A DNA stretch of 64,000 bases from Candidatus Omnitrophota bacterium (GCA_037131245.1 JBAXRK010000007.1:7226-71225); one strand, 5' to 3'; positions 1 through 64,000 are shown, counted from the first letter of the stretch. The notes: generated by a model not told the origin, from the sequence alone. Made by a program: numbers and translations.

Positions 1-581
1 TGACATTGACCATTTTGTCAAAGTTTCCCGACCCTGACGTTCTGGCCGGTGTTGAACCGGCGCAGAATGTTATCTTGGCCTCAACACTTAATACCGAGCA
101 TGTTCGGGTCCGCTATGAACGCGGGACCCCTTCGTCTGCCCAACGCCTGAAAGCTCTCGCGACGCTTAAAAAGCAGGGGTGGAAGGTGGCGGTCCGGGTC
201 GATCCCGTGATATTCTATCCCGGTTGGGCGGCTGAGTATGGCCGGCTTTTTAAACAGGCGCGCGCCTTGGGCCCGGAGGCGGTGGTTTTTGGTGTCCTAC
301 GGCACACGCCTGATATCTTCCGACGGTCGTCTACGGCTTTGCGCCGTAAGCTGGAGGAAGATGGTTTGTCCGACATGGGAAGCGGAGAAGAGCGCGTTGC
401 CGAAGTTCACTCTTTGATGCGCCGGTCGCTGGGGACAGCGCTCATGCGGCGTTCTTTACCAATATCATTTAGGGCTGTTCGTCAACCTCTGCCGCTTTTA
501 TGGACCCGCGGGATCGCGGCTAATCCTTTGACGGCGGGTTTGGAGAAGCAGCTTCAGCAAATGGGAATATATGAGCGTTAA
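1..581 (+). CDS. Radical-SAM enzyme, SplB/COG1533-like, C-terminal part only (5' end lies upstream of the window)
   Basis: The frame is open to the window edge. Segment VRVDPVIFYPGWAAEYGRLFKQA resembles the C-terminal half of spore-photoproduct-lyase-type radical-SAM proteins (recalled from memory, not searched). The stop overlaps the next start by 11 nt. Confidence 0.4.
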   Translation, partial: TLTILSKFPDPDVLAGVEPAQNVILASTLNTEHVRVRYERGTPSSAQRLKALATLKKQGWKVAVRVDPVIFYPGWAAEYGRLFKQARALGPEAVVFGVLRHTPDIFRRSSTALRRKLEEDGLSDMGSGEERVAEVHSLMRRSLGTALMRRSLPISFRAVRQPLPLLWTRGIAANPLTAGLEKQLQQMGIYER

Positions 582-1746
582 GGCATCCAACGTTTATTTA
601 AAAAGTTTTTCATGTAATACGGGAAGTGTTTTTCTCGCCCGGCTAGAGCAGCGCTTAAACGCCTTTAAGGGTTTGACGCTTAGCGTCCCGTCGCGTACTT
701 TTTTTGGCAATGACCTGCCTGATCATTTTGCTGACATCCAGGCGGCGGCGCAATGCCGGGTGTGTATCATTGACGGTTGCGCGGTGATGGAATATATCCA
801 TCGGGACGTTCTTGATTATATTGCTCGCTTAAGGGATATGGCGCCGGAAGTGGTCCTGGTCCTGACCGGTTGCGCGGCCAGTTACGCCGTTAAACGGCAG
901 GCTGTTCCCGATGGCATTGCCTGCGCGTCTGATAATATTGATGATATTTGCGCGTTTATTGGTACGCAACTTGGTTTAAGCGCCAGCCCCTCTGTCGATC
1001 GGGCGGCGGTCGATGAACTGATCGCCGACCCGCGCAGTGGCGGTGTCCTGGTACGCTGGGGGTGCAACAATCAGTGCGCGTATTGCGTCGTTCCCAAAGT
1101 CAGGGAAGCCGGCCGGCGGCAGATGGATGTGCCGGCGGAGCGTATTGTTGAAGCCCTTAAGGGGATGTCCTCTCAGGGCATTGATCCGGCGATGCTCAGC
1201 GGCGTGTGTATCAGTTCCTGGCGCGGCCAGATCAAGGGACGCAAAGGAACCTTTGATGATCTGCTGGATCTGATCTTGAAAGAAACACCGGTGCGCATTG
1301 CCCGGCTTTCTTTGCAGCCGAAAGATATCACGCCCAGGACGCTGGAGCTGATCCAAAGTGAGCGGATCCTGCGCCCCTGGATGATCGCGGTCCAGCATTT
1401 TTCCGACCGGATTTTAAAAGCGATGCGCCGGCAGTACGATTCTTACAAGGTGGGGGAGATCTTTGATTTCTTCAAGGCGTCGGGATTGCAGGGGGGCGTG
1501 ATCACCGATCTTATTGTTGGTTTTCCGGGTGAGACGGCCGAAGACCTGGAGTCCCTGGATGTTTTTTTGCGGCGTTATGCGAAGGTTTTGGCCCGGGTGA
1601 AAGTGAGTGCTTACAGCGACCGTGGCCTTACCCTGTCTTCTAAAATGACAGGCCAGATCTCCGAGGAAGAGAAGAAAGAGCGCTCCCGTCTGGTGGCCGG
1701 TTTTTGCGCCAGGCACGGCGTGCCTTGCGAGGAGCTGACGCTATGA
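571..1746 (+). CDS. Radical-SAM methylthiotransferase-like enzyme (MiaB/RimO family architecture, no TRAM domain)
   Basis: CNNQCAYC (aa 165-172, nt 1063-1086) is a CxxxCxxC motif. The N-terminal domain has MTTase-like Cys contexts (FSCNTG, CRVCIIDGC, LTGCAAS). The downstream LIVGFPGETAEDLE block is typical of MiaB/RimO. At 391 aa the protein ends without room for a TRAM domain. Confidence 0.6.
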   Translation: MSVKASNVYLKSFSCNTGSVFLARLEQRLNAFKGLTLSVPSRTFFGNDLPDHFADIQAAAQCRVCIIDGCAVMEYIHRDVLDYIARLRDMAPEVVLVLTGCAASYAVKRQAVPDGIACASDNIDDICAFIGTQLGLSASPSVDRAAVDELIADPRSGGVLVRWGCNNQCAYCVVPKVREAGRRQMDVPAERIVEALKGMSSQGIDPAMLSGVCISSWRGQIKGRKGTFDDLLDLILKETPVRIARLSLQPKDITPRTLELIQSERILRPWMIAVQHFSDRILKAMRRQYDSYKVGEIFDFFKASGLQGGVITDLIVGFPGETAEDLESLDVFLRRYAKVLARVKVSAYSDRGLTLSSKMTGQISEEEKKERSRLVAGFCARHGVPCEELTL

Positions 1747-2678
1747 GGTACCGTGTTCATTACGAGTTCAACCGCGCGTGTGGCCAGGCCTGCGCGTATT
1801 GTTATAACCGTTTTGATCGTCGTCCCGCCGCTGACAGCAAGATGGATGCCCGCCTGGAAGAATATATCATGAAACTTCCCGGTGTAGAAGGTGTTGATGT
1901 TTACCTGACCGGGGGCGAACCTTTGCTCGAGTGGCCGCGTTTGAAAAATTTGTTGCTGCGGTTGAAGGGGTTGCGGAATAAGCAGAACCGCCTGTTCCTT
2001 TTTTCAAGCTTGCGGGGGGCTGGAACACCATTTTTCAGGTTCACGCGCGAGCAGGATGTGGTTCTGTTGATCAATGCTGATAGCGCCGACTTGGAACAGG
2101 CCTGCCGAAGGGGCTTACGGGATATTCCATCTTCTCGCCGTATCCTGACCCATGTCCTTGGCCGCGGCCGGGGGTCTTTGGTCGATCGCTTTAAGGCCTG
2201 GCGACGGTTGGGTTTTCGCGATGTGCGGATCAAATTGCCGTATGCGCCGGACGGGCTGGACCGTTTGCTTAATAAGCCGGAGCAGGCGCGTCTTTTTTCG
2301 CTGATCGATGAAGCCCAAGCGGCCTGCCTGAGCCGGATCAGCCGGGGGGCTCTGACCGCCGAGAGTTCGGCATTATTATCGCTATTCGCGCAGGACATAG
2401 TGTTATTGTCTAAAGGCTCGGTGCCCTGTCCGCCCTGCCGCGCCGGGATCAATTATTTTATGGCCGGGGACGGGAATGTTTTCCCTTGTTTGAAGCTTTC
2501 GACGCCGAAAGTGGTGGCCAAAGGGGGAAGAGGCCATCCCTGCGCGACGGGGAAGCTGGAAAAGAAGTTAAAGGTGCGTTTACGGTCCGGAGCGAAACAA
2601 TTATTATCCGCGATCGACAAGGCGGGCCTTTCTCTTGGGATCATTGAGAAGATCGCAGCAGCATCACCATTTTGTTGA
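1743..2678 (+). CDS. Radical-SAM enzyme with C-terminal Cys-rich twitch/SPASM-like region
   Basis: The internal ATG at 1743 forms an ATGA overlap with the upstream stop, so I prefer it to the track start at 1704. The radical-SAM motif is CGQACAYC, followed by YLTGGEPLL. The C-terminal CPPCRAGINYFMAGDGNVFPC resembles an auxiliary-cluster region. Confidence 0.65.
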   Translation: MRYRVHYEFNRACGQACAYCYNRFDRRPAADSKMDARLEEYIMKLPGVEGVDVYLTGGEPLLEWPRLKNLLLRLKGLRNKQNRLFLFSSLRGAGTPFFRFTREQDVVLLINADSADLEQACRRGLRDIPSSRRILTHVLGRGRGSLVDRFKAWRRLGFRDVRIKLPYAPDGLDRLLNKPEQARLFSLIDEAQAACLSRISRGALTAESSALLSLFAQDIVLLSKGSVPCPPCRAGINYFMAGDGNVFPCLKLSTPKVVAKGGRGHPCATGKLEKKLKVRLRSGAKQLLSAIDKAGLSLGIIEKIAAASPFC

Positions 2679-2697
2679 CGGTTTTGGGAGCGAAAAC

Positions 2698-3411
2698 ATG
2701 AGCAAGACAACGGTCATTGTCACGGGTGGATCAAGGGGCCTGGGCCTGGAATTGGTCCGGGTTTTGTTGCGTGAGGGGTATCAGGTCGCGACGTGTTCGC
2801 GGACTTTGTCTCCGGAGCTCCAGGCCCTGCGCGCGCGGCATTCCGGCTTGCTATGGCAAAAGGTTGATGTGTCGGATGAGAAGCAGGTTAGGGTTCTTTA
2901 CGCGCGGGTTAAAGCCCGTTTTAAGAACATTGACGTTCTGATTAACAATGCCGCGATCCCCGGCCCTCTTGGCTTCTTTAAGGACGTTGCTTTGAAGGAT
3001 TGGGAGCAGGCTTTGCGTGTGAACCTGTTGGGAGCGGTCTATCATACCCATGCGGCTTTGCCTTTAATGGGCAAGAAGCCGGGTGGGCTTATTTTGAATG
3101 TTTCGGCGCCTGTCGCTGGTGATTTGGTCGGTTGCAGTGCTTACGCGGTCGCTAAAACAGCCTTGAATTATTTTTCCGATATTCTTGCGGCAGAATTGAA
3201 GAAAAGCCCTATTGAGGTCAGGACGGTGTTTCCGGGCACGATGGACACCGGGTTTGTTAAAGCCGCGCTGCGAGGCGCGGGAAAGAAGATCCCTTTTTCG
3301 GTGGAGCTGGCACGTCAGAAGCGGCTTGGGGCTTTGCCGGGAGCTGAAGCGGCGGCGGAGAAGATCGTCAGGATGATCGTCGAATGGAGCGCGCGCCATG
3401 GCCGGAAATAA
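2698..3411 (+). CDS. Short-chain dehydrogenase/reductase (SDR)
   Basis: The start is ATG 2698 after GGGAG. TGGSRGLG is a Rossmann motif, NNAA follows, and the Y-x3-K context is SAYAVAKTAL. Length is about 237 aa. Confidence 0.8.
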   Translation: MSKTTVIVTGGSRGLGLELVRVLLREGYQVATCSRTLSPELQALRARHSGLLWQKVDVSDEKQVRVLYARVKARFKNIDVLINNAAIPGPLGFFKDVALKDWEQALRVNLLGAVYHTHAALPLMGKKPGGLILNVSAPVAGDLVGCSAYAVAKTALNYFSDILAAELKKSPIEVRTVFPGTMDTGFVKAALRGAGKKIPFSVELARQKRLGALPGAEAAAEKIVRMIVEWSARHGRK

Positions 3412-4348
3412 AGAAGTGAAGCCGGTCAGAAGAATGCTGCTGGGGTTGACCGACCGCTGCAATATGCGCTGTTCTTATTGTTATGTGCCCTTAGGCCGGC
3501 GCGATATGACCCGGGCCGAGGTGCGTCGGCATTTGACCTGGTTCATTGACGCGCCTGGTGACCGGGAGAAACTGGTTTACCTTTACGGCGGCGAACCGTT
3601 CCTGGTCCCGGAGCTGATGGTTGATGCGGTTGGCTATGGGCAAAAGATCGCGGTCAAACGGGGGAAGAAACTATCTTTCATCGTTGTGACCAATGGAACG
3701 CTGGCCAGCCGGCTGGAGCTGTCGTTCTTTCTTGAGCATCAGATGAAGGTCATGGTCTCGTTCTCCGGTCGCGGCCGGGCCCATGATCGGGTAAGGCCGC
3801 TTCGCGGAGGTAAGGGAACATATGCCACGGCTCTTGCCACCTTGGAGAAATTTGTTGCCTTATTGCCGAATGATCGTCTTTGGTTAAGCGCGACGGTCAC
3901 GCCATCGGGCGTGCGAACGCTGGACGCTGATCTGCGTTATTTTGAAAAGCTGGGTGTAAAGAATTTTCATGTGGAACCGGTCATTCATCCGGACTATCTC
4001 TGGGATAAGCAGGCGGCTGTTTTGAAAGGAGCGGTGGAAGATTTTTTGAGCCGTTTAACGGCGCAGGCCGCGTCAAAAGACAAGAGTCTTTTTAATACGC
4101 TTTTGTGCCGGCAGCTGGAGATGCTTGAGGGGTTGTATCTGCCGCAGGACTATGTGCGTTACAATGATACTCGCTTTTATCCCGGCCGCCGGAGAATGTA
4201 TGATCATTTTGAATTGGATCAGGGGCAACGGCCCGTTTATCCGGTGTGGGACATACTTCGGCAGGTGACCCTGTCGGCGGCGACCGATATTGTTAGACGG
4301 ACAAGGTGCGCGCAATACGTGGAACGCGCTTTGGAAAGGGCCATTTAG
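3398..4348 (+). CDS. Radical-SAM enzyme (no obvious SPASM extension)
   Basis: The motif is CNMRCSYC, followed by YLYGGEPFL. The gene overlaps the SDR stop by 14 nt. Confidence 0.7.
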   Translation: MAGNKEVKPVRRMLLGLTDRCNMRCSYCYVPLGRRDMTRAEVRRHLTWFIDAPGDREKLVYLYGGEPFLVPELMVDAVGYGQKIAVKRGKKLSFIVVTNGTLASRLELSFFLEHQMKVMVSFSGRGRAHDRVRPLRGGKGTYATALATLEKFVALLPNDRLWLSATVTPSGVRTLDADLRYFEKLGVKNFHVEPVIHPDYLWDKQAAVLKGAVEDFLSRLTAQAASKDKSLFNTLLCRQLEMLEGLYLPQDYVRYNDTRFYPGRRRMYDHFELDQGQRPVYPVWDILRQVTLSAATDIVRRTRCAQYVERALERAI

Positions 4349-4359
4349 GGGAGGCGCTC

Positions 4360-5163
4360 ATGGCGGCAAAAAAGAAAGTGATCTTAAATTGGAGCGGGGG
4401 GAAAGATTGTACGCATGCTTTGCATGTCCTTCAGCAGTCGGGTCGGTATGATGTGGTCGGGCTTCTTGAAATAGCGGGCACTCACCGGAATTTACAGCAC
4501 GGGATCCCGCACGCTTTGATCCAGGCGCAGGCGGATAGCCTTGGCTTGCCGTTATTTCGGCATATTGTTACCTGGGACACCAAATCCCTGGCCTTGACCA
4601 GGAACGCTTATCGGGACCTGGTGATCCGGGACCCCGGATTTCACGCGAAACTGCAGGCTTTCAAGAAACTAGGCGTTGCATATCTGGCCGGTGGGGACAT
4701 TGATCCCGACAGTTTTCAGCTCAGGGTGAAGGTCCTGGCGCAATTCGACTCGCTTAAGGCTTTGTGCCCTCTGATCTGCCCGGGCCTGGACCATCGTCTT
4801 TCTGGTGAGGAACGCCGGCAGAGGATGCGGGCTCATTCTTTGGAGCTTGCCCACCGGTTCATCAAAGCCGGTTTTAAGGCTTTGGTCGTTAAAGTTAACC
4901 TTAATACGGAGCGAGGCGACCAAGGCCGGGCGGCCTCTCTGAAGCTTCTTGGCCGCGATTACAACGGGGCTTTTTTGTCTTCCCTGGACAGTTCCATGGA
5001 TCCCTGCGGCGAGTTTTATGAATTCCACACTTTTGTTTACGATGGGCCGGGCTTCCGGAAGAAAGTGGATTTTACGAAAGGCCCGGTGCGTTATGTCAGT
5101 GAGATGGATTACGGGATGCAAGCTATGCTGGATCTAAGCCCGAAGGGCCTGCCGAAAGGATAA
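4360..5163 (+). CDS. PP-loop ATP pyrophosphatase, Dph6/MJ0570 (DUF71)-like
   Basis: The start is ATG 4360 after GGGGAGG. The N-terminal LNWSGGKDC is a PP-loop (SGGKD) and the C-terminal motif is GEFYEFHTFVYDGP. The family assignment is from memory. Confidence 0.6.
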   Translation: MAAKKKVILNWSGGKDCTHALHVLQQSGRYDVVGLLEIAGTHRNLQHGIPHALIQAQADSLGLPLFRHIVTWDTKSLALTRNAYRDLVIRDPGFHAKLQAFKKLGVAYLAGGDIDPDSFQLRVKVLAQFDSLKALCPLICPGLDHRLSGEERRQRMRAHSLELAHRFIKAGFKALVVKVNLNTERGDQGRAASLKLLGRDYNGAFLSSLDSSMDPCGEFYEFHTFVYDGPGFRKKVDFTKGPVRYVSEMDYGMQAMLDLSPKGLPKG

Positions 5164-5171
5164 AGGAGTAT

Positions 5172-5200
5172 TTGTTTTCCTTTTTGACATAGTATATACT
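5172..5200 (+). promoter_or_regulatory. Sigma70-like promoter candidate TTGTTT-N17-TATACT in the only sizeable gap of the rSAM block
   Basis: The hexamers were read directly (5172-5177 and 5195-5200). They lie in the 103-nt AT-rich gap upstream of the Cys-rich gene. A TTGACA at 5184 lacks a well-spaced -10. Confidence 0.35.
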
Positions 5201-5266
5201 TTCATTAAAGAGGTTAAAGAAGCTATTTTCTTAAGACCAATCTTTACTCCGTGAGGGACAAGGCTT

Positions 5267-6385
5267 ATGCGATTTCTTTTCTGCCTGATCGTGCTCTTGT
5301 TTGCTGGTGCCGCTTCCGTTAATGCGGCCGAATCCGCCGCTTGTCCGGTGGGGAGTTCCTGTTCGGATAATTTACCGACCGCGATCGCGGCGGCTTTCAG
5401 CTCGATCAACTGGGATACCTTTACGATCCCTTCTCCGACCTGCCTGGCGGATTGTAGTTGTACGCCAGTCACTGATACGATGCAGTTGGTATGCCTGAGG
5501 GTTAGGGATATGAGGGTTGATGCGATCTATAATTCGATTGCTACCTCGATCGCTGCTGACCCGACGATCTATGGGACAGTTGCCGCCACCGCGAGCAGTA
5601 ACATAACGGCGGCTTTCTCCGGTTTGACTACTCAGGATCAGGCGAAGGCTGCAACGTTGACGCCTAATTTGGTGACCTGGTGGAATTTTAAGATGTGCCG
5701 CAATCAATCGGTTTGTTATGTCTCTGGGGCGCCGGTCGCGGATGGAACCAAACTTCCGGCATCGGTCAATACCCTTGCGGCGTGCAATAATTATAACGGT
5801 ACCGGTTTGTGTGTTAATGCGATGGTTAAACCGAGTTTGACCGCTTCCTGCACCGGGACGCCGACTTTGCTCAATACCAAAGCGAGTCCTGCTAAGGATG
5901 CATGCGTTATTTTAAGCTCCTCAGCTTTTGATCTGACAGCCTTCAATGACTACTATACACTGACCTGCCCGGCGGATAATACGTGCCAGAATGTTCCTCC
6001 GACCGATCCGAGCTATGCCACCAAATTTATTTCGCAGGATACAGTAGCCGGTCTGTTGGCTTTGGCGGAAGGCAATCGCTATGGTGCCGCTAAATATTGC
6101 GAGGATTATGTCCGCGATTATGTGCATGCTCAGGTGCCGGCCGATATATGGACCCCAGCCCGGTATCAATTGATATGGAATTGTAAAATAGCTTTCGGCC
6201 CAGCGGGAACGCGGGATCAGTTGAAAGCGGATATCACCAAATGGGAAGAGAAGGTGTGTGATATGACCTGCGATTCGACGACGGCTCATCCTTATACGAT
6301 CGTTGATACGAGTGTGAAGGATTTTTGTACGGGGACACCGGATACGTATCCCTGGCCTTTGCTGATCGATTACAGTTTGCTGTGA
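5267..6385 (+). CDS. Secreted cysteine-rich protein, unknown function
   Basis: The Sec-type signal peptide is MRFLFCLIVLLFAGAASVNA/AE. The mature part has about 19 Cys (hand count). It is rich in Thr/Ala/Asn/Pro and I recognise no domain. Confidence 0.6.
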   Translation: MRFLFCLIVLLFAGAASVNAAESAACPVGSSCSDNLPTAIAAAFSSINWDTFTIPSPTCLADCSCTPVTDTMQLVCLRVRDMRVDAIYNSIATSIAADPTIYGTVAATASSNITAAFSGLTTQDQAKAATLTPNLVTWWNFKMCRNQSVCYVSGAPVADGTKLPASVNTLAACNNYNGTGLCVNAMVKPSLTASCTGTPTLLNTKASPAKDACVILSSSAFDLTAFNDYYTLTCPADNTCQNVPPTDPSYATKFISQDTVAGLLALAEGNRYGAAKYCEDYVRDYVHAQVPADIWTPARYQLIWNCKIAFGPAGTRDQLKADITKWEEKVCDMTCDSTTAHPYTIVDTSVKDFCTGTPDTYPWPLLIDYSLL

Positions 6386-6401
6386 GGATAGGTGGCGTTT
6401 C

Positions 6402-6704
6402 ATGGTGATCTCGTTACAGAAAGAAGTTTATCCTCCTGAAGCGGTGCTTCAGGCGTGTTATCAGTTCCTTGAGAAAGCGTATTTCTTTATTGATCTTGAC
6501 GCGTCGGGGCAGGTGATCAGGGTCCATATTTCCCGGAAAACCGGGCCGCTTAACAAGGCGTTCAAAAATGTTTTTCTGGAAGAGTTGCTGCATTCTTCGC
6601 TGCGGTTCCAGCTGGCCCGTCGTAATCGCAAACTGCGAGAGTTCATCGTTGGCAGTGCTTTGTTTTCCCGTGATGCCGCGGCCGGAAAGAAACATGTCAA
6701 ATAA
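6402..6704 (+). CDS. hxsD: HxsD-like small protein (His-Xaa-Ser system accessory protein), copy 1
   Basis: It is 100 aa. KEVYPPEAVLQACYQF lies near the N-terminus. ELLHSSLRF sits where the TIGR03976 family carries its LLNDYxLRE signature (from memory). It is immediately upstream of the paired rSAM maturases. Confidence 0.5.
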   Translation: MVISLQKEVYPPEAVLQACYQFLEKAYFFIDLDASGQVIRVHISRKTGPLNKAFKNVFLEELLHSSLRFQLARRNRKLREFIVGSALFSRDAAAGKKHVK

Positions 6705-6921
6705 TAAGCCGGGAACCTGGCGTTTGCTATTTGATAAAAGGGTCTACCCGCTGCGCGCGGTGAAGGCGGCGGCTGATGACTTTTCGCATTTGGGGCGCTT
6801 TGCTGTCCGTCCGGTTCAAGGAATGATCGAAGTGAGCGCTCAGGTGCCAGCGGACGCTTCGCCATCATTGCGTGCGGAGTTCGCGAATTACGCGCTGGGG
6901 GCCGTATGCCAGGGCCGTTGA
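6694..6921 (+). CDS. HxsD-like small protein, copy 2 (divergent paralogue)
   Basis: ATG 6694 overlaps the upstream stop by 11 nt. KRVYPLRAVKAAADDF parallels KEVYPPEAVLQACYQF of copy 1. The C-terminal EFANYALG resembles the DYxL part of the family signature. Confidence 0.45.
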   Translation: MSNNKPGTWRLLFDKRVYPLRAVKAAADDFSHLGRFAVRPVQGMIEVSAQVPADASPSLRAEFANYALGAVCQGR

Positions 6922-8360
6922 AAGGGTTGGAACCCTACGCTTATTTTCGTTTCAGGAAGTTGGGGCGCTCGGTATTGCTGACCAATGAAACGGGTGAGTT
7001 CCAGCATGTGACCCCGGCCCAGTTTGCCGCCATGTCCGCCGGTAAGCTTAAAGCCCTGTTCCCGGACACGTACCAGGCGCTGCGGGACAAGAATTTTGTC
7101 AGGTCTGTTCTTTCAAAGCAAAAAGTAGCCGAACGTTACGCCGGAAAATATTTTGTCGGCGAGGGGTCCAGCCTGCATATTGTGGTCTTAACGCTGCGCT
7201 GCGACCAGGCCTGTGTGTATTGCCATGCCAGCGCGCAGTGCGGCGGTGGCCATGGGCTTGATATGCCGCTTGAGCTGGGCCGCCGGGTGGTTGAGAAGAT
7301 CTTTGAGTCACCATCGCCGACGCTCAGCATTGAGTTCCAGGGCGGCGAGCCGTTGTTGAATTTTGGGGTCCTCAAGGATATTGTCCTGCGGGCCAGTCGT
7401 AAAGCCGCCAGCGGCCAAAGGCCGGTTTCTTTTTCGGTGGTTTCCAATCTGGCGCCGTTGACGGATGAGATGTATCGGTTCTTTCTCAAGCATCATGTTC
7501 AGGTCTGTACATCTCTTGACGGGCCGAAGTGGCTTCATGACCTTCAGCGGCCGCGGGCTGACGGGCGCTCGTCGCACGGGATCGTGACGCGCGGTTTAAA
7601 ACGGCTCGCGACTCGCAAGGATGGGCGTAATGCGTCGTCTCTGCTGACGGTCACCCGCCGCAGTTTGCCCTACTACCGGGAGATCGTTGACGAGTATGTG
7701 AAGCAGGGCATGACGGTCATTCATTTGCGGCCGCTCAATCCTTTGGGCGCGGCGAAGAAAAAGACCGGGTCGATCGGGTATTCAGCGGAAGCATTTGTTA
7801 AGTTCTACCGGCAGGCTCTGGATCATATTTTGTCGCTCAATCGTCAGGGGCGTTTTTTATCTGAGCGCACGGCAGTGATCTATCTGACCAAGATCCTGAC
7901 CAGCACGGACCCGCGATACCTGGACTTGCGGTCGCCCTGCGGGGCGGGGATCGGGCAGGTCGTGTACAATCATGATGGTGATGTGTACACATGTGATGAG
8001 GGGCGGATGCTAGGCACGGCGGGCGATCCGGCGTTTCGGATAGGGCCGCTCGCGTCGTTCTCCTTTAAAACGCTGGGCGATAGCCCGGTGGTCAAGGCGT
8101 GTTGTACCGCGTCGTGCCTTGAGGTCGTGCCGGGTTGTTCCGAGTGCGCGTACAAGCCTTATTGCGGTGTGTGCCCGGTGCTTAACCACGCGATCGGCGG
8201 AAATGTGTTCCGGTCAGCGTCTTTTGTTTGCGAGATAAAAAAAGGGATCCTCGATCATTTGTTCGCAAGGCTCGAGGACCCGCGGGACAGGAAAATATTT
8301 TATCGATGGATCAATGCGCCAAGCGAGGAGGCCAAAGATGGCAAGCAAGAAAAAGGTTAA
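6906..8360 (+). CDS. hxsB: Radical-SAM/SPASM maturase, HxsB-like
   Basis: It is 484 aa. The N-terminal YAYFRFRKLGRSVLLTNETGEFQHVTPAQF precedes the core. The motif is CDQACVYC, followed by FQGGEPLL. C-terminal Cys clusters are CGAGIGQ...YTCDEG and CSECAYKPYCGVCP (SPASM-like). Assignment to HxsB rather than HxsC rests on length and memory only. Confidence 0.55.
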   Translation: MPGPLKGLEPYAYFRFRKLGRSVLLTNETGEFQHVTPAQFAAMSAGKLKALFPDTYQALRDKNFVRSVLSKQKVAERYAGKYFVGEGSSLHIVVLTLRCDQACVYCHASAQCGGGHGLDMPLELGRRVVEKIFESPSPTLSIEFQGGEPLLNFGVLKDIVLRASRKAASGQRPVSFSVVSNLAPLTDEMYRFFLKHHVQVCTSLDGPKWLHDLQRPRADGRSSHGIVTRGLKRLATRKDGRNASSLLTVTRRSLPYYREIVDEYVKQGMTVIHLRPLNPLGAAKKKTGSIGYSAEAFVKFYRQALDHILSLNRQGRFLSERTAVIYLTKILTSTDPRYLDLRSPCGAGIGQVVYNHDGDVYTCDEGRMLGTAGDPAFRIGPLASFSFKTLGDSPVVKACCTASCLEVVPGCSECAYKPYCGVCPVLNHAIGGNVFRSASFVCEIKKGILDHLFARLEDPRDRKIFYRWINAPSEEAKDGKQEKG

Positions 8361-8649
8361 AAAAGCGGGCGTGATCCCAAGGATATCTAAAGGGGTCAAG
8401 GATTTCATGATGGATGAGGAAGGCAAGATCAAAAAGAAGGACATCGCCAAGCTGGGTGTGTCGATGGCCGCGCTGGGCATGATGGTGCATTCGGACGCGG
8501 CGGCCGACGTGACCTGCCCCTATATCACCTCGGATTCGCATTCCAATGCCCTGGTCCTGCCGGTAGCACCCAAGACCTGCTATGAGCACGCGAACACGCA
8601 TACGAATCATTGTAATCATTCGAGCCATAGTGTGGGTGGTTGGTGCTAA
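8338..8649 (+). CDS. hxsA: HxsA-like precursor peptide/protein with C-terminal His-x-Asn/Ser repeat and 4 Cys
   Basis: ATG 8338 lies 5 nt after GAGGAGG, inside the 3' end of the upstream maturase gene. The 103-aa product ends ...CYEHANTHTNHCNHSSHSVGGWC. The stop overlaps the start of the next rSAM gene. Alternative internal starts at 8407/8410 would give a classical Sec signal peptide. Confidence 0.6.
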   Translation: MASKKKVKKAGVIPRISKGVKDFMMDEEGKIKKKDIAKLGVSMAALGMMVHSDAAADVTCPYITSDSHSNALVLPVAPKTCYEHANTHTNHCNHSSHSVGGWC

Positions 8650-9761
8650 AAGCCGCTCAGAAAGAGCTGCAGATCTTTTTGACCGATCGCTGTCAGTTGT
8701 CTTGCCGGTACTGCTATCTTGACCGCCGTGCAAAAAAAGACCTGTCCTGGCCCCTGGTCAAGAAAGCAGTCACGGATTTTTTGGATGGGGCGTCAGCCCC
8801 CCGGGTTGTTTCATTCTATGGCGGCGAACCGCTGCTTTCGTTCCCTCTTTTCAAACGCACTGTTGAGTTCATCCGTCGCGATCATTCGCCGGCGGATGTT
8901 TTTCTTTATCTGGCGACGAACGGGATCCGGGTTGACCGGAAGGTTGCGGCTTTCTGCGCGGCGCAGGCGGTCACGGTTTTGCTGAGTTTCGACGGCCGCC
9001 GTGACCGGCATGATGGCCAGCGTTGCGGTGCTGTGGAGAGCAGTTACGATGCCGCCCGGTCGGCGCTCAAGCATTTGCAAAAAGCGCGTGTTCCGGTGAT
9101 CGCGAATATGGTGATCCGGCCGCAGGATGCCTCGTCCTGGGTAGATGATCTTAAGCATGTGGTCGGTTGTGGTTTCACGCAGGTCCAGTTGCTCCCGGAT
9201 GCGGCGGCCATCTGGTCAACGGTTGAGATCAACCGTTTCGCCCGGTCGCAGCGGGATTTTGTTAGGATGAACATCGATCATTTCACCCGGAAAGGGGCGA
9301 GTGTTTTTACGGTCGAGCAGGTGCGCCGTTTGATCTCATTACGCGATAACCGGGGGGCATGCGGTTGCAATAAACGCATCTTGTCTGCCGATGGAAAATA
9401 TTATGCCTGTGATAAGGCGCTGGCTTGTTCTTCTGATGGCCGTCAGCCGTATGCGACCGGAGATGCCCTGGCAGGGTTTGACGCGGATGGCCGCCGGAAG
9501 ATCATCGGCCGGCTTGATCGCCGGGTAAAAGCCGCAGAACGCGGCAGGCGTTGTGCGGCTTGCCGCTGGCGTGAGGTATGTTTTTGTCCTTTGGGCCTTC
9601 CCGTGTTGAGCGGGGTAGATCCGGACCTTGGTCAGCGCTGGAATTCTTTTTGCCGCATCTCGGACCTGCTGCTGACCTCCTGCCGGCAGATCGTCCTGAA
9701 ATTAAAGGATGAGCCGCGCTTTTGCCGGGCGTACCAACTTAGGCCGGACGCGCCGGCCTGA
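8640..9761 (+). CDS. hxsC: Radical-SAM/SPASM maturase, HxsC-like
   Basis: It is 373 aa. The motif is CQLSCRYC, followed by FYGGEPLL. C-terminal clusters are CGCNKRILSADGKYYACD and CAACRWREVCFCPLG (SPASM-like). It is paired with the upstream maturase across the precursor gene. The start codon (TTG 8640 or GTG 8643) is uncertain. Confidence 0.55.
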   Translation: MVLKAAQKELQIFLTDRCQLSCRYCYLDRRAKKDLSWPLVKKAVTDFLDGASAPRVVSFYGGEPLLSFPLFKRTVEFIRRDHSPADVFLYLATNGIRVDRKVAAFCAAQAVTVLLSFDGRRDRHDGQRCGAVESSYDAARSALKHLQKARVPVIANMVIRPQDASSWVDDLKHVVGCGFTQVQLLPDAAAIWSTVEINRFARSQRDFVRMNIDHFTRKGASVFTVEQVRRLISLRDNRGACGCNKRILSADGKYYACDKALACSSDGRQPYATGDALAGFDADGRRKIIGRLDRRVKAAERGRRCAACRWREVCFCPLGLPVLSGVDPDLGQRWNSFCRISDLLLTSCRQIVLKLKDEPRFCRAYQLRPDAPA

Positions 9762-9776
9762 ATGTTTTGAGGGACA

Positions 9777-10514
9777 ATGGCTATTACCGGAAAACTATTA
9801 GTGATCGATCTCGACGGCCGTTGTAACTGCCGTTGTGTTTTTTGCCTTAAAGAGGACGCTATCCTGACCGCGCCGCGCCGTACCTTGGCCGGGACGCTGA
9901 CGCAGATCCGCCAGGGCATTACCGCCGGCATCGACAGTGTGGATTTTTTCGGTGGTGAACCGACCATGTATCCTTTCCTCAAGAAAGCAGTTGTCTTCAC
10001 GCAGCGGAAGGGATTAAAGGCTTTTCTGGCTACGAACGCGATCGCCTTTTCTTCAAAGGCCTACACGACAGCATTTTTTAAAGGTCTCAAGCCTTTAGCC
10101 GTACGGACCACGCTGCATAGCCATCACGCTGACGTGCATGAGCGGATCACCCGGACGCCCGGCAGTTGGGCCCGGACCATCAAGGGGATAGGCCATTTGC
10201 TGGCGGCCAATGAGCAGGTCACGGTGAACATTGTGATCAATCGCTGGAATTATCGCGAGCTGGTCGCGTGGACCCGGTTCCTGTACGGGCTCGGGGTGCG
10301 TTCCGTGAAATATTCGGCCCTGCAGCACACCGGCGGTGCTTTGGCTTGCGAGGAATTGTGGGTGGGAGATAAACAATACGCGGCCCCGTTACTGAAGGCG
10401 TTGCGCGCAGCATCGAAATTAGGCTTTTATTTTATTGAACTCGAAATGATCCCCGGGCCTGTCGTAGACAAAGCCCGGGGAATGAAGATCAATTGCCACA
10501 GCCGAAGACCCTGA
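9777..10514 (+). CDS. Small radical-SAM enzyme (core domain only)
   Basis: The motif is CNCRCVFC (CxxxCxxC), followed by FFGGEPTM. It is 245 aa with no auxiliary Cys cluster. It is the last gene of the + strand block. Confidence 0.65.
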   Translation: MAITGKLLVIDLDGRCNCRCVFCLKEDAILTAPRRTLAGTLTQIRQGITAGIDSVDFFGGEPTMYPFLKKAVVFTQRKGLKAFLATNAIAFSSKAYTTAFFKGLKPLAVRTTLHSHHADVHERITRTPGSWARTIKGIGHLLAANEQVTVNIVINRWNYRELVAWTRFLYGLGVRSVKYSALQHTGGALACEELWVGDKQYAAPLLKALRAASKLGFYFIELEMIPGPVVDKARGMKINCHSRRP

Positions 10515-12093
10515 AATAGAGGTCCTTGTAGTTACAGGCAAACTTCGCAGGCATCGGGATCTTGTCGGTCATTGGCAGGATCTTGTAGCAGTAAGCGATC
10601 TGCCCTTTGCGGTCCGTTATTTTGTGTTCGTCATCCATGCAATCATAGAACGGTTTGTCGAGTTGCCTGATCGGCGGAACATTGTCTGAGGTGGCTTGGT
10701 AACAGATGGTCCCGTCCTTGGAAAAACATATCCCGATATAGCCGCACACATCAGTGGTCGGATTGGGCGGGCAGATCGCCGGGTCTTCCTGTGAATCGCA
10801 AAGTTTATCACCTTGCACGACAGTCCAGGTAGAGGTCCAGTTCTTGTTGGTAGTATCCGGCCACCAACCGTACCAGCACGCATTCTGTGTGCAGCTTTCA
10901 TTTTCATGCAGCCCGTTAGCGCCCTCAACGTTGGGTGAATACCCTCCGGGACAGGTCCGTTCGCAATAACGATCGGGTGAGCATTGCCCGGTGGCCCCGT
11001 AATTTTTCAAATAGACGTAGTGATTACGATAGGCGTTAATTTTTTCTTGAATGCCTGTTTCGACATATTTGGTCAGGACCCGGTATGGATTGTGATTCGC
11101 TTGCATTGCTATGACCCGGTGCGCCTGAAGCAGGTCCATGTTCGCCGGAGTGGGCGGGAGGGTTGCCATATTCGGCGGATTATCACCCGCATTGGCCGCG
11201 CTCTGGCGGTAAATAACTTCTTTCACCAATTGCCAGCGCTGCGGTATGGAAAGACTATCGTCGTTCTCCAGGCTCATGGCATTTTCGTTAACGTTATGGG
11301 TATCGTCTTCCAAGGTCGTTGAATTAGAGATAATGGTACAAGGCTTTGAGTGCGGGTAAGGATATTGCCAGCAGGAAGGCAGGCAGTTCTGTTCGGTTTC
11401 ACCGCCGAAGCCGTCATGCTTACAGCCGTAAATGGTGTCGGGTGTTGACGGGTGAAGGGCATTGGCGCATTGTTTCGAGTAAATCCGTTCCCCGATCGCG
11501 CAGTCTTTGGTGTCATAAGTCCCCAGGCCGGCTTGAGTCTGGGTGCATGTTCCGATCGGATTAGCGAACTCGCCATTAAAGCGCGCGTCGACCGCGGACC
11601 GGACAGGGTTGCATAGGTTTGCGGCCGAGGGCGCGATCCCGGTGGCCGCCAGGATCTTGGTGCCGCAGCCGACCGGTTTAGCTTCGGTGCAACAGGTTTC
11701 ATCAGGGATCCAGGCTTCTTCCTGGGCGCATTTCAACGGGGTGCATGTGCGGTAATAGTAGCGCATGGTCGGCTTGTTCTTATCCGCGCCGCAATCGCCT
11801 TTGGTCCAGGTATTGATGATCGCCTTCTTCCAGTCGTTATAGTGGGTGGTTTGGTCGGGAAGCGTGACCGGATTGGCCGAACATTTGCAGCTTTTGGGTG
11901 TCAGGGACGGGTCGAGCGTGCTATCTTGTTCGATCTTTTCAGAGGTGGCATCCTTGACGCTTTCTTCGGTCAGCTTGAAATAACCCTGAACCCCTTTGAG
12001 GAGCATGGGGCCGCCGATCGCAATACCGGCCAGGATGATCGTGGCAAGCAGGATATATTCAAGAGCGGATTGGCCTTTTTTCATCAAGCGCAT
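10489..12093 (-). CDS. Flp/class-III-signal prepilin-like N-terminus fused to a ~500-aa cysteine-rich extracellular domain
   Basis: The preferred start is ATG 12093, with GAGG 5 nt upstream. The N-terminus is MRLMKKG/QSALEYILLATIILAGIAIGG, which fits the G/XXXXEY prepilin signature plus a hydrophobic helix. The rest has about 30 Cys by hand count. The 3' end overlaps the convergent rSAM gene by 26 nt. Confidence 0.6.
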   Translation of the reverse strand: MRLMKKGQSALEYILLATIILAGIAIGGPMLLKGVQGYFKLTEESVKDATSEKIEQDSTLDPSLTPKSCKCSANPVTLPDQTTHYNDWKKAIINTWTKGDCGADKNKPTMRYYYRTCTPLKCAQEEAWIPDETCCTEAKPVGCGTKILAATGIAPSAANLCNPVRSAVDARFNGEFANPIGTCTQTQAGLGTYDTKDCAIGERIYSKQCANALHPSTPDTIYGCKHDGFGGETEQNCLPSCWQYPYPHSKPCTIISNSTTLEDDTHNVNENAMSLENDDSLSIPQRWQLVKEVIYRQSAANAGDNPPNMATLPPTPANMDLLQAHRVIAMQANHNPYRVLTKYVETGIQEKINAYRNHYVYLKNYGATGQCSPDRYCERTCPGGYSPNVEGANGLHENESCTQNACWYGWWPDTTNKNWTSTWTVVQGDKLCDSQEDPAICPPNPTTDVCGYIGICFSKDGTICYQATSDNVPPIRQLDKPFYDCMDDEHKITDRKGQIAYCYKILPMTDKIPMPAKFACNYKDLYFRVFGCGN

Positions 12094-12129
12094 AAGGACC
12101 TCTAAGGGGTTTATCAAATGGTCGCTTTA

Positions 12130-12158
12130 AGTATAAAAGACAAAGACCCAATTAGCAA
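12130..12158 (-). promoter_or_regulatory. Sigma70-like promoter TTGCTA-N17-TATACT for the pilin-like gene
   Basis: Read on the minus strand: the -35 is the complement of 12153-12158 and the -10 is the complement of 12130-12135. The spacer is exactly 17 nt. Confidence 0.5.
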
Positions 12159-12191
12159 GATTTTGATTATAAATCAACGGGGTAATTCTGC

Positions 12192-12220
12192 TTGACGAAA
12201 AAAAAGTCGTAGGATATACT
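12192..12220 (+). promoter_or_regulatory. Sigma70-like promoter TTGACG-N17-TATACT upstream of glmU
   Basis: The hexamers are at 12192-12197 and 12215-12220 with a 17-nt spacer. It lies about 79 nt upstream of the glmU ATG. Confidence 0.55.
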
Positions 12221-12298
12221 ATCGCACCTTAGTGATTTTTCAGTGCTTTTTTCGGCCCGTTCACGCCTTTTATTAGTGAACGTGACGGCGCGGGGTTT

Positions 12299-13555
12299 AT
12301 GGGAAAAAATTTAAAGACTATTGTTCTGGCGGCAGGCAAGGGCACGCGCTTCAAGTCTGCTACGCCGAAGGTTTTGCATTGCCTTGCCGGTAAGCCCGCC
12401 TTGCATTATGTGCTGGATGTGGCGGAAGCGGTTGGTTCTTTGACAACGTATGTGGTGGTTGGCCATCAGGCCGAGCTGGTCGCGCAAGCGGTAGGCGGTC
12501 GGGCGGCGATCGTTGAACAGCGGCAGCAGTTGGGCACCGGTCATGCGGTCAAAATGTGCGCGCCTCATTTTAAGAGCGCTGACGGCACGGTCCTGGTGAT
12601 GTGCGGTGATACGCCGCTGCTTGATAAAGCTATTGTGCGCCGTCTGGCGCAGAAACATGAAAAGACCGGCGCGGCGGTCACGGTATTGACCTGCCTCTTG
12701 GCCGAGCCTTCGGGGTATGGCCGTATCATTCGTGACGCGCGGGGCAGGTTTGCGGCGATCCGCGAGCATAAGGACGCTTCGGCCCAAGAGCTTGCGATCC
12801 GTGAGATCAATACGGGCGTTTACTGTTTCAAGGCTAAAGAACTGTTCGGCGCGATCGGTGAGATCCGGCCGAACTCCAAGAAGAAGGAATATTATCTTAC
12901 CGATATTATTGAGTTGTTCCTGGGGCGCGGCCTGGGTGTTGAAACCCTGGTCACGGATGACTGGACCGCCAATCTTGGGCTTAATACCCGTGCCGACCTG
13001 GCTTTATCCGAGGCGATCCTTCGGAAAAAGATCCTGGGCCGGTTGATGCTTGGCGGGGTTACGGTTGTTGATCCTGCGACCACGTACGTAGAAAATGATG
13101 TTGTGATCGGGCAGGATACTGTTATTTATCCTTGCACTTATATTCATCATGACGTCCGGGTCGGACGCGGTTGTTCCCTCGGCCCTTTTGCCCGGTTACG
13201 TCCGGGTACCAGGTTGGGGAATGGCGTTTCAGTGGGGAATTTTACGGAAGTTTCCCGCTCGGTCCTGGGTGATGATGTGAACATGAAGCATTTTAGTTTT
13301 CTGGGGGACACGTCGGTCGGGCGCGGCGCGAATATCGGCTGCGGGACGGTCACCGCGAATTACGATGGAAAAACCAAGAACAAGACTTCGATCGGTCCCG
13401 GCGCGTTCATCGGCTGTGACACGGTCCTGGTCGCTCCGGTCAAGATCGGTAAAGGGTCCAAGGTCGGTGCCGGCAGCGTGGTAACGGCGGGGCGTGATGT
13501 TCCCGCTGGTAAACTGGCGGTCGGGATGCCGGCCAGGGTCATTAAAAAGGTATAG
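12299..13555 (+). CDS. glmU: Bifunctional UDP-N-acetylglucosamine pyrophosphorylase / glucosamine-1-phosphate N-acetyltransferase
   Basis: The N-terminal LAAGKGTRF nucleotidyltransferase motif is present. The C-terminus has left-handed beta-helix hexapeptide repeats. Confidence 0.85.
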   Translation: MGKNLKTIVLAAGKGTRFKSATPKVLHCLAGKPALHYVLDVAEAVGSLTTYVVVGHQAELVAQAVGGRAAIVEQRQQLGTGHAVKMCAPHFKSADGTVLVMCGDTPLLDKAIVRRLAQKHEKTGAAVTVLTCLLAEPSGYGRIIRDARGRFAAIREHKDASAQELAIREINTGVYCFKAKELFGAIGEIRPNSKKKEYYLTDIIELFLGRGLGVETLVTDDWTANLGLNTRADLALSEAILRKKILGRLMLGGVTVVDPATTYVENDVVIGQDTVIYPCTYIHHDVRVGRGCSLGPFARLRPGTRLGNGVSVGNFTEVSRSVLGDDVNMKHFSFLGDTSVGRGANIGCGTVTANYDGKTKNKTSIGPGAFIGCDTVLVAPVKIGKGSKVGAGSVVTAGRDVPAGKLAVGMPARVIKKV

Positions 13556-13559
13556 GATT

Positions 13560-14510
13560 ATGAGCGAGATCTGCGTCCTTTCGGGCAATGCGAATAAAGA
13601 GCTGGCAGAGAAAATCTGCAAGTGCCTGGATATTCCTCTGGCGGAAGTGGTTTGTACCCGTTTTAGTGAGGGAGAGATCCGTGTTCAGATCGTTGAGAAT
13701 GTGCGCGGCAAGGACCTGTTCATTATCCAGCCGACCTGCACGCCGACGAACGATAATTTGATGGAGTTATTGATCCTGATCGATGCTGCCAAGCGCGCGT
13801 CGGCCAAGCGCATTACGGCTGTTATCCCGTTCTATGGATACGCGCGCCAGGACCGCAAGGATCAGCCGCGGGTTCCGATCACAGCTAAGCTGGTGGCGAA
13901 TCTGATCACGGCAGCTGGTGTTGACCGGGTTCTGGCGATGGATCTTCATGCCAGCCAGATCCAGGGGTTCTTTGATATCCCGGTAGATCATCTGTACGCT
14001 ATTAATACGCTGTGCGAATATTTTGAAGCGATGAACATGAAGAACCTGGTGGTCGTTTCTCCCGATGTCGGCGGCATTCGCATGGCGCGCGCGTATGCCA
14101 AACGCCTGGGGGCGGGATTGGCCATCATCGACAAGCGCCGCATGAGCCCTGAAGAGACCGAAGTGATGAATATTCTTGGTAAGGTTAAGGGCAAAACCGC
14201 GGTGCTGGTGGACGATATCGTGGCGACGGGTGGATCGCTCACTGAGGCTATTACGGCGCTTAGTGAGGTTGGCGTCGAGAAAGTTTATGCCGCGGTCAGC
14301 CATGGCGTCCTTTCGGGGCCGGCGGTGGAGCGGATGGCGGAGTGCAAGGCGCTTGAAGAGCTGGTGGTGACGGATAGTATCCCGCTCAGCGCGAAGGCAA
14401 AAAAAGTTTCCAAGATCAAGCAGCTGACGGTCGCGCCGCTTTTGGCGGAAGCGATCAAGCGAATTCATAACGAACAGTCGATCAGCTGCCTGTTCGAAGT
14501 TAATCGGTAG
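13560..14510 (+). CDS. prs: Ribose-phosphate pyrophosphokinase
   Basis: The internal ATG 13560 gives MSEICVLSGNANKELAEKI. Also present are YARQDRK, DLHA.QIQGFF and the PRPP-binding loop VLVDDIVATGGS. Confidence 0.9.
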   Translation: MSEICVLSGNANKELAEKICKCLDIPLAEVVCTRFSEGEIRVQIVENVRGKDLFIIQPTCTPTNDNLMELLILIDAAKRASAKRITAVIPFYGYARQDRKDQPRVPITAKLVANLITAAGVDRVLAMDLHASQIQGFFDIPVDHLYAINTLCEYFEAMNMKNLVVVSPDVGGIRMARAYAKRLGAGLAIIDKRRMSPEETEVMNILGKVKGKTAVLVDDIVATGGSLTEAITALSEVGVEKVYAAVSHGVLSGPAVERMAECKALEELVVTDSIPLSAKAKKVSKIKQLTVAPLLAEAIKRIHNEQSISCLFEVNR

Positions 14511-14535
14511 TTTTTACAAAAGGCGGATGTAGATT

Positions 14536-15258
14536 ATGGAACAGATCAAGTTGGAGTTGCAGGTCAGAGGCGAAGAAGGTTCCGGTGAAGTTAAGGTCCT
14601 GCGTAAAGCGGGTTTTATTCCGGCGGTGGTCTATGGCGGGGCGGAGAAGCCCCTTTCGGTGAAATTGATGCGTAAGGATTTCGACCGGATCATGCGCGAA
14701 CATCATGGTGAAAGTATCCTTTTCCAGGTCGAGATCATCGACGGCGGGAAAAAGGCCGGGAATTGCATCGCTCTCGCCAAAGAGACGTACTACAATCCGG
14801 TGAGTGATGTGGTCGATCATATTGATTTTCAGCGGATCTCGATGGACAAGGAGATCGCGTTCCGGGTGGCGATCCTGGTCAAGGGTGAAGCGATCGGGCT
14901 CAAGAAGCCGGGCGCCACGCTTGAGCACGGGTTGCGTGAATTGGAAGTGATCTGTTTGCCGAAGGATATCCCGCATCATATTGAGGTTGATGTGACGGAT
15001 CTTGATACGCATCACGCGATCCACGTTAGTGACCTGAAGCTTGGGTCCGGCGTGCGCACCAAGATGGATCCGGGCGCGGTCGTGGTGGCGGTGGTATTCT
15101 CGAGTCGTGAAGAAGCTCCTGCGGCAGCGGATGCGGCAGCGGCAGCGGCGCCGACACTTGAGGTTATTAAAGAGAAGCCCAAGGATGCTGCGGCAGAAGC
15201 GGCGCCTGGCGCGAAGCCGGCGGCTGGCGCGGCCAAGCCAGCGGCTCCTAAGAAATAA
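14536..15258 (+). CDS. rplY: Ribosomal protein L25 / general stress protein Ctc, with Ala/Pro/Lys-rich C-terminal tail
   Basis: The LRKAGFIPAVVYGG motif and the two-domain Ctc form are present. It sits in the conserved prs-ctc-pth order. Confidence 0.85.
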   Translation: MEQIKLELQVRGEEGSGEVKVLRKAGFIPAVVYGGAEKPLSVKLMRKDFDRIMREHHGESILFQVEIIDGGKKAGNCIALAKETYYNPVSDVVDHIDFQRISMDKEIAFRVAILVKGEAIGLKKPGATLEHGLRELEVICLPKDIPHHIEVDVTDLDTHHAIHVSDLKLGSGVRTKMDPGAVVVAVVFSSREEAPAAADAAAAAAPTLEVIKEKPKDAAAEAAPGAKPAAGAAKPAAPKK

Positions 15259-15270
15259 GGGAGTGTTGTT

Positions 15271-15852
15271 TTGGGGCTATCGACGTTGCTGGTCGGCCTG
15301 GGGAATCCCGGCCGGCAGTATGAAATGACACGGCATAATATTGGGTTCATGGTCGTGATGGAAGTGGCCCGTTCTGCCGGGGTCGAGTGGAAAAAGAGCC
15401 GCCAGGCTTCGGCGCTGGTGGCGGAGTTGGGGACGGTTGGGCTGGTTTTACCCCTGACATTTATGAATTGTTCGGGGCAAGCAGTTCGCGATATCGCTCA
15501 GTTCAATAAAGTTGGTCCTGCTGATATTCTGGCGGTGGTAGATGATATCAGGCTTGATTTTGGGGTGATGCGCCTGAAGCTGGACGGCTCAGATGGCGGG
15601 CATAATGGCCTGAAGTCCATCGCGGCTGAAATGGGGACTTTCGCCTATCCCCGCTTGCGCCTGGGGGTTGGAGCGCCACCTCCGGGAGTTGATCAGGCGA
15701 ATTACGTTCTTTCAGAGTTCAGTGCCCGGGATAAAAAAGATCTTGGGCTTTTTGTGGCGGATGCGGCCGATTGCTGCCGTCTTTGGATGAAGGGCGAGAT
15801 GTCCCGGGCAATGACGCAATACAATCAAGTAAAAAAGGAAAAAGCACAATGA
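15271..15852 (+). CDS. pth: Peptidyl-tRNA hydrolase
   Basis: Motifs are LLVGLGNPG..Y..TRHNIGF and GGHNGLKS. The start is TTG. Confidence 0.9.
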   Translation: MGLSTLLVGLGNPGRQYEMTRHNIGFMVVMEVARSAGVEWKKSRQASALVAELGTVGLVLPLTFMNCSGQAVRDIAQFNKVGPADILAVVDDIRLDFGVMRLKLDGSDGGHNGLKSIAAEMGTFAYPRLRLGVGAPPPGVDQANYVLSEFSARDKKDLGLFVADAADCCRLWMKGEMSRAMTQYNQVKKEKAQ

Positions 15853-16154
15853 ACAAGTATGAATTGGTTTTTATCGTGGATTCCCGTCTTTCCGACGCGG
15901 AGAAAAGCGATGTGAGCAAGCAGGTGACCGACCTTGTGGCCAAGATGGAAGGGAAGATCATCAACTCCAGCGTTTGGGTCGAGCGTCAGCGGATGGCGTT
16001 CCCGATCAATAAAGCGGCGGAAGGGACCTATTACTTGTTCAATATCGAAATGAAGGGCGCTGAAGTGGCCCGTTTACGCCGTGAACTGTTGATCAATGAG
16101 CGGGTGATGCGCTTTTTGATCATTCGTCCGGAAGAGCAGAAGGTCAAGGCGTAA
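15849..16154 (+). CDS. rpsF: Ribosomal protein S6
   Basis: ATG 15849 forms an ATGA overlap with the pth stop. The product begins MNKYELVFIV. It sits in the rpsF-ssb-rpsR-rplI order. Confidence 0.9.
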   Translation: MNKYELVFIVDSRLSDAEKSDVSKQVTDLVAKMEGKIINSSVWVERQRMAFPINKAAEGTYYLFNIEMKGAEVARLRRELLINERVMRFLIIRPEEQKVKA

Positions 16155-16178
16155 GACGGCTGCGCGGAGGATCCTGGG

Positions 16179-16571
16179 ATGGGAAGTTTGAACAAAGTCC
16201 TGTTGATGGGCAATCTTACCAAGGATCCTGAATTACGGTACACGCCCAAGGGGACGGCGGTGGCTAATATTCGCGTCGCGGCCAGTCGGAAGTTCAGGGA
16301 CCGGTCGGGCGAATGGAGAGAAGAAACCTGTTTTGTTAATGTGGTCGCCTGGGATAAGCAGGCGGAATATAGTACCGGGCATCTGAAGAAAGGGTGCAAG
16401 GTCTTTATAGAGGGCATCCTGCAGTCGCGCTCGTGGGATTCACCCGATGGTCAAAAGCGCAGCGTCGTTGAGGTCCGCGCGGAACTTATACAGGATCTGA
16501 GCGTTGAAGGCGCCCAGAAGGCGGCAGATGAAGCCGCTCCGGCGGCGGAAAATATTGTTTGGGAAGAATAA
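16179..16571 (+). CDS. ssb: Single-stranded DNA-binding protein
   Basis: The OB-fold N-terminus is LNKVLLMGNLTKDPELRYTPKGTAVANIRVA. The C-terminus ends AAENIVWEE rather than the usual DDDIPF-type tip. Confidence 0.85.
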   Translation: MGSLNKVLLMGNLTKDPELRYTPKGTAVANIRVAASRKFRDRSGEWREETCFVNVVAWDKQAEYSTGHLKKGCKVFIEGILQSRSWDSPDGQKRSVVEVRAELIQDLSVEGAQKAADEAAPAAENIVWEE

Positions 16572-16608
16572 AGTAAAAGTTTTTGAAAAATTTTAAAAGG
16601 AGGCACCG

Positions 16609-16932
16609 TTGGAAAAGAGACCGATGAAGCGTTCAAACAGCAGGGATGACAAAGGCGGCAGAGAGCATGGCGGCGGTAAGGATGCTAAAGGTAAAGGTAA
16701 GGACGCGCGTCCTCGCCGGGTCCTGCGGACACCCCGCATTCAGATCGACCTGCCGGAAGTCATCGATTATAAGGATATTGTGCTCCTTAAGAAATTTCTC
16801 ACGGATCGCGGTAAGTTGATGCCGCGCCGTTTCACCGGCGTTTCGGCCAGAAATCAGCGCCTGGTGGCAGTAGCGATCAAACGGGCAAGGTTCTTAGGGT
16901 TACTCTCAAGCGGATCAGCGAAAAGGAAGTAA
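16609..16932 (+). CDS. rpsR: Ribosomal protein S18 with basic/Gly-rich N-terminal extension
   Basis: The core is [43 protein letters not shown]. The TTG start lies 5 nt after AAGGAGG. Confidence 0.85.
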
Positions 16933-16935
16933 ACG

Positions 16936-17379
16936 ATGGAAGTCATTCTCTGCCATGATATGGCCAATTTAGGTAAAACCGGTGATGTGGTGAAGGTCAA
17001 GGACGGCTATGCCCGTAACTTTCTGTTCCCCCGCAACCAGGCACTCGCCGCGACCAAGGCGAACCTCAAGCGGATCGAGGCGCAGAAAGCCAAGCAGGCC
17101 GCGATCGACCTGAAGATCAAGAACGAGGCGCTTACGCTGGCCGAGAAGATCGGCAAGGTTTCCGTGACGTTGACCGTTGAGGTCAATGACCAGGAAAAGC
17201 TTTACGGCGCTGTTGCCGAGACCGACATCCTGCGCGCGCTCGAGCAGGAAGGGTTTAAGTACGAACGCAAGGATCTTGTGATCGAGAAGGCCGTGGAAGA
17301 GCTCGGCATTTTCGAGATCGGGGTTAAACTTCATCCGGAAGTCACGGCTAAGTTCCGGTTATGGGTAACGAAGAAATAA
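16936..17379 (+). CDS. rplI: Ribosomal protein L9
   Basis: The product begins MEVILCHDMANLGKTGDVVKVKDGYARNFLFP. The position is conserved. Confidence 0.9.
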   Translation: MEVILCHDMANLGKTGDVVKVKDGYARNFLFPRNQALAATKANLKRIEAQKAKQAAIDLKIKNEALTLAEKIGKVSVTLTVEVNDQEKLYGAVAETDILRALEQEGFKYERKDLVIEKAVEELGIFEIGVKLHPEVTAKFRLWVTKK

Positions 17380-18698
17380 AACTTCCGCCGCAGAACCTTG
17401 AGGCCGAAAAGGCTGTTCTGGGCGCGATGCTTATTGATGAAGATGCTATCGGGGCGGTGATCGAACGCCTCGATAGCTCTTTTTTTTATAGCGCGGCGCA
17501 TCAGCGGATCTTTGACGGCATTAAGGGCCTTTACGCGGACCGCCGCAATGTTGACATTATTACCCTTTCCGACCGGCTTAAATCGGAGGGGGCGCTTGAG
17601 GTTGTGGGCGGCGCTACCTACCTGACCGAACTGGCCGATTCCGTCCCGACCGCCGCCAATGTCCTGCATTACGCGGATATCGTTAAGGAAAAAGGCGTCC
17701 GCCGCAAGCTGATCCGCAATGCCACCGAGATCGTCACTCAGAGTTTTAGTACGGAAAAAGGCGTTGAGGAGTTGGTTGACGAGGCCGAGCGCCTGATCTT
17801 CGAGATAGCTTCTTCCAATGAAAAACAGCAGGCGTCTTCCGTTCGCGATATTGTCAAGGACGCGATGGCCAAGATCGACCTGTTATACCGGCGCAAAGAA
17901 ACGGTGACCGGCGTGCCGACAGGCTTTTACGAGCTTGATAAAATGACGTCCGGTTTGCAGCCGTCGGACCTGGTGATCATCGCGGCGCGGCCTTCGATGG
18001 GTAAAAGTGCCCTGGCCAGCGCTATTGCCGAGAATGCGTCGATCATTAAGGGGCTGCCGGTAGCTTTTTTCAGCCTGGAGATGTCCAAAGAACAGCTGGT
18101 GATGCGCATGCTCTGTGGGCAGGCGAGGGTGGATGCATCCAAGGTACGGACCGGCATGTTATCACCATCGGACTGGCCGCTGCTGACGGGGGCTTCGTCC
18201 AAGCTGTCCAAGATCAAATATTTTATTGACGACACGCCCGCCATTTCGCCGTTGGAGCTCCGGGCGAAAGCCAGGCGGCTCAAATCCCAGCATGATATTA
18301 AAATGATCGTGATCGATTATATGCAGCTGATGCGGGGCAATTCGAAGTTTGAGAACCGCCAGCAGGAGATCTCGGAGATCTCCCGGTCGCTTAAGGCCCT
18401 GGCCCGCGAGCTTTCCGTGCCGGTCATCGCGCTCAGCCAGCTGAACCGGGCCGTCGAAGGGCGTACCGACCGTAAACCGCAGCTTTCCGACCTGCGGGAA
18501 TCCGGCGCGATCGAGCAGGACGCCGACGTGGTCATTCTTTTGACGCGTGATGAGATGTACGAGGCTAAGCCCGAGAATATTGGTTTGGCCGATATCATCA
18601 TTGCCAAGCAGCGCAATGGCCCGACGGGGTCTTTCAAGGTGAGGTTTTCCAGGGAGTATGTTCGTTTTGAGAATTTGGACCTGGCCCACGCGGAATAA
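17361..18698 (+). CDS. dnaB: Replicative DNA helicase
   Basis: Features are PPQNLEAEKAVLGAML, the Walker A ARPSMGKS, and the DnaB C-terminal RecA-like domain motifs. Confidence 0.9.
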   Translation: MGNEEIKLPPQNLEAEKAVLGAMLIDEDAIGAVIERLDSSFFYSAAHQRIFDGIKGLYADRRNVDIITLSDRLKSEGALEVVGGATYLTELADSVPTAANVLHYADIVKEKGVRRKLIRNATEIVTQSFSTEKGVEELVDEAERLIFEIASSNEKQQASSVRDIVKDAMAKIDLLYRRKETVTGVPTGFYELDKMTSGLQPSDLVIIAARPSMGKSALASAIAENASIIKGLPVAFFSLEMSKEQLVMRMLCGQARVDASKVRTGMLSPSDWPLLTGASSKLSKIKYFIDDTPAISPLELRAKARRLKSQHDIKMIVIDYMQLMRGNSKFENRQQEISEISRSLKALARELSVPVIALSQLNRAVEGRTDRKPQLSDLRESGAIEQDADVVILLTRDEMYEAKPENIGLADIIIAKQRNGPTGSFKVRFSREYVRFENLDLAHAE

Positions 18699-18711
18699 AA
18701 TGGCTTAACTC

Positions 18712-18740
18712 TTTACAGCCCGTTATAAGGAAAGTATAAT
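18712..18740 (+). promoter_or_regulatory. Sigma70-like promoter TTTACA-N17-TATAAT ending 7 nt before the bamA ATG
   Basis: The hexamers are at 18712-18717 and 18735-18740. No Shine-Dalgarno sequence lies between the -10 and ATG 18748. Confidence 0.5.
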
Positions 18741-18747
18741 CACCCCT

Positions 18748-21177
18748 ATGAAAAAAACCATCCTACTCCCTTTCATTGTTACAGGCTTTGTTCTTTCCAT
18801 CGGGTCTTTGGCTATGGCCGAGGATATGTCCGGCAACACGGTCGCTAAAGAGGCGGATGTTGCCGCCACGCTTGACGCGGTCGAGATGAACGCGCCGGTG
18901 GCTGTACCCGCGGCTGAGCCCGCTCCGGCCGCGCCACCCTCTGAGGATGCGATGGCCGGCAAGCAGGTGGCAGCCATTGATATTCAGGGTAATAAGAGCA
19001 TCGGGGTCGCCACGATCCTGGCCAAGATCAAGACGCGCGTTGGCCAGGAATACCGCCAGAACGTTATTTCGGATGACCTCAAGCGTTTGTACAATACCGG
19101 CTACTTTTCTGATGTCCGGGTCGATCGCAAGGAAGAGGCGGCGGGCCTGAAAGTGATCATTATCCTGGAAGAGAAGCCGATCGTTGATGAGATCACTTTT
19201 TCGAAGATCAAGTATTTTAACAAGAAGGTGATCCTCTCCAAGATCAAGATACAGAGCGGCAAGTTCCTGGACAAGAAGTCCCTTAATGACGACATTAATA
19301 CTATTGAAGAGATGTACGCCAAGAAAGGCCTGACGCAGGTCAAGGTTGATGTCGAGCAGTTCGTGGATGCGGCGACCAATAAAGCGTCACTGCATTTTAT
19401 TATCCGTGAAGGCTACCGGGTCAAGATCAGGAAGATCAAGGTCCTTGGTAACCTGGCCTATAACGACGACAAAGTCATCAAGGCGATGAAGTCCCGTTCG
19501 GCCTGGTTGTTCAATTCCGGTTTTCTTAAGGAAGATGTTCTGACTGAAGATATGGACCGCATCGCCGCTTTTTACGAGAAGAACGGCTATATTGATGCCA
19601 AAGCCACCTATACGGTCGAGCAGTTACAGCATGGCCTGGTGAATGTGGATGTGACCGTTGAAGAGGGCAAGCGGTATTATGTCGGGGATATCCAGTTCAA
19701 GGGTAATGTGGTTTTGACTGAGCCGGAAGTGGCCGGTGCCATGAAGGATATTAAGAGGGGAAAGATCTTCTCCAAGGCGAAATTGGCCGATGATGTGGCC
19801 AATATCAAGTCGCTGTATTTTGACCGTGGCTATATCTTTGCCAAAGTTGAGGAGTCAACCTCCCTGAACCCCGGGGACGGGAAAGTAGACCTTAAGCTCG
19901 ACATCGTTGAGGGCGGGGTGGCTTACATTAACAAGATCAAGATCCAGGGGAATACGCAGACGCGGGATATTGTTATCCGCCGTGAACTGCGGATGTATCC
20001 GGGCGATCAGTTTGACGGCGTCAAACTGCGCCGCAGCAAAGAGCGCCTGAATAACCTGGGGTATTTTGAAGACGTCGGCTTTGACATCGAGGATACGGAA
20101 ACGCCCGACCAGAAAGACCTGGTGGTCGATGTCAAGGAAGCCAAAACGGGCAGTTTCAGTTTTGGCGGCGGGTACAGCACCGTCGACCAGCTGATCGGTT
20201 TCGTCGAACTTGACCAGAAGAACTTCGATTTTTCGAACTGGCCGAGCTTTACCGGCGGTGGTCAGCGGGTGACGGCCCGGGCTGAAGTGGGCTCAAGCCG
20301 CAATAATATCCTGCTCTCCTTTACGGAGCCCTGGATGTTCGATTATCCTGTTTCCGGTGGATTCGATCTTTACCGTTCGCAGTATAACCGTTCGAGCAGC
20401 ACGGGTTATGCTTACGACCAGACGCGCATCGGCGGCAAGTTGCGCGCGGGCAAAGAGTTGTCCGAATATGTTTCTACGGCCGGGTATTACCGTCTGGAAA
20501 GCGTCGATATCAGCAACATGGAAGATAATGTGTCGGCTGACCTTAAAGACGAACAGGGCAAGAGCAATCTGAGCGTGTTCGGCGCTTCGGTTTCCAATGA
20601 TCATCGCGACAGCACCATTTCGCCTACCAAGGGCTGGTTGGTTTCTGCCGCGGGCGACCTGGCAGGCGGGCCGGTCGGCGGGACCAAGGACTTCTATCGC
20701 CTGGAGACGAATGGTTCCTACTATATCCCCTTGCGTTTTAACTCGGTGGTGGAGTTCTCCGGCCGGTTGGGGATGGTGACGTCCTATGGTAAATCCAGCA
20801 AGGTGCCGATATTCGAGCGTTATTTCGCGGGTGGCGCCCGCACGATCCGCGGGTACAGCGAGCGCGCTGTTGGCCCCATTGACCCGGGTAATAGCGACCC
20901 GATCGGCGGCGAGGGCATCATGTTGGGCAGCGTTGAGTACACGATCCCGCTTATTGACGTGATCAAGTTCGCCACGTTCTTTGATTCCGGGACGGTGTCG
21001 GCGAAGTACGGCGACGTGCTTTCTGAAAAGCTTTACTCCGGGACCGGTATCGGTTTCCGTGTTAAAACGCCCATTGGCCCGATGAACCTTGATTACGGTA
21101 TTCCCTTGAATACCGAACCGGGGCAATCTTCGCGTTCAAGCGGGAAGTTCTATTTCAGCGTTAGTAGAGGATTTTGA
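18748..21177 (+). CDS. bamA: Outer membrane protein assembly factor BamA
   Basis: It has a signal peptide, POTRA-type repeats and a C-terminal Omp85 barrel ending FYFSVSRGF. It is followed by skp and lpxD. Confidence 0.9.
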   Translation: MKKTILLPFIVTGFVLSIGSLAMAEDMSGNTVAKEADVAATLDAVEMNAPVAVPAAEPAPAAPPSEDAMAGKQVAAIDIQGNKSIGVATILAKIKTRVGQEYRQNVISDDLKRLYNTGYFSDVRVDRKEEAAGLKVIIILEEKPIVDEITFSKIKYFNKKVILSKIKIQSGKFLDKKSLNDDINTIEEMYAKKGLTQVKVDVEQFVDAATNKASLHFIIREGYRVKIRKIKVLGNLAYNDDKVIKAMKSRSAWLFNSGFLKEDVLTEDMDRIAAFYEKNGYIDAKATYTVEQLQHGLVNVDVTVEEGKRYYVGDIQFKGNVVLTEPEVAGAMKDIKRGKIFSKAKLADDVANIKSLYFDRGYIFAKVEESTSLNPGDGKVDLKLDIVEGGVAYINKIKIQGNTQTRDIVIRRELRMYPGDQFDGVKLRRSKERLNNLGYFEDVGFDIEDTETPDQKDLVVDVKEAKTGSFSFGGGYSTVDQLIGFVELDQKNFDFSNWPSFTGGGQRVTARAEVGSSRNNILLSFTEPWMFDYPVSGGFDLYRSQYNRSSSTGYAYDQTRIGGKLRAGKELSEYVSTAGYYRLESVDISNMEDNVSADLKDEQGKSNLSVFGASVSNDHRDSTISPTKGWLVSAAGDLAGGPVGGTKDFYRLETNGSYYIPLRFNSVVEFSGRLGMVTSYGKSSKVPIFERYFAGGARTIRGYSERAVGPIDPGNSDPIGGEGIMLGSVEYTIPLIDVIKFATFFDSGTVSAKYGDVLSEKLYSGTGIGFRVKTPIGPMNLDYGIPLNTEPGQSSRSSGKFYFSVSRGF

Positions 21178-21201
21178 TTTCTCAAGGATTCTTGAGAAAT
21201 C
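21176..21201 (+). other. Perfect 11-bp stem-loop directly after the bamA stop (GATTTCTCAAG-GATT-CTTGAGAAATC)
   Basis: The arms were read directly. There is no following T-run, so it is probably an mRNA-stability or attenuation hairpin rather than a full terminator. Confidence 0.45.
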
Positions 21202-21286
21202 ATCCCTGAGCTGCCTGATGGCCATTAGGCCATCGGGGCGAAGGGATTTCCTTACAAAAAGAAACGATAAAAAACGGGAGGGTTTT

Positions 21287-21805
21287 ATGAAGTTCATCAA
21301 GATGTTGGCTTTAGCTGTTGTGTTCGTGTTCGTGGCATCCACCTTCGCTCGCGCCGAGGAATTGAAGTTCGCTTACGTTGATCTGGCAAAATTGTTCGAT
21401 CAGTACGATCGCACCAAGGAATACGATAAGGTGCTCGAAGGGGAGAACAACAAGTTCCAGGAAGAGCGCAACAAAAAGATCGAGAAGATCCGTGATATGC
21501 AGGGCAAAGCGGCGATGCTCAAGGATGACGCCAAGGCGAAGAACGACAAGGATATCGAAGCGCTCAAGAACGAGATCCTGGAGTTCGACCGCACCAAACG
21601 GACCGACCTCACCAAGGCTCGCGACGAGAAAGTACGCGAGATCCTGCTGGAGATCGAAAAGACCGTCAGCGAATACGCCAAGGCGCAGAACATTACGTTC
21701 GTCCTTAATGACCGGGTCCTGATCTACGGGAAAGATACGCTTAACATTACCGACCCGATCCTCAAGACGCTCAATGACAACTACGCCAAGCCGGCGAAAA
21801 AGTAA
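21287..21805 (+). CDS. skp: OmpH/Skp periplasmic chaperone
   Basis: The internal ATG 21287 gives the signal peptide MKFIKMLALAVVFVFVAS. The body is a Lys/Glu-rich coiled coil. It sits between bamA and lpxD. Confidence 0.8.
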   Translation: MKFIKMLALAVVFVFVASTFARAEELKFAYVDLAKLFDQYDRTKEYDKVLEGENNKFQEERNKKIEKIRDMQGKAAMLKDDAKAKNDKDIEALKNEILEFDRTKRTDLTKARDEKVREILLEIEKTVSEYAKAQNITFVLNDRVLIYGKDTLNITDPILKTLNDNYAKPAKK

Positions 21806-21808
21806 GCC

Positions 21809-22849
21809 ATGCGCCAAACCCTGAACGAGATCGCTCAGCTGGTTGGCGGCAGGCTTGTTGGTGACGGGGGGATGGTCATTACCGGGGTCTCCGGCATCAA
21901 GGAGGCTGTGCCTGGCGACCTGACTTTCCTGGCTAATCTGAAATACCTGCCTTTAGCTTCGTCCACTCAAGCTTCAGCGATCATTGTTGGCCGCGATGTG
22001 CTTATCAGCGGGAAAGCGGTCATTCAGGCCGATAATCCTTCGATGGCCTTCGCCAGGGTCGTTGGCATGATCAAAGAGAATTTAACGCCGCGGATCTCGG
22101 GTATCCACCCGACCGCGGTCGTTGCCTCCGATGCTGTTTTGGGGGAGGGCGTTGGTATCGGACCGCACGTGGTGATCGAAAGCGGCGTCCGTATTGGCAA
22201 GAACAGCCTTATTTGCGCGGGTGTTTTCGTCGGTCAAAAGTCCTTGCTGGGGGATAATGTCCTTATTTATCCGAATGTGACCATCCGCGAGGATGTGTCC
22301 ATTGGTAACCGGGTCATTATCCACAGCGGTACGGTCATTGGTTCCGACGGTTTTGGTTATCTTCAGGTGGGGGACCGTCACGAGAAGATCCCTCAGATGG
22401 GGACGGTGGTCGTTGAGGATGATGTTGAGATCGGCGCCTGTGTGACGGTCGATCGCGCGCGGTTCGATAAAACACTGATCGGCCGCGGCACCAAGATCGA
22501 TAATCTGGTGCAGATCGCGCATAATGTCCGCATTGGTGAGAATTGCCTGATCATTGCCTTGGCCGGGATCGCGGGGAGTGCCACCATAGGCAATAACGCG
22601 ATCATTGCCGGTCAGGTGGGTGTGGCCGGGCATGTGACCGTTGGTGAACGGGCGGTGGTCGCCGCGCAGTCGGGGATCACCAAAGATGTCGAGCCGCAAG
22701 CGAAGATGTTCGGCACACCCGCCGAAGAATATTCCAAGGCGACTCGCGTGATGGCGCATGTTAAACGCCTGCCGCGTTACGCCGATGAGCTTAAGGAGCT
22801 TAGGCAGAGAATTCAGCAATTGGAAGAAAGATCAGGGAAGGGCGCGTAA
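21809..22849 (+). CDS. lpxD: UDP-3-O-acylglucosamine N-acyltransferase
   Basis: It has hexapeptide repeats and the LpxD N-terminal domain. The operon context supports the call. Confidence 0.9.
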
Positions 22850-24165
22850 TGTTGTTGAAACAGAGGACCATTGCTCAAGAGGTTAAGGTGTCCGGGGCCG
22901 GTTTGCATACCGGCCATGTGGTCAATGTGGTCTTCAGGCCCGCCCAAGCTGATGAAGGGATCATTTTTAAGCGCTCTGACCTGCCGGGTAGCCCCGCGGT
23001 CAGGCTGGGAAGCATGTCGGTCATCATCGGCGGTGTTTCCGGGCGTTATTCCGCGGTCAAGATCGGCGAAGGCCAGATCTATACCATCGAGCATATGATG
23101 AGCGCGCTCGCCGGCCTTGGGATCGATAATATTATTATCGACATGGATGGCGATGAGGCTCCCGGCCTTGATGGCAGCGCGATCGAATATATTAAAGCGT
23201 TCAAATCCGCCGGGGTCGTCGACCTGGAGGCGGATAAAAAATATTTTGAGATCAAGGAACCGATCTGCGTTTCCAAGGACGGCGCGTCGGTCATGATCGT
23301 TCCGGCCGATGATTTCAAGGTGTCTTACGCGTTGGAATATGCTCATCCGATGCTTCGTGCCTCGGTCACGTTCGCGTTAACGCCGGAAAATTTTGAGAAA
23401 GAGATCGGCCTATGCCGCACCTTCTGCCTTAAGGATGAAGCGGATGCCTTGAAGGCCAAGGGTTTCGGCCAGGGGGCCACTTACGATAATACGCTGGTCT
23501 TCGGGCCTGAGGGTGTTGTGAAGAACGCCCTGCGTTTTCCCGACGAGCCGGCCCGGCATAAATTGATGGATTGCATCGGCGACCTGTACTTGCTGGGGGT
23601 GCCGTTAAAGGGGCATGTTTTTGCTTTTAAGAGCGGGCATAATCTGAACCGCGACCTGCTTAAGAAGATCGCCGAGCAGAAGGATAAATTCGAAGCGAAA
23701 CGCGAGCAGTTCAAGCTTGAGGTCAAGGAAGGCGCGACGGGGCTCGACGTGCGGGGGATCATGAATATCATCCCGCATCGCTATCCTTTCCTGCTGGTCG
23801 ACCGTATTACCGAGATCGAGCCGGGCAAGCGGGCGGTCGCGATCAAGAATGTCACCATGAACGAAGCGTTCTTTCAGGGGCATTTCCCGGCCCGTCCGGT
23901 CATGCCGGGGGTCCTGATGGTGGAGGCGATGGCGCAGGTGGTTGGCGTCACGATGCTCAGCAATCCGGAACTCCGCGGCAAACTGGCCTTTTTTATGTCG
24001 GTGGATAAAGTTAAATTCCGCAAGGTCATTGAACCGGGCGATCAGGTAGTGATGGAAATTGAAGTGACCAAAGCGCGTTCCCGCATCGCGCAGGCTGCCG
24101 GCGTTTGCAAGGTGGATGGCCAGGTGGTCTGCGAAGCGGAAATGGGTTTTGCTTTCGGGGAATGA
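22849..24165 (+). CDS. Bifunctional UDP-3-O-acyl-GlcNAc deacetylase / 3-hydroxyacyl-ACP dehydratase (LpxC-FabZ fusion)
   Basis: The N-terminal LpxC part has GAGLHTG and HMMSAL. The C-terminal FabZ part has PHRYPFLLVDRI and FFQGHFP..PVMPGVL. Confidence 0.85.
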   Translation: MLLKQRTIAQEVKVSGAGLHTGHVVNVVFRPAQADEGIIFKRSDLPGSPAVRLGSMSVIIGGVSGRYSAVKIGEGQIYTIEHMMSALAGLGIDNIIIDMDGDEAPGLDGSAIEYIKAFKSAGVVDLEADKKYFEIKEPICVSKDGASVMIVPADDFKVSYALEYAHPMLRASVTFALTPENFEKEIGLCRTFCLKDEADALKAKGFGQGATYDNTLVFGPEGVVKNALRFPDEPARHKLMDCIGDLYLLGVPLKGHVFAFKSGHNLNRDLLKKIAEQKDKFEAKREQFKLEVKEGATGLDVRGIMNIIPHRYPFLLVDRITEIEPGKRAVAIKNVTMNEAFFQGHFPARPVMPGVLMVEAMAQVVGVTMLSNPELRGKLAFFMSVDKVKFRKVIEPGDQVVMEIEVTKARSRIAQAAGVCKVDGQVVCEAEMGFAFGE

Positions 24166-24172
24166 GGGAATA

Positions 24173-24982
24173 ATGCCTAATACGATCCACGCTACAGCTA
24201 TTATCGGCCCGGATGTCAAGCTGGGGGAGAATATTATTATCGGGCCTTATGCCGTTATTGAGGGCGAGGTTTCCCTTGGTGATGGCACCGAGGTCGGGGC
24301 GCACGCGGTCGTTTCGGGTTGGACCAAGGTCGGCAAAGGGAACCGCATTTTTCCTCATGCCGCCGTCGGGTTCGATCCGCAGGACAAGAAATACAAGAGG
24401 GGCGACAAAACGTTTCTCGAGGTGTCCGATAACAATATTTTTCGTGAGTTCTGCACGATCCATCGGGGAACGATCGAAGGCAACGGGGTAACGCGCATCG
24501 GCAGCAATAACCTGTTCATGGCGTATTCCCATGTGGCGCATGATTGCGTGGTGGGCAATGGTTGCGTGCTGGCGAATTCGGGCACGCTGGCCGGGCATGT
24601 GACGGTGGAAGATTTTGTGATCGTTGGCGGCCTTTCAGCCGTTCATCAGTTCTGCCGGGTGGGGAAGAATGCCATGATCGGCGGTTGTTCGCGGGTGGTG
24701 CAGGATGTCCCCCCGTATTCGTTGTGCGTCGGCGGGCCGGCCCTGGTTTATAATTTGAACGCGATCGGGTTGCGCCGCGCGGGTGTTACGTCGGATTCGA
24801 TGAAACAACTTAAAGAAGCTTTCCGTATCATGTTCCATTCCGGCCTGGCCAAGAATTCGGCGGTGGAGCAGATCGAACGTGATGTTCAGCTGACGGAACA
24901 TGTTAAGCATCTGCTGGATTTTGCCAAGGCCTCCGAGCGCGGGCTGTGCGGCTCGGTCAAAGAACCTTCCAACGCGGAGTGA
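24173..24982 (+). CDS. lpxA: Acyl-ACP--UDP-N-acetylglucosamine O-acyltransferase
   Basis: The internal ATG 24173 gives MPNTIHATAIIGPDVKLG. It has hexapeptide repeats and the LpxA C-terminal helical domain. Confidence 0.9.
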   Translation: MPNTIHATAIIGPDVKLGENIIIGPYAVIEGEVSLGDGTEVGAHAVVSGWTKVGKGNRIFPHAAVGFDPQDKKYKRGDKTFLEVSDNNIFREFCTIHRGTIEGNGVTRIGSNNLFMAYSHVAHDCVVGNGCVLANSGTLAGHVTVEDFVIVGGLSAVHQFCRVGKNAMIGGCSRVVQDVPPYSLCVGGPALVYNLNAIGLRRAGVTSDSMKQLKEAFRIMFHSGLAKNSAVEQIERDVQLTEHVKHLLDFAKASERGLCGSVKEPSNAE

Positions 24983-25809
24983 TGCCCGTGCCTGCCTCGG
25001 GTTTACCTTCAGTCATAGGCCTTATCGCCGGTAGCGGCCGTTTCCCGATCCTTTTCGCGGAAGCAGCACGGCGCCAGGGCATCAAGGTGATCGTGGCGGC
25101 GTCAAAAGGCGATGCGTCTTTCCTTATCCGTTTTGCCGCCGATGAAGTTCGCTGGTTTTCCTCCGGCCAGTTCAAGGATATGTTCTCTTTCTTCCGTCAG
25201 CGCGGGATCAAGTCGGTCTTGATGGCTGGCCAGATCGATCCGGATACTCTTTTCAATCAGAATTTTAAGGCCGATGATGAGTACAGGGCGGTGTTTGCCG
25301 CGCTCGCCGACCGGCGTTGTGATACCATTTTTGGCGCGGTGGCCGACCGTTTAAAAGCCGAGGGTATGGAGATCCTTGATTCTACCTTGCTGCTCAAAGA
25401 GTTCCTGGCGCCCCGGGGGACGCTTACACGGCGCGCGCCGACCGAGATCGAGTTGGCTGATATTACGTTCGGGTTGGGGATCGCCAAGCAGATCGGCGGC
25501 ATCGATATTGGCCAGACGGTCGTGGTTAAAGGCAAAGCAATTTGCGCGGTCGAGTCCATGGAGGGCACGGACCGTTGTATTTTACGGGGAGGAGCGATCG
25601 CTCGCGGCGGGGCGGTGGTGGTGAAAGCCTCGAAGCCGAATCAGGACAGCCGTTTTGACGTGCCGGTGATCGGGCCGCGCACTATTGCCACGATGGCGAA
25701 GGTCCATGCCGGGTTACTGGCGATCGAGGCCGGGAAAACCCTGATCATCGACCGGGATAAGACCGTGGCGCTCGCCGATCGTCAGGGTATTTCGATCGTT
25801 TCGGCATAA
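24982..25809 (+). CDS. lpxI: UDP-2,3-diacylglucosamine pyrophosphatase LpxI (DUF1009)
   Basis: ATG 24982 overlaps the lpxA TGA. Motifs are IGLIAGSGRFP and the C-terminal FDVPVIGPRTI...AIEAGKTLIIDR. Confidence 0.75.
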   Translation: MPVPASGLPSVIGLIAGSGRFPILFAEAARRQGIKVIVAASKGDASFLIRFAADEVRWFSSGQFKDMFSFFRQRGIKSVLMAGQIDPDTLFNQNFKADDEYRAVFAALADRRCDTIFGAVADRLKAEGMEILDSTLLLKEFLAPRGTLTRRAPTEIELADITFGLGIAKQIGGIDIGQTVVVKGKAICAVESMEGTDRCILRGGAIARGGAVVVKASKPNQDSRFDVPVIGPRTIATMAKVHAGLLAIEAGKTLIIDRDKTVALADRQGISIVSA

Positions 25810-25821
25810 AAGAAATTGTTG

Positions 25822-25850
25822 TTGCGTATTTTCACGCCCGTCACTATAAT
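25822..25850 (+). promoter_or_regulatory. Sigma70-like promoter TTGCGT-N17-TATAAT
   Basis: The hexamers are at 25822-25827 and 25845-25850, upstream of the 63-aa gene. Confidence 0.5.
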
Positions 25851-25923
25851 GCGGGCTTCCAAGTAGAAATTTGTGCGGGGAATGTCCCCGGACTATAGTC
25901 TCTTGGGGAAATAAAGGGGTCAT

Positions 25924-26115
25924 ATGGGTAAGGTTAAGCCGGAAAATGAATGGAAGTTCAAGTGTGCTAATACCGGAAAAGCGATCAAGCGCAAGAAGCG
26001 TTATTATCGTAACGGGAAATATTACGTGACCAAGCAGGCCTGGGCGGCTCAAATGAAGAAGGAAGCCGAAGACAAGGCCAAGAAAGCCGCGGAAGCCGCA
26101 CCGGCCGCAGCGTAA
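25924..26115 (+). CDS. Small lysine-rich protein, unknown function
   Basis: It is 63 aa with its own promoter, an RBS (AAAGGGG) and a terminator hairpin. The C-terminal half is Lys/Ala-rich. Confidence 0.5.
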   Translation: MGKVKPENEWKFKCANTGKAIKRKKRYYRNGKYYVTKQAWAAQMKKEAEDKAKKAAEAAPAAA

Positions 26116-26136
26116 ACGTTAGAGCTTGTTTTTCTG

Positions 26137-26175
26137 ATCCCGGTATTGTTGAAAAACATTACCGGGATAATTTTT
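26137..26175 (+). terminator. Rho-independent terminator candidate (ATCCCGGTA...TACCGGGAT + T5)
   Basis: A 9-bp outer stem has further inner pairing. It is followed by AATTTTT. Confidence 0.5.
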
Positions 26176-26203
26176 GCATTTCGCATGGTTCGTTTGCTAT
26201 ACT
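26174..26203 (+). promoter_or_regulatory. Sigma70-like promoter TTGCAT-N18-TATACT
   Basis: The hexamers are at 26174-26179 and 26198-26203, upstream of the 97-aa secreted protein gene. Confidence 0.45.
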
Positions 26204-26240
26204 TTAGCGGGGTTGTTAGGTTGGTAACCGAAAGGACAAG

Positions 26241-26534
26241 ATGAACAAGGGCTCCAGGCTGGTCGTTGTGCTGTTGCTGTTGTTGAGTGTGGCTTGTCCG
26301 GCGCAGGCGTCGTTGATGCGCGCGGATATGAGCCTTGTCCGTGGTAAAGTGATCAGTTACAATCCCAAGACCAGGGCGCTGGTGGTGGACGGTAACCGCG
26401 GGGAGGGCAAGGTGAGCTTCGACCTTTCCGCCGCGCAGGTGACGGTGGCGACCAATCCCGGTGAAGAAGTTGTTGTGATCTACAAGGTGGACGGAAAGAA
26501 GGCCACGCTGGTGAAGCCGCCACCGAAGCGATAG
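26241..26534 (+). CDS. Small secreted protein, unknown function
   Basis: The signal peptide is MNKGSRLVVVLLLLLSVACPAQA/S. It is 97 aa and is followed by a strong terminator. Confidence 0.55.
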   Translation: MNKGSRLVVVLLLLLSVACPAQASLMRADMSLVRGKVISYNPKTRALVVDGNRGEGKVSFDLSAAQVTVATNPGEEVVVIYKVDGKKATLVKPPPKR

Positions 26535-26558
26535 TAAGACATTTGTGTTAATAAAAAA

Positions 26559-26587
26559 GCCTCGTGTTTGTTCACGAGGCTTTTTTT
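26559..26587 (+). terminator. Rho-independent terminator GCCTCGTG-TTTGTT-CACGAGGC + T7
   Basis: A perfect 8-bp GC-rich stem is preceded by an A-run and followed by seven T. It could act in both directions. Confidence 0.75.
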
Positions 26588-26638
26588 GTTTTGCGTGATC
26601 CCGCCGGTTTTCTCTTGAATTTTTATTGGGTAAATGGA

Positions 26639-26679
26639 GCTGCCCTGAAATTCCAGGTTAACCGGAATTTCAGGGCAGC
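26639..26679. repeat. 16-bp-arm hairpin GCTGCCCTGAAATTCC...GGAATTTCAGGGCAGC (CTGAAAT-core hairpin, copy 1)
   Basis: The inverted repeat is perfect and was read directly. The loop contains the palindrome GGTTAACC. The core is shared with the hairpin at 31391-31420. Confidence 0.7.
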
Positions 26680-26722
26680 ATTGTTTTTCTCTGAGAAAAG
26701 ATTTTGAGGAAAAACAATGCTG
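26676..26722 (-). other. 14-bp stem pairing the tRNA-Leu 3' end plus trailer (CAGCATTGTTTTTC) with a downstream complement
   Basis: Arms 26676-26689 and 26709-26722 are perfectly complementary. The right arm includes the last 5 nt of the tRNA. The left arm overlaps the previous hairpin by 4 nt. Confidence 0.6.
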
Positions 26723-26800
26723 GAGGTGGGACTCGAACCCACACACCCGTTAAGATATCGGTTTTTGAGACCGACGCGTATACCGTTCCGCCACTCCAGC
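26718..26800 (-). tRNA. tRNA-Leu (anticodon CAA), long variable arm, no encoded CCA
   Basis: The reverse complement GCTGGAGTGGCGGAACGG...TCGGTCTCAAAAACCGA...GTGGGTTCGAGTCCCACCTCCAGCA folds as a cloverleaf. The anticodon loop is CTCAAAA. Confidence 0.9.
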
Positions 26801-26825
26801 AATATCACAAAATAAGCAGGACTAC

Positions 26826-26854
26826 TTTATAGCAGAATTCTTTTGCGCCGTAAA
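26826..26854 (-). promoter_or_regulatory. Sigma70-like promoter TTTACG-N17-TATAAA for tRNA-Leu
   Basis: Read on the minus strand. The -10 lies about 25 nt upstream of the tRNA 5' end. Confidence 0.5.
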
Positions 26855-27068
26855 GAGTGTTCTTAGCAATAAATCAGCGTTTTAATTTTTCCACCGATTT
26901 TGCCCCAAATCGTGTTATTTAGACTAAATCCCCTTCATCTTCATGGCTTTACGATAATTAGCCATCTTTAGGCAAGAAAACGCTTTCCCTTATAACGCCT
27001 CGTTGCCCCCGTTTCCCCCTATTAATATTGTAAACTTATCTAGTAGTGTCCTTGGCAAGGGAAGGGTT

Positions 27069-30000
27069 ATGAACAATTTTGGCGTATATAAAAATTTGAT
27101 CCTGCGCAGGGTTGTGGCGTCTTTAGTGCTGTTGGCATTTTTGCTGACCAGCGTGATCGCGCCCGGCCACTATGCTTATGCCCAGGCGGCTTTTCAACTT
27201 CCCGCGGCGGGCACGCGGATCGATTTTAGCCCGTCTTTTACGCCGCCGGTCCTCAAGGGTATTAAGGTTTATCCGGAGAATCCTTTTCGTTTCGATTTTA
27301 TCCTTGATAAGGGGAACTCCCCGGACGTTGGCGACGCAATAAAAGATGAATCGCTCCGGCTGGTTAAATATTTTATGGCGTCGCTCACCGTGCCCGAGAA
27401 AGACCTTTGGGTCAACTTGTCGCCCTATGAAAAGGACCGCATTGTGCCGGAGGCTTTCGGCCAGACGGAAATGGGGCGCGATATCCTGGCGCAGGATTAC
27501 ATTCTTAAACAGATCACCGCGTCGGCCATTTACCCGGAAGGGGATACCGGCAAGAAATTCTGGGCCAGGGTGTATCAGCTTGCGTCGGAGAAGTATGGCA
27601 CCACGGATATCCCGCTCGACACCTTCAATAAGGTTTGGATCGTTCCGCAGAAAGCCGTGGTTTATGAGAACGCGGCAAGCGGTACAGCTTATATCGTTGA
27701 GAGCAAGTTAAAGGTCATGCTGGAGAGCGATTATCTGGCGCTGGAGAAGAATGCCGGCCTTGCCGCGGCGCCTCAGGTTGATCCAAGGGTAAATGAGAGC
27801 CAGGAATTGGCCAAGAATGTTATTCGCGATATTGTCCTGCCTTTGTTGGAGCGGGAAGTTAACGAGGGTGGTAACTTTATCAGGCTAAGGCAAGTGTTCC
27901 AGTCGCTTATTTTGGCGGCCTGGTATAAAAAGAAGATCAAGGACAGCCTTCTGTCGCAGGTTTACTCGGATAAGAACAAGATAAGTGGTGTGAGTATAGA
28001 CGACCCAAAGGAAGCCGAGAAAATCTGGGCGCAGTATGTGGAGGCGTTCAAGAAGGGCGTTTACAACTACATCAAGGAAGAGAAAGATCCGCTGACGGAT
28101 GAATTGATCCCGAGAAAGTATTTCTCCGGCGGAGTGATCTTAACGTTGGATCCAGATGGCGCTCAATCGGTTCTTGAGATCAAGGAAGGTGCGGCGAACA
28201 GGCCTGGGGGCTCATTAAATAATGCGTCGCAAAATGTTCTGTCAGTTTTTTTTAAACCATTCTTTAGACCCAATAGTTCCCCAAAGAGTGTTCAGGCGGA
28301 AATGCAGCCAGTAGCGGCTCCGGTTGTCGAGCCTGTTCTTTCAGATGAAGACAGGTCATTGTTGAAAGATCAAGAAATCTTTAGGCAACTATATGACGGG
28401 AAGATCGGTTCGATAGCGGACATGTGGCGTGAAGTTGAGTACAGGATCCAGGAACACCCTGCTTTTCGTGCAATGTTCATAGGGAATGAACTGACTGATC
28501 AGGCGCGCTCTTTTTTCCTGGATGTCCTGGCAGACCCGAGCTTGGAGTATCGCGATATCGCGTTTGATAAGCTAGGTAAGACCGTTATTTTTAATCGCAA
28601 GGATATCAGTTCAACCCATCGCGAGGCGGTGCTGGAGTATACACTGCGCATGGCCGGGACACTTTCAATTGATGAATTGCGGAAAGCGCTTCCGGATGTT
28701 TTGTCCGGCATGAGATTGGCCTTTTCGGCCGGAAAACAGCTTGATTCTTACCTTGCGGTTTTAATAAAGATGGGCCCGGAGGCCGCGGATGCCGCCAAGG
28801 AGTTGACTTTGATTCTTGACGGGGGGATCTCTTCGCCAGGCCCGATCTATAAGGCCCTGGCTCACATTGGCTCGACAGAAGCTGTTGATAAGATCGAGGA
28901 GGGATTGAAGGACGCCCGCCCTGAAAGAGTGAAGGGAGCGGTTGAGGCTCTTAGGGATGTTCGTTTAAATTCTCCGGGAGAAGTGTTACCAAAGACTTTG
29001 GTTGATTTGTTTAGAAAGCATGTCAGGGAGAGTTCCGAGTTGTTGTTGCTCACAACACAGGCCGTGAGAATGGTCAATCATCTTTTTACCATAGAAGAAG
29101 CTAAATTGATGGATTTGTTGGGGAGTAGAGAAAATATTGAAAAATTCTACGCCCTACCCTCGGAGTTCCAGGCTGCCGTGAGGCAACAGACTGAGGTTTC
29201 TTTGGCGCAGGGGTTGTTGCAGTTTATTGTCGAGGTACGAAAGAATCCGTACAAATCAACGACTATTGACCTGATCAGATCAATGTGGGTCCTCCCACCA
29301 GGGTTGATAGCCGGCTTGTTTATTGATCTTCTTTCAAATTCCCCAAGAGAACCACTGCGCAAGATCAAAGACGATGCCCGTGGAAAGTTGCTGGAAGAAT
29401 TTATCTCGCGTGTCATGAACAAGGATGCCGAGGGATTCAAAACATTGCTCTGGGACCGTTTAAAAGATGACCAAAAGGATATGATCAGGGAGTATATCAA
29501 GTCCTTTGCGCACATTCGTTTAAATATTCATCAACTTGAGTTAATGTTCCCGGAAACGATAGGGCAATTAAGCAGTCCCGCCGTTGATTACATTGATACG
29601 AAGGAGCTTGTGAATAAGAGTGAAGTTGAGGAACTCAAGGAGCGATTTAAAGATGCGCAGATAGAGGTCCATGAACCAAATAATAGAAATCAGGATGAAG
29701 TGGAGACAGCGATCATGGGTATTGCGAGCGACATTACCAGGCCCATGTTTAAGTCTTCAGAAGAACTTATAGAATTCAAGAAGAGCCTGCAGGCTGATTT
29801 TTTGACATCTCACAGTCATGCCCGGGTTATTTTACTAAGAGATAGTCCTTCAGGAAAAGTAATTGCTTATGCTATTTACAAAATGGACGCCGGAGATGAA
29901 GGTATATTTGCTGGTTATTTAAGCCATCTTGCTGCAGATAAACAATACATAGGTGCCGGCGGAATCCTGCTTGCGTATGCCGTTAAGAATATGCGAGATA

Positions 30001-30476
30001 TGGGTCTGTTAAGTGCGGTTTACAAGCCGGTCAATAGTGCGGTGGTGGTTGGGTTTTATGATCGATGGGTTCAAAAGAGGCAGGAATCCTCGGAAAGTAA
30101 GGTTATGGTAAAAGGCTTTAGTAATGAAAAGGGCGATGGCAATTATAGTCTTAATTTTCCTGAGTATGGTGATTATGAAAAACGCTGGGACAATGCTCCA
30201 GACATGAGGGAGTCGGAGAAAAGTTCAACCGCGCCCGTGACTGAAAAAGGCGCAAATGTGGCTACGACTGAAGATAATGCTGCAGCGGCAAACGGCGGTA
30301 TCGACTTAGCGCCGGATATGATGGACCTTCAGGTGAAGAATGGTTCTGGCGCGATCAAATTCAATTTCGATCCCGCGATGATCGAGCAAATGCAGAACGC
30401 CCCCGGATTTACTCCCGAGATCCTCGACATGCACCCGTTGAATAGCGTGCAGACCTTCTTAGGTTTGTCTGAATAG
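27069..30476 (+). CDS. Large (1135 aa) membrane-anchored/secreted protein: conserved N-terminal domain, HEAT-like repeats, GNAT-like motif, conserved-looking C-terminal tail
   Basis: ATG 27069 follows GGGAAGGG. The N-terminal hydrophobic segment is VVASLVLLAFLLTSVIAPGHYAYA. HEAT/PBS-lyase-like ALAHIGSTEAVDKIEEGLKDARPERVKGAVEALRDV is present. QYIGAG (nt 29942-29959) fits GNAT motif A (Q/R-x-x-G-x-G/A). GC drops from about 63% (5' part) to 35-42% (3' part) by hand counts. Confidence 0.6.
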   Translation: MNNFGVYKNLILRRVVASLVLLAFLLTSVIAPGHYAYAQAAFQLPAAGTRIDFSPSFTPPVLKGIKVYPENPFRFDFILDKGNSPDVGDAIKDESLRLVKYFMASLTVPEKDLWVNLSPYEKDRIVPEAFGQTEMGRDILAQDYILKQITASAIYPEGDTGKKFWARVYQLASEKYGTTDIPLDTFNKVWIVPQKAVVYENAASGTAYIVESKLKVMLESDYLALEKNAGLAAAPQVDPRVNESQELAKNVIRDIVLPLLEREVNEGGNFIRLRQVFQSLILAAWYKKKIKDSLLSQVYSDKNKISGVSIDDPKEAEKIWAQYVEAFKKGVYNYIKEEKDPLTDELIPRKYFSGGVILTLDPDGAQSVLEIKEGAANRPGGSLNNASQNVLSVFFKPFFRPNSSPKSVQAEMQPVAAPVVEPVLSDEDRSLLKDQEIFRQLYDGKIGSIADMWREVEYRIQEHPAFRAMFIGNELTDQARSFFLDVLADPSLEYRDIAFDKLGKTVIFNRKDISSTHREAVLEYTLRMAGTLSIDELRKALPDVLSGMRLAFSAGKQLDSYLAVLIKMGPEAADAAKELTLILDGGISSPGPIYKALAHIGSTEAVDKIEEGLKDARPERVKGAVEALRDVRLNSPGEVLPKTLVDLFRKHVRESSELLLLTTQAVRMVNHLFTIEEAKLMDLLGSRENIEKFYALPSEFQAAVRQQTEVSLAQGLLQFIVEVRKNPYKSTTIDLIRSMWVLPPGLIAGLFIDLLSNSPREPLRKIKDDARGKLLEEFISRVMNKDAEGFKTLLWDRLKDDQKDMIREYIKSFAHIRLNIHQLELMFPETIGQLSSPAVDYIDTKELVNKSEVEELKERFKDAQIEVHEPNNRNQDEVETAIMGIASDITRPMFKSSEELIEFKKSLQADFLTSHSHARVILLRDSPSGKVIAYAIYKMDAGDEGIFAGYLSHLAADKQYIGAGGILLAYAVKNMRDMGLLSAVYKPVNSAVVVGFYDRWVQKRQESSESKVMVKGFSNEKGDGNYSLNFPEYGDYEKRWDNAPDMRESEKSSTAPVTEKGANVATTEDNAAAANGGIDLAPDMMDLQVKNGSGAIKFNFDPAMIEQMQNAPGFTPEILDMHPLNSVQTFLGLSE

Positions 30477-30593
30477 ACTGCCTTCCAGTTGTGGTCATCA
30501 AATAATAATTGATAAATAATCAACGCGTTGATAAAGTATTCCACCCCCTGTTAGTTCGTAGTTAATCCATGTTTAGTCTCTTTTCGGCTAAGG

Positions 30594-30621
30594 TTGACTA
30601 ATATACCAAATATGGTATATT
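30594..30621 (+). promoter_or_regulatory. Promoter TTGACT-N16-TATATT overlapped by a 20-bp palindrome ATATACCA-AATA-TGGTATAT (candidate antitoxin operator)
   Basis: The hexamers are at 30594-30599 and 30616-30621. The palindrome at 30601-30620 was read directly. It lies 17 nt upstream of the toxin ATG, with AAGGGG as RBS. Confidence 0.55.
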
Positions 30622-30637
30622 TACAAGGGGATACGCA

Positions 30638-30988
30638 ATGAGGTTGCTTGTTTTTGTAGGTGCTTCTCGGGAAGATCTTAAGCAGTTTCCAGAGGAGGTG
30701 CGTCAGGATGTCGGGTTTGCGTTATATCAAGCTCAATGTGGCGGTAAGACATATGCCGCAAGATCTTTAAAAGGGTTTGGCTGTTCTGGTGTCCTAGAGA
30801 TCAGGGAAGACCACGATGGCGATACATACAGGGCCGTTTATACGGTGAAATTTGGGGAAGTAATTTATGTGTTACATTGTTTTCAAAAGAAGTCAAAGAG
30901 CGGGATTCGGACACCGCTTCAAGATATTGAGTTGATCAAGCGGCGTTTGAGAGCCGCAGAGGAAGATCATAAAGCGAACTATAAGTGA
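30638..30988 (+). CDS. Type II toxin, RelE/ParE superfamily, phage Gp49/HigB-like (DUF891)
   Basis: It is 116 aa. DLKQFPEEVRQDVGFALYQAQCGGK...LKGFG.SGVLEIRED..GDTYRAVYTVKFGEVIYVLHCFQKKSK matches the Gp49-like toxin pattern from memory. The toxin-first gene order is typical of HigBA. Confidence 0.7.
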   Translation: MRLLVFVGASREDLKQFPEEVRQDVGFALYQAQCGGKTYAARSLKGFGCSGVLEIREDHDGDTYRAVYTVKFGEVIYVLHCFQKKSKSGIRTPLQDIELIKRRLRAAEEDHKANYK

Positions 30989-30995
30989 GGCGGTC

Positions 30996-31337
30996 ATGAG
31001 GATAAAAGAGAAGATCCATAGAAGCAGTGGTAATGTTTTTGCGGATATTGGCTTGTATCATCCCGAGAGGGTCATGGCGCGAGCCCAGGTCATGTTACGG
31101 ATCACTGAGATCATCAGGGAGCGCGGTTTGACGCAGAAAGCAACTGCTGAACTGTTAGGGATCCCTCAGTCTAAGGTGTCTTGCCTGATGAATGGTAAAC
31201 TTAGCATGTTTTCTTTAGATCATCTTTTTGCGTTATTAAATATTTTGGGCCGGGAGGTTGAGATCGTTATTCGTCCGGGAAGGGCACCCGACCGAGTGGC
31301 AGCTACACATGTGTCGATGGCCGCGGCTTGTTCTTGA
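30996..31337 (+). CDS. XRE-family HTH antitoxin (HigA-like)
   Basis: SGNVFADIG and the HTH segment LTQKATAELLGIPQSKVSCLMNGK..FSLDHL are present. It starts 8 nt after the toxin stop. Confidence 0.7.
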   Translation: MRIKEKIHRSSGNVFADIGLYHPERVMARAQVMLRITEIIRERGLTQKATAELLGIPQSKVSCLMNGKLSMFSLDHLFALLNILGREVEIVIRPGRAPDRVAATHVSMAAACS

Positions 31338-31363
31338 GCTAACTTGCCCCGAAAAGGCCCTGG

Positions 31364-31385
31364 CCCCCGAAGGGGGATTGTTTTC
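31364..31385 (+). terminator. Weak terminator candidate CCCCC-GAA-GGGGG followed by ATTGTTTT
   Basis: It is a 5-bp GC stem only. It lies downstream of the antitoxin gene. Confidence 0.3.
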
Positions 31386-31390
31386 AACGA

Positions 31391-31420
31391 GGTCTGAAAT
31401 CCGGGGACGGATTTCAGACC
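31391..31420. repeat. 13-bp-arm hairpin GGTCTGAAATCCG-GGGA-CGGATTTCAGACC (CTGAAAT-core hairpin, copy 2)
   Basis: The inverted repeat is perfect with a GNRA-type tetraloop. It shares the CTGAAAT/ATTTCAG core with 26639-26679 and holds the same position relative to a minus-strand tRNA. Confidence 0.7.
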
Positions 31421-31504
31421 ACCATCTATCTTCTCTTATAAAAAAGAAAAACTTTCACTCCCTTACGGGTAATGAAAGTTTTTCTTGGAGAAGATAGATG
31501 GTGG
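31419..31504 (-). terminator. Composite rod-like hairpin 3' of tRNA-Ala: 17-bp outer stem (includes the tRNA CCACCA end) enclosing a 13-bp terminator hairpin + T-run
   Basis: The outer arms 31419-31435 and 31488-31504 are perfectly complementary (CCACCATCTATCTTCTC / GAGAAGATAGATGGTGG). The inner arms are 31445-31457 and 31473-31485 (AGAAAAACTTTCA / TGAAAGTTTTTCT). TTTTT follows on the minus strand. Confidence 0.65.
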
Positions 31505-31574
31505 AGCTGAGGGGGATCGAACCCCTGACCTCCTGAATGCCATTCAGGCGCTCTCCCAGCTGAGCTACAGCCCC
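31499..31574 (-). tRNA. tRNA-Ala (anticodon GGC), CCA encoded
   Basis: The reverse complement is GGGGCTGTAGCTCAGCTGGGAGAGCGCCTGAATGGCATTCAGGAGGTCAGGGGTTCGATCCCCCTCAGCTCCACCA. The anticodon loop is ATGGCAT. Confidence 0.92.
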
Positions 31575-31589
31575 ATAAAATCGAAGGGG

Positions 31590-31618
31590 AATATAACATC
31601 CGCAGTATCCTTTGTCAA
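31590..31618 (-). promoter_or_regulatory. Sigma70 consensus-like promoter TTGACA-N17-TATATT for tRNA-Ala
   Basis: Read on the minus strand. The -10 ends 15 nt upstream of the tRNA 5' end. Confidence 0.6.
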
Positions 31619-31707
31619 AGGCAAAAAATGTATTACAAGGGGTTCATTTTGCCTTGTCCAAGGCGGAGCAACCTCCGCCAAGACAAGGAAAGAGTAGAAA
31701 GAGCGCA

Positions 31708-31739
31708 TTGTAAACCAAGATACTTATTCCGGTTGACAA
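31708..31739 (+). promoter_or_regulatory. BirA operator (bioO-like) TTGTAAACC-N14-GGTTGACAA overlapping a TTGACA -35 box
   Basis: This is an inverted repeat with one mismatch to the known BirA site consensus TGTAAACC-N14/15-GGTTTACA. It lies directly upstream of the birA-bio operon. TTGACA (31733-31738) followed by TAAAAT (31757-31762, 18-nt spacer) looks like the promoter. Confidence 0.7.
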
Positions 31740-31760
31740 TGTCTTATCCCGCGAATTAAA

Positions 31761-32732
31761 ATGCCTTCCATGCGTTCCAGGATCCTTCAACAGTTAAGAA
31801 AGACCGACGGGTTCATCTCCGGGGAAGATTTGAGCCGCGAGCTTGGCGTAAGCCGTGCCGCCGTCTGGAAGTGTATCGAGGACCTTCGGTCGGACGGGTA
31901 CAAGATCGAAGCCCTGCCGCATCATGGCTATAAACTTACGGCTTCAACGGATAAATTGATCGCCGTGGAAGTGCAGCACGGGTTGGGAACACGGAAATTC
32001 GGCTGTGACGTTCGGTATTTTGATGAGATGCCCTCAACGATGGATGAAGGTTTTCAGCTGGGGATGAACGGCGCGCCCGAAGGCACGCTGGTGGTCGCTG
32101 AAACGCAAACCAAAGGCCGCGGGCGGCTTGGCCGCGCGTGGTCATCGCCGAAAGGCAAGGGCTTGTATTGTTCTTTGCTCCTTCGTCCCGCGCTTTCAAC
32201 TGCTGAAGCGGCGCGACTAACACTGGTCTCGGCCGTGGCTTTGAGTGAAGCGGTTGAAACGGTCACGGGCCTCAGGCCTCTGATCAAGTGGCCGAACGAT
32301 CTTTTGCTAAGCGGCAAGAAACTTGCCGGAATATTGACGGAGTTACGCGCCGAGGTCGATCGGGTGGATTTCGCGGTTGTCGGGATAGGGCTTAACGTTA
32401 ACAGCGCTGTGAAAGAGCTTCCGCCGGAGGGGACGTCGCTGAGTGAGGTGAAGGGCGAGCTTTGTGACCGGGCTGAAATATTAAGAGCTTTTCTGCGTTG
32501 TTTTGAAAAGAGATACTTACAGTTGAAAAAGAGCGGCTTCGGGTCCGCGCTCGAGGAATGGCGCCGGCGGTCGGCGACTATCGGACGCCGGGTGCGTTTT
32601 GAAGAACGTGGCCGCCAACGCGAAGGCCTGGCGACAGGCCTTGATGAGGACGGTGGCCTTCTGGTACGGCTCGATACCGGTGAGATCATTAAACGGATGG
32701 CCGGGGATGTTATTCTGGAGGTTAAGGGGTGA
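31761..32732 (+). CDS. birA: Bifunctional biotin operon repressor / biotin-[acetyl-CoA-carboxylase] ligase
   Basis: It has an N-terminal winged HTH (ISGEDLSRELGVSRAAVWKCIEDLR) and the GRGRLGRAW biotin-ligase motif. The true start may be ATG 31770 (see finding). Confidence 0.88.
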   Translation: MPSMRSRILQQLRKTDGFISGEDLSRELGVSRAAVWKCIEDLRSDGYKIEALPHHGYKLTASTDKLIAVEVQHGLGTRKFGCDVRYFDEMPSTMDEGFQLGMNGAPEGTLVVAETQTKGRGRLGRAWSSPKGKGLYCSLLLRPALSTAEAARLTLVSAVALSEAVETVTGLRPLIKWPNDLLLSGKKLAGILTELRAEVDRVDFAVVGIGLNVNSAVKELPPEGTSLSEVKGELCDRAEILRAFLRCFEKRYLQLKKSGFGSALEEWRRRSATIGRRVRFEERGRQREGLATGLDEDGGLLVRLDTGEIIKRMAGDVILEVKG

Positions 32733-33898
32733 GCCTCATGGACCGGGTGCTTCAGGCAGAGTTGACGGATCTCGACCGGCAGGGGCTGCGCCGTTCGTTG
32801 CGCGAGGTGTCTTCAGTTCAGTCAAGGGAGATCATCCTCGATGGGCTGAAGGTTTTGAATTTTTGTTCCAATGATTATCTGGGGCTTGCCAGTGATCATC
32901 GTTTAGTGGCCGCGGCGGCTTTAGTGGCGGAACAACGCGGGTTTGGGGCGGGAGCTTCCCGTCTGGTTTGTGGTCACTCTGATGAGCATGCCGCTCTTGA
33001 GCGGGAGATCGCTGCCCTAAAGGGTACCGAAGCGGCTATATTGTTTTCCTCCGGGTATATGGCGAATGTCGGGATCATTCCGGCCCTGGTGGGGCGGGAG
33101 GACGCGGTTTTCTCCGATCGGCTTAATCATGCCTCGATCGTTGACGGGATGGTGCAAAGCCGCGCGCAGATCAAGCGGTACCCGCATAACGATATGGCCG
33201 CGCTTGAGGCCATGTTGTCGGAGGCAGGGAAATTCCGCCGGAAACTGATCGTCACTGATACGGTCTTTAGTATGGACGGTGATATCGCGCCGCTGAAGGA
33301 ACTCACGGTGTTGGCCAAACGGCATCAGGCCTGGTTGATGGTCGATGAAGCGCATGCTTTCGGGCTTTTCGGCGCGTCGGGTTCCGGGATGGCCGAAGAG
33401 GCGGGAGTTGCCGCGGATGTTGATATCCAGATGGGGACCCTTTCGAAAGCGGCCGGTTCTTTTGGCGCTTACGCGGCCGGGTCACGCGTGCTGGTCGATC
33501 ATCTGTTGAATTCAGCGCGAAGCGTGGTTTTTACGACGGCACTTCCGCCGTCGGTCGCGGCGGCCAGCCGGGCGGCGCTTGGGATCATCAGGAGCGAGCC
33601 GGGGCGCCGGCAGCACGTATTAGCTTCGGCGGCCTTCTTGCGCCGGGAACTGCGCGCGCTGGGCCTTAATGTTCCCGAGGGAGTTACGCCGATCATCCCG
33701 GTGATCCTGGGAGAAGCCGGGCCCGCGATCGCTTGGTCTAAAGCTTTGTTGGAAAAAGGAATCTTTGTTTCCGCGATCCGCCCGCCGACGGTCCCGGCCG
33801 GGACGGCGCGGTTACGGGTCACGGTAACGGCGGCACATACGGACGCGGATCTAGAGCGCTGCTTAAACGTTTTTAAAGAGGTGATGTCGCATGAGTGA
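32729..33898 (+). CDS. bioF: 8-amino-7-oxononanoate synthase
   Basis: It is an alpha-oxoamine synthase fold with FCSNDYLGL and the PLP-Lys context GTLSKA. The operon context supports the call. Confidence 0.88.
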   Translation: MSLMDRVLQAELTDLDRQGLRRSLREVSSVQSREIILDGLKVLNFCSNDYLGLASDHRLVAAAALVAEQRGFGAGASRLVCGHSDEHAALEREIAALKGTEAAILFSSGYMANVGIIPALVGREDAVFSDRLNHASIVDGMVQSRAQIKRYPHNDMAALEAMLSEAGKFRRKLIVTDTVFSMDGDIAPLKELTVLAKRHQAWLMVDEAHAFGLFGASGSGMAEEAGVAADVDIQMGTLSKAAGSFGAYAAGSRVLVDHLLNSARSVVFTTALPPSVAAASRAALGIIRSEPGRRQHVLASAAFLRRELRALGLNVPEGVTPIIPVILGEAGPAIAWSKALLEKGIFVSAIRPPTVPAGTARLRVTVTAAHTDADLERCLNVFKEVMSHE

Positions 33899-34634
33899 AC
33901 CGGTTGTTTTTATCCACGGATTCGGCGGTTCGGGTGGTATCTGGCAGTGGCAGCAAGATTATTTTGCCGCCAGCCGAAAGGTCATTCTGGTAGACCTTCC
34001 CGGTCATGGCTCCTGTCCATGGAAGAATGAAGGGCTTGATGAGATGGCGCGCCTCGTCGCGGCGCAGTGCCGCGAGGCAGGGGCGTCATCGGTGGATATT
34101 GTGGCCAGTTCTTTCGGAGGCCTGGTTGCGATCAAGCTGGCTGAAGGTTATCCTGGCCTTGTCCGGCGCATTGTTTTTGCCGGTGCTTTACCCCGGTTTA
34201 CGGGCACTGACAATTTTCCGGCCGGCCTGGTGCCGGCCAAGATCCGCAAGTTGGCCGCCCAGCTGCAAGGGGATACGGCCGTGGTGCTTGATATGTTCGT
34301 CCGGTCGTTATTCACCCGTAAGGAAAAAGAACGGCCCCGTTATTTTCAGATCAAAGAACTGCGCGCTCAGTCGCCGCTGCCGACTCTTGAAGGGTTGCTG
34401 GGGATCCTGGACCTCCTTGAGACGGAAGACCTGCGGGAGCAATTCAAGCAATTGGCTCAGCCTTGCTTGTTCATTACCGGGGATAGCGACCCGATCTGTC
34501 CGATGGCGGTGGCCGGCCCCTTGAACGCCTTGTTGCCGTCTATGCGCGTGGAGCTCCTTAAGGATGTGTCGCATTTTCCTTTTTTAAGCATTCCCGAAGT
34601 ATTCAACCGGCGGGTGGAGAGATTCTTTCAATGA
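33891..34634 (+). CDS. bioH: Alpha/beta hydrolase, pimeloyl-ACP methyl ester esterase (BioH-type)
   Basis: Features are HGFGG, the nucleophile elbow VASSFGG, and the position between bioF and bioC. The specific esterase family was not verified. Confidence 0.65.
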   Translation: MSEPVVFIHGFGGSGGIWQWQQDYFAASRKVILVDLPGHGSCPWKNEGLDEMARLVAAQCREAGASSVDIVASSFGGLVAIKLAEGYPGLVRRIVFAGALPRFTGTDNFPAGLVPAKIRKLAAQLQGDTAVVLDMFVRSLFTRKEKERPRYFQIKELRAQSPLPTLEGLLGILDLLETEDLREQFKQLAQPCLFITGDSDPICPMAVAGPLNALLPSMRVELLKDVSHFPFLSIPEVFNRRVERFFQ

Positions 34635-35380
34635 CCTCTTGCTCGGACACGTCCAAATGTTTCTCTGATGCCGCGGCATTATACGATACCCGGGCTCATA
34701 TTCAACGCGCGCTGGCGGTCGAGTTGGCGGAGCGGGTACGGGTTCGTCCCGGTTCGATCGTGGCTGATATCGGCACGGGGACCGGGCGCTTGATCGAAGA
34801 ATTACAGCGGAAGTATCCTGACGCCCGGTATGTAGGCGTGGATTCTTCGGAGGGGATGCTGGCCAGGGGCCAGGGCGCGCGCGTCAGGGCCGATCACGCG
34901 CGCCTTCCGTTTCGGCCAGGGGCTATCGACCTGATCGTTTCGTCGTCATGTTATCACTGGTCGCCTGAGTTGCGCACGGCCTTCGCTGCGGCGGTAACCG
35001 CGCTTCGAGCGGGCGGCCGTTTTGAGGTGGTCCTTTTTGGCCATGATACCTTAAAGGAGCTTTTTGAGTCCTTAGGTGCGGTTTCTCCGGTGTTGATGGA
35101 GAGGCTCGGGCGGATGCCCCGGCTTCCAACGCTGGAAGATGTGTGTTCAGCCCTGGCGCTTTCGGGATTCCAATCGTTCGATTTTGAACGCGAAGTTCGC
35201 CGGGAAGCGTTCGCGACGCTGAAAGAGGTTTTGCGCTGGTCGCGCGAGACGGGGACCAATGGCCTCGGCCGCGGCATGTTCATCGGTAAAGATGTTCTTT
35301 CCCGGGCCGAAGAATATTATCAGTCAACATTTAAAGGACAGGTCTCTTTTGACGTGATCTGGGTCCAGGCGCAAACATGA
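34631..35380 (+). CDS. bioC: Malonyl-ACP O-methyltransferase
   Basis: It has the SAM-binding motif VADIGTGTGRL and sits in a bio operon. Confidence 0.7.
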   Translation: MTSCSDTSKCFSDAAALYDTRAHIQRALAVELAERVRVRPGSIVADIGTGTGRLIEELQRKYPDARYVGVDSSEGMLARGQGARVRADHARLPFRPGAIDLIVSSSCYHWSPELRTAFAAAVTALRAGGRFEVVLFGHDTLKELFESLGAVSPVLMERLGRMPRLPTLEDVCSALALSGFQSFDFEREVRREAFATLKEVLRWSRETGTNGLGRGMFIGKDVLSRAEEYYQSTFKGQVSFDVIWVQAQT

Positions 35381-37425
35381 GCCGCGTTATTTTTGTTACA
35401 GGGACGGATACCGGTGTCGGCAAGACGATGGCGACCTATGCCATAGGACTTCTCCTGAAGGCCAGAGGACTGTCGGTGGGCGTGATGAAGCCGGTTCAAA
35501 CCGGCAGCGATGTTCCGGGTGACGCTCAGTTCCTGAAGAAGGGCTTGGGCCTGACGGATGATATCCGTGAGATCAATCTTTATTCCGCTCCGGAGCCGAT
35601 CGCGCCCCATTTGGCGTTCAAGCGCGCGGGGATCGTGTTCAACAAGCATAAGGTCCTGTCAGTGGCGGCCAGGCTGGCAGCGAAATACGACATTCTGCTG
35701 ATCGAGGGCGCCGGGGGGTTGCTGGCTCCGATCAGCCATGATTATTTGATGGCGGATATGGCGGCGGATATCGGGGCGGAGGTATTGATCGTATCGCGCC
35801 TTGGACTCGGGACGATCAACCATACGCTGCTGACAGTTCGGGAGGCAGAGCGCCGGGCACTTTGTGTTACCGGGATCCTTTTTTCGGAAGCGAGCGGAAA
35901 GCGTCGAGGGGTGTCGGAGCTGACGAATCCGGGATCCCTCAAAGCATTGAGCGGTGTGCCTATTCTGGGTGAGGTTCCGTTCCTAAAGAAACATGACCCC
36001 AAGAGCGTCCTGACGCTTTGCCGTCGAAAGATCAACATGGCCTTGCTGATCAAAGACCGGCCGTCCTTGACCAAAGAGCTGGTAGATAAAGACAAGGCGT
36101 TTGTCTGGCACCCGTTTACCCAGATGCGCGATTGGCAGTCGGATATCCCTGGCGCTCCGCTGGTGATCGATCGCGCGGCGGGTTCGTATTTATACGATTC
36201 GGATGGGAAGAAGTATTTAGACGGTGTTTCCAGCCTTTGGGTGACGGTGCATGGCCACGGGCGGCCGGAGATCACGAAAGCGATCGCCTGTCAGGCGGCG
36301 AAACTGGATCATTCCACCATGCTGGGCCTGGCCAATACACCGGCGGTCGAGCTGGCCGAGAGGCTTGTTGGCATAGCACCGACGGGACTGGAGAAGGTTT
36401 TTTATTCTGATAACGGCTCGACCTCGGTCGAGATCGCGGTCAAGATGGCCTATCAGTATTGGCAGAATACGGGCGTTCCCAAGAAATCCATGATCTGCCA
36501 CCTGGAGAATTCGTATCACGGCGACACGTTGGGGAGTGTCAGCGTCGGAGGCATCGATCTTTTTCATAAGGTTTACCGTAAGCTGGTTTTCAAGGCGCAT
36601 CAGGTGCCTTTTCCGGACTGCTACCGGGATACCCGGGCCTTTGAGGCGGTTGAGGCGTTTGAGGGCTTTCTTAAAAAAGAACATTCAAAAGTGGCCGCGC
36701 TGGTGCTTGAGCCTATTGTTCAGGGTGCGGCCGGGATGTTCATGTGGCCGGCGGGCGTGTTGAAATGCTTTGAAGTCCTTTGCCGGAAATATGACGTGCT
36801 GTTGATCTGTGATGAAGTGGCCACGGGTTTTGGCCGGACGGGCCGGATGTTCGCTTGTGAGCATGAAGATGTCCATCCGGATCTTTTGTGCGTGGCCAAG
36901 GGGCTTTCCGCTGGGGTATTGCCGCTTGCGGCGACACTGACGACCGGCCGTATTTTCGACGGGTTCAAATTCCCGTATAAGGACATGAAAGCTTTCTTTC
37001 ACGGCCATACGTATACCGGTAACCCTATCGCCTGCGCGGCGGCACTGGCGAATCTGGAATTGTTCAGGAAGGATCGAACGCTTGATCATGTTCGTATCAC
37101 GGCCGGGCTTTTAGCGCGCGGTCTTGAACGTTTTCGGGATATGGTTGAAGTGGGGGATATACGCCAGCGAGGTTTGATGGTGGGCATTGAGCTGGTCAAA
37201 GACAGGGCCACGAAAGCCCCATTTGATTGGAAGGAACGCGTGGGGGTGCGTGTTTGCCAGAAGGCCCGGGACTATGGCGTGATCATCCGTCCTTTGGGGA
37301 ACGTGATCGTGCTGATGCCGCCCTTGTCGATCTCCTCCGGGGAGATCGACATTCTTCTGGGTGCTGTGGAGCGTTCGATCAAGGATATTCTGGCAGATAG
37401 GAATAAACCATATTGCGGTTGTTGA
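35377..37425 (+). CDS. Fused dethiobiotin synthetase / adenosylmethionine-8-amino-7-oxononanoate aminotransferase (BioD-BioA)
   Basis: The N-terminal P-loop is FVTGTDTGVGKT (BioD). From about aa 230 it is a class-III aminotransferase (WHPFTQM, SYHGDT, DEVATGFGRTG) typical of BioA. The ORF is a single uninterrupted 682 aa. Confidence 0.85.
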   Translation: MSRVIFVTGTDTGVGKTMATYAIGLLLKARGLSVGVMKPVQTGSDVPGDAQFLKKGLGLTDDIREINLYSAPEPIAPHLAFKRAGIVFNKHKVLSVAARLAAKYDILLIEGAGGLLAPISHDYLMADMAADIGAEVLIVSRLGLGTINHTLLTVREAERRALCVTGILFSEASGKRRGVSELTNPGSLKALSGVPILGEVPFLKKHDPKSVLTLCRRKINMALLIKDRPSLTKELVDKDKAFVWHPFTQMRDWQSDIPGAPLVIDRAAGSYLYDSDGKKYLDGVSSLWVTVHGHGRPEITKAIACQAAKLDHSTMLGLANTPAVELAERLVGIAPTGLEKVFYSDNGSTSVEIAVKMAYQYWQNTGVPKKSMICHLENSYHGDTLGSVSVGGIDLFHKVYRKLVFKAHQVPFPDCYRDTRAFEAVEAFEGFLKKEHSKVAALVLEPIVQGAAGMFMWPAGVLKCFEVLCRKYDVLLICDEVATGFGRTGRMFACEHEDVHPDLLCVAKGLSAGVLPLAATLTTGRIFDGFKFPYKDMKAFFHGHTYTGNPIACAAALANLELFRKDRTLDHVRITAGLLARGLERFRDMVEVGDIRQRGLMVGIELVKDRATKAPFDWKERVGVRVCQKARDYGVIIRPLGNVIVLMPPLSISSGEIDILLGAVERSIKDILADRNKPYCGC

Positions 37426-37443
37426 TCAGGGAGAAGCTGGCGC

Positions 37444-38553
37444 ATGAAGGCGGTAGGCGGAAAAATATTGGTGGCTATGTCCGGCGGGGTGGATTCATCC
37501 GTTGCCGCGGGCCTGCTTCTTGAGCAGGGCTATGAGGTTGAGGGCGTGACCATGTGCTTTGAACTCCCCGCTTCGGACGCGGCCCGGCGGCCGAGTTGCT
37601 GCGGCCTGGCATCTATTGAGGATGCCCGTCGTGTCGCTAAAGCGCTGGGGATCCGGCATCATGTGCTTAATTACGGCGATGCTTTGCACGCGACGGTGAT
37701 CGATGATTTTGTGGCTGAATACCTGAAGGGGCGTACGCCCAACCCTTGTGTGCGTTGTAATCAGTATTTAAAGTTTGTCCGGCTTTTCAATGATTCCGTC
37801 GGCCTGGGCGCTGATCGGTTGGCGACGGGCCATTATGCCCGGATCGAGCATGACCCTCAATGGGGCTGGTGCCTTAAGAAGGGCCTCGATGAACGGAAAG
37901 ACCAATCGTATTTTTTATATGGCATCCCGAGAGAGATCTTGCCGCGGGTGATGTTCCCGCTGGGAGGCCTGACCAAAGCGGCGGTGCGCGATGCCGCCAG
38001 GAGAATGGCCTTACCAACGGCAGAAAAGCGGGAGAGCCAGGACATTTGTTTTATCCCGGACGGCGATTACCGCCGCTTTCTTGGTGCCAGGGCGCCAGCG
38101 CTATCTGTTCCCGGCGATATGCTTGACCATACCGGCAAGAAGGTCGGGACCCACCAGGGTGTTGCGCATTATACGGTCGGCCAGCGCGAGGGGTTGGGGA
38201 TCGCCCTTGGCTTTCCGGTGTATGTTTACCAGATCGATGTTCCGTCTAACATCATTCGGGTAGGGCCCCGGGAGTGCCTTCTGGCGCAGGGGCTTAAGGC
38301 CAGCGGGCTTAACCTGGTGAGCATGAATTTTTCAAAAGAAAGCATCGAAGCCGGCGTAAAGATAAGGTATAATCACACCGATATTGACGCTGTCGTGGAA
38401 ATTCTAGACTCTAAGCGGATCGCGGTCCGCTTCCAGCACCCGCAGCCCTCGGTTACGCCGGGGCAATCGGTTGTTTTTTATAGGGGCGATGTGCTTTTAG
38501 GCGGGGCGCTTATTGACAGTGAGTTAAAAAATTTTCCGGATGGAAATTTTTAA
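37444..38553 (+). CDS. mnmA: tRNA 2-thiouridine(34) synthase
   Basis: It has the PP-loop VAMSGGVDSSVAA, the motif RTPNPCVRCN, and KDQSYFL. Confidence 0.9.
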   Translation: MKAVGGKILVAMSGGVDSSVAAGLLLEQGYEVEGVTMCFELPASDAARRPSCCGLASIEDARRVAKALGIRHHVLNYGDALHATVIDDFVAEYLKGRTPNPCVRCNQYLKFVRLFNDSVGLGADRLATGHYARIEHDPQWGWCLKKGLDERKDQSYFLYGIPREILPRVMFPLGGLTKAAVRDAARRMALPTAEKRESQDICFIPDGDYRRFLGARAPALSVPGDMLDHTGKKVGTHQGVAHYTVGQREGLGIALGFPVYVYQIDVPSNIIRVGPRECLLAQGLKASGLNLVSMNFSKESIEAGVKIRYNHTDIDAVVEILDSKRIAVRFQHPQPSVTPGQSVVFYRGDVLLGGALIDSELKNFPDGNF

Positions 38554-38563
38554 GGAGAATAAA

Positions 38564-39277
38564 ATGAAAAAGAGCCTGGGATTGTTGATGGTGAGCATGC
38601 TGGTGGCCGGTATGGCGATGGCCGCGGAGGTACAGGTGAATGACGGTCTTTCCCGAACGTATTACAAGTCGGGGGCTGTCATGAAAGAGGCAAATTACCG
38701 GAATCGCCAGCTTGATGGTGAGGTGACTGAATATTACGAGAGCGGCGCGCGCAAAGCGGTGACGATGTATGCCGCCGGACAGCGCGCGGGGGAGAGTAAA
38801 ACGTATTATGAGTCCGGCATTGTGAAGACGGAAGGGTCTTACCGGGCCAATAATCTGACAGGAATTTTCCGGCAGTACGATAATGCGGGCCGGCTGCAGA
38901 AGGATGATACTTATACGGATGGTATTCTTAACGGGGAGAGCAAGTCATATTATCCGAGCGGGATCATGCGCCGTCAGGCTTATTACGAGAACGCGGTGTT
39001 GACCGGCGGCGCGGTGGAGTATTATGAAGACGGAAAAATGAAACTTCAGCAATCATACAAGGCGGGGGTTCTGGTTAGTTCAACATCTTTTGAAGCTTCA
39101 GCGGATCTGGCGTCCAAGCCGGCCGCTGCGCCGAAAGGTAGCGAAGCGGCTCCGGTCACAAAAAAGACGGTAGTGGCAAAACCTATTCCTCCGGCCATCA
39201 AGCCGGCTAACGCCGACAAGCCGGCTGTCGCCGACAAGCCGGTAGGGACAGATAAGGCTGTTGACGCGAAGAATTAA
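38564..39277 (+). CDS. Secreted MORN-variant/YwqK-like repeat protein with Pro/Ala/Lys-rich tail
   Basis: ATG 38564 follows AAGGAG. The signal peptide is MKKSLGLLMVSMLVAGMAMA. It has repeated Y(Y/E)SG...G......Y units. Confidence 0.6.
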   Translation: MKKSLGLLMVSMLVAGMAMAAEVQVNDGLSRTYYKSGAVMKEANYRNRQLDGEVTEYYESGARKAVTMYAAGQRAGESKTYYESGIVKTEGSYRANNLTGIFRQYDNAGRLQKDDTYTDGILNGESKSYYPSGIMRRQAYYENAVLTGGAVEYYEDGKMKLQQSYKAGVLVSSTSFEASADLASKPAAAPKGSEAAPVTKKTVVAKPIPPAIKPANADKPAVADKPVGTDKAVDAKN

Positions 39278-39312
39278 GATCGTTAACCATAGCGAGAGAG
39301 CGGGATTTTATT

Positions 39313-40587
39313 ATGGGCATTTCACTGGGCACTGAATATTTAAAGGGTTTTGTCAATGAAGCGGAGATCGCGGCTTTCGGGCCGGCGGTAGCAAAAGCGC
39401 ATCAGGATCTGCATCAAAAGACTGGCGCCGGGAATGAATTTCTCGGTTGGGTTAATTTACCTTCACAGGTTCCAGATGCCCTGATCGAAGAATTGGCCGT
39501 TTTAGCTAAAGAAGTGCAGGGCCATTCGGAGGCGATCATTTCGATCGGCATCGGCGGGTCGTATTTGGGCATCCGTTCAACGCTTGAGTTCCTGGGGGGA
39601 GACCAGAAAGTCCCTGTTTATTATGCCGGCCACAACATGTCGTCGGTCGATATGAGCCGTATTGTTGCGTTGATCGAGAAAAAGAAAGTCACGGTCGTGG
39701 TGATCTCAAAATCAGGGACGACGACGGAACCGGCCCTGGCTTTTCGTATTGTGGACGCCGCGATGAAGCGCAAGTACGGGCCCGCTGAATTAAAAAAGCG
39801 CGTGATCTGCGTGACAGATGCCCGCAAAGGGGCCCTTCGGAAGATCGCCGATAAAGAAGGCTACCGTTCTTATATTATTCCCGATGATGTTGGCGGGAGG
39901 TTCTCCATCCTTACGCCGGTCGGCCTGGTCCCGCTGGCGCTGGCAGGCGTCGACATCCGGGCTTTTGTCGATGGATTTAAGGCTGCCGAGATAGAATATG
40001 CCGAGCCAGACCTGAACCGGAACCTTTGCTATCGTTACGCGGCGATCCGCCAGGTGCTTTACAAAAAAGGCAAATGTATTGAAATGATGGCATCTTTTTA
40101 TCCTAACGTGCAATATGTAACGGAATGGTGGAAGCAGCTCTATGGCGAGAGCGAGGGCAAGGGCGGTAAGGGGATATTCCCGGCCTCAACGATCCTGTCG
40201 ACCGATCTGCATTCAATGGGCCAGTTGATGCAGGACGGGATGCGCAATATTTTTGAGACTTTTGTGATGATCACCGCTGTTGACGCGCAGGTCATCGTCC
40301 CGATGTTACCGGAGGATACGGACCAGTTCAATTGTGTGGCGGGTAAAGAACTCGACTGGGTCAATAAGCAGGCGTACCGGGCTACGGCGGATGCTCATTT
40401 TGAGGGCGGTGTGCCGAATTTGTGCCTGACGCTTGATAAGGCTGACGCGCGGCATATTGGCCAGTTGTATTATTTTTTCGAGAAGGGTGTCGGTATTTCC
40501 GGGTATTTGTTGGGCGTCAATCCGTTCGATCAGCCCGGTGTTGAGGCGTACAAGAAAAAGATGTTCGCGTTGCTGGGCAAAGCCTGA
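39313..40587 (+). CDS. pgi: Glucose-6-phosphate isomerase (short bacterial/archaeal type)
   Basis: Motifs are IGIGGSYLG, ISKSGTTTEP, GGRFS and ESEGK. Confidence 0.88.
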   Translation: MGISLGTEYLKGFVNEAEIAAFGPAVAKAHQDLHQKTGAGNEFLGWVNLPSQVPDALIEELAVLAKEVQGHSEAIISIGIGGSYLGIRSTLEFLGGDQKVPVYYAGHNMSSVDMSRIVALIEKKKVTVVVISKSGTTTEPALAFRIVDAAMKRKYGPAELKKRVICVTDARKGALRKIADKEGYRSYIIPDDVGGRFSILTPVGLVPLALAGVDIRAFVDGFKAAEIEYAEPDLNRNLCYRYAAIRQVLYKKGKCIEMMASFYPNVQYVTEWWKQLYGESEGKGGKGIFPASTILSTDLHSMGQLMQDGMRNIFETFVMITAVDAQVIVPMLPEDTDQFNCVAGKELDWVNKQAYRATADAHFEGGVPNLCLTLDKADARHIGQLYYFFEKGVGISGYLLGVNPFDQPGVEAYKKKMFALLGKA

Positions 40588-40594
40588 CGAACGC

Positions 40595-42898
40595 TTATTT
40601 TAGGGTTAGCCCCGTTTTCTTTATGAATTCCTCTTTGAAGCGGGGGTCAAAAGCCACTCCTTTGTCGACCGCGTTCTTGAACGCGGCGATGGCCTTGTCC
40701 GTTTGCCCCAATTCGTAATAAGTCACCACCACATTACGCAGGATCACTTCAACACCCGGTGAAAGCCGGTCGGCCGCCAGGAAGTCTTCCAGGGCTTCGC
40801 CGGCCCGGTTGAGTCTCCGGCGGATATTGCCGCGGTTATTGTAAGCCACGCTGAGTTGAGGGCTGGCTTTGATGGTCAGGGAATAGAACATGTCGGCTTT
40901 GTCGAGTTCACCGAGTTGCGCAAATGCAACGCCGGTATTAAAAAGGGCTTCGGGCATGGCGGGCGTTATTTTCAGAGCGGCATAAAATTCACCCAGTGCT
41001 TTTTTCGGGTCTTTCATGGCTGAATAGGCGTTGCCGCGCCCCAGCAAATATTCCGGGGCATGCCCCGGGTCATTTTGTAATCCTGATGTAAAAATGGCCA
41101 GGGCTTCTTCGTAGCGGCCTTTTTCCGTCAGCAGATTGCCCATATTGTTGTAAGCATCGCGTAATTTGGGATCAAGGTCAAGGGCGCTGCGGTAATCGGC
41201 CAGGGCTTTTTCGGTCTCTTTCAGCTTGGCGTACGCGTCGGCCCGATTTTTGTAGGCCATGGGCGCAAACTGGCTCACCGTGATGGCCATATTGTAATCA
41301 TTAATGGCTTTTTCGTATTCGCCGAACTGGCGGTACAAGTTACCGCGGTTATTGTAAGGGTCGTCATATTTCGGATTAGCGGCAATGGAGCGGTTGAAAT
41401 CGTCCATGGCAGCCTTGAAGTCGCCCTTCATGTAATAAACGACCGCCCGGCTGTTGAGGGCTTTGTAGCCATAGGGCATGACAGCGATCGCTTTGTTGTA
41501 GAAGGGGAGAGACTTATCGTAATGGCCCTGTAGCTGGTAAACATTGCCGAGGTTAAGGTTAGCCCGGTATTTGTTCGGTGATTTTTTGACAACGTCTTCC
41601 CAGAGGGTCTGTTCCGTTCGCCACACCATATTGCGTTTGATCGTGGCGATCCCAAGGACCAGGGTGAGGATGATCATGATCATCGGGGCGAATCTTTTTA
41701 AGAAAGGGTGCTCCCATATCAGGTAAGCAGCGGTGATGAACAGGCCGATCGAGATCAGGTAGAATTTGTGTTCAAAGATCACATGGACGCGCGGATAGAA
41801 TTCCGGCAGGTAGGTGACGAAGAACCAGATGATCCCCAGTGAAACGACGAAATTTCTTTTGAACATTTTCCAGGCGAGGCCGGCCAGCCCCAGCAGGCAC
41901 AGGAGGCTGATGAGCGTGGCGGGAGGTGTCAGCAGGCCGGTTGACATCGGAAAATCATAGTCCAGGGTCTGGTTGACGGGCAGGATAAAAAGGCGCAGCA
42001 TGACACCCATGACCCTCAGCTGTGTCAGGAAAAAGGTTTTGAACGTCAGGATATCCCCTTCGTGAGATGAGGACGGCAGATGCGAAGCCAGGATGCCGGC
42101 GAAGTTGAAGTGGAACAGGGCCGGGATGATCAGGCCGAGGCTGCTCAGGGCCAGAAGCATGATGATCAGGGCCGTTCTTTGTTGCCGTGGTGTGTTCTTT
42201 TGTACCGGGACATTGGCAGCCGGGGTGGCGATACACAGCCGGTCAATGATCAGGGCCAGGATCGGTAGCGTGATGACGATCTCTTTGGAAAGCATCCCCA
42301 TGACGGTGGCAATGACGGCCAACAGATAAAATGCCAGGCCGGGCCAGAGGCGCTGGGTTAGACGGGCTTTGAGGTAGAAGGCCAGGGCGCCGATGTAGAA
42401 CATGGTGGCCATGGAGGCAAAACGTTGGGTGATATAGCTAATGGCTTGCGTGTTGGCCGGATGGCACAGGAAGAGCAGGGCGGCGCAAAAAGCGATGTTT
42501 TCTTTGGAATCGACGGTAACGCGCGAATAGAATCGCGGCGTTGACAGCAGGAGGCGGGTGAGTTGCCAGACGCCCAGCGTGGTCAGGATGTGGATGATAG
42601 TGTTGAAAACATGGTAGCCGAAGACATCGAGGCGGTTGAGGTGATAATTAAGCGCCATGGAGAAAAAGACCACGTGCCGGGCGTGTTCGCCGAGGATGCT
42701 TTTACCGATCAGCGCCAGGTTGGTGATGTCCCGGATGGTCGGGTTCTTGACGATGAAAGGGATGTCGTCTAAATGGAATTCGCCGTGCAGTGTATTGGCA
42801 TATAAAAGGAAACCAAGTCCGGAAAAAATGAGAAGCTTGACCCAGAAGTTCAGTTTTGGCATAGCAATAAGGGTATAGCGAGGCCCGGTTTGAATCAA
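40595..42898 (-). CDS. Polytopic GT-C-like membrane domain (TMTC/DUF1736-like) fused to ~10 C-terminal TPR repeats
   Basis: The N-terminal ~430 aa are multi-pass hydrophobic, with HLDD in the first loop. The C-terminal ~330 aa carry canonical TPR units (A..YNN.G..Y...G.Y..A). The start may be the internal MPKLNFW. Confidence 0.65.
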   Translation of the reverse strand: MIQTGPRYTLIAMPKLNFWVKLLIFSGLGFLLYANTLHGEFHLDDIPFIVKNPTIRDITNLALIGKSILGEHARHVVFFSMALNYHLNRLDVFGYHVFNTIIHILTTLGVWQLTRLLLSTPRFYSRVTVDSKENIAFCAALLFLCHPANTQAISYITQRFASMATMFYIGALAFYLKARLTQRLWPGLAFYLLAVIATVMGMLSKEIVITLPILALIIDRLCIATPAANVPVQKNTPRQQRTALIIMLLALSSLGLIIPALFHFNFAGILASHLPSSSHEGDILTFKTFFLTQLRVMGVMLRLFILPVNQTLDYDFPMSTGLLTPPATLISLLCLLGLAGLAWKMFKRNFVVSLGIIWFFVTYLPEFYPRVHVIFEHKFYLISIGLFITAAYLIWEHPFLKRFAPMIMIILTLVLGIATIKRNMVWRTEQTLWEDVVKKSPNKYRANLNLGNVYQLQGHYDKSLPFYNKAIAVMPYGYKALNSRAVVYYMKGDFKAAMDDFNRSIAANPKYDDPYNNRGNLYRQFGEYEKAINDYNMAITVSQFAPMAYKNRADAYAKLKETEKALADYRSALDLDPKLRDAYNNMGNLLTEKGRYEEALAIFTSGLQNDPGHAPEYLLGRGNAYSAMKDPKKALGEFYAALKITPAMPEALFNTGVAFAQLGELDKADMFYSLTIKASPQLSVAYNNRGNIRRRLNRAGEALEDFLAADRLSPGVEVILRNVVVTYYELGQTDKAIAAFKNAVDKGVAFDPRFKEEFIKKTGLTLK

Positions 42899-42967
42899 GT
42901 AAAATATTAGCCTCGTTTTTATGCGGACATATTCTTTGCTGATTATTTTTTATGATATAGTGTGTCC

Positions 42968-43345
42968 ATGAAGAACTGGTCCGTTTTAATTCTGTTAGCG
43001 GCGGCCTGCGGTCTGGTGTCATGCTCAAAACTGCAGTATATTGACCAGGCTTTTGCGGTGAAAGCTTATTCGGATGAGCAGGATGCCATGGCCCGGGATG
43101 TTGCGCGCCGGGACGCGCAGTTTGAGCAACTGCTGGAGATGGTCCGTCGTGGCGAAGCCACGGGTGCGGTAAAGACGGCAGCGCAGCTGGAGGGCCGGTG
43201 GGGGCCTCCGGTCCTCAAACGCGATGCCCCGGGGAAGGGGTGGGCGACGTGGCTGTACCGTTATCAGCTTAAGCGGCAGGGGGCCAAGGTATATGTCCTT
43301 ATCCGGCCCGATGGGAGTATTGATGGGTTCCATCTTGAAGAGTAA
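42968..43345 (+). CDS. Small lipoprotein, unknown function
   Basis: MKNWSVLILLAAACGLVSC contains a lipobox (LVSC). Confidence 0.55.
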   Translation: MKNWSVLILLAAACGLVSCSKLQYIDQAFAVKAYSDEQDAMARDVARRDAQFEQLLEMVRRGEATGAVKTAAQLEGRWGPPVLKRDAPGKGWATWLYRYQLKRQGAKVYVLIRPDGSIDGFHLEE

Positions 43346-43387
43346 AATTTCCGGCGTTAAGTCAAAAGAAAGAGAGAGGAACATGAT

Positions 43388-43765
43388 ATGGTGAAGAAGA
43401 TCCTGGTTGTTGACGATGATCCGGTGGAAATAGCTCTTCTGGAAGGCCGTCTGACCAAGGCGGGTTATGATGTTGACCTGGCGTTCAACGGTGAGCAGGG
43501 GCTTAAGTTCGCCAGGGCGATCGCGCCTGCCTTGATCATCCTTGACGTTGAAATGCCGGAAATGAACGGGTATACGTTCCTTCACGAGCTCAGGAAGATC
43601 GAGGGCTTCATGGAAACACCGGTCATTGTCCTGACTGCGCATGAAGAAAATCAAAAGATCTTCGCCCGCAAGGGGGTTTCCCATTATCTGATCAAGCCGG
43701 TTAATTTTGAGGTGCTGTTCCAGTTAATGGACAAGGTCATCGGGCCCGGGCCGGCTAAAAACTGA
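43388..43765 (+). CDS. Stand-alone response-regulator receiver domain (CheY-like)
   Basis: ILVVDDD, the phospho-acceptor context ILDVEMPEMNG, and LIKP are present. It is 125 aa with no output domain. Confidence 0.85.
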   Translation: MVKKILVVDDDPVEIALLEGRLTKAGYDVDLAFNGEQGLKFARAIAPALIILDVEMPEMNGYTFLHELRKIEGFMETPVIVLTAHEENQKIFARKGVSHYLIKPVNFEVLFQLMDKVIGPGPAKN

Positions 43766-43766
43766 T

Positions 43767-44828
43767 ATGCCTTTGGTCGATATCCTGCTCTTTATTTTTC
43801 TTGGGATCCTGGGAGCGGCGGTCATTACGTTGATCGTGCAGAACACTCGTTTGAGTGAATTGATCCGTTCCCAGCGGGATGACGCGCGCGCCCGTGATAC
43901 CAGCGCGCTGGCGGGAGAGGAAGCCCGCCGGGTCTCGCTTGAGGGGGCGGTGCGCTCGCTGGAAGACAAACTACGCGCGTACGACGCGCTCTTGCGCGAG
44001 TGGGAAAAAGACCGCGCCCAGAAGTTCGGGCAGTTGTCGAGCGAGCTCCAGGGAGCGAATCAGGCTACCATACGCTTACAGCAGACGACCCAGGCCCTGG
44101 CGAGCACGCTGAGCAATAATAAGCTGCGCGGCCAGTGGGGGGAGCGGATGGCCGAGGATATTATCCGTTATGCCGGCCTGTTGGAAAATATCAATTACCG
44201 CAAGCAGGTCGCTTTGGGTTCCAGCGGGACCCGGCCGGATTTTGTTTTCCTTTTGCCGGAAGAGCGCGTGGTGAACATGGATGTGAAATTCCCGTTGAAT
44301 AATTATCTGGCTATGGTCAATGCTTCGACCCAACCTGAGCGGGAGGCATCCGAAAAAGAGTTTTTCAAGAATGTCCGCGCCCGTATTAAGGAGCTCCGCG
44401 GCCGCGAGTATATCAATCCGGCGGAGAACACCCTCGATTTTGTCCTGCTGTTCATTCCTAACGAGCAGGTGTTCGGGTTCATGCAGGAAAAAGCGCCGGA
44501 GATCATGGACGAGGCGCTCAGGGATAAGGTGGTCCTTTGCTCGCCGTTCACGCTTTTTGCGGTCCTGAGCGTTATCCGCCAGGCGCATGAACATTTCCGT
44601 TTTGAAAAGGATATTAAAAAGATCCTCGGGCATATTGACCTGTTTGCCAAACATTTTGAGACCTTCAAAGGGCGCTTTATCGAGTTCGGCGAGCTCATTG
44701 TCAAGCTCCAGGATAAATACGCTGACCTGCGGGATACCAGTTTCAAGCAGATCGAGACAAAGCTCAGGCATATTGAGGAACATAAAAGCGGCTCAGCGGT
44801 AACGGATGATAAGCCGGAGGCAAGTTGA
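43767..44828 (+). CDS. rmuC: DNA recombination protein RmuC
   Basis: It has an N-terminal TM segment plus coiled coil. The C-terminal RmuC nuclease-like region has RPDFVFLLP and MDVKFPL. Confidence 0.8.
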   Translation: MPLVDILLFIFLGILGAAVITLIVQNTRLSELIRSQRDDARARDTSALAGEEARRVSLEGAVRSLEDKLRAYDALLREWEKDRAQKFGQLSSELQGANQATIRLQQTTQALASTLSNNKLRGQWGERMAEDIIRYAGLLENINYRKQVALGSSGTRPDFVFLLPEERVVNMDVKFPLNNYLAMVNASTQPEREASEKEFFKNVRARIKELRGREYINPAENTLDFVLLFIPNEQVFGFMQEKAPEIMDEALRDKVVLCSPFTLFAVLSVIRQAHEHFRFEKDIKKILGHIDLFAKHFETFKGRFIEFGELIVKLQDKYADLRDTSFKQIETKLRHIEEHKSGSAVTDDKPEAS

Positions 44829-45469
44829 TGGCTGTTGTGCGTTATGAGCGGTATTTGGGTGATGTGGTGGCTTTTTCTGCCGACGCGGTGTTGGACCTCC
44901 TTCCGGGGGGGTGCGCGGTTATTTTTCCCAAGCAGGTCCATGGGGATGTTATTTGGGACGTGACGGCCAAAGACAATGCTTTAAGCGGTGTTCATGAGGC
45001 TGACGCGATCGTGACGGCCGAGACGGGCCTCGCGGTCGCGGTGCGCACGGCGGATTGCTTGCCGCTTTTATTATTCTCGCCGGGAAAGAAGGTGGTTGCG
45101 GCCGTCCATGCCGGTTGGAAAAGTACCCGCCTGGATATCGTGGCCAAGACGGTCGGTTTGCTGAAGAAGAAATATGGGGCCGATCCGGCGGGAATCAAGG
45201 TCGCGATCGGTCCGTGTATCCGCCCCCGGAGTTATCAGGTAGGGGCGGAGTTCAAGGCGTTCTTTCCTAAGGAAGTTGCCGAGCTGGACGGGCGCCTGTG
45301 TTTTGATATCGCGGCGGCCAATCGCCGTCAGTTGCTTGGCCAAGGGATCCTACCGGAAAATATATTTGATAGTGGCTATGACACTTACGCGGATAAACAG
45401 TGGCATTCTTTTCGCCGGGATGGCGATGCTTCCGGCCGGAGTGTTCACGCGATCATGATGCGGGGGTGA
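44825..45469 (+). CDS. pgeF: Laccase-domain protein YfiH/PgeF (peptidoglycan editing factor / purine nucleoside phosphorylase)
   Basis: Motifs are QVHG, DAIVT, RTADCLPLL and AAVHAGWKS. Confidence 0.8.
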   Translation: MMAVVRYERYLGDVVAFSADAVLDLLPGGCAVIFPKQVHGDVIWDVTAKDNALSGVHEADAIVTAETGLAVAVRTADCLPLLLFSPGKKVVAAVHAGWKSTRLDIVAKTVGLLKKKYGADPAGIKVAIGPCIRPRSYQVGAEFKAFFPKEVAELDGRLCFDIAAANRRQLLGQGILPENIFDSGYDTYADKQWHSFRRDGDASGRSVHAIMMRG

Positions 45470-45471
45470 CC

Positions 45472-45789
45472 ATGGGGCATATAGTTGTGCTGGTGACCGC
45501 CAAGGACCAGAGCGAGGCTGAAAAGATCGCACGCGCCCTGCTGGAGAAAAAGCTGGCGGCGTGTTGTAATATTATCGGGGGGATCCGTTCCTTGTACTGG
45601 TGGCAGGGGAAGATCGCGGATGGCCACGAGGTCCTTTTGCTGGTCAAGAGCCGCGCGGATCTTTTTGAAGAAATAAAAGGGACGGTCATCGCCTGTCACA
45701 GCTATACCGTCCCTGAGATCATCGCCCTGCCGGTTTCGGATGGCAGCGCGCCGTATCTGGCCTGGCTTGACGCAAGCCTTAGATCTTGA
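45472..45789 (+). CDS. cutA: Divalent-cation tolerance protein CutA
   Basis: The internal ATG 45472 gives MGHIVVLVTAKDQSEAEKIARALLEKKLAACCNI. YWWQGKI and HSYTVPEI are present. Confidence 0.85.
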   Translation: MGHIVVLVTAKDQSEAEKIARALLEKKLAACCNIIGGIRSLYWWQGKIADGHEVLLLVKSRADLFEEIKGTVIACHSYTVPEIIALPVSDGSAPYLAWLDASLRS

Positions 45790-47212
45790 TCTTATCGATG
45801 TAACTCTCCAGCTTTGCCTTTTCCTTGATCCCCTTGATCACGCGGTTCATGGCGGACACTTTTTGCTCTTCGTAGATCGAAGCGGCAAAATCCTTCTTAA
45901 CGTCAGCGAATTTCTTTTCATCCACGGGCTGTAATGCTTCAAAGTGCAGGATCACCGGCCCGCGGGAGGTCGTGACCACGTCGCTGAGTGGTTTGGCGCT
46001 GCTCAGGGTGAAAGCCGCGGCGGAAAAGTCCTCCGACAGGCCGATCTCCGGGACATATTCCCCCAGAGCGAAGAAGGGGGTGGTTTTCCTGGTCAGGTTG
46101 AGTTCGGTAAGAGCGGTCTCAAAGGCCACATTGGCGGCTGTTTTGGCCAGGAGGTCTTTCTGGATCCCGGCGGCTTTGTTTTTTGCCAGGGCCAGGGATC
46201 TTTCGCTAAGGATCTTTTCCTTGATCGCGTTCACGGCCTTATCAAACGGCGGGATGGAGGCGGGCTTTTTTTCGCTCACCTTGATCACCTGAGAGCCGCT
46301 GTCCGTTTTGACCGGTTTGAGGATCTCGCCCGCTTTCGCTTCAAAAGCTTTCTGCAGGGTTTCCAGCGGCCAGTTGAGGCCCATATCAGCTTGTTCCATG
46401 TTGAAAAAACCGGTTTCCTTGACCTGAGCTCCGGCGGCAAGGGCGGATTTATTGAAATCATCGGAGGATTTGACCGTCTCGTAGAAGGCAAGGGCTTTGG
46501 TGGCGTTCGTGAACGTGGCGTAGCTGAGGTTCACCGACTCCGGCTCAAGGAAATCCTGCCGGTGGGCGTCAAAATACTGCTGGAGCTCCGGGTTGTCGAT
46601 CTTGACCTCGCTGACAAAGCTCTTGGGATCGATGAGCGTATAGCTGACCTGGATCTTCTGGTTACGCCGTTCGTACTCTTTGCGCACGGCCTCATCGGAA
46701 ATACTTAGCCCCTCGGTATCTTCACGGAAGAGTTTTGCGATCTTGATCTGGTCGCGGATGCCTTCTTCGAAAGCGCGGGGCTCGCGCTGGAACGAATATT
46801 TGATGATGTTCTCATAGGAAGGGCGGTCGAATTCGCCGTCGCGCTGAAAGAAGGGGACTTCGGCGATATAGGCGATCACTTCCGGGTCGGAGGCCTTGAT
46901 CCCGCGGCGGTCGGCTTCTTTAACGAGCAGCAGGCGTGTCCAGGCTTCATTATCGAGGTCCATCATGGCGCTGACCTTGCGGAAATTATCGCCGTACATC
47001 ATCATGGCCTGGGCGCGGGCGTCGAGGTATTTTTCGCGGAACTCCTTAATGCTGACTTTTTTCCCGAAAGCTTTACCGGCAGAATCGGTCAGGGATATCT
47101 TGGACCCGTAACGCGACATGCCGAACCCGAACCCGAAAGAGATAATGATGATCCCCGAGATGACCCAGAGGACTTTCTTGGCAACACCTTTGTGGCGCAT
47201 GATCTTGAGCAT
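45779..47212 (-). CDS. Periplasmic chaperone / peptidyl-prolyl isomerase, PpiD/SurA-like
   Basis: It has an N-terminal membrane anchor (KKVLWVISGIIIISFGFGF) and a SurA-N-like chaperone region. The 3' end overlaps cutA by 11 nt (convergent). Confidence 0.65.
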   Translation of the reverse strand: MLKIMRHKGVAKKVLWVISGIIIISFGFGFGMSRYGSKISLTDSAGKAFGKKVSIKEFREKYLDARAQAMMMYGDNFRKVSAMMDLDNEAWTRLLLVKEADRRGIKASDPEVIAYIAEVPFFQRDGEFDRPSYENIIKYSFQREPRAFEEGIRDQIKIAKLFREDTEGLSISDEAVRKEYERRNQKIQVSYTLIDPKSFVSEVKIDNPELQQYFDAHRQDFLEPESVNLSYATFTNATKALAFYETVKSSDDFNKSALAAGAQVKETGFFNMEQADMGLNWPLETLQKAFEAKAGEILKPVKTDSGSQVIKVSEKKPASIPPFDKAVNAIKEKILSERSLALAKNKAAGIQKDLLAKTAANVAFETALTELNLTRKTTPFFALGEYVPEIGLSEDFSAAAFTLSSAKPLSDVVTTSRGPVILHFEALQPVDEKKFADVKKDFAASIYEEQKVSAMNRVIKGIKEKAKLESYIDKIKI

Positions 47213-47390
47213 GGTGAATTCTCCTTATTTTTAAAGAAGTCGATTATATCTACGCCCTACCCGGCTGGCAAGTTATTTCAGGATCCTTCGCTGAAATATT
47301 ATTCTTCTTTACTTATTTGAAACCTCTAATATATAATGAGCGCCATTTTGCTGTGAGAATGGAGTCCTAAACACTACGGAGAAAAGATCA

Positions 47391-48266
47391 ATGAAGGTTT
47401 TAAAGCTGGGTTTACCGAAAGGCAGTTTGCAGGACGCGACCGTCGCCCTTTTTGAAAAGGCGGGGTTCAAGGTCGTGGTATCGAGCCGTTCCTATTTTCC
47501 TCATATTGATGACGTGGAGATCAAACCGGTGCTGCTGCGCGCGCAGGAAATGTCCCGTTACGTCGAGGATGGCACGCTTGATTGTGGTATTACCGGGGCG
47601 GATTGGATCCTGGAGAATGGTTCAAAGATCGATGTTATTACCGAGCTGCAGTATTCGAAAGCCACGTCGAACAAGGTGCGCTGGGTACTGGCCGTGCCGG
47701 AAGACTGCCCGATCAAGTCGGTGAAAGACCTGGGGGGAAAAAAGATCGCGACGGAGGTCGTCGGTATTACGAAGAAATACCTGGCCAAGCATAAGGTCAA
47801 GGCGCATGTCGAATTCAGTTGGGGCGCGACGGAGGCTAAGGTAACGTCGGGGTTGGTGGATGCTATCGTTGAGCTCACCGAGACCGGCAGCAGCCTGCGG
47901 GCGAACAAATTGCGTATCGTGGAAACGTTATGCGAATCTTCCACCCAGTTCATTGCCAACAAGACGGCGGTGAAGGATGCCTGGAAGGTCAAGAAGATGG
48001 AGCAGATCGTTATGCTTCTTAAAGGGGCGTTGGCGGCGAACAATATGGTCGGGCTGAAGCTCAATATTGAAGAAAAGAACCTGAAAGCCGTGCTGGAAAC
48101 ACTGCCCGCGCTGAAGAATCCGACCGTGGCTCCGTTGGCCCGGGAGGGTTGGGTGGCGCTGGAGACGATCATTGACGAGAGTGTCGTGCGGAATATTATC
48201 CCCGCGCTGAAGGAAAGCGGCGCGCAGGGGATTATTGAATATTCGATCAACAAGCTGATTTATTAA
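47391..48266 (+). CDS. hisG: ATP phosphoribosyltransferase (long form)
   Basis: Motifs are [23 protein letters not shown]-like [18 protein letters not shown], and the C-terminal regulatory domain. Confidence 0.88.
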
Positions 48267-48286
48267 TAACCAGGAGGGGTCATTTT

Positions 48287-48388
48287 ATGCCGTGCGGGAG
48301 AAAAAGAAAGCTTCGCAAGATCAAGACACACAAGCGTAAGAAACTGCGCAAGGCTCTGCGTCACCTCAAGAAGCGCGAGACTCGCTAA
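48287..48388 (+). CDS. 33-aa highly basic protein, bS22 / AURKAIP1-COX24-like small ribosomal protein candidate
   Basis: It is absent from the ORF track (too short). ATG 48287 lies 9 nt after AGGAGG. The product is MPCGRKRKLRKIKTHKRKKLRKALRHLKKRETR, ending at TAA 48386-48388. The pattern MP.G(K/R)KRK..K..THKRKK..R resembles bS22-type peptides (from memory). Confidence 0.55.
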   Translation: MPCGRKRKLRKIKTHKRKKLRKALRHLKKRETR

Positions 48389-48400
48389 AGGATAGAAGTT

Positions 48401-49366
48401 ATGCGGCAAAAGCCCGGCTTCATTGCTTTGTTCGCCGCTGGGTTTATTCTTCTGTCGGCTTTCCCAGGGCAGGCGGCACCACCACCCGTAGCGACCGATC
48501 GGCCGCCTACGGCGCGGGGTGTCGCCTGCTACATTATGGGCTATAATGCCGAATTAATGGGCGTCATGGATGAGGCCGCGGATTATTATGAGCGCGCCGT
48601 CAGGGAAGATGGCTCTTCCAAGGCCGCTCGGCTGCGCCTCGCGGCTGCCTTGGCCCAGCTGGAACGTTACGCTGAGGCCCAGCGTGAGGTGCTGGCGGCT
48701 GAGGCGATCGACCCGGCAGATCTGACGAGTCATTATTTGGCCGCCTTGCTCTATTCACAGCAGAAGTTAGAGGATAAAGCTTCGGTCGAGTATGAGCTGA
48801 TTTTTAAAACTTTGGCTGAGCGAAACCCTTCCAGTGGGGAATTCCCGCGCTACCTGGGCCAGCTTTATTATTCCAGAGGCCTGGATGAAAAAGCGATGGA
48901 GCAGTTCGCCGCCGCCCTTAAGCTCGAGCCCAAAAATACAGCGTTACTTTACATCCTCGGCACGTATTATCTTAATGGTTCCCGTCGTGCGGAAGGCTTG
49001 GGGTTGGTAAAACAGTGTCTGTCCCTGGAGCCGTCTAACGCCGATTGCCTCAATTCTCTTGCGTACGCGTACGCTGAGGATAATATTAATCTGGATGAGG
49101 CGCTGGCCCATGTTAACGCGGCGCTGAAAGCGGAACCTGACAATGCTGCTTATCTGGACACGCGTGGCTGGCTCTATTATCGTCAGGGCCAGTATCCGCA
49201 GGCGTTGAAGGAATTAATGCGGGCTGACAGCCTGCTTAAGGATCCGGAGATCCTCGGGCATATCGCTGAAGTTTATCTTAAGCTGGGATCTCCCGAGGAA
49301 GCCAGGAAATATCAGCAGTTACAACAAGAGCAAGTTCTTAATGCCAAAAGCAACAAGGCCCGGTAA
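48401..49366 (+). CDS. Secreted TPR-repeat protein
   Basis: It has a signal peptide (FIALFAAGFILLSAFPGQA) and several TPR units. Confidence 0.7.
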   Translation: MRQKPGFIALFAAGFILLSAFPGQAAPPPVATDRPPTARGVACYIMGYNAELMGVMDEAADYYERAVREDGSSKAARLRLAAALAQLERYAEAQREVLAAEAIDPADLTSHYLAALLYSQQKLEDKASVEYELIFKTLAERNPSSGEFPRYLGQLYYSRGLDEKAMEQFAAALKLEPKNTALLYILGTYYLNGSRRAEGLGLVKQCLSLEPSNADCLNSLAYAYAEDNINLDEALAHVNAALKAEPDNAAYLDTRGWLYYRQGQYPQALKELMRADSLLKDPEILGHIAEVYLKLGSPEEARKYQQLQQEQVLNAKSNKAR

Positions 49367-50240
49367 GTCTTTTACACTGCTATCTCCGGCGAAATTAAAT
49401 CTTGCTTTGCAGGTCGTTGGGCGAGAGCCTGATGGGTTTCATTTGTTGAACACGCTCTTTGAACGCATTGATCTGTCGGATCGTATGGTTTTTCTACCTG
49501 CTGACAAAGGCATCCAGCTTTCCTGCGATCATCCCGGTGTTCCGTTGGACGGGAGGAATCTGGTCGTCAAAGCGGCTTTGGCCTTGCGTGAGGAAACGGG
49601 CGTTTCGCGGGGTGCCAGGATCAGGATCATCAAAAAGATCCCGGTGGCGGCTGGTCTGGCGGGGGGGTCGAGCAATGCGGCGACCGCGCTGCTGGGGCTT
49701 AACAGGTTGTGGGATCTGAAGCTGCCACGGGAGACATTGCTCCGGTTGGCGCGGAAGATCGGCAGCGATGTGGCGTTCTTTTTACATGATACGCCTTTTG
49801 CGCGGGGGACAGGCAGGGGGGATCGTATCCGGCCGCTTGAGATCGCGCCGCGCTACTGGCATGTTCTGATCACGGCCAAACAGCCGCTCCTGACCAAGGA
49901 TGTTTATGAGGCCTACGCCAGCCGCTTTCTTGCCTTGAATGAGGCTGGTTTGACAATAAAATCGGCGGATGTTACCATGTTGATCCGTTCCCTTAAGAAT
50001 AATGATGTTCCGTCGGTAAAGAGGCTGCTTTTCAATGATCTTCAAGGCCCTATTGGGGTCCTTCGTCCCGCTTTGTTAAAGCTTAAGACGCGGGTAGAGC
50101 GCTTGGCCGGAACTGGGGTTTGTTTCTCTGGCAGCGGGCCGTCCATATTTGCTTTAACCGCAACGCGAGCGGAAAGCGAAAAGATCGCGGCGGTTTTTCG
50201 CCGGCAGTATAAGCAGGTCTTTGTGGTGAGAACGGCATAA
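49341..50240 (+). CDS. ispE: 4-diphosphocytidyl-2-C-methyl-D-erythritol kinase
   Basis: Motifs are SPAKLNLALQVVG.R.DGFH and the GHMP kinase motif PVAAGLAGGSSNAA. Confidence 0.88.
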   Translation: MPKATRPGKSFTLLSPAKLNLALQVVGREPDGFHLLNTLFERIDLSDRMVFLPADKGIQLSCDHPGVPLDGRNLVVKAALALREETGVSRGARIRIIKKIPVAAGLAGGSSNAATALLGLNRLWDLKLPRETLLRLARKIGSDVAFFLHDTPFARGTGRGDRIRPLEIAPRYWHVLITAKQPLLTKDVYEAYASRFLALNEAGLTIKSADVTMLIRSLKNNDVPSVKRLLFNDLQGPIGVLRPALLKLKTRVERLAGTGVCFSGSGPSIFALTATRAESEKIAAVFRRQYKQVFVVRTA

Positions 50241-50265
50241 ATTAAAGAAAGAAGGAAACTTCTTT

Positions 50266-50336
50266 TGCCCTGTGGTGTAATGGTAGCACACCGCCCTTTG
50301 GAGGCGAGAGCCATGGTTCGAACCCATGCGGGGCAG
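50266..50336 (+). tRNA. tRNA-Gln (anticodon TTG), no encoded CCA
   Basis: TGCCCTGTGGTGTAATGGTAGCACACCGCCCTTTGGAGGCGAGAGCCATGGTTCGAACCCATGCGGGGCAG folds as a cloverleaf. It has a U1-A72 pair, the anticodon loop CTTTGGA, and one C-A mismatch at 27-43. Confidence 0.8.
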
Positions 50337-50387
50337 GATTTTTTGAGGGTTATCTGAATTACATTTGATTAATAACAAGGAGTTCCC

Positions 50388-51830
50388 GTGGAAATCGACG
50401 AGATCAAGCAGTTCCGTATCCAGAAATTGAACACGCTCCGTGAAAAGGGCCTCAACCCTTATGGCGGGCGGGTGCAGGGCCTAGAGCCGGTTGCTGATGT
50501 GCTTAAAGGTTTCGCCGAGGAAAAGCCGGCTTTTACCGCGGGGCGCGTCATGTCGAAGCGCGATCAGGGTAAGGTTTGCTTTTGCGACCTGATGGATCAG
50601 ACCGGCCGCTTGCAGCTGTTTTTTAAAGAAGCCGTTCTGGCGGATCAATGGGATGTCTTTAAATTGCTCGATATCGGCGACATTATCAGTGCCGAAGGCA
50701 AACTGTTCATTACCCGCACCGGCCAGCAGAGCTTGCGTGTCGAAAAGTTCGCGGTGCTGTCAAAGTCCCTGATGTGCTTGCCGGAAAAGTGGCATGGACT
50801 GAAGGATGTTGATATCCGTTACCGCCAGCGGTATGTCGATATGATCGCGAATCCCGAGGTGAGGGACGTGTTCATCAAGCGCAGCAAGATCGTTTCGTAC
50901 ATTCGCAACTTTCTGGATACCCGCCGCTTTCTTGAGGTCGAGACGCCCATGCTCCAGACGCAGGCTGGCGGGGCCCGCGGCCGCCCGTTCCAGTCAAAAC
51001 ATAATGCGTACAACATGGATGTTTTCCTGCGCATTGCGCCTGAATTGTATCTAAAGCGTTTGCTGGTCGGCGGGCTTGACCGGGTATACGAGATCAACCG
51101 TAATTTCCGTAATGAAGGCGTTTCAACCCGGCATAACCCCGAGTTCACGATGCTTGAGTTGTACCAGGCTTATGGCGATATGCAGGATATGATGGATATT
51201 ACCGAGACGCTCATCAGTTCGCTGGCCAAGGATATTACCGGTGACTATAAGGTGAAGTTCGGTGAGCATACCATTGATTTTACGACGCCCTGGAAGCGTG
51301 TGTCGTTCGCCGGGTTGATCAAGGACAAGTTCGATATCGACCCCACCGATTCCGCCGAGACGATGCTGGCCAAGGTCAAGGTCAAGCGCCCCGGCAATTA
51401 CAAGATGGACAAGCTGACCAAGTCGAATATCATGAAGATCGTCGAGGAAGTGCTTGATGAGGATGCCACGATGGATCCGGTGTTCTTTACTGATTATTTC
51501 ACGTTTCTGTGCCCGTTGGCCAAGACCGATCCGGCGAACCCCGCGCTTTCCAAGCGCTTTGAGTTCTTCATCGCCGGGATGGAAGTGGGCAATGCTTATT
51601 CGGAGCTCAATGACCCTCAGGAACAGCGTTTGCGGTTGGAGGAAGACCTGCAGGACGATACCGAGACCGGTTTGCGCAATATCGACGAAGATTTTGTACG
51701 GGCCCTGGAATACGGTATGCCACCGGCAGGCGGTTTGGGTATCGGCATCGACCGTTTGGTGATGCTGCTGACCAATTCCCCCAGCATCCGGGACGTGATC
51801 CTTTTCCCCTTAATGAAACCTCAGGAATAA
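50388..51830 (+). CDS. lysS: Lysyl-tRNA synthetase, class II
   Basis: The GTG start follows AAGGAG. It has an OB anticodon-binding domain and class II motifs (FRNEG, GGLGIGIDRL). Confidence 0.9.
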   Translation: MEIDEIKQFRIQKLNTLREKGLNPYGGRVQGLEPVADVLKGFAEEKPAFTAGRVMSKRDQGKVCFCDLMDQTGRLQLFFKEAVLADQWDVFKLLDIGDIISAEGKLFITRTGQQSLRVEKFAVLSKSLMCLPEKWHGLKDVDIRYRQRYVDMIANPEVRDVFIKRSKIVSYIRNFLDTRRFLEVETPMLQTQAGGARGRPFQSKHNAYNMDVFLRIAPELYLKRLLVGGLDRVYEINRNFRNEGVSTRHNPEFTMLELYQAYGDMQDMMDITETLISSLAKDITGDYKVKFGEHTIDFTTPWKRVSFAGLIKDKFDIDPTDSAETMLAKVKVKRPGNYKMDKLTKSNIMKIVEEVLDEDATMDPVFFTDYFTFLCPLAKTDPANPALSKRFEFFIAGMEVGNAYSELNDPQEQRLRLEEDLQDDTETGLRNIDEDFVRALEYGMPPAGGLGIGIDRLVMLLTNSPSIRDVILFPLMKPQE

Positions 51831-53033
51831 ATGAATTACGTTCCCTGGCTTAGCCTGCGTTACCTGGTGGCGAAAAAGGATAAATTCCTGGCGTTGATCA
51901 ACTGGGTGTCGATCTTAGGGATTGCTATCGGGGTAGCCGCGCTTATTGTTGTTATCGGGGTCATGACCGGTTTCGACCGTGACCTGCGCGACAAGATCGT
52001 CGGGACTAACGCGCATATCGTCATTGAACGCGAAAGCGGCGTGAAGGGATTTGAGGCCTTACGTGATAAGGTGGCAGGCATCAAGGGCGTGGCGGGCGCG
52101 TCGCCCTATGTTTTGGGAAATGTTTTTCTGGAAAGCGGCAACAGGGCATCGGGCCTGGTGTTGCGCGGTATCGATCCGAAGAATGAGGGCGCGGTCACCA
52201 AGATCGATAAGTACTTGCAAAAAGGTTTCAAGGTCAAGGACCTGAAGCTGGAGCAGGTGATCATCGGTAAAGAAATGGCGCGGTATTACGGTCTTAAAGC
52301 GGGTGATGAGGTCTCCCTGCTTTCACCTGTTTCAGGGGTTGCGGGGGATGGTTGGCGGTTTAAGTTCAAGGTGGCCGCTGTTTTTAATTCCGGCATGTAC
52401 GATTATGATCGTAATTTGATCCTGGTGGATTACAAAAGCGCCCAGGATGTTTTTAACCTCCCGCCGGAGGTGGTTTCCGGCATTGGAGTAAAACTTAATG
52501 ATATCGATCAGGCCGCGCAGGTCAAGGAAGCTATTCGCGCGCAGGTCGGGTTCGCTTACGAGGTGCGCACCTGGATCGAGCAGAACGCTAATTTTTTTGA
52601 GGCGCTTAATCTTGAGAAGTTCGCGATGTTCGTTATCCTCACGTTGATCGTCCTGGTCGCGTCCTTCAATATTATCAGCACGCTGATCGTGACCGTTACA
52701 GCCAAGACCAAGGATATCGGGATCTTACGTTCCATCGGGGTTCCTGCTGCAGCGATCAGGCAGATCTTTACACTTTACGGCGTGGCCCTGGGTTTTATTG
52801 GCACTTTTCTTGGGCTTGCCGGCGGCCTGGGTATCGCTTATGTGCTGCGGGAGACCGAGCTGATCAAATTGCCGCAAACGGTCTACTATATTGACCATCT
52901 TCCGGTGCTTATCCAGGCCAATGATGTGCTCTTGATAACCGGCAGCGCGATGCTGATCAGTTTTCTGGCGACGATCTATCCGTCGGCGAAAGCCGCGGCC
53001 CTTGAGCCGGTGGAAGCGTTGAGGTACCAGTAG
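51831..53033 (+). CDS. Lipoprotein-releasing ABC transporter permease (LolC/LolE family)
   Basis: It has MacB-like FtsX topology and is followed by lolD. Confidence 0.8.
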   Translation: MNYVPWLSLRYLVAKKDKFLALINWVSILGIAIGVAALIVVIGVMTGFDRDLRDKIVGTNAHIVIERESGVKGFEALRDKVAGIKGVAGASPYVLGNVFLESGNRASGLVLRGIDPKNEGAVTKIDKYLQKGFKVKDLKLEQVIIGKEMARYYGLKAGDEVSLLSPVSGVAGDGWRFKFKVAAVFNSGMYDYDRNLILVDYKSAQDVFNLPPEVVSGIGVKLNDIDQAAQVKEAIRAQVGFAYEVRTWIEQNANFFEALNLEKFAMFVILTLIVLVASFNIISTLIVTVTAKTKDIGILRSIGVPAAAIRQIFTLYGVALGFIGTFLGLAGGLGIAYVLRETELIKLPQTVYYIDHLPVLIQANDVLLITGSAMLISFLATIYPSAKAAALEPVEALRYQ

Positions 53034-53036
53034 GCC

Positions 53037-53711
53037 ATGTTAATAGTGGAAAATATATCCAGGTCGTATTCGGACACCCTTAAGCGCGTGGATGTGCTTA
53101 AAGCCGTCAGCCTTTCGGTGAGTGCCGGTGAAAGCGTGGCGGTGGTCGGGCCTTCAGGCGCCGGCAAATCAACACTCTTGCATATTATCGGCGGATTAGA
53201 CCGGCCCGATCAGGGACGGGTGATGCTCAGTGGGCGTGATCTGTACCGTCTTTCCGATGCCGAGCGTTCTGCTGCGCGCAACACGACGATCGGTTTTGTT
53301 TTTCAGTTCTATCATCTGTTGCCGGATCTGACGGCTCTTGAGAATGTGATGCTGCCGTTGATGGTCAGTGATAAAACCGGAGCGCAGGCACGCGTTAGCG
53401 CGCAGAAAGCGGCGAAACGTTTGCAGGAAGTCGGGCTGGCGGATCGGATGGACCATAAACCCAATCAACTTTCCGGCGGAGAGCAGCAGCGGGTGGCGGT
53501 GGCCCGCGCGCTGATCACTGACCCGGCATTGCTGCTGTGTGATGAACCAACCGGCAACCTGGATTCGGCCTCCGGACGCGCGGTCATTGACCTGTTGTTT
53601 TCCCTGCAAACCAGCGAGAAACGAACCTTGATCATGGTAACCCATGATGAAAACCTGGCTGGCCGCGCCGCGCGTACCGTTCGTATCAAAGATGGCGTCC
53701 TGCTCGCGTAG
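53037..53711 (+). CDS. lolD: Lipoprotein-releasing ABC transporter ATP-binding protein
   Basis: It has Walker A GPSGAGKST, the signature LSGGEQQR, and Walker B LLLCDEP. Confidence 0.8.
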   Translation: MLIVENISRSYSDTLKRVDVLKAVSLSVSAGESVAVVGPSGAGKSTLLHIIGGLDRPDQGRVMLSGRDLYRLSDAERSAARNTTIGFVFQFYHLLPDLTALENVMLPLMVSDKTGAQARVSAQKAAKRLQEVGLADRMDHKPNQLSGGEQQRVAVARALITDPALLLCDEPTGNLDSASGRAVIDLLFSLQTSEKRTLIMVTHDENLAGRAARTVRIKDGVLLA

Positions 53712-53800
53712 CCCCGCGCGTTCGAGTAAATCCTCTCTAAATCCCATAGCAATAAATACTTATTTAAGTATAATAATACAAACTTAAGGGAGACGTGTTT

Positions 53801-54667
53801 ATGAAAATTTATTTGAACGGAAAACTGGTGGAAAAGGAAGACGCCCGCGTGTCGGTGTTCGATCACGGGCTTCTCTACGGGGACGGGGCTTTTGAAGGGA
53901 TCCGCGCTTATAGCGGCGTGGTCTTCAAGCTGGGGGAGCATATTGACCGGCTTTACGAGACCTGCCACACCATGATGATCAATGTGGGAATGACTAAAAA
54001 GCAGATGATCGAGGCCGTGGTGAAAACCCTGCGGGCCAATAACCTGCGCGACGGGTATATCCGCCTGGTGATCACGCGCGGCGATGGCGATCTGGGCCTG
54101 GACCCGCGTAAATGCAAGGGCAGCCCGAATATCATTATTATCGCCGACAAGATTACGCTTTATCCGGATGAGATGTATAAGAACGGGCTGACCATTGTGA
54201 CCGTCCCGACCGTGCGCAATCATCCGGAGGCGATCAATCCGCAGCTGAAGTCGCTCAATTATCTTAACAATATCATGGCCAAGATCGAGGCGAACAACGC
54301 TGGAGTGCCAGAAGCGATCATGCTTGATGGCAGCGGCTATGTGGCGGAATGTACCGGTGATAATATTTTTATGATCAAGGGGTCCGCGATCAAGACGCCG
54401 ATGCAGGGGCGTTTGCGCGGGATCACCCGTGACGCGGTCATGGCCCTGGCGGAAAAGAGACTGAAGCTCGATGTGCAGGAAACGTTGATCACCCGGCATG
54501 AGTTTTATAATGCCGATGAAGTGTTCCTCACCGGAACAGCGGCAGAGCTTATCCCGGTGGTGAAGATCGACGGCCGGCTGATCGGCAGTGGAAAACCCGG
54601 CCCGCTTACTTTGAAGTTGCTTAAGCTTTTTCATGACGTGACACGCAAAGATGGAGTGACGTTCTGA
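53801..54667 (+). CDS. ilvE: Branched-chain amino acid aminotransferase (class IV)
   Basis: ATG 53801 follows AAGGGAG. Motifs are VFDHGLLYGDGAFEGIR, YIRLVITRG and LNYLNN. Confidence 0.85.
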   Translation: MKIYLNGKLVEKEDARVSVFDHGLLYGDGAFEGIRAYSGVVFKLGEHIDRLYETCHTMMINVGMTKKQMIEAVVKTLRANNLRDGYIRLVITRGDGDLGLDPRKCKGSPNIIIIADKITLYPDEMYKNGLTIVTVPTVRNHPEAINPQLKSLNYLNNIMAKIEANNAGVPEAIMLDGSGYVAECTGDNIFMIKGSAIKTPMQGRLRGITRDAVMALAEKRLKLDVQETLITRHEFYNADEVFLTGTAAELIPVVKIDGRLIGSGKPGPLTLKLLKLFHDVTRKDGVTF

Positions 54668-55230
54668 TGAAATGCGATAAATGCCCGAAAAAAGCGACAG
54701 TGCACTTGACTGAGATCGTTGATGGTAAGGCCGCTGAAATGCATTTGTGCGAAGATTGCGCGCGCGACCAGAGCCAGCATATGGAGCAGCAGTTCGGCCT
54801 GGCCGATCTGCTGGCAGGGCTGACGGATTTCGGCAAGCATGTGCCCGAGGTGCCGAAAGAGTCCCTTTTATGCCCGGCCTGCGGTTTGTCTTACGAGGAT
54901 TTCCGTAAATTCGGCCGTTTCGGTTGTGCGAAATGTTATGTGGCTTTCACGGAACATTTGAAAACATTGCTCAAGAAGATCCACGGGTCGAATATCCATT
55001 TGGGCAAGAAGCTGGCCGGAGTGGTGCCGGAGGCGGCGCCATCCAAGATCAAGGTCGTTACTGTCGAGCCACAGGTGCCAGCACCGGCCTTAAGCGCGGC
55101 CCCGCTTCCGCCCGGAGTGGAAACGGCCGACAGTTTGCGTATCAAGATGCATCAGGCGATCGAGAAGGAAGATTTCGAGTTGGCAGCTTCTTTGCGCGAC
55201 AAGATCCGGGAACTGGAGCAGAAAGGTTAA
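54667..55230 (+). CDS. mcsA: Protein-arginine kinase activator McsA (zinc-finger + UVR motif protein)
   Basis: It has the CDKC...CEDC and CPAC...CAKC Cys pairs and a C-terminal UVR-like EDFELAASLRDKIRELE. It is immediately upstream of mcsB-clpC. Confidence 0.8.
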   Translation: MKCDKCPKKATVHLTEIVDGKAAEMHLCEDCARDQSQHMEQQFGLADLLAGLTDFGKHVPEVPKESLLCPACGLSYEDFRKFGRFGCAKCYVAFTEHLKTLLKKIHGSNIHLGKKLAGVVPEAAPSKIKVVTVEPQVPAPALSAAPLPPGVETADSLRIKMHQAIEKEDFELAASLRDKIRELEQKG

Positions 55231-56283
55231 ATGGAACTTAACGACCTTATTCATCATACCGGCGAATGGCTCAGGGGGACCGGCCCGCATGCCCATATCG
55301 TCCTTTCATCACGGATCCGCCTGGCGCGCAACCTTAAGGGAGTCCTTTTCACCAACCGGGCGCAGCGCAAGGATTTCGACGCTGTCTTGTCTTCGGTCGA
55401 GACGGCCGTTAAAGAGATCTCTTTGTTCAATGAGTCCCGGTTTTTCCGGTTGAGCGAGCTTGATAATGTGGATAGGCAATTCCTGGTGGAGCGGCACTTG
55501 ATGAGCCACGATCACGCGTCGAACCCGCAGGGCAAGGCGGTGGTCGTTTCCAAGGAAGAGGCGCTCTCCGTCATGGTCAATGAAGAGGATCATTTGCGGA
55601 TCCAAGTCATGCAGTCCGGCCATAATCTCGACGGGACGTGGGAGATCATCAACAATATCGATAACGCGCTTAGCGAGAAGATCGATTATGCCTATCTTCC
55701 CGAATGGGGCTATTTGACGGCTTGTCCGACGAACACCGGTACGGCGATGCGCGGTTCGGTCATGCTCCATTTACCGGCGCTGGTCATGACGCGCCAGATC
55801 AATAAGGTGCTGATGGCCATTTCCAAACTGAGTTTTGCTTCCCGCGGATTTTACGGTGAGGGGACGCAGGCGATCGGGAATTTCTATCAGATTTCCAATC
55901 AGGTTTCTCTAGGGCATAGTGAACTGGATATTATTTCGAATATCAACGGCTTGATTCGCCAGATCGTGGATCAGGAGGAGCAAGCCCGCCAGGCGCTGCT
56001 GGTGCAGAACCGCCTGATGCTGGAGGATAAGATCTGCCGCGCCTGGGGGATCCTTAAGCACGCGCGGATCGTTTCCAGCCAGGAGACGATCGAACTTATG
56101 TCGATGGTGCGCCTTGGGCTGGATATGGGGATCCTGCAGGAGATCGATAGCAAGGCGATGAACGATCTTTTTATCATGATCCAGCCGGCGCATTTGCAGA
56201 AGCTGGAAGGCCGCAAGCTTAATTCCGCCGAGCGGGACATCCGCCGGGCTTTGTTGATTAGGGAGAAGGTTCGTAAGACTTAA
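55231..56283 (+). CDS. mcsB: Protein arginine kinase McsB (ATP:guanido phosphotransferase)
   Basis: It has the phosphagen-kinase C-domain motifs (EEDHLRIQ, CPTNTGT.MR). Confidence 0.85.
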   Translation: MELNDLIHHTGEWLRGTGPHAHIVLSSRIRLARNLKGVLFTNRAQRKDFDAVLSSVETAVKEISLFNESRFFRLSELDNVDRQFLVERHLMSHDHASNPQGKAVVVSKEEALSVMVNEEDHLRIQVMQSGHNLDGTWEIINNIDNALSEKIDYAYLPEWGYLTACPTNTGTAMRGSVMLHLPALVMTRQINKVLMAISKLSFASRGFYGEGTQAIGNFYQISNQVSLGHSELDIISNINGLIRQIVDQEEQARQALLVQNRLMLEDKICRAWGILKHARIVSSQETIELMSMVRLGLDMGILQEIDSKAMNDLFIMIQPAHLQKLEGRKLNSAERDIRRALLIREKVRKT

Positions 56284-56308
56284 GGTATCCTATCGAAAGG
56301 GAATCAAT

Positions 56309-58756
56309 ATGTTTAACAGGTTCACGGAACGCGCGCGTAAGGTCATCGTTTTTGCTAAAGAAGAGGCGAAGCGCTTCAATCATGATTATATCGGGACGGA
56401 ACACCTGCTTCTCGGGCTTATTCGTGAAGGGGAAGGGGTGGCTTCCGCTGTCCTGCAGAAGCTCGGGCTTGATCTGGAGTCGATCCGTATTGAGGTCGAA
56501 AAACTGGTTCAGCCGGGGCCGCAGACCCAGGTCGTGGGGGATATTCCCTTTACGCCCCGTTCCAAGAAAGCGCTTGAGCTGGCCGCGGAAGAAGCTCGCG
56601 CTTTGGGCCATAATTACATAGGCACCGAACATTTATTGCTGGGGTTGGTCAAGGAGGGCGAAGGGATGGCCTATCGCGTCCTTTTAAACCTCGGGCTTGA
56701 CCTCGGGAAATTGCGTAATGAAGTGATGGAGCTTCTGGGGTCCGGTATCCCGGGTTATAACCAGCAGCAACAGCAGCAACAGCAGCCCCAGGACCCGCAG
56801 AAGAGTGGCAGTAAAACGCCGGCGATCGACGCTTACGGGCGAAACCTGAACAAATTCGCCAAGGATGGCAAGCTTGATCCGGTCATCGGTCGCAAGAACG
56901 AGATCGAACGTGTTATTCAGGTGCTTTCCCGCCGGACGAAGAATAATCCAGTCTTGTTGGGAGAAGCTGGCATCGGTAAGACCGCGATCGTGGAGGGCCT
57001 GGCCCAGCAGATCGTGGCTGGCGAAGTGCCCGAGATCCTGCGGGACAAGACCATCGTGGTATTGGACTTGGCCATGATGGTGGCTGGCACAAAATACCGC
57101 GGTCAGTTCGAGGAGCGTATCAAGGCGGTCATGGAAGAGCTTAAGCGTAATGGCAAGCTGGTCCTATTTATCGACGAGATCCATACTCTGGTCGGGGCCG
57201 GCGCCGCGGAAGGGGCTATTGACGCGGCTAATATCCTTAAGCCCGCGCTCGCCCGCGGCGAGATCCAGTGCATCGGGGCGACGACACTCGATGAGTACCG
57301 CAAGAATATCGAGAAGGACGCGGCCCTCGAGCGGCGGTTCCAGACGATCCAGGTCAACCCACCGACGGTGGAGCAGACCATCCTGATCCTTAAGGGCTTG
57401 CGCGATAAATACGAAGCGCATCACCGGGTCAAGTATTCCGATGAGTCGCTTGAAGCCGCGGCAAAACTTTCCGACCGGTATATTTCCGGACGGTTTCTGC
57501 CGGATAAAGCGGTTGATATCATTGACGAAGCGGGCGCTAGCGCCCGGCTGAAGGCGATGGTCACGCCCGATGACATTAAGGAGATGGAAGCCGGGATCGA
57601 GGACTTGCGTAAAGAAAAAGAGTCTTTTATCAAGCGGCAGGATTTTGAGAAGGCTGCCCAGTTGCGTGATCAGGAACGGGATGTGCGCGAGAAGCTTGAG
57701 AAACGCCGTAGCGAATGGATGACCAGCCGCGACAGCGCGTCGCTGGTGATTGGTTATGAAGAAATGGCCCGCGTCGTTTCCCAGTGGACCGGGGTCCCGC
57801 TTATCCGCTTGGAGGAAAAAGAGACGGAGCGGTTACTCAAGATGGAAGAGCATATGGCGAAAGTGGTGATCGGCCAGAGCGAACCGATCTCGGCGATCGC
57901 GCGCGCGGTCAGGCGTTCGCGCGCCGGCATCAAGAACCCGCGGCGCCCGATCGGGTCGTTTATTTTTCTGGGCCCGACCGGTGTCGGCAAAACCCTGCTG
58001 GCTCGCGCTCTTTCCGAGTTCATGTTCGGCGACGAGAATGCCTTGATCCAGATCGACATGTCCGAGTACATGGATAAATATAATGTATCGCGCCTGGTGG
58101 GTGCGCCGCCGGGTTACGTGGGTTACGAAGAGGGCGGCCAGCTGACGGAAAAAGTCCGCCGCCGGCCTTATTCGGTGATCCTGCTTGATGAGATCGAGAA
58201 AGCGCATGCTGACGTGTTCAATATCCTGCTTCAGGTGCTGGAAGACGGGCGTTTGACCGATAGCCTCGGTCGGGTGGTGGACTTTCGTAATACGGTGATC
58301 CTGATGACGTCCAATATTGGCGTCGACATGCTGCGCAAGACCGGGGCGCTGGGTTTTGCGCCGCGAACAGAGACCGAGACCTATGATCAGCTCAAGGATA
58401 AGCTGCTGGGCGAGGTCAAAAGGGTTTTTAAGCCTGAGTTCCTTAACCGTATTGACGATATCATTGTGTTCAAGTCATTGACCAAGGAAGACCTTTACCG
58501 GATCATCGACCTTGAGATCAACGCGGTCCGGCTACGTCTTAAAGAAAAGAACATTGCCGTAGAGTTTACTCAGGAGGCGATCGACTTTTTGATCGAGAAA
58601 GGCTTTGACCCTGTTTATGGCGCCCGCCCGCTCAAGCGGACGATCCAGCGGTATGTGGAGGATCCGATGTCTGAGATGATCATCTCTGGCGGCTTTAAAG
58701 CCGATGGCAAAGTGACCGTCCGTCCGGACAATGACAGGCTTGTGTTCGATCAATGA
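56309..58756 (+). CDS. clpC: ATP-dependent Clp protease ATP-binding subunit ClpC
   Basis: It has a double Clp_N repeat, two AAA+ modules ([16 protein letters not shown]) and a UVR motif in the M-domain ([11 protein letters not shown]). A poly-Gln linker follows the N-domain. Confidence 0.9.
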
Positions 58757-59757
58757 TGCGACGGGCAGGATGTTGCTTAGCGGTGTTGTTAAGTGTCATG
58801 GTCGGGGCAGTGGTTTGTCCCGGACCGGTCATGGCCCAAGCGTCGCTGACCAGCATTCCTTTCACCGGTTTCATTGATCTGGGGGAGTCCCGGGCCGAAC
58901 TGCGATTCGGCCGTTCGCAAGGGGCCAGGGCGTTCACGATCGATGCCCTGATGACCGGCCGTGGCAGGTACCATGTGAAGATGGATATTTCTCATGTGCC
59001 CCTGCCCAATCTGGACATCGCCGCTGTTGTTGAAGGAGATGTCAGGGTGACCGGGAATGAGCCCCGTGCCCAGGAATTTTCCGGAGAATTTAAAAGTTCG
59101 TATCTGTTAATGAATTACGCGCCTTTTCGCGATCTGAGCATTAAGTTCATGGTGCGGGACCGCAAGTTCATTGTTGATTCTTTGTGGGCGGGTGGGGTTT
59201 CCGCCAGCGGGAACATCGAGCTGACGGGCCAGCACCGCATGGATCTTGCCCTGGACGTGGTTTCGGCGGATATCGAGGAGATATCAGCGATCGTTCGGGT
59301 GCTTAACGGCATTAGTACCTCTGATCCGCTGACGTTCACCGGGGTCATGAAGGGCGCGTTCCATATGAGCGGTAAATTACCCCGGCCGTTCGTGCAGGGG
59401 CGTTTGTCGGCTTATAACGGCCGGGTGAAGAATTTTTATTTCGATACGATCAGCCTGGATTTCGACGGACAGTATCCGCTGATCAATATTAAGGAGGCGC
59501 TGATCACGCAGGCCGAAGGCTTGAGTTTTCGCTTGGCCGGAGGGCTTGATGTCAGCGATTGGGCGGGGCTTCCCGCTCAGGTCCGGTTGCTCAAGAAGTT
59601 CCCGATGGTTACTTCCGATGATAATCGGCGGGAATGGGTCTTCAAGCGGGTCCAGTCGTCAGACGCGACGCGTACGGAAATGAAGTATTTTTTCACCAAG
59701 AATGACCGCGGCGATACAGAAGCGGTCTTGGGTATCCAGAAAAGCATCGGGTTCTAA
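58753..59757 (+). CDS. Secreted protein, unknown function (weakly AsmA/TamB-like by eye)
   Basis: An ATGA overlap joins it to the clpC stop. It has a signal peptide (CCLAVLLSVMVGAVVCPGPVMA/QA). It precedes mlaEFD. Confidence 0.45.
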   Translation: MMRRAGCCLAVLLSVMVGAVVCPGPVMAQASLTSIPFTGFIDLGESRAELRFGRSQGARAFTIDALMTGRGRYHVKMDISHVPLPNLDIAAVVEGDVRVTGNEPRAQEFSGEFKSSYLLMNYAPFRDLSIKFMVRDRKFIVDSLWAGGVSASGNIELTGQHRMDLALDVVSADIEEISAIVRVLNGISTSDPLTFTGVMKGAFHMSGKLPRPFVQGRLSAYNGRVKNFYFDTISLDFDGQYPLINIKEALITQAEGLSFRLAGGLDVSDWAGLPAQVRLLKKFPMVTSDDNRREWVFKRVQSSDATRTEMKYFFTKNDRGDTEAVLGIQKSIGF

Positions 59758-59759
59758 TT

Positions 59760-60560
59760 ATGCTGCAGAATGTCCTTACAGCGGCTGGTACGACGATCGG
59801 TGTTGCGGTCTTTGATCTTATCCGTTACATCGGCAGGCTCAACATCCTTTTTGGGCAAACAGTGGTGAGCATCCTGACCACGCCGCTTAACGCCTACCGG
59901 TTTTTGTCCCAGGCCAAGCGGGTGGGCCCGGGGAGCTTCTTTATTTCATCGCTGGTGGCTTTCTTTGTCGGCATGATCATCGCCTTGCAAATGGCGTACA
60001 TGATGGTCCGTCTTTCCGCCGAGATATATATTCCCAACGTGATCGCGGTTTCGCTCACGCGGGAACTGGGCCCGGTCCTGACCGCTTTGATCGTGGCTGG
60101 CCGTATCGGCGCGGGGATCACCGCTGAGATCGGGGCCATGACGGTGACAGAACAGGTGGACGCGCTACGGGCTTTTGCCGTTGACCCGGTCCGCTACCTG
60201 GTCGTGCCGCGTTTCCTGGCGCTGGTGCTGATGCTGCCGATCCTGACCCTATTCGCGGTGCTGGTTGGCATTACCGGCGGGTTTCTGATCTGTTCGCTTA
60301 AGCTTTCGATCAACGCGCACACCTATTGGAGCATGGTCGCCGATTCGCTGGCGATCAAGGACGCCCTGACCGGCCTTCTTAAACCATTATTTTTCGGGAT
60401 GATCATTGCGATCGTCGGTTGTTTTGAAGGCCTTAATGTCAGGGGCGGCGCCGACGGTGTTGGCAAGGCCACGACCGTTTCCGTGGTGAGGTCGTTCATT
60501 TTTATCATCATGTTTGATTGTTTTTTCACGTTCATCTTTTATTTTTTATTTAACTCATGA
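59760..60560 (+). CDS. mlaE: Phospholipid/retrograde lipid ABC transporter permease MlaE
   Basis: It looks like the MlaE/YrbE permease family (RELGPVLTALIVAGR.GA..TAEIG.M.VTEQ.DAL). Confidence 0.85.
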   Translation: MLQNVLTAAGTTIGVAVFDLIRYIGRLNILFGQTVVSILTTPLNAYRFLSQAKRVGPGSFFISSLVAFFVGMIIALQMAYMMVRLSAEIYIPNVIAVSLTRELGPVLTALIVAGRIGAGITAEIGAMTVTEQVDALRAFAVDPVRYLVVPRFLALVLMLPILTLFAVLVGITGGFLICSLKLSINAHTYWSMVADSLAIKDALTGLLKPLFFGMIIAIVGCFEGLNVRGGADGVGKATTVSVVRSFIFIIMFDCFFTFIFYFLFNS

Positions 60561-61330
60561 TCGAGATACGCGACCTTTATAAAACGTTCGACCGCAAGCA
60601 GGTCCTTAATGGCCTGAACCTGTCCGTGCGCGCGGGCGAGACGAAAGTTATCATCGGGCGCTCCGGCGCGGGTAAAAGCGTGCTTCTTAAGTGTATCGTG
60701 GGGATCGTACAGGCAGATAACGGTTCGATCAAGGTTGGCGGGGAAGAATTAATGGGCCTCGGCCAGCGGGATTACAATCGTGTCCGCAGCAATATCGGCC
60801 TGGTATTTCAGGGCGGGGCGCTTTTTGATTCACTTAATGTCGGCGAAAATGTAAGTTTTTTCCTGGATGAGCACACCTTGCTGACCGCGGCGCAGAAGAA
60901 GGAGCGGATGATGCACGCCCTCTCGCTCGTTGGGTTGACGGGGATCGAGGAATTGATGCCGTCGTCACTGTCGGGGGGGATGCGCAAGCGCGTGTCGCTC
61001 GCGCGGATCCTGTGCATGGAGCCGAAGATCATCCTCTACGATGAGCCGACCAGTGAGGTCGACCCGATAACGGCTGACGCGATCAACAATATTATTATTG
61101 ATATGCGCGACAAGCTTAAGGTCACCTCCATTGTTGTGACCCATGACATGAGCGCGGCCTTTAAGGTGGGCGATTCGGTGGCCATGTTCTATCACGGGCA
61201 GGTCATCGCGGATGGTTCGCCGGATGTGATCAGGAATTCCCGGCATCCGGTGGTCAGGCAGTTCATCAGCGGTGACGCGGTGGGCCCCATTACTGAGGAT
61301 GAGAGCATGAAATTCGGGCACGTTAAATAA
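60557..61330 (+). CDS. mlaF: ABC transporter ATP-binding protein MlaF
   Basis: It has Walker A GRSGAGKS, the signature LSGGMRKR, and Walker B ILYDEPT. Confidence 0.85.
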   Translation: MIEIRDLYKTFDRKQVLNGLNLSVRAGETKVIIGRSGAGKSVLLKCIVGIVQADNGSIKVGGEELMGLGQRDYNRVRSNIGLVFQGGALFDSLNVGENVSFFLDEHTLLTAAQKKERMMHALSLVGLTGIEELMPSSLSGGMRKRVSLARILCMEPKIILYDEPTSEVDPITADAINNIIIDMRDKLKVTSIVVTHDMSAAFKVGDSVAMFYHGQVIADGSPDVIRNSRHPVVRQFISGDAVGPITEDESMKFGHVK

Positions 61331-61339
61331 GAGGTCATT

Positions 61340-62128
61340 ATGCCTAAGGAAAGCAGCTTGGAATTGAAGGTCGGGGCGTTCGTGGTGCTGGCGCTCATTT
61401 GTCTGATGGGGTTTGTTTTTGCGGTCAGCGATTTCTCTTTCTTCGAAAAGGGCGATGATTATGCCGCGGTCTTTTCGTACGCCAATGGGCTCAAGAAAGG
61501 CGCGCCTGTCCGCCTGGCGGGCGTGGATGCCGGCCATGTGAAGGATCTGGTTATATTTTATGATGCGGAGCAATTGCGTACGAAGGTTCGCGTGGGCTTA
61601 TGGGTCATGCGCGGGATGAATGTGCCCGAGGATTCCCGGGTCCTGATCAATCAGCTTGGGTTGTTGGGTGAAAAATATGTCGAGATCATCCCTGGGTCGG
61701 CGGCCAAGTTCCTGCCGGTTGGCGCCCGCATGACGGGAGAGGATCCGGTCGCGATGGAATCGATCATGGCGATGGTGGGCAGTATTTCTTCCAAATTGGA
61801 TATGACCCTGGCGAATGTTAATCAGCGCATTCTGACTGAGGCGAACACTAAGGCATTATCTGAGTCACTTCAGAACCTGGCGGCGATCACGACTTCGTTG
61901 CGCAAAGGTGAAGGCAGCCTCGGCAAGTTGTTCTCTGATGAGAGTGTCTACCAGAACCTTTCGTTGACGCTGGCGAATGTCGCGGCGCTGACGGATAAAT
62001 TGAACAAGGGCGAGGGCACGGTGGGGATGTTCCTCCATGATCCGCGGGTCTATCAGAATTTAGAGGAGTTATCCGCCGACTTGAAGGCGAACCCGTGGAA
62101 ACTTTTCTTCCGGCCCAAAGGGAAATAG
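61340..62128 (+). CDS. mlaD: MCE-domain substrate-binding protein MlaD
   Basis: It has an N-terminal TM segment and an MCE domain (GLKKGAPVRLAGVDAGHV). Confidence 0.8.
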   Translation: MPKESSLELKVGAFVVLALICLMGFVFAVSDFSFFEKGDDYAAVFSYANGLKKGAPVRLAGVDAGHVKDLVIFYDAEQLRTKVRVGLWVMRGMNVPEDSRVLINQLGLLGEKYVEIIPGSAAKFLPVGARMTGEDPVAMESIMAMVGSISSKLDMTLANVNQRILTEANTKALSESLQNLAAITTSLRKGEGSLGKLFSDESVYQNLSLTLANVAALTDKLNKGEGTVGMFLHDPRVYQNLEELSADLKANPWKLFFRPKGK

Positions 62129-62143
62129 GCGGCGTACTTCTTG

Positions 62144-63529
62144 ATGAAAAATAAAGCCGGCACTAAAACAGTTTTCATCTGCCAGAGCTGCGGCCAGGAG
62201 TCTTCCCGCTGGCTGGGAAAATGCCCGGGGTGCAATGGCTGGAATTCGTTCGTGGAAGAGACCGCGGCGCTTAAGCCGGCGAAAGAGACCCAGCGGGGTT
62301 TATTGACTAGCATGGACGCGCCGGTCCTGCTTGGCGATATTTCCTCTGTCCATGAGAAGCGGTATGTGACCGGTATCAAGGAATTCGACCGCGTGCTCGG
62401 CGGCGGGATGGTGGTAGGTTCGGTCACGTTGATCGGTGGCGACCCGGGGATCGGAAAATCCACCATTGCCTTGCAGGCGGCTTGCCGTTTCAGTGAGGAA
62501 GGCTTGAAAGTCCTCTATGTTAGCGGCGAGGAGTCGATCGCGCAGACCAAGATGCGTGCCGATCGTATTGTGCGTAAGGCCAACGCCAATTTGTTCATTG
62601 TCAATCAGATCGACCTTAATATCATTATTGAGTTCATCAATAAAGTTCAGCCGGCGGTCGTGATCATCGATTCGATCCAGGTGGTCTACGAGCCGAACAT
62701 GGGTTCTTCACCGGGCAGCGTGGGGCAAGTGCGCGAATGCGCGGCGTTGCTGACGCAACTGGCGAAGTCCCGCGGCGTCGCGATGATGATCATCGGCCAT
62801 GTTACCAAAGACGGGGCGATCGCGGGGCCGAGGGTGCTTGAGCATATTGTTGATACCGTCCTTTATTTCGAAGGCGAGCGCTACTCCGCTTATCGGGTGC
62901 TGCGCACCACCAAGAACCGTTTTGGTTCCACCAATGAGCTGGGCGTTTTTGAAATGACTTCGGCGGGCCTGATGGAGGTAGAGAATCCCTCCGAGATCTT
63001 TCTTTCCGAGCGGGCGAAAGCTTCGTCAGGATCGGTGGTCGTTCCTATCCTGGAGGGGACACGCCCTTTCCTGGTGGAAGTGCAGGGTTTGGTCAGCCGT
63101 TCGGCGTTCGGCATGGTTCGCCACCGCGCGCAGGGGTTTGACGCGAACCGGTTGTCATTGCTTACCGCGGTCCTGGAGAAAAGGGTGGGGTTGCGGTTGG
63201 AGGATCAGGATATCTTTTTGAATATTGTCGGCGGGGTAAGAGTGGAAGATCCGGCAGGCGACCTGGGGGTGGCCCTGGCGGTGGCGTCGTCGTTCCTGGA
63301 TAAGCCGCTGCCGTCTGACATCGCGGTGCTGGGGGAAGTTGGCCTGTCGGCGGAGGTGCGCAGCGTGGCGCATATTGTGCCCCGCCTGATCGAAGCGGAG
63401 AAATTGGGGTTCAAGAAGTGCTTCATTCCAAAGAATAACCTGAAAGCGCAGAGCGGGCTGAAGCTCAAGACGCTCCAGGTTGTTCCGGTGGCGGGGGTGC
63501 GTGAGGCGCTCGATCTTATTAGAGGCTAA
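62144..63529 (+). CDS. radA: DNA repair protein RadA/Sms
   Basis: It has the zinc ribbon CQSCGQES..W.GKCPGC, Walker A GGDPGIGKST, KNRFG, and a Lon-like C-terminal domain. Confidence 0.9.
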   Translation: MKNKAGTKTVFICQSCGQESSRWLGKCPGCNGWNSFVEETAALKPAKETQRGLLTSMDAPVLLGDISSVHEKRYVTGIKEFDRVLGGGMVVGSVTLIGGDPGIGKSTIALQAACRFSEEGLKVLYVSGEESIAQTKMRADRIVRKANANLFIVNQIDLNIIIEFINKVQPAVVIIDSIQVVYEPNMGSSPGSVGQVRECAALLTQLAKSRGVAMMIIGHVTKDGAIAGPRVLEHIVDTVLYFEGERYSAYRVLRTTKNRFGSTNELGVFEMTSAGLMEVENPSEIFLSERAKASSGSVVVPILEGTRPFLVEVQGLVSRSAFGMVRHRAQGFDANRLSLLTAVLEKRVGLRLEDQDIFLNIVGGVRVEDPAGDLGVALAVASSFLDKPLPSDIAVLGEVGLSAEVRSVAHIVPRLIEAEKLGFKKCFIPKNNLKAQSGLKLKTLQVVPVAGVREALDLIRG

Positions 63530-63541
63530 CGGAGACGGAAT

Positions 63542-64000
63542 ATGACCTTGTTATTCATTCGTATTTTTTTTACGGTGCTCAGCGGTATTGTCGGTTATCT
63601 GATCGGCAGTTTTTACAATCAGGAAGTTTTTGGTACCGCGTGCGGCCTGGCTGGGGCAGGGGTCTGGGTTGGCGTGGAGGCGATGACAAAGCAGGTTTCC
63701 GTGCGGGGGCTTTCCAGCGTGGTTTTCGGGCTGGTGTTCGGTGTGATCATGGCCAAGCTAGTCTCGGATATCCTGGCGCTGGTGCCGTTCAGCGAAACAT
63801 TCCATGCGGCGTTGCGGGTGGTGCTCACCTTGATCTTCTCGTATCTCGGCGCTGTGATCGCGCTGCGCGGCAAGGATGAGTTCAATTTGATCATTCCGTA
63901 TGTTCGTTTTAAGCGCACGGATGTGAAGGATAGCGTTATTTTGCTCGATACCAGCGCGATCATTGACGGCCGCGTTGCCGATATTTTTCGCAGCCATTTT
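63542..64000 (+). CDS. PIN/TRAM-domain membrane protein (YacL-like), 3' end beyond the window
   Basis: The frame is open from ATG 63542 to the window end and is not in the ORF track. It has N-terminal TM helices, then ILLDTSAIIDGRVADI, which is typical of the PIN domain start. radA-yacL adjacency is seen in Firmicutes. Confidence 0.65.
   Translation, partial: MTLLFIRIFFTVLSGIVGYLIGSFYNQEVFGTACGLAGAGVWVGVEAMTKQVSVRGLSSVVFGLVFGVIMAKLVSDILALVPFSETFHAALRVVLTLIFSYLGAVIALRGKDEFNLIIPYVRFKRTDVKDSVILLDTSAIIDGRVADIFRSHF

Follow-up and report, generated by a model that had tools for sequence, protein, structure and literature searches.

A candidate modular type IV pilin with a cysteine-rich ectodomain, encoded beside a radical SAM operon in Candidatus Omnitrophota

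Type IV pilins that carry a large additional module are an established class, examples being the 45-50 kDa modular pilins PilB and PilC of S. sanguinis (PMC8179133). In archaea, pilins processed by the EppA-type peptidase require Gln at position +1 of the mature protein (PMC4390842). We analysed a 64,000-nucleotide stretch of a Candidatus Omnitrophota genome (hereafter, the window) and found a gene whose product is probably a modular type IV pilin-like protein, a variant of the known modular pilins. The initial annotation of this gene contrasted its passenger with established Flp pilins of about 50-80 aa; so large a passenger is not without precedent, since both the modular pilins (PMC8179133) and Flp-like Collinsella proteins carrying a DUF6273 domain provide examples.

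The gene (P0001; NCBI WCO69_03990, annotated as a hypothetical protein) lies at 10489..12093 on the minus strand, with its ATG at 12093 and its TGA at 10489-10491. Its 534-aa product contains 30 Cys, so the gene previously proposed (a pilin-like leader with a domain of about 500 aa and about 30 Cys) is real, and the product is a 100% match to a protein from a Candidatus Omnitrophota MAG. The start codon is supported by the sequence ATGCGC, which is unchanged in four orthologous loci. Direct reading of the sequence places a Shine-Dalgarno-like AGAGG (12099..12103, minus strand) 5 nt 5' of the ATG. The proposed sigma-70-like promoter, TTGCTA-N17-TATACT, is also present (12130..12158, minus strand; 9/12 matches). 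A promoter scan was by itself not significant (2 sites vs 1.9 expected); both hexamers are invariant or near-invariant in the four orthologous loci, even though the encoded proteins are merely 37-50% identical to the target, compared with 85-86% for the neighbouring GlmU. Among these orthologues the N-terminal 52 residues hardly vary, and ~26 of the Cys are invariant. At its 3' end the gene overlaps the last gene of a radical SAM (rSAM) operon (9777..10514) tail-to-tail by 26 nt, consistent with the convergent ending noted earlier. A stable GC-rich hairpin with no U-tract (10451..10480, minus strand) begins 8 nt past the stop, within the 3' end of this convergent gene (-28.8 kcal/mol, z = -6.1; 0 of 200 shuffles were as stable), and a consensus scan made no terminator call there.

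The precursor begins MRLMKKG/QSALEYILLATIILAGIAIGGP. Its first seven residues (M1-G7, MRLMKKG; 12073..12093, minus strand) form a predicted leader of the kind found throughout the family described below, with a predicted prepilin-peptidase cut after Gly7, and G7/QSALEY fits the G/xxxxEY processing motif. Thus, the short leader ending in Gly, the xxxxEY sequence and the hydrophobic helix reported in the initial annotation are all seen. The pilin alpha1-like segment that follows (Q8-Q56; 11926..12072, minus strand) has Glu at +5 (E12), Tyr at +6, a hydrophobic stretch from +7 to +20 and Gly-Pro at +21/+22 (G28, P29), and continues into a conserved amphipathic LLKGVQGYFKLTEESVKDATSE; its Q8, E12 and P29 are invariant among relatives. 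Across all six frames of the 64 kb, the pattern G-x4-E-[aromatic/aliphatic] followed by a hydrophobic run occurs once, at this N-terminus.

Profile searches place the N-terminus near, and below the thresholds of, described pilin families. Its best Pfam match is the class III signal family PF04021, at 16.7 bits for the first 60 aa and 9.1 bits for the full length (gathering threshold 23.7). TIGR04205 scored 14.1 bits against a cut-off of 65, N_methyl (PF07963/TIGR02532) gave no match, an IPR012902-type signature was undetected and no pilin HMM reached threshold in the target. The Flp_Fap profile (PF04964), by which the Flp assignment of the initial annotation could be checked, had zero matches to the target at E up to 10. 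An AF2 model contained a low-confidence helix at residues 10-50 and, with an overall pLDDT of 31, was uninformative about a pilin fold; a search for relatives in the PDB found none. Because a charged Glu lies within the hydrophobic segment and the cleavage-site residues are invariant, the sequence supports a prepilin-type (class III) signal over a plain anchor, and Pro +22 together with the conserved helix segment of ~50 aa appears T4a-pilin-like. The earlier proposal of a Flp-type prepilin thus stands in part: the family-wide Gln +1 and Glu +5, an A24 peptidase gene and stand-alone small modules favour a class III signal, while the missing PF04964 match, the pilMNO-secretin genes beside relatives and Pro +22 speak against membership of Flp/Tad.

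The target belongs to a family. In an exhaustive HMM search we recovered 249 representative relatives, 60-830 aa long, so the family comprises at least 249 clusters at 50% identity; those recovered here come almost exclusively from MAGs labelled Omnitrophota. The family is previously undescribed, its members being annotated as hypothetical proteins without a Pfam domain. N-termini were readable in 143 of the best 150 of these 249 relatives, at identities of at most 50%. All 143 have leaders of 4-12 aa with G or A at -1, and all have Glu at +5; Gln occupies +1 in 142, Gly +21 in 140, Pro +22 in 131 and Tyr +6 in 128. After Pro +22 the family keeps R26-S-x-N-A-H-F-K-L-W-D...D41-S...E45...Q49-A-P, giving a common layout in which a conserved helix-like segment of ~50 aa precedes variable Cys-rich modules. 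Among 33 relatives, nine match Flp_Fap (PF04964) at E <=0.1, all sub-threshold (best E = 8e-6), and two match Class_IIIsignal. The N-terminal module also exists alone: stand-alone pilin-like proteins of 54-70 aa align over its whole length, and of the small proteins (54-155 aa) that consist of this module, eight have a secretin gene 5-8 kb away.

The remainder of the target is rich in Cys (5.6%) and in T, P, N, Y and W, and resolves into three Cys-rich modules and a linker, all on the minus strand. Module 1 (residues 69-143, 8 Cys; 11665..11889) has the pattern C.C...CG...R.C.P..C...C..D..CC...CG and is common to the whole family; C69, C101 and C134 are invariant, and C71, C117, C122 and C135 are each kept by 90% or more of a set of 33 diverse relatives. 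Module 2 (residues 161-252, 8 Cys; 11338..11613) occurs in some relatives but not others (profile positions up to ~250-345). The linker (residues 253-370; 10984..11337) is Cys-free and partly helical, with ~30 residues deleted in two orthologues, and module 3 (residues 371-532, 14 Cys; 10498..10983) is specific to the closest subgroup. We found no Pfam domain in the Cys-rich array, in agreement with the earlier statement that it has no recognisable domain. The even number of Cys in each module (8, 8 and 14) fits disulfide bonding.

Neither tad/cpa genes nor a prepilin peptidase are encoded in the 64-kb window, as noted before, and tad, cpa and pil machinery is absent from the window and ~17 kb of flanks in this genome. 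A peptidase gene does lie just outside the window's edge. An A24 prepilin-peptidase homologue of 302 aa with both catalytic Asp (L005 5190-6098) is located 1.2-2.1 kb to the left of window position 1 and belongs to the operon that contains the convergent rSAM genes. It scores 26.1 bits with PF01478 (gathering threshold 26.5), and its orthologues score 28.7 and 30.0; homologues are 286-302 aa, keep D23 and G-D87-x-K-L-F invariant and score 26-30 bits, which is around the Pfam threshold. An A24 gene sits in an rSAM operon beside a family gene at five loci (L005, which is the window's genome, L001, L002, L013 and L015), and in each no ORF other than the family member combines G/A, Q/x at +1 and Glu at +5 with a hydrophobic run of 10 or more residues. 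The A24 protein thus looks like the cognate peptidase of the target. In the literature that could be searched, we found no description of a non-canonical A24 peptidase recurring inside radical SAM operons.

Pilus-assembly genes are linked to the family elsewhere. At nine loci, the relative's gene is divergent from adjacent pilM, pilN, pilO, a 114-aa ORF and a secretin gene, and at six further loci a small secretin-domain protein is encoded nearby. A PilZ-domain gene heads the operon in the window's genome and directly abuts the homologue at L086. The machinery beside relatives is T4aP-like rather than Tad.

On the reading we favour, that of a modular type IV pilin-like protein, the precursor would enter the inner membrane via its hydrophobic N-terminal segment. 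The A24 aspartic prepilin peptidase of the adjoining rSAM operon, which lacks a methyltransferase domain and would be dedicated to this task, would then cut the seven-residue leader past Gly7, to leave a mature protein with Gln8 first and Glu at +5. This protein may be a filament subunit of a type IV pilus-like machine, most plausibly one that is of low abundance or located at the tip. Its ectodomain of ~480 aa, with modules of 8, 8 and 14 presumably disulfide-bonded Cys, evolves fast and could be displayed as an adhesin or ligand-binding module. Against a pilin, subunits of 300-830 aa far exceed known major pilins in size.

It is also conceivable, if unlikely, that the class III signal serves as a cleavable anchor: the protein would be processed by the A24 peptidase, remain unpolymerised and, held at the inner membrane or the cell surface, function as a binding protein there or in the periplasm. 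Archaeal sugar-binding proteins with class III signals offer an analogue. The very large, variable ectodomains (300-830 aa) would suit such a role, as would the absence of pilus ATPase and platform genes near the target (window plus ~17 kb flanks). Furthermore, canonical minor-pilin-like ORFs (G|STLVE, A|FTVSE) occur separately at one relative's locus (L023), and the filament may thus consist of ordinary pilins. However, Glu +5, Pro +22 and the 50-aa helix segment are conserved far above the rest of the protein, as packing in a filament core would demand. The close, divergent linkage to pilMNO-secretin genes at nine loci also argues for a filament, and the stand-alone versions of 54-70 aa could hardly be anything other than filament subunits.

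The convergent operon raises the possibility, voiced in the initial annotation for Cys-rich surface proteins and only partly supported here, that the target is a substrate of the neighbouring rSAM/SPASM enzymes (e.g., for thioether cross-links, QhpC/QhpD- or ranthipeptide-like), its N-terminal 55 aa being a recognition leader and the A24 protein the leader peptidase. On the plus strand, this operon includes an HxsD-like protein (6402..6704; TIGR03976 49.3 bits vs a cut-off of 50; PF27806), the radical SAM/SPASM maturase HxsB (6906..8360; TIGR03978 476 bits vs a cut-off of 370), an HxsA-like His-rich precursor peptide with a Sec-like signal (8314..8649; ending ...HANTHTNHCNHSSHSVGGWC), a PapB-like (sub-threshold) radical SAM/SPASM-type maturase (8640..9761) and, as the last gene of the rSAM/A24 operon, the weakly HxsC-like radical SAM protein of 245 aa that is convergent with the target (9777..10514; 67 bits vs a cut-off of 268). 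The 19-Cys protein (5267..6385) that the initial annotation grouped with the target carries an ordinary Sec signal and shows no conservation in related loci. Operons with at least two rSAM genes lie immediately downstream of, or convergent with, the family gene at 9 of 17 assessable loci; these loci span two subfamilies that are ~30-35% identical, and A24 genes are embedded within the operons at five of them. Apart from those of this operon, 56 kb of the window's genome contains no rSAM genes. A conserved leader followed by a hypervariable Cys-rich core likewise resembles a RiPP precursor.

Several observations nevertheless make modification of the target by these enzymes distinctly improbable. 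A conserved precursor is already encoded within the operon, between HxsB and the rSAM gene that follows it: the HxsA-like peptide, which has only one strict H-x-S, is 68% and 54% identical to the ORFs that occupy this place in L001 and L002, and HxsB and its partners probably act on it. The target gene runs towards the operon from a conserved promoter of its own, and hence is not co-transcribed with the maturases. L086 keeps the family gene and lacks the entire ~14-kb rSAM/A24 block, and rSAM neighbours are missing at seven other loci. The rSAM operons of the larger subfamily additionally encode a DegT aminotransferase, a GT28 fusion, a DUF2334/deacetylase and APH-like kinases, a set suggestive of glycan chemistry. 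Membrane insertion of pilins is normally co-translational, so cytoplasmic Fe-S enzymes would get little access to one, and the even Cys count of every module is disulfide-like. A reading that combines the two ideas strikes us as comparably doubtful: a distinct Omnitrophota branch of type IV filaments, with hypervariable Cys-rich ectodomains matured via a dedicated EppA-like A24 peptidase within rSAM/SPASM operons, in which the rSAM enzymes cross-link or modify the pilin, or build its glycan, before or during export.

Very unlikely, in our view, is the interpretation of the initial annotation, a true Flp (Tad) pilin-adhesin fusion assembled by CpaF/TadBC/RcpA and cleaved by TadV/CpaA. The target does have the G/xxxxEY motif, the small homologues are Flp-sized, some relatives and Collinsella analogues have sub-threshold Flp_Fap matches, and Tad systems have been reported for many Omnitrophota (PMC10066038). 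Yet the target itself has no PF04964 match, its relatives adjoin pilM, pilN and pilO, which are T4aP and not Tad components, and no tad gene (tadV, rcpCAB, tadZABC or others) was found in the window or in 24 related Omnitrophota loci. The A24 peptidase, at ~300 aa, is also unlike the TadV type, which is roughly 150 aa, and neither Pro +22 nor the long alpha1C-like segment is typical of Flp. Finally, an ordinary uncleaved signal anchor, carried by a Cys-rich secreted or periplasmic protein whose pilin motif is a coincidence, agrees with the failure of every pilin HMM to reach threshold in the target and is still highly improbable, given that Gln +1, Glu +5 and Pro +22 are kept across 143 diverged relatives, that the family is linked with A24 peptidase and pilMNO-secretin genes, and that a Glu charge in a signal-anchor helix is not expected to be conserved by chance.

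Omnitrophota are uncultured and mostly ultra-small, and are suspected of attaching to or preying on other cells, pili being the organelles chiefly suspected of making the contact (PMC10066038). The N-terminus of this family is pilin-type and invariant, its exposed part is Cys-rich and hypervariable, and its genes are linked to pilMNO-secretin genes; the family is thus an obvious candidate for a host- or surface-recognition module in these bacteria. The modular-pilin idea would thereby be widened to include a signal of the form G|Q...E5...P22, which escapes standard pilin models, and pilin censuses in candidate phyla probably undercount as a result. The repeated occurrence of an A24 peptidase inside radical SAM operons is a lead to pilin maturation or to a new use of prepilin-type peptidases; were the rSAM-matured reading true, it would represent a pilin matured through radical SAM chemistry.

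Among known systems, the modular type IV pilins (S. sanguinis PilB/PilC; CofB, TcpB, ComZ, GspK) share with the target a short leader that ends in Gly, a Glu at +5, a hydrophobic alpha1N and, apparently, a big module grafted C-terminally, which in these 45-50 kDa proteins is thought to be displayed at the pilus tip for adhesion (PMC8179133). The target's counterpart consists of a putative class III signal, an alpha1-like segment and, beyond these, a linker and three Cys-rich modules, the first of which may complete a pilin head. The signal of modular pilins is G|F/M-T-L-x-E, whereas that of the target family is G|QSxxEY and is missed by N_methyl and IPR012902-type models; the target's passenger is an unannotated, disulfide-type Cys-rich array without a Pfam domain; and the associated peptidase seems to be an A24 paralogue distinct from PilD. 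The EppA-dependent Epd pilins of Methanococcus maripaludis resemble the target in Gln +1 and Glu +5, near a QxSxExxxL-type motif, and in having a second, dedicated prepilin peptidase besides the general one (PMC4390842, PMC3875500). They differ in that the target comes from a bacterium whose envelope includes an outer membrane (the window contains BamA and Lpx genes), its Ser is at +2 and not +3, its PF04021 score falls short of the gathering threshold, its Cys-rich passenger is very large, and relatives adjoin bacterial PilMNO and secretin genes.

Flp/Fap and TadE/F/G proteins (PF04964, PF07811) share the G/xxxxEY signature with Glu +5 and Tyr +6, and some relatives and small stand-alone homologues match Flp_Fap sub-threshold; TadG-type pseudopilins are likewise large. 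Flp itself is 50-80 aa (mature, ~40-70), whereas the target is 534 aa (mature, 527), with Pro +22, a long conserved alpha1C-like region and no PF04964 match, and pilMNO genes take the place of tad genes near the family. Flp-like proteins of Collinsella (e.g., L029 9947-10870) have an N-terminus, RLRG|QSIIEYVLI...AGP, that is 43-59% identical to that of the family, followed by a passenger of ~250 aa, and score 30.0 bits with Flp_Fap (gathering threshold 32.2). Their passenger is DUF6273 with few Cys, their host is an actinobacterium, and 784 kb of Collinsella loci contained no rSAM, A24, PilM or secretin HMM matches. In the QhpC/QhpD system, an rSAM/SPASM enzyme puts thioether cross-links into a Cys-rich periplasmic subunit. 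Sub-threshold HMM matches at our locus include TIGR03906 and NF047865. As at the target's locus, the gene for a Cys-rich exported polypeptide in QhpC/QhpD and ranthipeptide/sactipeptide systems neighbours those for rSAM/SPASM maturases and for a dedicated leader protease; in contrast, the target is ten times larger and convergently transcribed, and the neighbouring operon has an HxsA-like peptide of its own.

The gene at 10489..12093 on the minus strand runs from an ATG at 12093 to a TGA stop at 10489-10491, with a Shine-Dalgarno-like AGAGG 5 nt upstream of the start. Its product is 534 aa long and contains 30 Cys (5.6%), abundant Thr, Pro, Asn, Tyr and Trp, and an N-terminus (MRLMKKG/QSALEYILLATIILAGIAIGGPMLLKGVQGYFKLTEESVKDATSE; here and below, the slash marks the predicted cleavage site) that was the sole G-x4-E-[aromatic/aliphatic] motif with a hydrophobic run in a six-frame scan of the whole window. 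The Cys residues are arranged in blocks of 8 (residues 69-143), 8 (residues 161-252) and 14 (residues 371-532), the last two separated by a Cys-free stretch (residues 253-370), and the even number in each block would be compatible with intramodular disulfides. At 100% identity, it matches a Candidatus Omnitrophota MAG protein annotated as hypothetical. The initial annotation had described this reading frame, its leader, its Cys-richness, a promoter-like element and a tail-to-tail overlap with a radical SAM (rSAM) gene, and we recovered all of these features.

The promoter-like element of this gene (TTGCTA-N17-TATACT, 12158-12130, minus strand) came from a promoter scan that by itself is not above chance (2 sites vs 1.9 expected); both hexamers and the ATGCGC start of the gene are kept in four orthologous loci. 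The same four loci also retain the divergent promoter of glmU (TTGACG-N17-TATACT, 12192-12220, plus strand), and this back-to-back pair (12130-12220) is near-invariant across four genomes, with the conserved block GTGGGATAGTATATCCTACGACTTTTTTTTCGTCAAG. At its 3' end, the gene overlaps the last rSAM gene (9777-10514) by 26 nt (10489-10514), and its stop codon is followed by a very stable hairpin (-28.8 kcal/mol, z = -6.1). Convergent overlaps of 26-38 nt recur in two orthologous loci (L001, 11563-11593; L004, 11439-11476) and in the related locus L013 (10985-11014), and the overlapping partner varies by locus between an rSAM gene, a PP-loop protein gene and a DUF2334/deacetylase gene.

A word-indexed search returned only three relatives with the whole Cys-rich protein, at 37-50% identity, and none with its 58-aa N-terminus, and a homologue search with a 33-sequence N-terminal profile likewise found only 3 proteins. 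In the alignment of the four sequences, the first 52 residues are nearly invariant, as are ~26 Cys. For comparison, the same genomes share 85-86% identity in the neighbouring GlmU and 53-62% in the adjacent rSAM proteins; its N-terminus aside, the Cys-rich protein is thus the fastest-evolving product of the neighbourhood. A variable body joined to a fixed N-terminus is typically seen in exposed proteins whose assembly or processing module is under constraint.

An exhaustive profile search over 1.84 billion cluster representatives revealed a family that the word-indexed search had missed, comprising 249 proteins at E <= 1e-3 and 67 at E <= 1e-10. Its members are 60-830 aa long, and most align only to profile positions 1 to ~140-250. 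Among the best 150 of these 249 relatives, 143 had readable N-termini, in which a leader of 4-12 aa ends in Gly or Ala and is followed by Gln at +1 (142/143), Glu at +5 (143/143), Tyr at +6 (128/143), Gly at +21 (140/143) and Pro at +22 (131/143). The family also strongly keeps a consensus over positions 23-51 (Y-V-L-R-S-V-N-A-H-F-K-L-W-D-D-S-V-Q-D-S-F-x-E-N-I-T-Q-A-P), followed by a Cys framework (C.C...CG...C...R.C.P..C...C..D..CC...CG) and, beyond it, by variable regions with 5-12% Cys. Such a helix-like segment of ~50 residues, with Glu at +5 and Pro at +22, is characteristic of the alpha1 helix of type IV pilins. If the N-terminus were instead an ordinary signal anchor, there would be no reason for the buried Glu and the residues at -1 and +1 to be held invariant, yet they are invariant across such divergence.

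The initial annotation had assigned the leader to the Flp (Tad) or class III type. Searches of the full protein and of its first 60 aa with Pfam and NCBIfam models gave no match to PF04964 (Flp_Fap) or to the N_methyl models, and the first 60 aa scored below threshold with both PF04021 (Class_IIIsignal; 16.7 bits vs a gathering threshold of 23.7) and TIGR04205 (14 bits vs a cut-off of 65). The class III label thus finds only sub-threshold matches, and the protein does not on its own reach the threshold of any curated pilin family. Across 33 diverse family members, Flp_Fap matched 9 (best E = 8e-6) and Class_IIIsignal matched 2. A metagenome scan uncovered many stand-alone proteins of 54-155 aa (e.g., MKKAQSILEYAILISIVVAALVGMHIYVQRAVQANLKMVEDRVNAEPAK) that align over the whole N-terminal module, which establishes homology between the module and small pilin-like proteins of Flp size. 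Eight of the stand-alone homologues lie a few kb from a secretin gene. Metagenome locus L113 (2820-4400 and 10001-10147) and seven similar loci carry 54-70-aa pilin-like genes with the secretin gene 5-8 kb upstream; two large neighbouring ORFs in L113 have no relatives in the PDB. Sequence and profile searches of the PDB with the N-terminus, the family profiles and the prepilin peptidase-like protein described below returned nothing meaningful, and an AlphaFold2 model of the Cys-rich protein built from the 4-sequence alignment was unusable (pLDDT 31).

The genome scan also returned Collinsella proteins in which an RLRG/QSIIEYVLI...AGP N-terminus is joined to DUF6273, and which score 30.0 bits with Flp_Fap vs a gathering threshold of 32.2. 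In one Collinsella sp. locus (L029), two such paralogues (8172-9164 and 9947-10870; G/QSIIEY...AGP) sit beside a two-component system, and similar DUF6273 fusions occur at ~55 other Collinsella loci. These fusions appear to be modular proteins of the Flp type from an actinobacterium of the gut.

No Tad or T4P genes are present within the window, and the sequence off its right edge holds housekeeping genes only. The comparison of gene neighbourhoods covered 24 Omnitrophota loci: that of the window's genome, three orthologous ones and 20 obtained by the genome scan, a few of them from MAGs that carry a Planctomycetales or Vampirovibrionales label. At 9 of these loci, the family gene divergently adjoins pilM (PF11104, 124 bits), pilN, pilO, a 114-aa ORF and a secretin gene (PF00263, 166 bits), and in 6 others a small secretin-domain protein is encoded within 1-2 genes of it. 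PilMNO are components of the type IVa pilus (T4aP) and not of Tad, so the Tad part of the initial annotation is not supported by this context. T4aP genes are reported to be common in several Omnitrophota classes (PMC10066038). In locus L023, canonical minor-pilin-like ORFs (G/STLVE, A/FTVSE) lie 4-6 kb from the family gene; the minor-pilin-like cluster there (G/STLVEVLVS, A/FTVSELI; 13256-16125, minus strand), together with a 430-aa ORF, spans 2-6 kb from it, which suggests that the Cys-rich family exists side by side with ordinary minor pilins of the T4P type.

No prepilin peptidase of the A24 family is encoded within the window either. The operon that converges on the Cys-rich gene begins 3.9 kb to the left of the window, in upstream contig sequence, and encodes, in order, a PilZ-domain protein, a response regulator, an rSAM protein, a 302-aa Peptidase_A24 homologue, two unknown proteins, two rSAM proteins, an SDR, an rSAM protein, a PP-loop protein, a 372-aa Cys protein with a Sec signal, HxsD, HxsB, an HxsA-like peptide, an rSAM/SPASM protein and a final rSAM protein. 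The head of this operon, through the A24 gene, occupies 3379-6098 of L005 (a locus of the window's own genome), 1.2-3.9 kb left of window position 1, and the A24 gene lies at L005 5190-6098, 1.2-2.1 kb before that position. Since an A24 homologue is encoded in the same genome and in the adjoining operon, the absence of a prepilin peptidase, which the initial annotation had named as grounds for abandoning a pilin reading, does not apply. Orthologous 302-aa A24 genes are found two genes from the Cys-rich homologues in L001 and L002, and in L013 and L015 the rSAM operons that adjoin family members contain more distant A24 genes (286-294 aa). All five A24 proteins keep the catalytic Asp contexts (D23-x4-[RK]-I-x-N and G-D87-x-K-L-F), share a C-terminal (P/A)FA(P/G) motif and lack an N-terminal methyltransferase-type extension. 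Among the ORFs of these A24-bearing loci, a prepilin-type N-terminal signature of this kind is confined to the family member.

By its profile matches, the convergent operon is an Hxs (His-Xaa-Ser)-type system: HxsB scores 476 bits vs a cut-off of 370 and HxsD 49.3 bits vs 50, with an HxsC-like rSAM well under its cut-off. Between HxsB and the next rSAM gene lies an ORF (8314-8649, plus strand; probable start at the second Met, ~8338) for a candidate substrate of 100-113 aa that carries a Sec-like signal and ends in a His-rich stretch (...HANTHTNHCNHSSHSVGGWC). Conserved at this place in L001 (68% identity) and L002 (54%), the peptide has a His spacing that is mostly H-x-x and not H-x-S, and is probably an HxsA-type precursor. 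The initial annotation had raised the possibility that the rSAM/SPASM enzymes crosslink Cys-rich surface proteins. Because the operon has a candidate substrate of its own, the case that the Cys-rich pilin-like protein is required in that role is weakened. The 19-Cys protein grouped with it (372 aa, 5267-6385, plus strand) has an ordinary Sec signal (MRFLFCLIVLLFAGAASVNA/AE), no class III motif and no counterpart in L001, L002 or L004, and on these grounds we reject the view that the two belong together; it also matches no Pfam or NCBIfam model and shows no sequence relationship to the pilin-like protein.

The proximity to rSAM genes is nonetheless not trivial. An operon with at least two rSAM genes lies directly downstream of, or convergent with, the family member in 9 of the 17 loci with 5 kb or more of sequence downstream, and these loci span two subfamilies that are ~30-35% identical. 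We reject a high rSAM background as the explanation, since the operon contains all 6 rSAM genes of the window and the 54 kb outside it have none. In the larger subfamily, rSAM/SPASM genes form tandem arrays with genes for DUF2334/polysaccharide deacetylase, DegT aminotransferase, a GT28-rSAM fusion, APH-like kinases and Asn-synthase-like PP-loop proteins, an enzyme set at least as suggestive of glycan or small-molecule chemistry as of peptide cross-linking. Arrays of up to four or five ~325-aa rSAM/SPASM genes lie downstream of the family gene in L006, L010, L011, L013, L015 and L016. One metagenome contig (L086, Ga0172379_10016438) has retained glmU, the gene for the pilin-like protein (38% identity, with 25 Cys) and the backbone genes for PilZ, hybrid-cluster protein, Fer4 and Rrf2, and lacks the entire ~14-kb rSAM/A24/Hxs block that separates them in the window's genome; the rSAM/A24 block thus behaves as an insertable cassette, and its association with the pilin-like gene recurs without being obligatory. 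L086 is a natural deletion or insertion variant in which the pilin-like gene has the PilZ gene as its immediate neighbour. Overall, we consider direct modification of the pilin-like protein by rSAM enzymes improbable.

Elsewhere in the window, an ORF at 27003-30476 (plus strand) spans 1157 aa, although its product probably starts at an internal Met and is shorter; the N-terminus resembles a signal peptide, no Pfam model matches, and tRNA-Leu (26717-26801) and tRNA-Ala (31499-31574) flank the ORF. An operon at 54667-58756 (plus strand) encodes a McsA-like (UVR) protein, McsB (ATP:guanido phosphotransferase) and a ClpC-type AAA+ protein in this diderm Omnitrophota genome; Firmicutes are the best-known carriers of such an arginine-kinase/Clp arrangement.

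The best-supported reading of the sequence evidence is that the Cys-rich protein is a modular type IV pilin-like protein that combines an Flp/EppA-like G/Q...E5 signal, a T4a-like P22 alpha1 segment and a hypervariable, disulfide-type ectodomain. It would probably be processed by a dedicated A24 peptidase encoded in the adjoining operon and presented by a T4P-like machine as an adhesin, with an ectodomain that may be disulfide-bonded. Modular pilins are already a known kind (PMC8179133). What is new is a signal type overlooked by standard models, a Cys-rich passenger family of at least 249 clusters that occurs almost only in Omnitrophota MAGs, and a presumed peptidase repeatedly embedded in rSAM operons; we found no description of the signal type, the passenger family or the peptidase-in-operon arrangement in the searchable literature. 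For the A24 peptidase, the closest described analogue is the archaeal FlaK/EppA pair, in which EppA acts as a second peptidase reserved for pilins with a requirement for Gln at +1 (PMC4390842).

What the first reader, a model, noticed from the sequence alone, without database searches (positions are those of the whole stretch)
27069..30476. 1135-aa compositionally mosaic protein: conserved N-domain, HEAT-like repeats, GNAT-like motif, distinctive C-terminal tail
The 5' third of the gene is host-like in GC. It encodes a signal-anchor and a region (LPAAGTRIDFSPSFTPPVLKGIKVYPENPFRFDFILD...WVNLSPYEKDRIVPEAFGQTEMGRDILAQDYILKQITAS) that I recall seeing in large uncharacterised proteins of candidate phyla. 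That is memory only, and no function is known.

From about nt 28200 the GC falls. The product shows HEAT/PBS-lyase-like repeats (around nt 28850-28970). It also has a segment with GNAT motif A (QYIGAG, nt 29942-29959, preceded by RVILLRDSPSGKVIAYAIY). The tail begins NGGIDLAPDMMDLQVKNGSG...FLGLSE.

A conserved N-terminal part, a compositionally foreign C-terminal enzymatic module and a downstream TA pair together recall polymorphic-toxin / C-terminal module-swapping loci. GNAT toxins that acetylate aminoacyl-tRNA are established (TacT/AtaT), but any such role here is speculation.
Basis: partly seen in the sequence, partly recalled or inferred. Interest (0 to 1): 0.55.

Follow-up and report, generated by a model that had tools for sequence, protein, structure and literature searches.

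The report
Omnitrophota exported head–cargo–tail protein family

Summary
The 1135-aa ORF (27069-30476, +) is real, and the identical protein occurs in three independent assemblies. It belongs to a very large Omnitrophota-restricted family: 8,762 representatives of 50%-identity clusters. No match in Pfam, NCBIfam, PHROGs or PADLOC, and no paper found.

The architecture is strict:
- a cleavable Sec signal peptide;
- a ~317-aa near-invariant head (aa 41-357, ending KYFSGG), with no PDB or viral structural match;
- a hypervariable middle;
- a ~58-aa conserved tail (GGIDL...DPAM...FLGL).

The GC mosaic is real and family-wide. Head and tail have host-like GC3 (0.65, 0.68). The middle has 0.48, and the GNAT-like part 0.38. 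The middle is lower than the head in 51 of 52 family genes.

Cargo turns over far faster than heads diverge: at 80-90% head identity, only 3% of pairs share cargo.

This gene's 718-aa cargo is an orphan. Its HEAT-like and GNAT-like calls are only sub-threshold.

The downstream Gp49/HTH_37 toxin-antitoxin pair is an unrelated neighbour, absent from all 80 other family loci.

Module swapping is supported; a polymorphic-toxin or TacT-like role is not. Function is inferred: a constant export or anchoring carrier for exchangeable payloads.

The parts
27069..30476 (+). Whole gene, 1135 aa plus stop: one member of the Omnitrophota head-cargo-tail family
   Evidence: ORF list. 100% match to NCBI MAG protein WCO69_04085. 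Identical protein in 3 assemblies.
27057..27066 (+). Purine-rich Shine-Dalgarno-like run (AAGGGAAGGG) just upstream of the ATG at 27069
   Evidence: Sequence read directly. It supports the ATG rather than the upstream in-frame TTG at 27003.
27069..27182 (+). Sec-type signal peptide, aa 1-38. Basic n-region (K8, R13, R14), very hydrophobic core, AYA|Q cleavage-type site
   Evidence: Family-wide, 154 of 156 complete N-termini have an AxA-like site 2-5 aa before LPxPG, with mean n-region charge +2.3. Only 2% are Tat-like; this protein's hydrophobic core scores KD 3.1.
27189..28139 (+). Conserved 'head' domain, aa 41-357, ending in the invariant KYFSGG (nt 28116-28133)
   Evidence: All 119 homologues align here at 44-72% identity. 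101 near-invariant positions. AlphaFold blocks mostly pLDDT 85-96. No Pfam or NCBIfam hit. No Foldseek match in PDB or BFVD. GC3 0.647, host-like.
28140..28343 (+). Post-head linker, aa 358-425, poorly conserved and low confidence. Contains DGAQ (aa 363-366), a degenerate form of the family's DxAM linker motif
   Evidence: Conservation collapses here. pLDDT below 50. Motif analysis.
28344..29564 (+). All-helical part of the orphan cargo, aa 426-832; likely an alpha-solenoid. Sub-threshold HEAT_2 match at aa 594-629 (nt 28848-28955)
   Evidence: Secondary structure of the model, at low confidence. HEAT_2 E=0.008 and 8e-4, below cut-off. No homologue but itself.
29706..30188 (+). GNAT-like alpha/beta part of the cargo, aa 880-1040. 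Q-x-x-G-x-G motif QYIGAG at nt 29943-29960. Lowest GC3 in the gene
   Evidence: PF00583 E=0.02, 15.6 bits (cut-off 20.7), profile positions 23-103 of 116, aa 905-987. Predicted strand-strand-strand-helix order around the motif, but pLDDT ~30. GC3 0.379. No PDB sequence hit. Permissive homology search empty.
30189..30293 (+). Pre-tail linker, aa 1041-1075, low complexity
   Evidence: pLDDT ~30-40. Not conserved.
30294..30473 (+). Conserved 'tail' module, aa 1076-1135: GGIDL...IKF.FDPAM...NAPGF.P.I...FLGL
   Evidence: 118 of 119 homologues carry it 0-22 aa from their C-terminus, mostly 0-13. G1076, G1077, I1078, D1079 and G1113 are invariant. pLDDT 71-90 for aa 1076-1110. GC3 0.683, host-like.
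30638..30988 (+). Neighbour, not part of the family unit: Gp49/HigB-like (RelE/ParE-type) toxin
   Evidence: PF05973 1.8e-24. phrog_2523 4e-19. Own promoter-like site at 30594-30621. Absent from 80 other family loci.
30996..31337 (+). Neighbour, not part of the family unit: HTH_37 (Xre/HigA-like) antitoxin
   Evidence: PF13744 3.3e-23. Terminator-like hairpin at 31364-31376.
26717..26801 (-). tRNA-Leu(caa), left boundary of the low-GC segment that holds the gene and the TA pair
   Evidence: ARAGORN and Rfam.
31499..31574 (-). tRNA-Ala(ggc), right boundary of that segment
   Evidence: ARAGORN and Rfam.

Best explanation
The gene encodes one member of a very large, Omnitrophota-specific family of exported modular proteins.

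Shown:
- Every member has an N-terminal Sec-type signal peptide with an AxA site.
- Next comes a ~317-aa, almost invariant head ending in KYFSGG, then a linker, then a hypervariable middle ('cargo', about 200 to ~4000 aa).
- Every member ends in a ~58-aa conserved tail (GGIDL...DPAM...FLGL).
- Genomes carry many copies, dispersed or in tandem, with no conserved partner gene.
- Heads and tails have the synonymous-site composition of their own genome. Cargo is systematically AT-richer.
- Cargo is replaced far faster than heads diverge, with breakpoints at the two module boundaries.
- In this gene the cargo is a 718-aa orphan: a linker, an all-helical HEAT-like region, and a divergent, probably GNAT-like alpha/beta region.

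Inferred:
- Head and tail are constant 'handles'. After Sec (probably SRP-dependent, co-translational) export they target, anchor or assemble the protein in the cell envelope, or pass it onward. They also serve as homology anchors for cassette exchange.
- The cargo is the exchangeable payload, an enzyme or a binding module.
- About a third of cargoes are cofactor-dependent 'cytoplasmic-type' enzymes: methyltransferases, HATPase, PPDK_N, GNAT, NUDIX, kinases, radical SAM. This repertoire also marks the phylum's giant exported proteins, and the phylum is thought to be predatory or parasitic. The most likely role is therefore surface display or delivery of effectors acting on or in a partner cell.
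- The adjacent toxin-antitoxin pair is an independent addiction module that shares the tRNA-flanked segment.
For: - Family and architecture. There are 8,762 cluster representatives, 6,257 of them at E<=1e-30. Nearly all show two matched stretches, and 118 of 119 homologues have both head and tail.
- Taxonomy and copy number. All of the top 80 loci are Omnitrophota MAGs (some under placeholder titles). One MAG has at least 8 copies, and tandem arrays occur.
- Signal peptide.
- No conserved neighbour.
- Mosaic composition: for this gene; for the family, where head GC3 exceeds middle GC3 in 51 of 52 genes (p=4e-10) and head versus background is not significant.
- Cargo turnover: (188 middles form 100 clusters, 71 of them singletons; heads are 69% identical). 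(the nearest-head partner shares cargo in 7 of 87 genes; 3% share cargo at 80-90% head identity; heads are 69% identical within an assembly and 62% between). (nucleotide similarity stops at KYFSGG).
- Orphan cargo kept in frame. P(no stop by chance) is 8e-20, against 42 and 66 stops in the other frames.
- Cargo repertoire: precomputed Pfam. It matches the domain lists for Omnitrophota giant proteins.
- Lifestyle context: PMC10066038.
- Head and tail fold confidently, but without known relatives.
Against: - Nothing here shows where the mature protein ends up: periplasm, outer membrane, surface, medium or another cell.
- No secretion machinery is linked by gene neighbourhood.
- Two thirds of cargoes have no recognisable domain, and this one is an orphan, so 'payload' could be too generous for many members.
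- Export of cofactor-dependent enzymes, including radical SAM, through Sec is unusual and unexplained.
- Cargo AT-richness could reflect fast evolution under AT-biased mutation rather than foreign origin.
- I could not inspect model coordinates, so head-tail contact is untested.
- The signal-peptide call rests on my own rule-based analysis, not a trained predictor.
- Relatives of this genome are too distant (anchor protein 53-63% identical) to catch a cassette swap at this very locus.
Confidence: 0.55

Rival explanations
1. Envelope-resident housekeeping scaffold. The proteins are exported and stay in the periplasm or on the membranes of the producer. Head and tail tether them or make them oligomerise, and the middles provide varied periplasmic enzymatic or binding functions for the cell itself. 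Nothing is delivered to another cell.
For: Classical signal peptide. No linked secretion system and no immunity-like gene. This gene sits beside the outer-membrane biogenesis cluster bamA-skp-lpxD-lpxC/fabZ-lpxA-lpxI, and lpx genes lie near family genes in a few other loci. Many members have a disordered, TolA-like low-complexity linker after the head, as in periplasm-spanning proteins.
Against: Many cargo domains need ATP, SAM, acetyl-CoA or nucleotide substrates that are not expected in the periplasm. Extreme cargo turnover and AT-rich accessory-like composition are atypical for housekeeping functions.
Confidence: 0.22
2. Variable surface protein. Head and tail are the functional, structural parts of an envelope component. 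The middle is mainly a fast-evolving exposed spacer whose diversity helps evade phages, predators or host recognition, analogous to Msp2/P44-type antigens with conserved ends and a hypervariable centre.
For: Conserved ends with a hypervariable centre, many paralogues, and exchange at the conserved flanks. 66% of cargoes, including this one, have no recognisable domain. The frame must stay open simply to keep the tail in frame.
Against: About one third of cargoes are intact, diverse enzyme domains, which is not expected of a mere spacer. Middles are very long (median ~790 aa, up to ~4000). No arrays of silent donor cassettes were found.
Confidence: 0.12
3. One reading: a polymorphic-toxin-like locus in which a C-terminal GNAT toxin module, possibly acetylating aminoacyl-tRNA like TacT/AtaT, is swapped onto a conserved N-terminal delivery domain, with the downstream TA pair as part of the system.
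For: A conserved N-terminal part with an exchangeable foreign-looking module. A sub-threshold GNAT match carrying a Q-x-x-G-x-G motif. GNAT is a recurrent cargo type in the family (P0061, P0111) and in the phylum's long proteins.
Against: The variable module is internal and the C-terminus is the conserved tail. No immunity-like gene recurs downstream. The TA pair is Gp49/HTH_37, unrelated to GNAT-toxin antitoxins, has its own promoter-like site, and is absent from 80 other family loci. The GNAT call is not significant. No PADLOC hit.
Confidence: 0.06
4. Cytoplasmic membrane-tethered enzymes. The N-terminal hydrophobic segment is an uncleaved anchor that leaves head, cargo and tail in the cytoplasm, where cofactor-dependent cargo can work.
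For: The cargo repertoire is typical of cytoplasmic enzymes. The 2026 preprint reads many long Omnitrophota proteins as membrane-anchored cytoplasmic.
Against: The positive charge lies N-terminal of the hydrophobic core (+2.3). The following residues are neutral to acidic. A conserved AxA site precedes the mature N-terminus in 154 of 156 proteins. All of this predicts N-in, C-out orientation with cleavage.
Confidence: 0.05

Closest known systems
Polymorphic toxin systems (CdiA, Rhs, MafB and similar)
   Same: A constant trafficking part fused to highly diverse, recombining modules. Multiple paralogues per genome. Variable modules AT-richer than the constant part. Sharp breakpoints at short conserved motifs.
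   Different: Here the variable part is internal, between two conserved domains. There is no downstream immunity gene, no orphan cassette arrays and no linked TpsB, T6SS or T7SS genes. Cargo is mostly metabolic or regulatory-type enzymes or orphans rather than nucleases or deaminases. Head and tail have no sequence or fold relation to known pre-toxin or trafficking domains.
T9SS cargo proteins (signal peptide + variable body + conserved C-terminal domain) and inverse autotransporters (signal peptide + conserved N-terminal translocator + variable passenger)
   Same: A Sec signal peptide plus a conserved terminal module that could serve as the second-step export or anchoring signal for very diverse passengers.
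   Different: Neither the tail (58 aa, two short strands plus helices) nor the head (mixed alpha/beta, not a beta-barrel) matches the T9SS CTD, autotransporter, intimin or TPS families in Pfam or NCBIfam or by fold. Both ends are conserved at once.
Omnitrophota giant 'Archaeovorin'-type and long multi-domain proteins (bioRxiv 10.1101/2023.11.21.568195; 10.64898/2026.06.07.730766)
   Same: Same phylum. Signal peptide or TM at the N-terminus. The same domain repertoire: HEAT_2, HATPase_c, methyltransferases, GNAT, PPDK_N, NUDIX, radical SAM, TPR. Many regions without recognisable domains.
   Different: Family members are 0.6-4.4 kaa with one cargo unit and defined head and tail modules. Those papers do not describe a head or tail, and I could not test whether giant proteins contain them.
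Msp2/P44-type and pilin-type variable surface proteins
   Same: Conserved N- and C-terminal regions flanking a hypervariable centre, with recombination at the conserved flanks.
   Different: The centre here is hundreds to thousands of residues and often a complete enzyme domain. No silent donor cassettes were seen.
TacT/AtaT/ItaT GNAT toxin-antitoxin systems
   Same: Possibly a GNAT fold with a Q-x-x-G-x-G acetyl-CoA motif.
   Different: Those are ~170-aa stand-alone cytoplasmic toxins with a dedicated RHH/DUF1778 antitoxin. Here the GNAT-like stretch is sub-threshold, embedded in an exported 1135-aa protein, and the adjacent TA pair is of the HigB/HigA (Gp49/HTH) type.

Membership tests
Omnitrophota head-cargo-tail family (defined here; not in curated libraries) | N-terminal Sec-type signal peptide with an AxA site shortly before LPxPG | tested here: met
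   Window protein...AYA|QAAFQLPAAG. Family: 154 of 156.
Omnitrophota head-cargo-tail family (defined here; not in curated libraries) | Conserved ~317-aa head ending in KYFSGG | tested here: met
   44-72% identity to 119 homologues over aa ~10-360. The invariant positions are all present in the window protein.
Omnitrophota head-cargo-tail family (defined here; not in curated libraries) | Conserved ~58-aa C-terminal tail GGIDL...DPAM...NAPGF...FLGL at the extreme C-terminus | tested here: met
   aa 1076-1135 align to the tails of 118 of 119 homologues.
Omnitrophota head-cargo-tail family (defined here; not in curated libraries) | Non-conserved middle with lower GC3 than head and tail | tested here: met
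   0.478 against 0.647 and 0.683. Family: 51 of 52.
Polymorphic toxin systems | Variable toxin domain at the extreme C-terminus | tested here: not met
   The extreme C-terminus is the conserved tail; the variable part is internal.
Polymorphic toxin systems | Cognate immunity gene immediately downstream, recurrent across loci | tested here: not met
   387 neighbours of 94 family genes form 323 clusters with no recurrent downstream family. Here the downstream genes are a self-contained Gp49/HTH_37 pair.
Polymorphic toxin systems | Known trafficking or pre-toxin domain and a linked secretion system (TPS/TpsB, PAAR/T6SS, LXG/T7SS and similar) | tested here: not met
   No Pfam or NCBIfam hit in the head. 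No such neighbours.
TacT/AtaT-type GNAT toxin-antitoxin | Small stand-alone GNAT toxin with an adjacent dedicated (RHH/DUF1778) antitoxin | tested here: not met
   The GNAT-like stretch is internal to an exported 1135-aa protein. The adjacent pair is PF05973 plus PF13744.
TacT/AtaT-type GNAT toxin-antitoxin | Acetylation of aminoacyl-tRNA; toxicity | not testable with these tools
   Needs expression and biochemical assays.
GNAT acetyltransferase superfamily (fold level) | Significant profile match to a GNAT family | tested here: inconclusive
   No hit in the full-length scan. The segment alone gives PF00583 at E=0.02, 15.6 bits, below the 20.7 cut-off, but colinear over 80 of 116 profile positions. 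No PDB sequence hit. The permissive homology search was empty.
GNAT acetyltransferase superfamily (fold level) | Motif A Q/R-x-x-G-x-G/A at the strand-to-helix junction | tested here: met
   QYIGAG at aa 959-964, followed by a predicted helix at 964-977 and preceded by three predicted strands. The model confidence there is low.
GNAT acetyltransferase superfamily (fold level) | GNAT fold by structure comparison | tested here: inconclusive
   The model has pLDDT ~30 in aa 859-1071, so the absence of a Foldseek hit is uninformative.
HEAT / PBS-lyase repeats | Significant repeat-profile match and an alpha-solenoid fold | tested here: inconclusive
   HEAT_2 at E=0.008 and 8e-4, 16.9-20 bits against a 27.7 cut-off, one repeat only. 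aa 426-832 are predicted all-helical at low confidence.
C-terminal sorting or secretion signals (T9SS CTD, PEP-CTERM/exosortase, LPXTG, GlyGly-CTERM, RTX/T1SS) | Match to the corresponding curated models; a terminal TM helix plus basic cluster (sortase/exosortase types) or RTX repeats (T1SS) | tested here: not met
   No NCBIfam or Pfam hit on the tail. The tail ends ...FLGLSE, without a TM helix or basic cluster. There are no GGxGxD repeats.
HigB/HigA-like type II TA (the neighbouring pair only) | Gp49/RelE-fold toxin followed by an Xre-type HTH antitoxin in one operon | tested here: met
   PF05973 1.8e-24 and PF13744 3.3e-23, with an 8-nt gap between the genes, a promoter-like site upstream and a terminator-like hairpin downstream.

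The most novel reading that the evidence does not exclude
Head and tail together form a previously unknown carrier or delivery module, specific to Omnitrophota, into which payload domains are inserted as a loop. After Sec export this carrier assembles on, or passes through, the outer membrane. It then presents or injects payloads into prey or host cells. The family-specific DxAM motifs that bracket the cargo would be processing or recognition sites that release it. The same unit may be the building block of the phylum's giant multi-enzyme proteins. That would amount to a new secretion/effector system and the main effector repertoire of a whole phylum.
Probability: 0.2. Interest if true: 0.85.

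Novelty: new variant of a known kind. Interest (0 to 1): 0.64.

Why it matters
Omnitrophota are a widespread, almost uncultivated phylum thought to live as predators or parasites, and how they act on partner cells is unknown.

A family with thousands of sequence clusters, many copies per genome, a strict exported head-cargo-tail design and very fast payload turnover is a strong candidate for the phylum's interaction toolkit.

It is also directly testable:
- The two constant modules give handles for antibodies, pull-downs, reporter fusions and HMM-based cataloguing of all payloads.
- The head is a confident fold with no known relative.
- The family offers a natural example of domain insertion between two conserved anchors, with a clear composition signature. 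That makes it useful for studying how modular proteins exchange parts.

For this particular gene the practical message is negative. It should not be annotated as a toxin or as part of the neighbouring TA system.

Tried and rejected
1. Pfam, NCBIfam, PHROGs and PADLOC scans of the whole protein gave no hit for head or tail.
2. A homology search with the 680-aa middle found only the protein itself. A search with the GNAT-like core at E<=10 scored nothing, not even the protein itself, so that tool was uninformative there (one search was a parameter error).
3. BLASTP of the GNAT-like segment against the two family members with bona fide GNAT domains showed no similarity.
4. phmmer of that segment against PDB gave only chance hits. 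A family profile against PDB hit only low-complexity linkers such as Huntingtin, TolA and Med15.
5. Foldseek of the head model and the full-length model against PDB, and of the head against BFVD, gave nothing at E<0.03. Recurrent HU/IHF-like and MakE or colicin hits are noise, with TM about 0.1.
6. I wanted to test head-tail docking from the full-length model, but coordinates and PAE are not exposed. I did not attempt a coevolution test: about 240 related sequences would confound phylogeny with contact.
7. I looked for a cassette swap at the orthologous locus, using the birA-like anchor in metagenomes. Relatives are too distant (53-63% identity) and lack the family gene, the TA pair and the lpx genes upstream.
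8. Orphan cargo-tail cassettes, as in CDI/Rhs loci: the 7 'orphan tails' are frameshift-split or contig-edge genes.
9. Tat export is rejected: only 2% have a Tat-like motif and the cores are very hydrophobic.
10. A phage-borne family is rejected: 2 hits in 2.9 million viral contigs.
11. Literature searches for the motifs (GGIDL, KYFSGG) and for Omnitrophota protein families found no description.

Full report
**1. The observation**

The window contains an ORF from the ATG at 27069 to the stop at 30476, encoding 1135 aa. An upstream in-frame TTG at 27003 is possible. A purine-rich SD-like run lies at 27057-27066, just before the ATG. The same 1135-aa product is annotated as hypothetical protein WCO69_04085 of a Candidatus Omnitrophota MAG. 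The identical protein is encoded in three independent assemblies: the NCBI MAG, ENA ERZ4200879 and Logan SRR12676967. So neither the gene nor its composition is an assembly artefact.

The effect is clearest at third codon positions:
- head (aa 41-357): GC3 0.647;
- tail (aa 1076-1135): GC3 0.683;
- the 58 genes of the window: 0.642 +/- 0.057;
- middle (aa 358-1075): 0.478;
- GNAT-like part (aa 851-1040): 0.379, about 4.6 SD below the mean.

The middle is nevertheless a maintained reading frame. The chance of no stop codon is about 8e-20, while the other two frames have 42 and 66 stops.

**2. What the protein belongs to**

A search of 5.8 billion proteins gave more than 4,500 hits. These share only the first ~30% of the query, at 44-72% identity, and they carry very different Pfam domains further on.

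Mapping all local alignments showed a strict pattern:
- all 119 homologues cover aa ~50-350;
- none covers aa 626-925;
- 118 of 119 cover aa 1076-1125.

In each homologue that last match lies 0-22 residues (mostly 0-13) from its own C-terminus. The tail consensus is GGIDLTPANMNLQTQNxGxxIKFHxDPAMLQQLQNAPGFVPVIINIQPMxDLxxFLGL.

The head has 101 near-invariant positions in 120 sequences and ends at an invariant KYFSGG. Conservation collapses at aa ~358, nt ~28140.

An exhaustive HMMER scan of 1.84 billion cluster representatives found 8,762 proteins at E<=0.001 and 6,257 at E<=1e-30. Almost all have two matched stretches.

The best 80 are all Omnitrophota MAGs, some under placeholder titles.

Neither head nor tail matches Pfam-A, NCBIfam, PHROGs or PADLOC. 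I found no paper describing the family or its motifs.

**3. Anatomy**

*Signal peptide.* Of 156 complete N-termini, 154 have an AxA-type site 2-5 residues before the conserved LPxPG. Position -1 is A/G/S and position -3 is A/V/S. The n-region has a mean net charge of +2.3 and the mature start is slightly acidic. Only 2% have a Tat-like motif. The hydrophobic cores are very strong, which by established knowledge favours Sec, often through SRP.

*Head.* AlphaFold2 gives a confident mixed alpha/beta domain: two long beta-hairpins and several long helices. With 82 sequences, most blocks reach pLDDT 85-96. Foldseek finds nothing in PDB or BFVD; the best E-values are 0.13, 0.14 and 0.034, with TM about 0.1.

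*Tail.* It is confidently folded in the full-length model (aa 1076-1110, pLDDT 71-90). I could not inspect coordinates, so I cannot say whether it packs on the head.

*Middle of this protein.* No homologue other than itself was found. It comprises:
- a low-confidence linker;
- an all-helical region (aa 426-832) with a single sub-threshold HEAT_2 match;
- an alpha/beta region with a sub-threshold Acetyltransf_1 match. E is 0.02 and the score 15.6 bits against a cut-off of 20.7, but the match is colinear over profile positions 23-103 of 116.

That last region contains QYIGAG (Q-x-x-G-x-G) at nt 29943-29960. Predicted strands precede it and a predicted helix follows. The model there has pLDDT ~30, so the missing fold match says nothing. 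GNAT is a common cargo in the family (P0061, P0111) and in the phylum's long proteins. I rate a real but divergent GNAT fold at roughly 60%, unproven.

**4. Family behaviour**

- *Middle length.* Middles range from about 200 to ~4000 aa; the median in the fetched loci is ~790.
- *Cargo diversity.* Among 188 members, heads are on average 69% identical. The middles fall into 100 unrelated clusters, 71 of them singletons.
- *Recognisable domains.* About a third of the 119 closest members have recognisable domains in the middle. These include methyltransferases, HATPase_c, PPDK_N, GNAT, NUDIX, several kinases, phosphatases, phosphoribosyltransferase, glycosyltransferases, radical SAM/B12, HEAT and TPR. 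The same repertoire is reported for the phylum's giant proteins.
- *Copy number.* Genomes carry many copies, at least 8 in one MAG counting only the 80 fetched loci. Copies often lie in same-strand tandem arrays.
- *Neighbours.* They are not conserved: 387 neighbours form 323 clusters.
- *Composition.* The mosaic is a family rule. Mean GC3 is 0.525 for heads, 0.404 for middles, 0.527 for tails and 0.529 for other genes of the same loci. The head exceeds the middle in 51 of 52 genes (p = 4e-10), and head versus background is not significant.
- *Head versus cargo.* Head similarity does not predict cargo. The nearest-head partner shares cargo in 7 of 87 genes, and at 80-90% head identity only ~3% of pairs do. 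Heads are more alike within an assembly (69%) than between assemblies (62%).
- *Breakpoints.* Between same-genome paralogues, nucleotide similarity of 76-81% stops at KYFSGG and sometimes resumes at the tail.
- *Discordance.* P0044's head is closest to P0089 (80%), but its cargo is closest to P0116 (60% versus 39%).

Together these results show replacement of the middle between two conserved anchors. Whether the AT-richness reflects foreign origin or fast evolution under AT-biased mutation is open.

**5. Junction features (family level)**

The short motif D-x-A-M occurs at the following densities:
- 1.72 per 100 aa in the 60 residues after the head;
- 0.70 per 100 aa in the 60 residues before the tail;
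- 0.082 inside the cargo;
- 0.013 in non-family genes, which matches the composition expectation of 0.012.

The tail core itself contains DPAM, 25 residues after GGIDL.

Post-head segments score higher against a tail HMM than cargo-interior controls do (p = 7e-29), but single scores are weak, at most 7.3 bits. In part of the family, then, the cargo is flanked by a degenerate repeat of the tail's first half. That fits insertion into a hairpin-like element, a recombination scar, or recognition or processing sites. The window protein has only a degenerate DGAQ at aa 363, besides the tail's DPAM.

**6. Surroundings**

The gene and the downstream pair lie between tRNA-Leu (26717-26801, -) and tRNA-Ala (31499-31574, -). 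This segment sits at the junction of an outer-membrane biogenesis cluster (bamA-skp-lpxD-lpxC/fabZ-lpxA-lpxI) and the biotin genes.

Relatives keep birA-bioF-hydrolase, but none has the family gene, the TA pair or the lpx genes upstream.

The pair at 30638-31337 is a Gp49/HigB-like toxin plus an HTH_37 antitoxin, with its own promoter-like site and a terminator-like hairpin. No homologue of either gene occurs in the 80 other family loci. It is an independent neighbour.

**7. Mechanism**

*Shown:* membership in the family, the architecture, the export-type signal, the cargo turnover and the composition rule.

*Inferred:* head and tail are constant handles for envelope targeting, anchoring or assembly, or for onward secretion. 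They also act as homology anchors for cassette exchange. The cargo is an exchangeable payload.

Three points make display or delivery of effectors to a partner cell the most likely role:
- many payloads need cytoplasmic cofactors;
- the phylum is thought to be predatory or parasitic (PMC10066038);
- the domain repertoire overlaps with that of the giant exported proteins.

The main rivals are an envelope-resident scaffold and a variable surface spacer.

**8. Novelty**

The concept of a constant trafficking part with swappable payloads is known. The internal-cassette geometry, the two modules without known relatives, the scale and the restriction to one phylum are not described in anything I could search. 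I file it as a new variant of a known kind. There is a minority chance that it is a new secretion or delivery system.

Noticed in passing
window 30638-31337 (+): A complete type II toxin-antitoxin operon: Gp49/HigB-like toxin (PF05973) and HTH_37 antitoxin. It has a promoter-like site at 30594-30621 and a terminator-like hairpin at 31364-31376. GC3 is low (0.43 and 0.51). It is not associated with the family elsewhere.
   Followed up: yes
window 26717-26801 (-) and 31499-31574 (-): tRNA-Leu(caa) and tRNA-Ala(ggc) bracket the ~4.7-kb lower-GC segment holding the family gene and the TA pair. This is an island-like setting. Relatives with conserved birA-bioF-hydrolase lack this segment.
   Followed up: partly
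family members (P0002-P0191; loci L001-L080): linkers after KYFSGG and before GGIDL. Window aa 363-366 (nt 28155-28166) carries a degenerate DGAQ: A family-specific short linear motif, D-x-A-M, brackets the cargo. It is 21-fold and 8.5-fold enriched over the cargo interior and about 130-fold over non-family genes. The segment after the head is weakly tail-like. Possible readings are a processing or recognition site, or a duplication scar.
   Followed up: partly
window 22849-24165 (+): A single 438-aa ORF combines LpxC and FabZ/FabA-type dehydratase domains (a bifunctional LpxC/FabZ fusion). It lies within a bamA-skp-lpxD-lpxC/fabZ-lpxA-lpxI cluster, which confirms a diderm, lipid-A-making organism.
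   Followed up: no
window 25924-26115 (+) and 26241-26534 (+): Two small ORFs without any family match lie just upstream. One is a 63-aa lysine-rich protein. The other is a 97-aa protein with a signal-peptide-like N-terminus, followed by a strong terminator-like hairpin at 26553-26586.
   Followed up: no
P0044 / P0089 / P0116: Head and cargo give discordant relationships. The P0044 head is 80% identical to P0089 but 64% to P0116, while its cargo is 60% identical to P0116 and 39% to P0089. This points to cassette exchange or head gene conversion.
   Followed up: partly
L163, L164 (IMG/VR contigs): Only two of 2.9 million viral contigs encode a head relative (56% identity). These are probably host flanks or misclassified contigs. 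I did not inspect them.
   Followed up: no
L076 1354-18701; L013 9803-18778; L001 4971-20939: Same-strand tandem arrays of two to four family genes with different cargo. One gene in L076 is split by a frameshift (9141-11771 and 11793-14495).
   Followed up: partly
(tool behaviour): The word-indexed homology search with the 161-aa GNAT-like core did not return even the protein it came from. Negative results from that tool with short queries should not be over-read.
   Followed up: no
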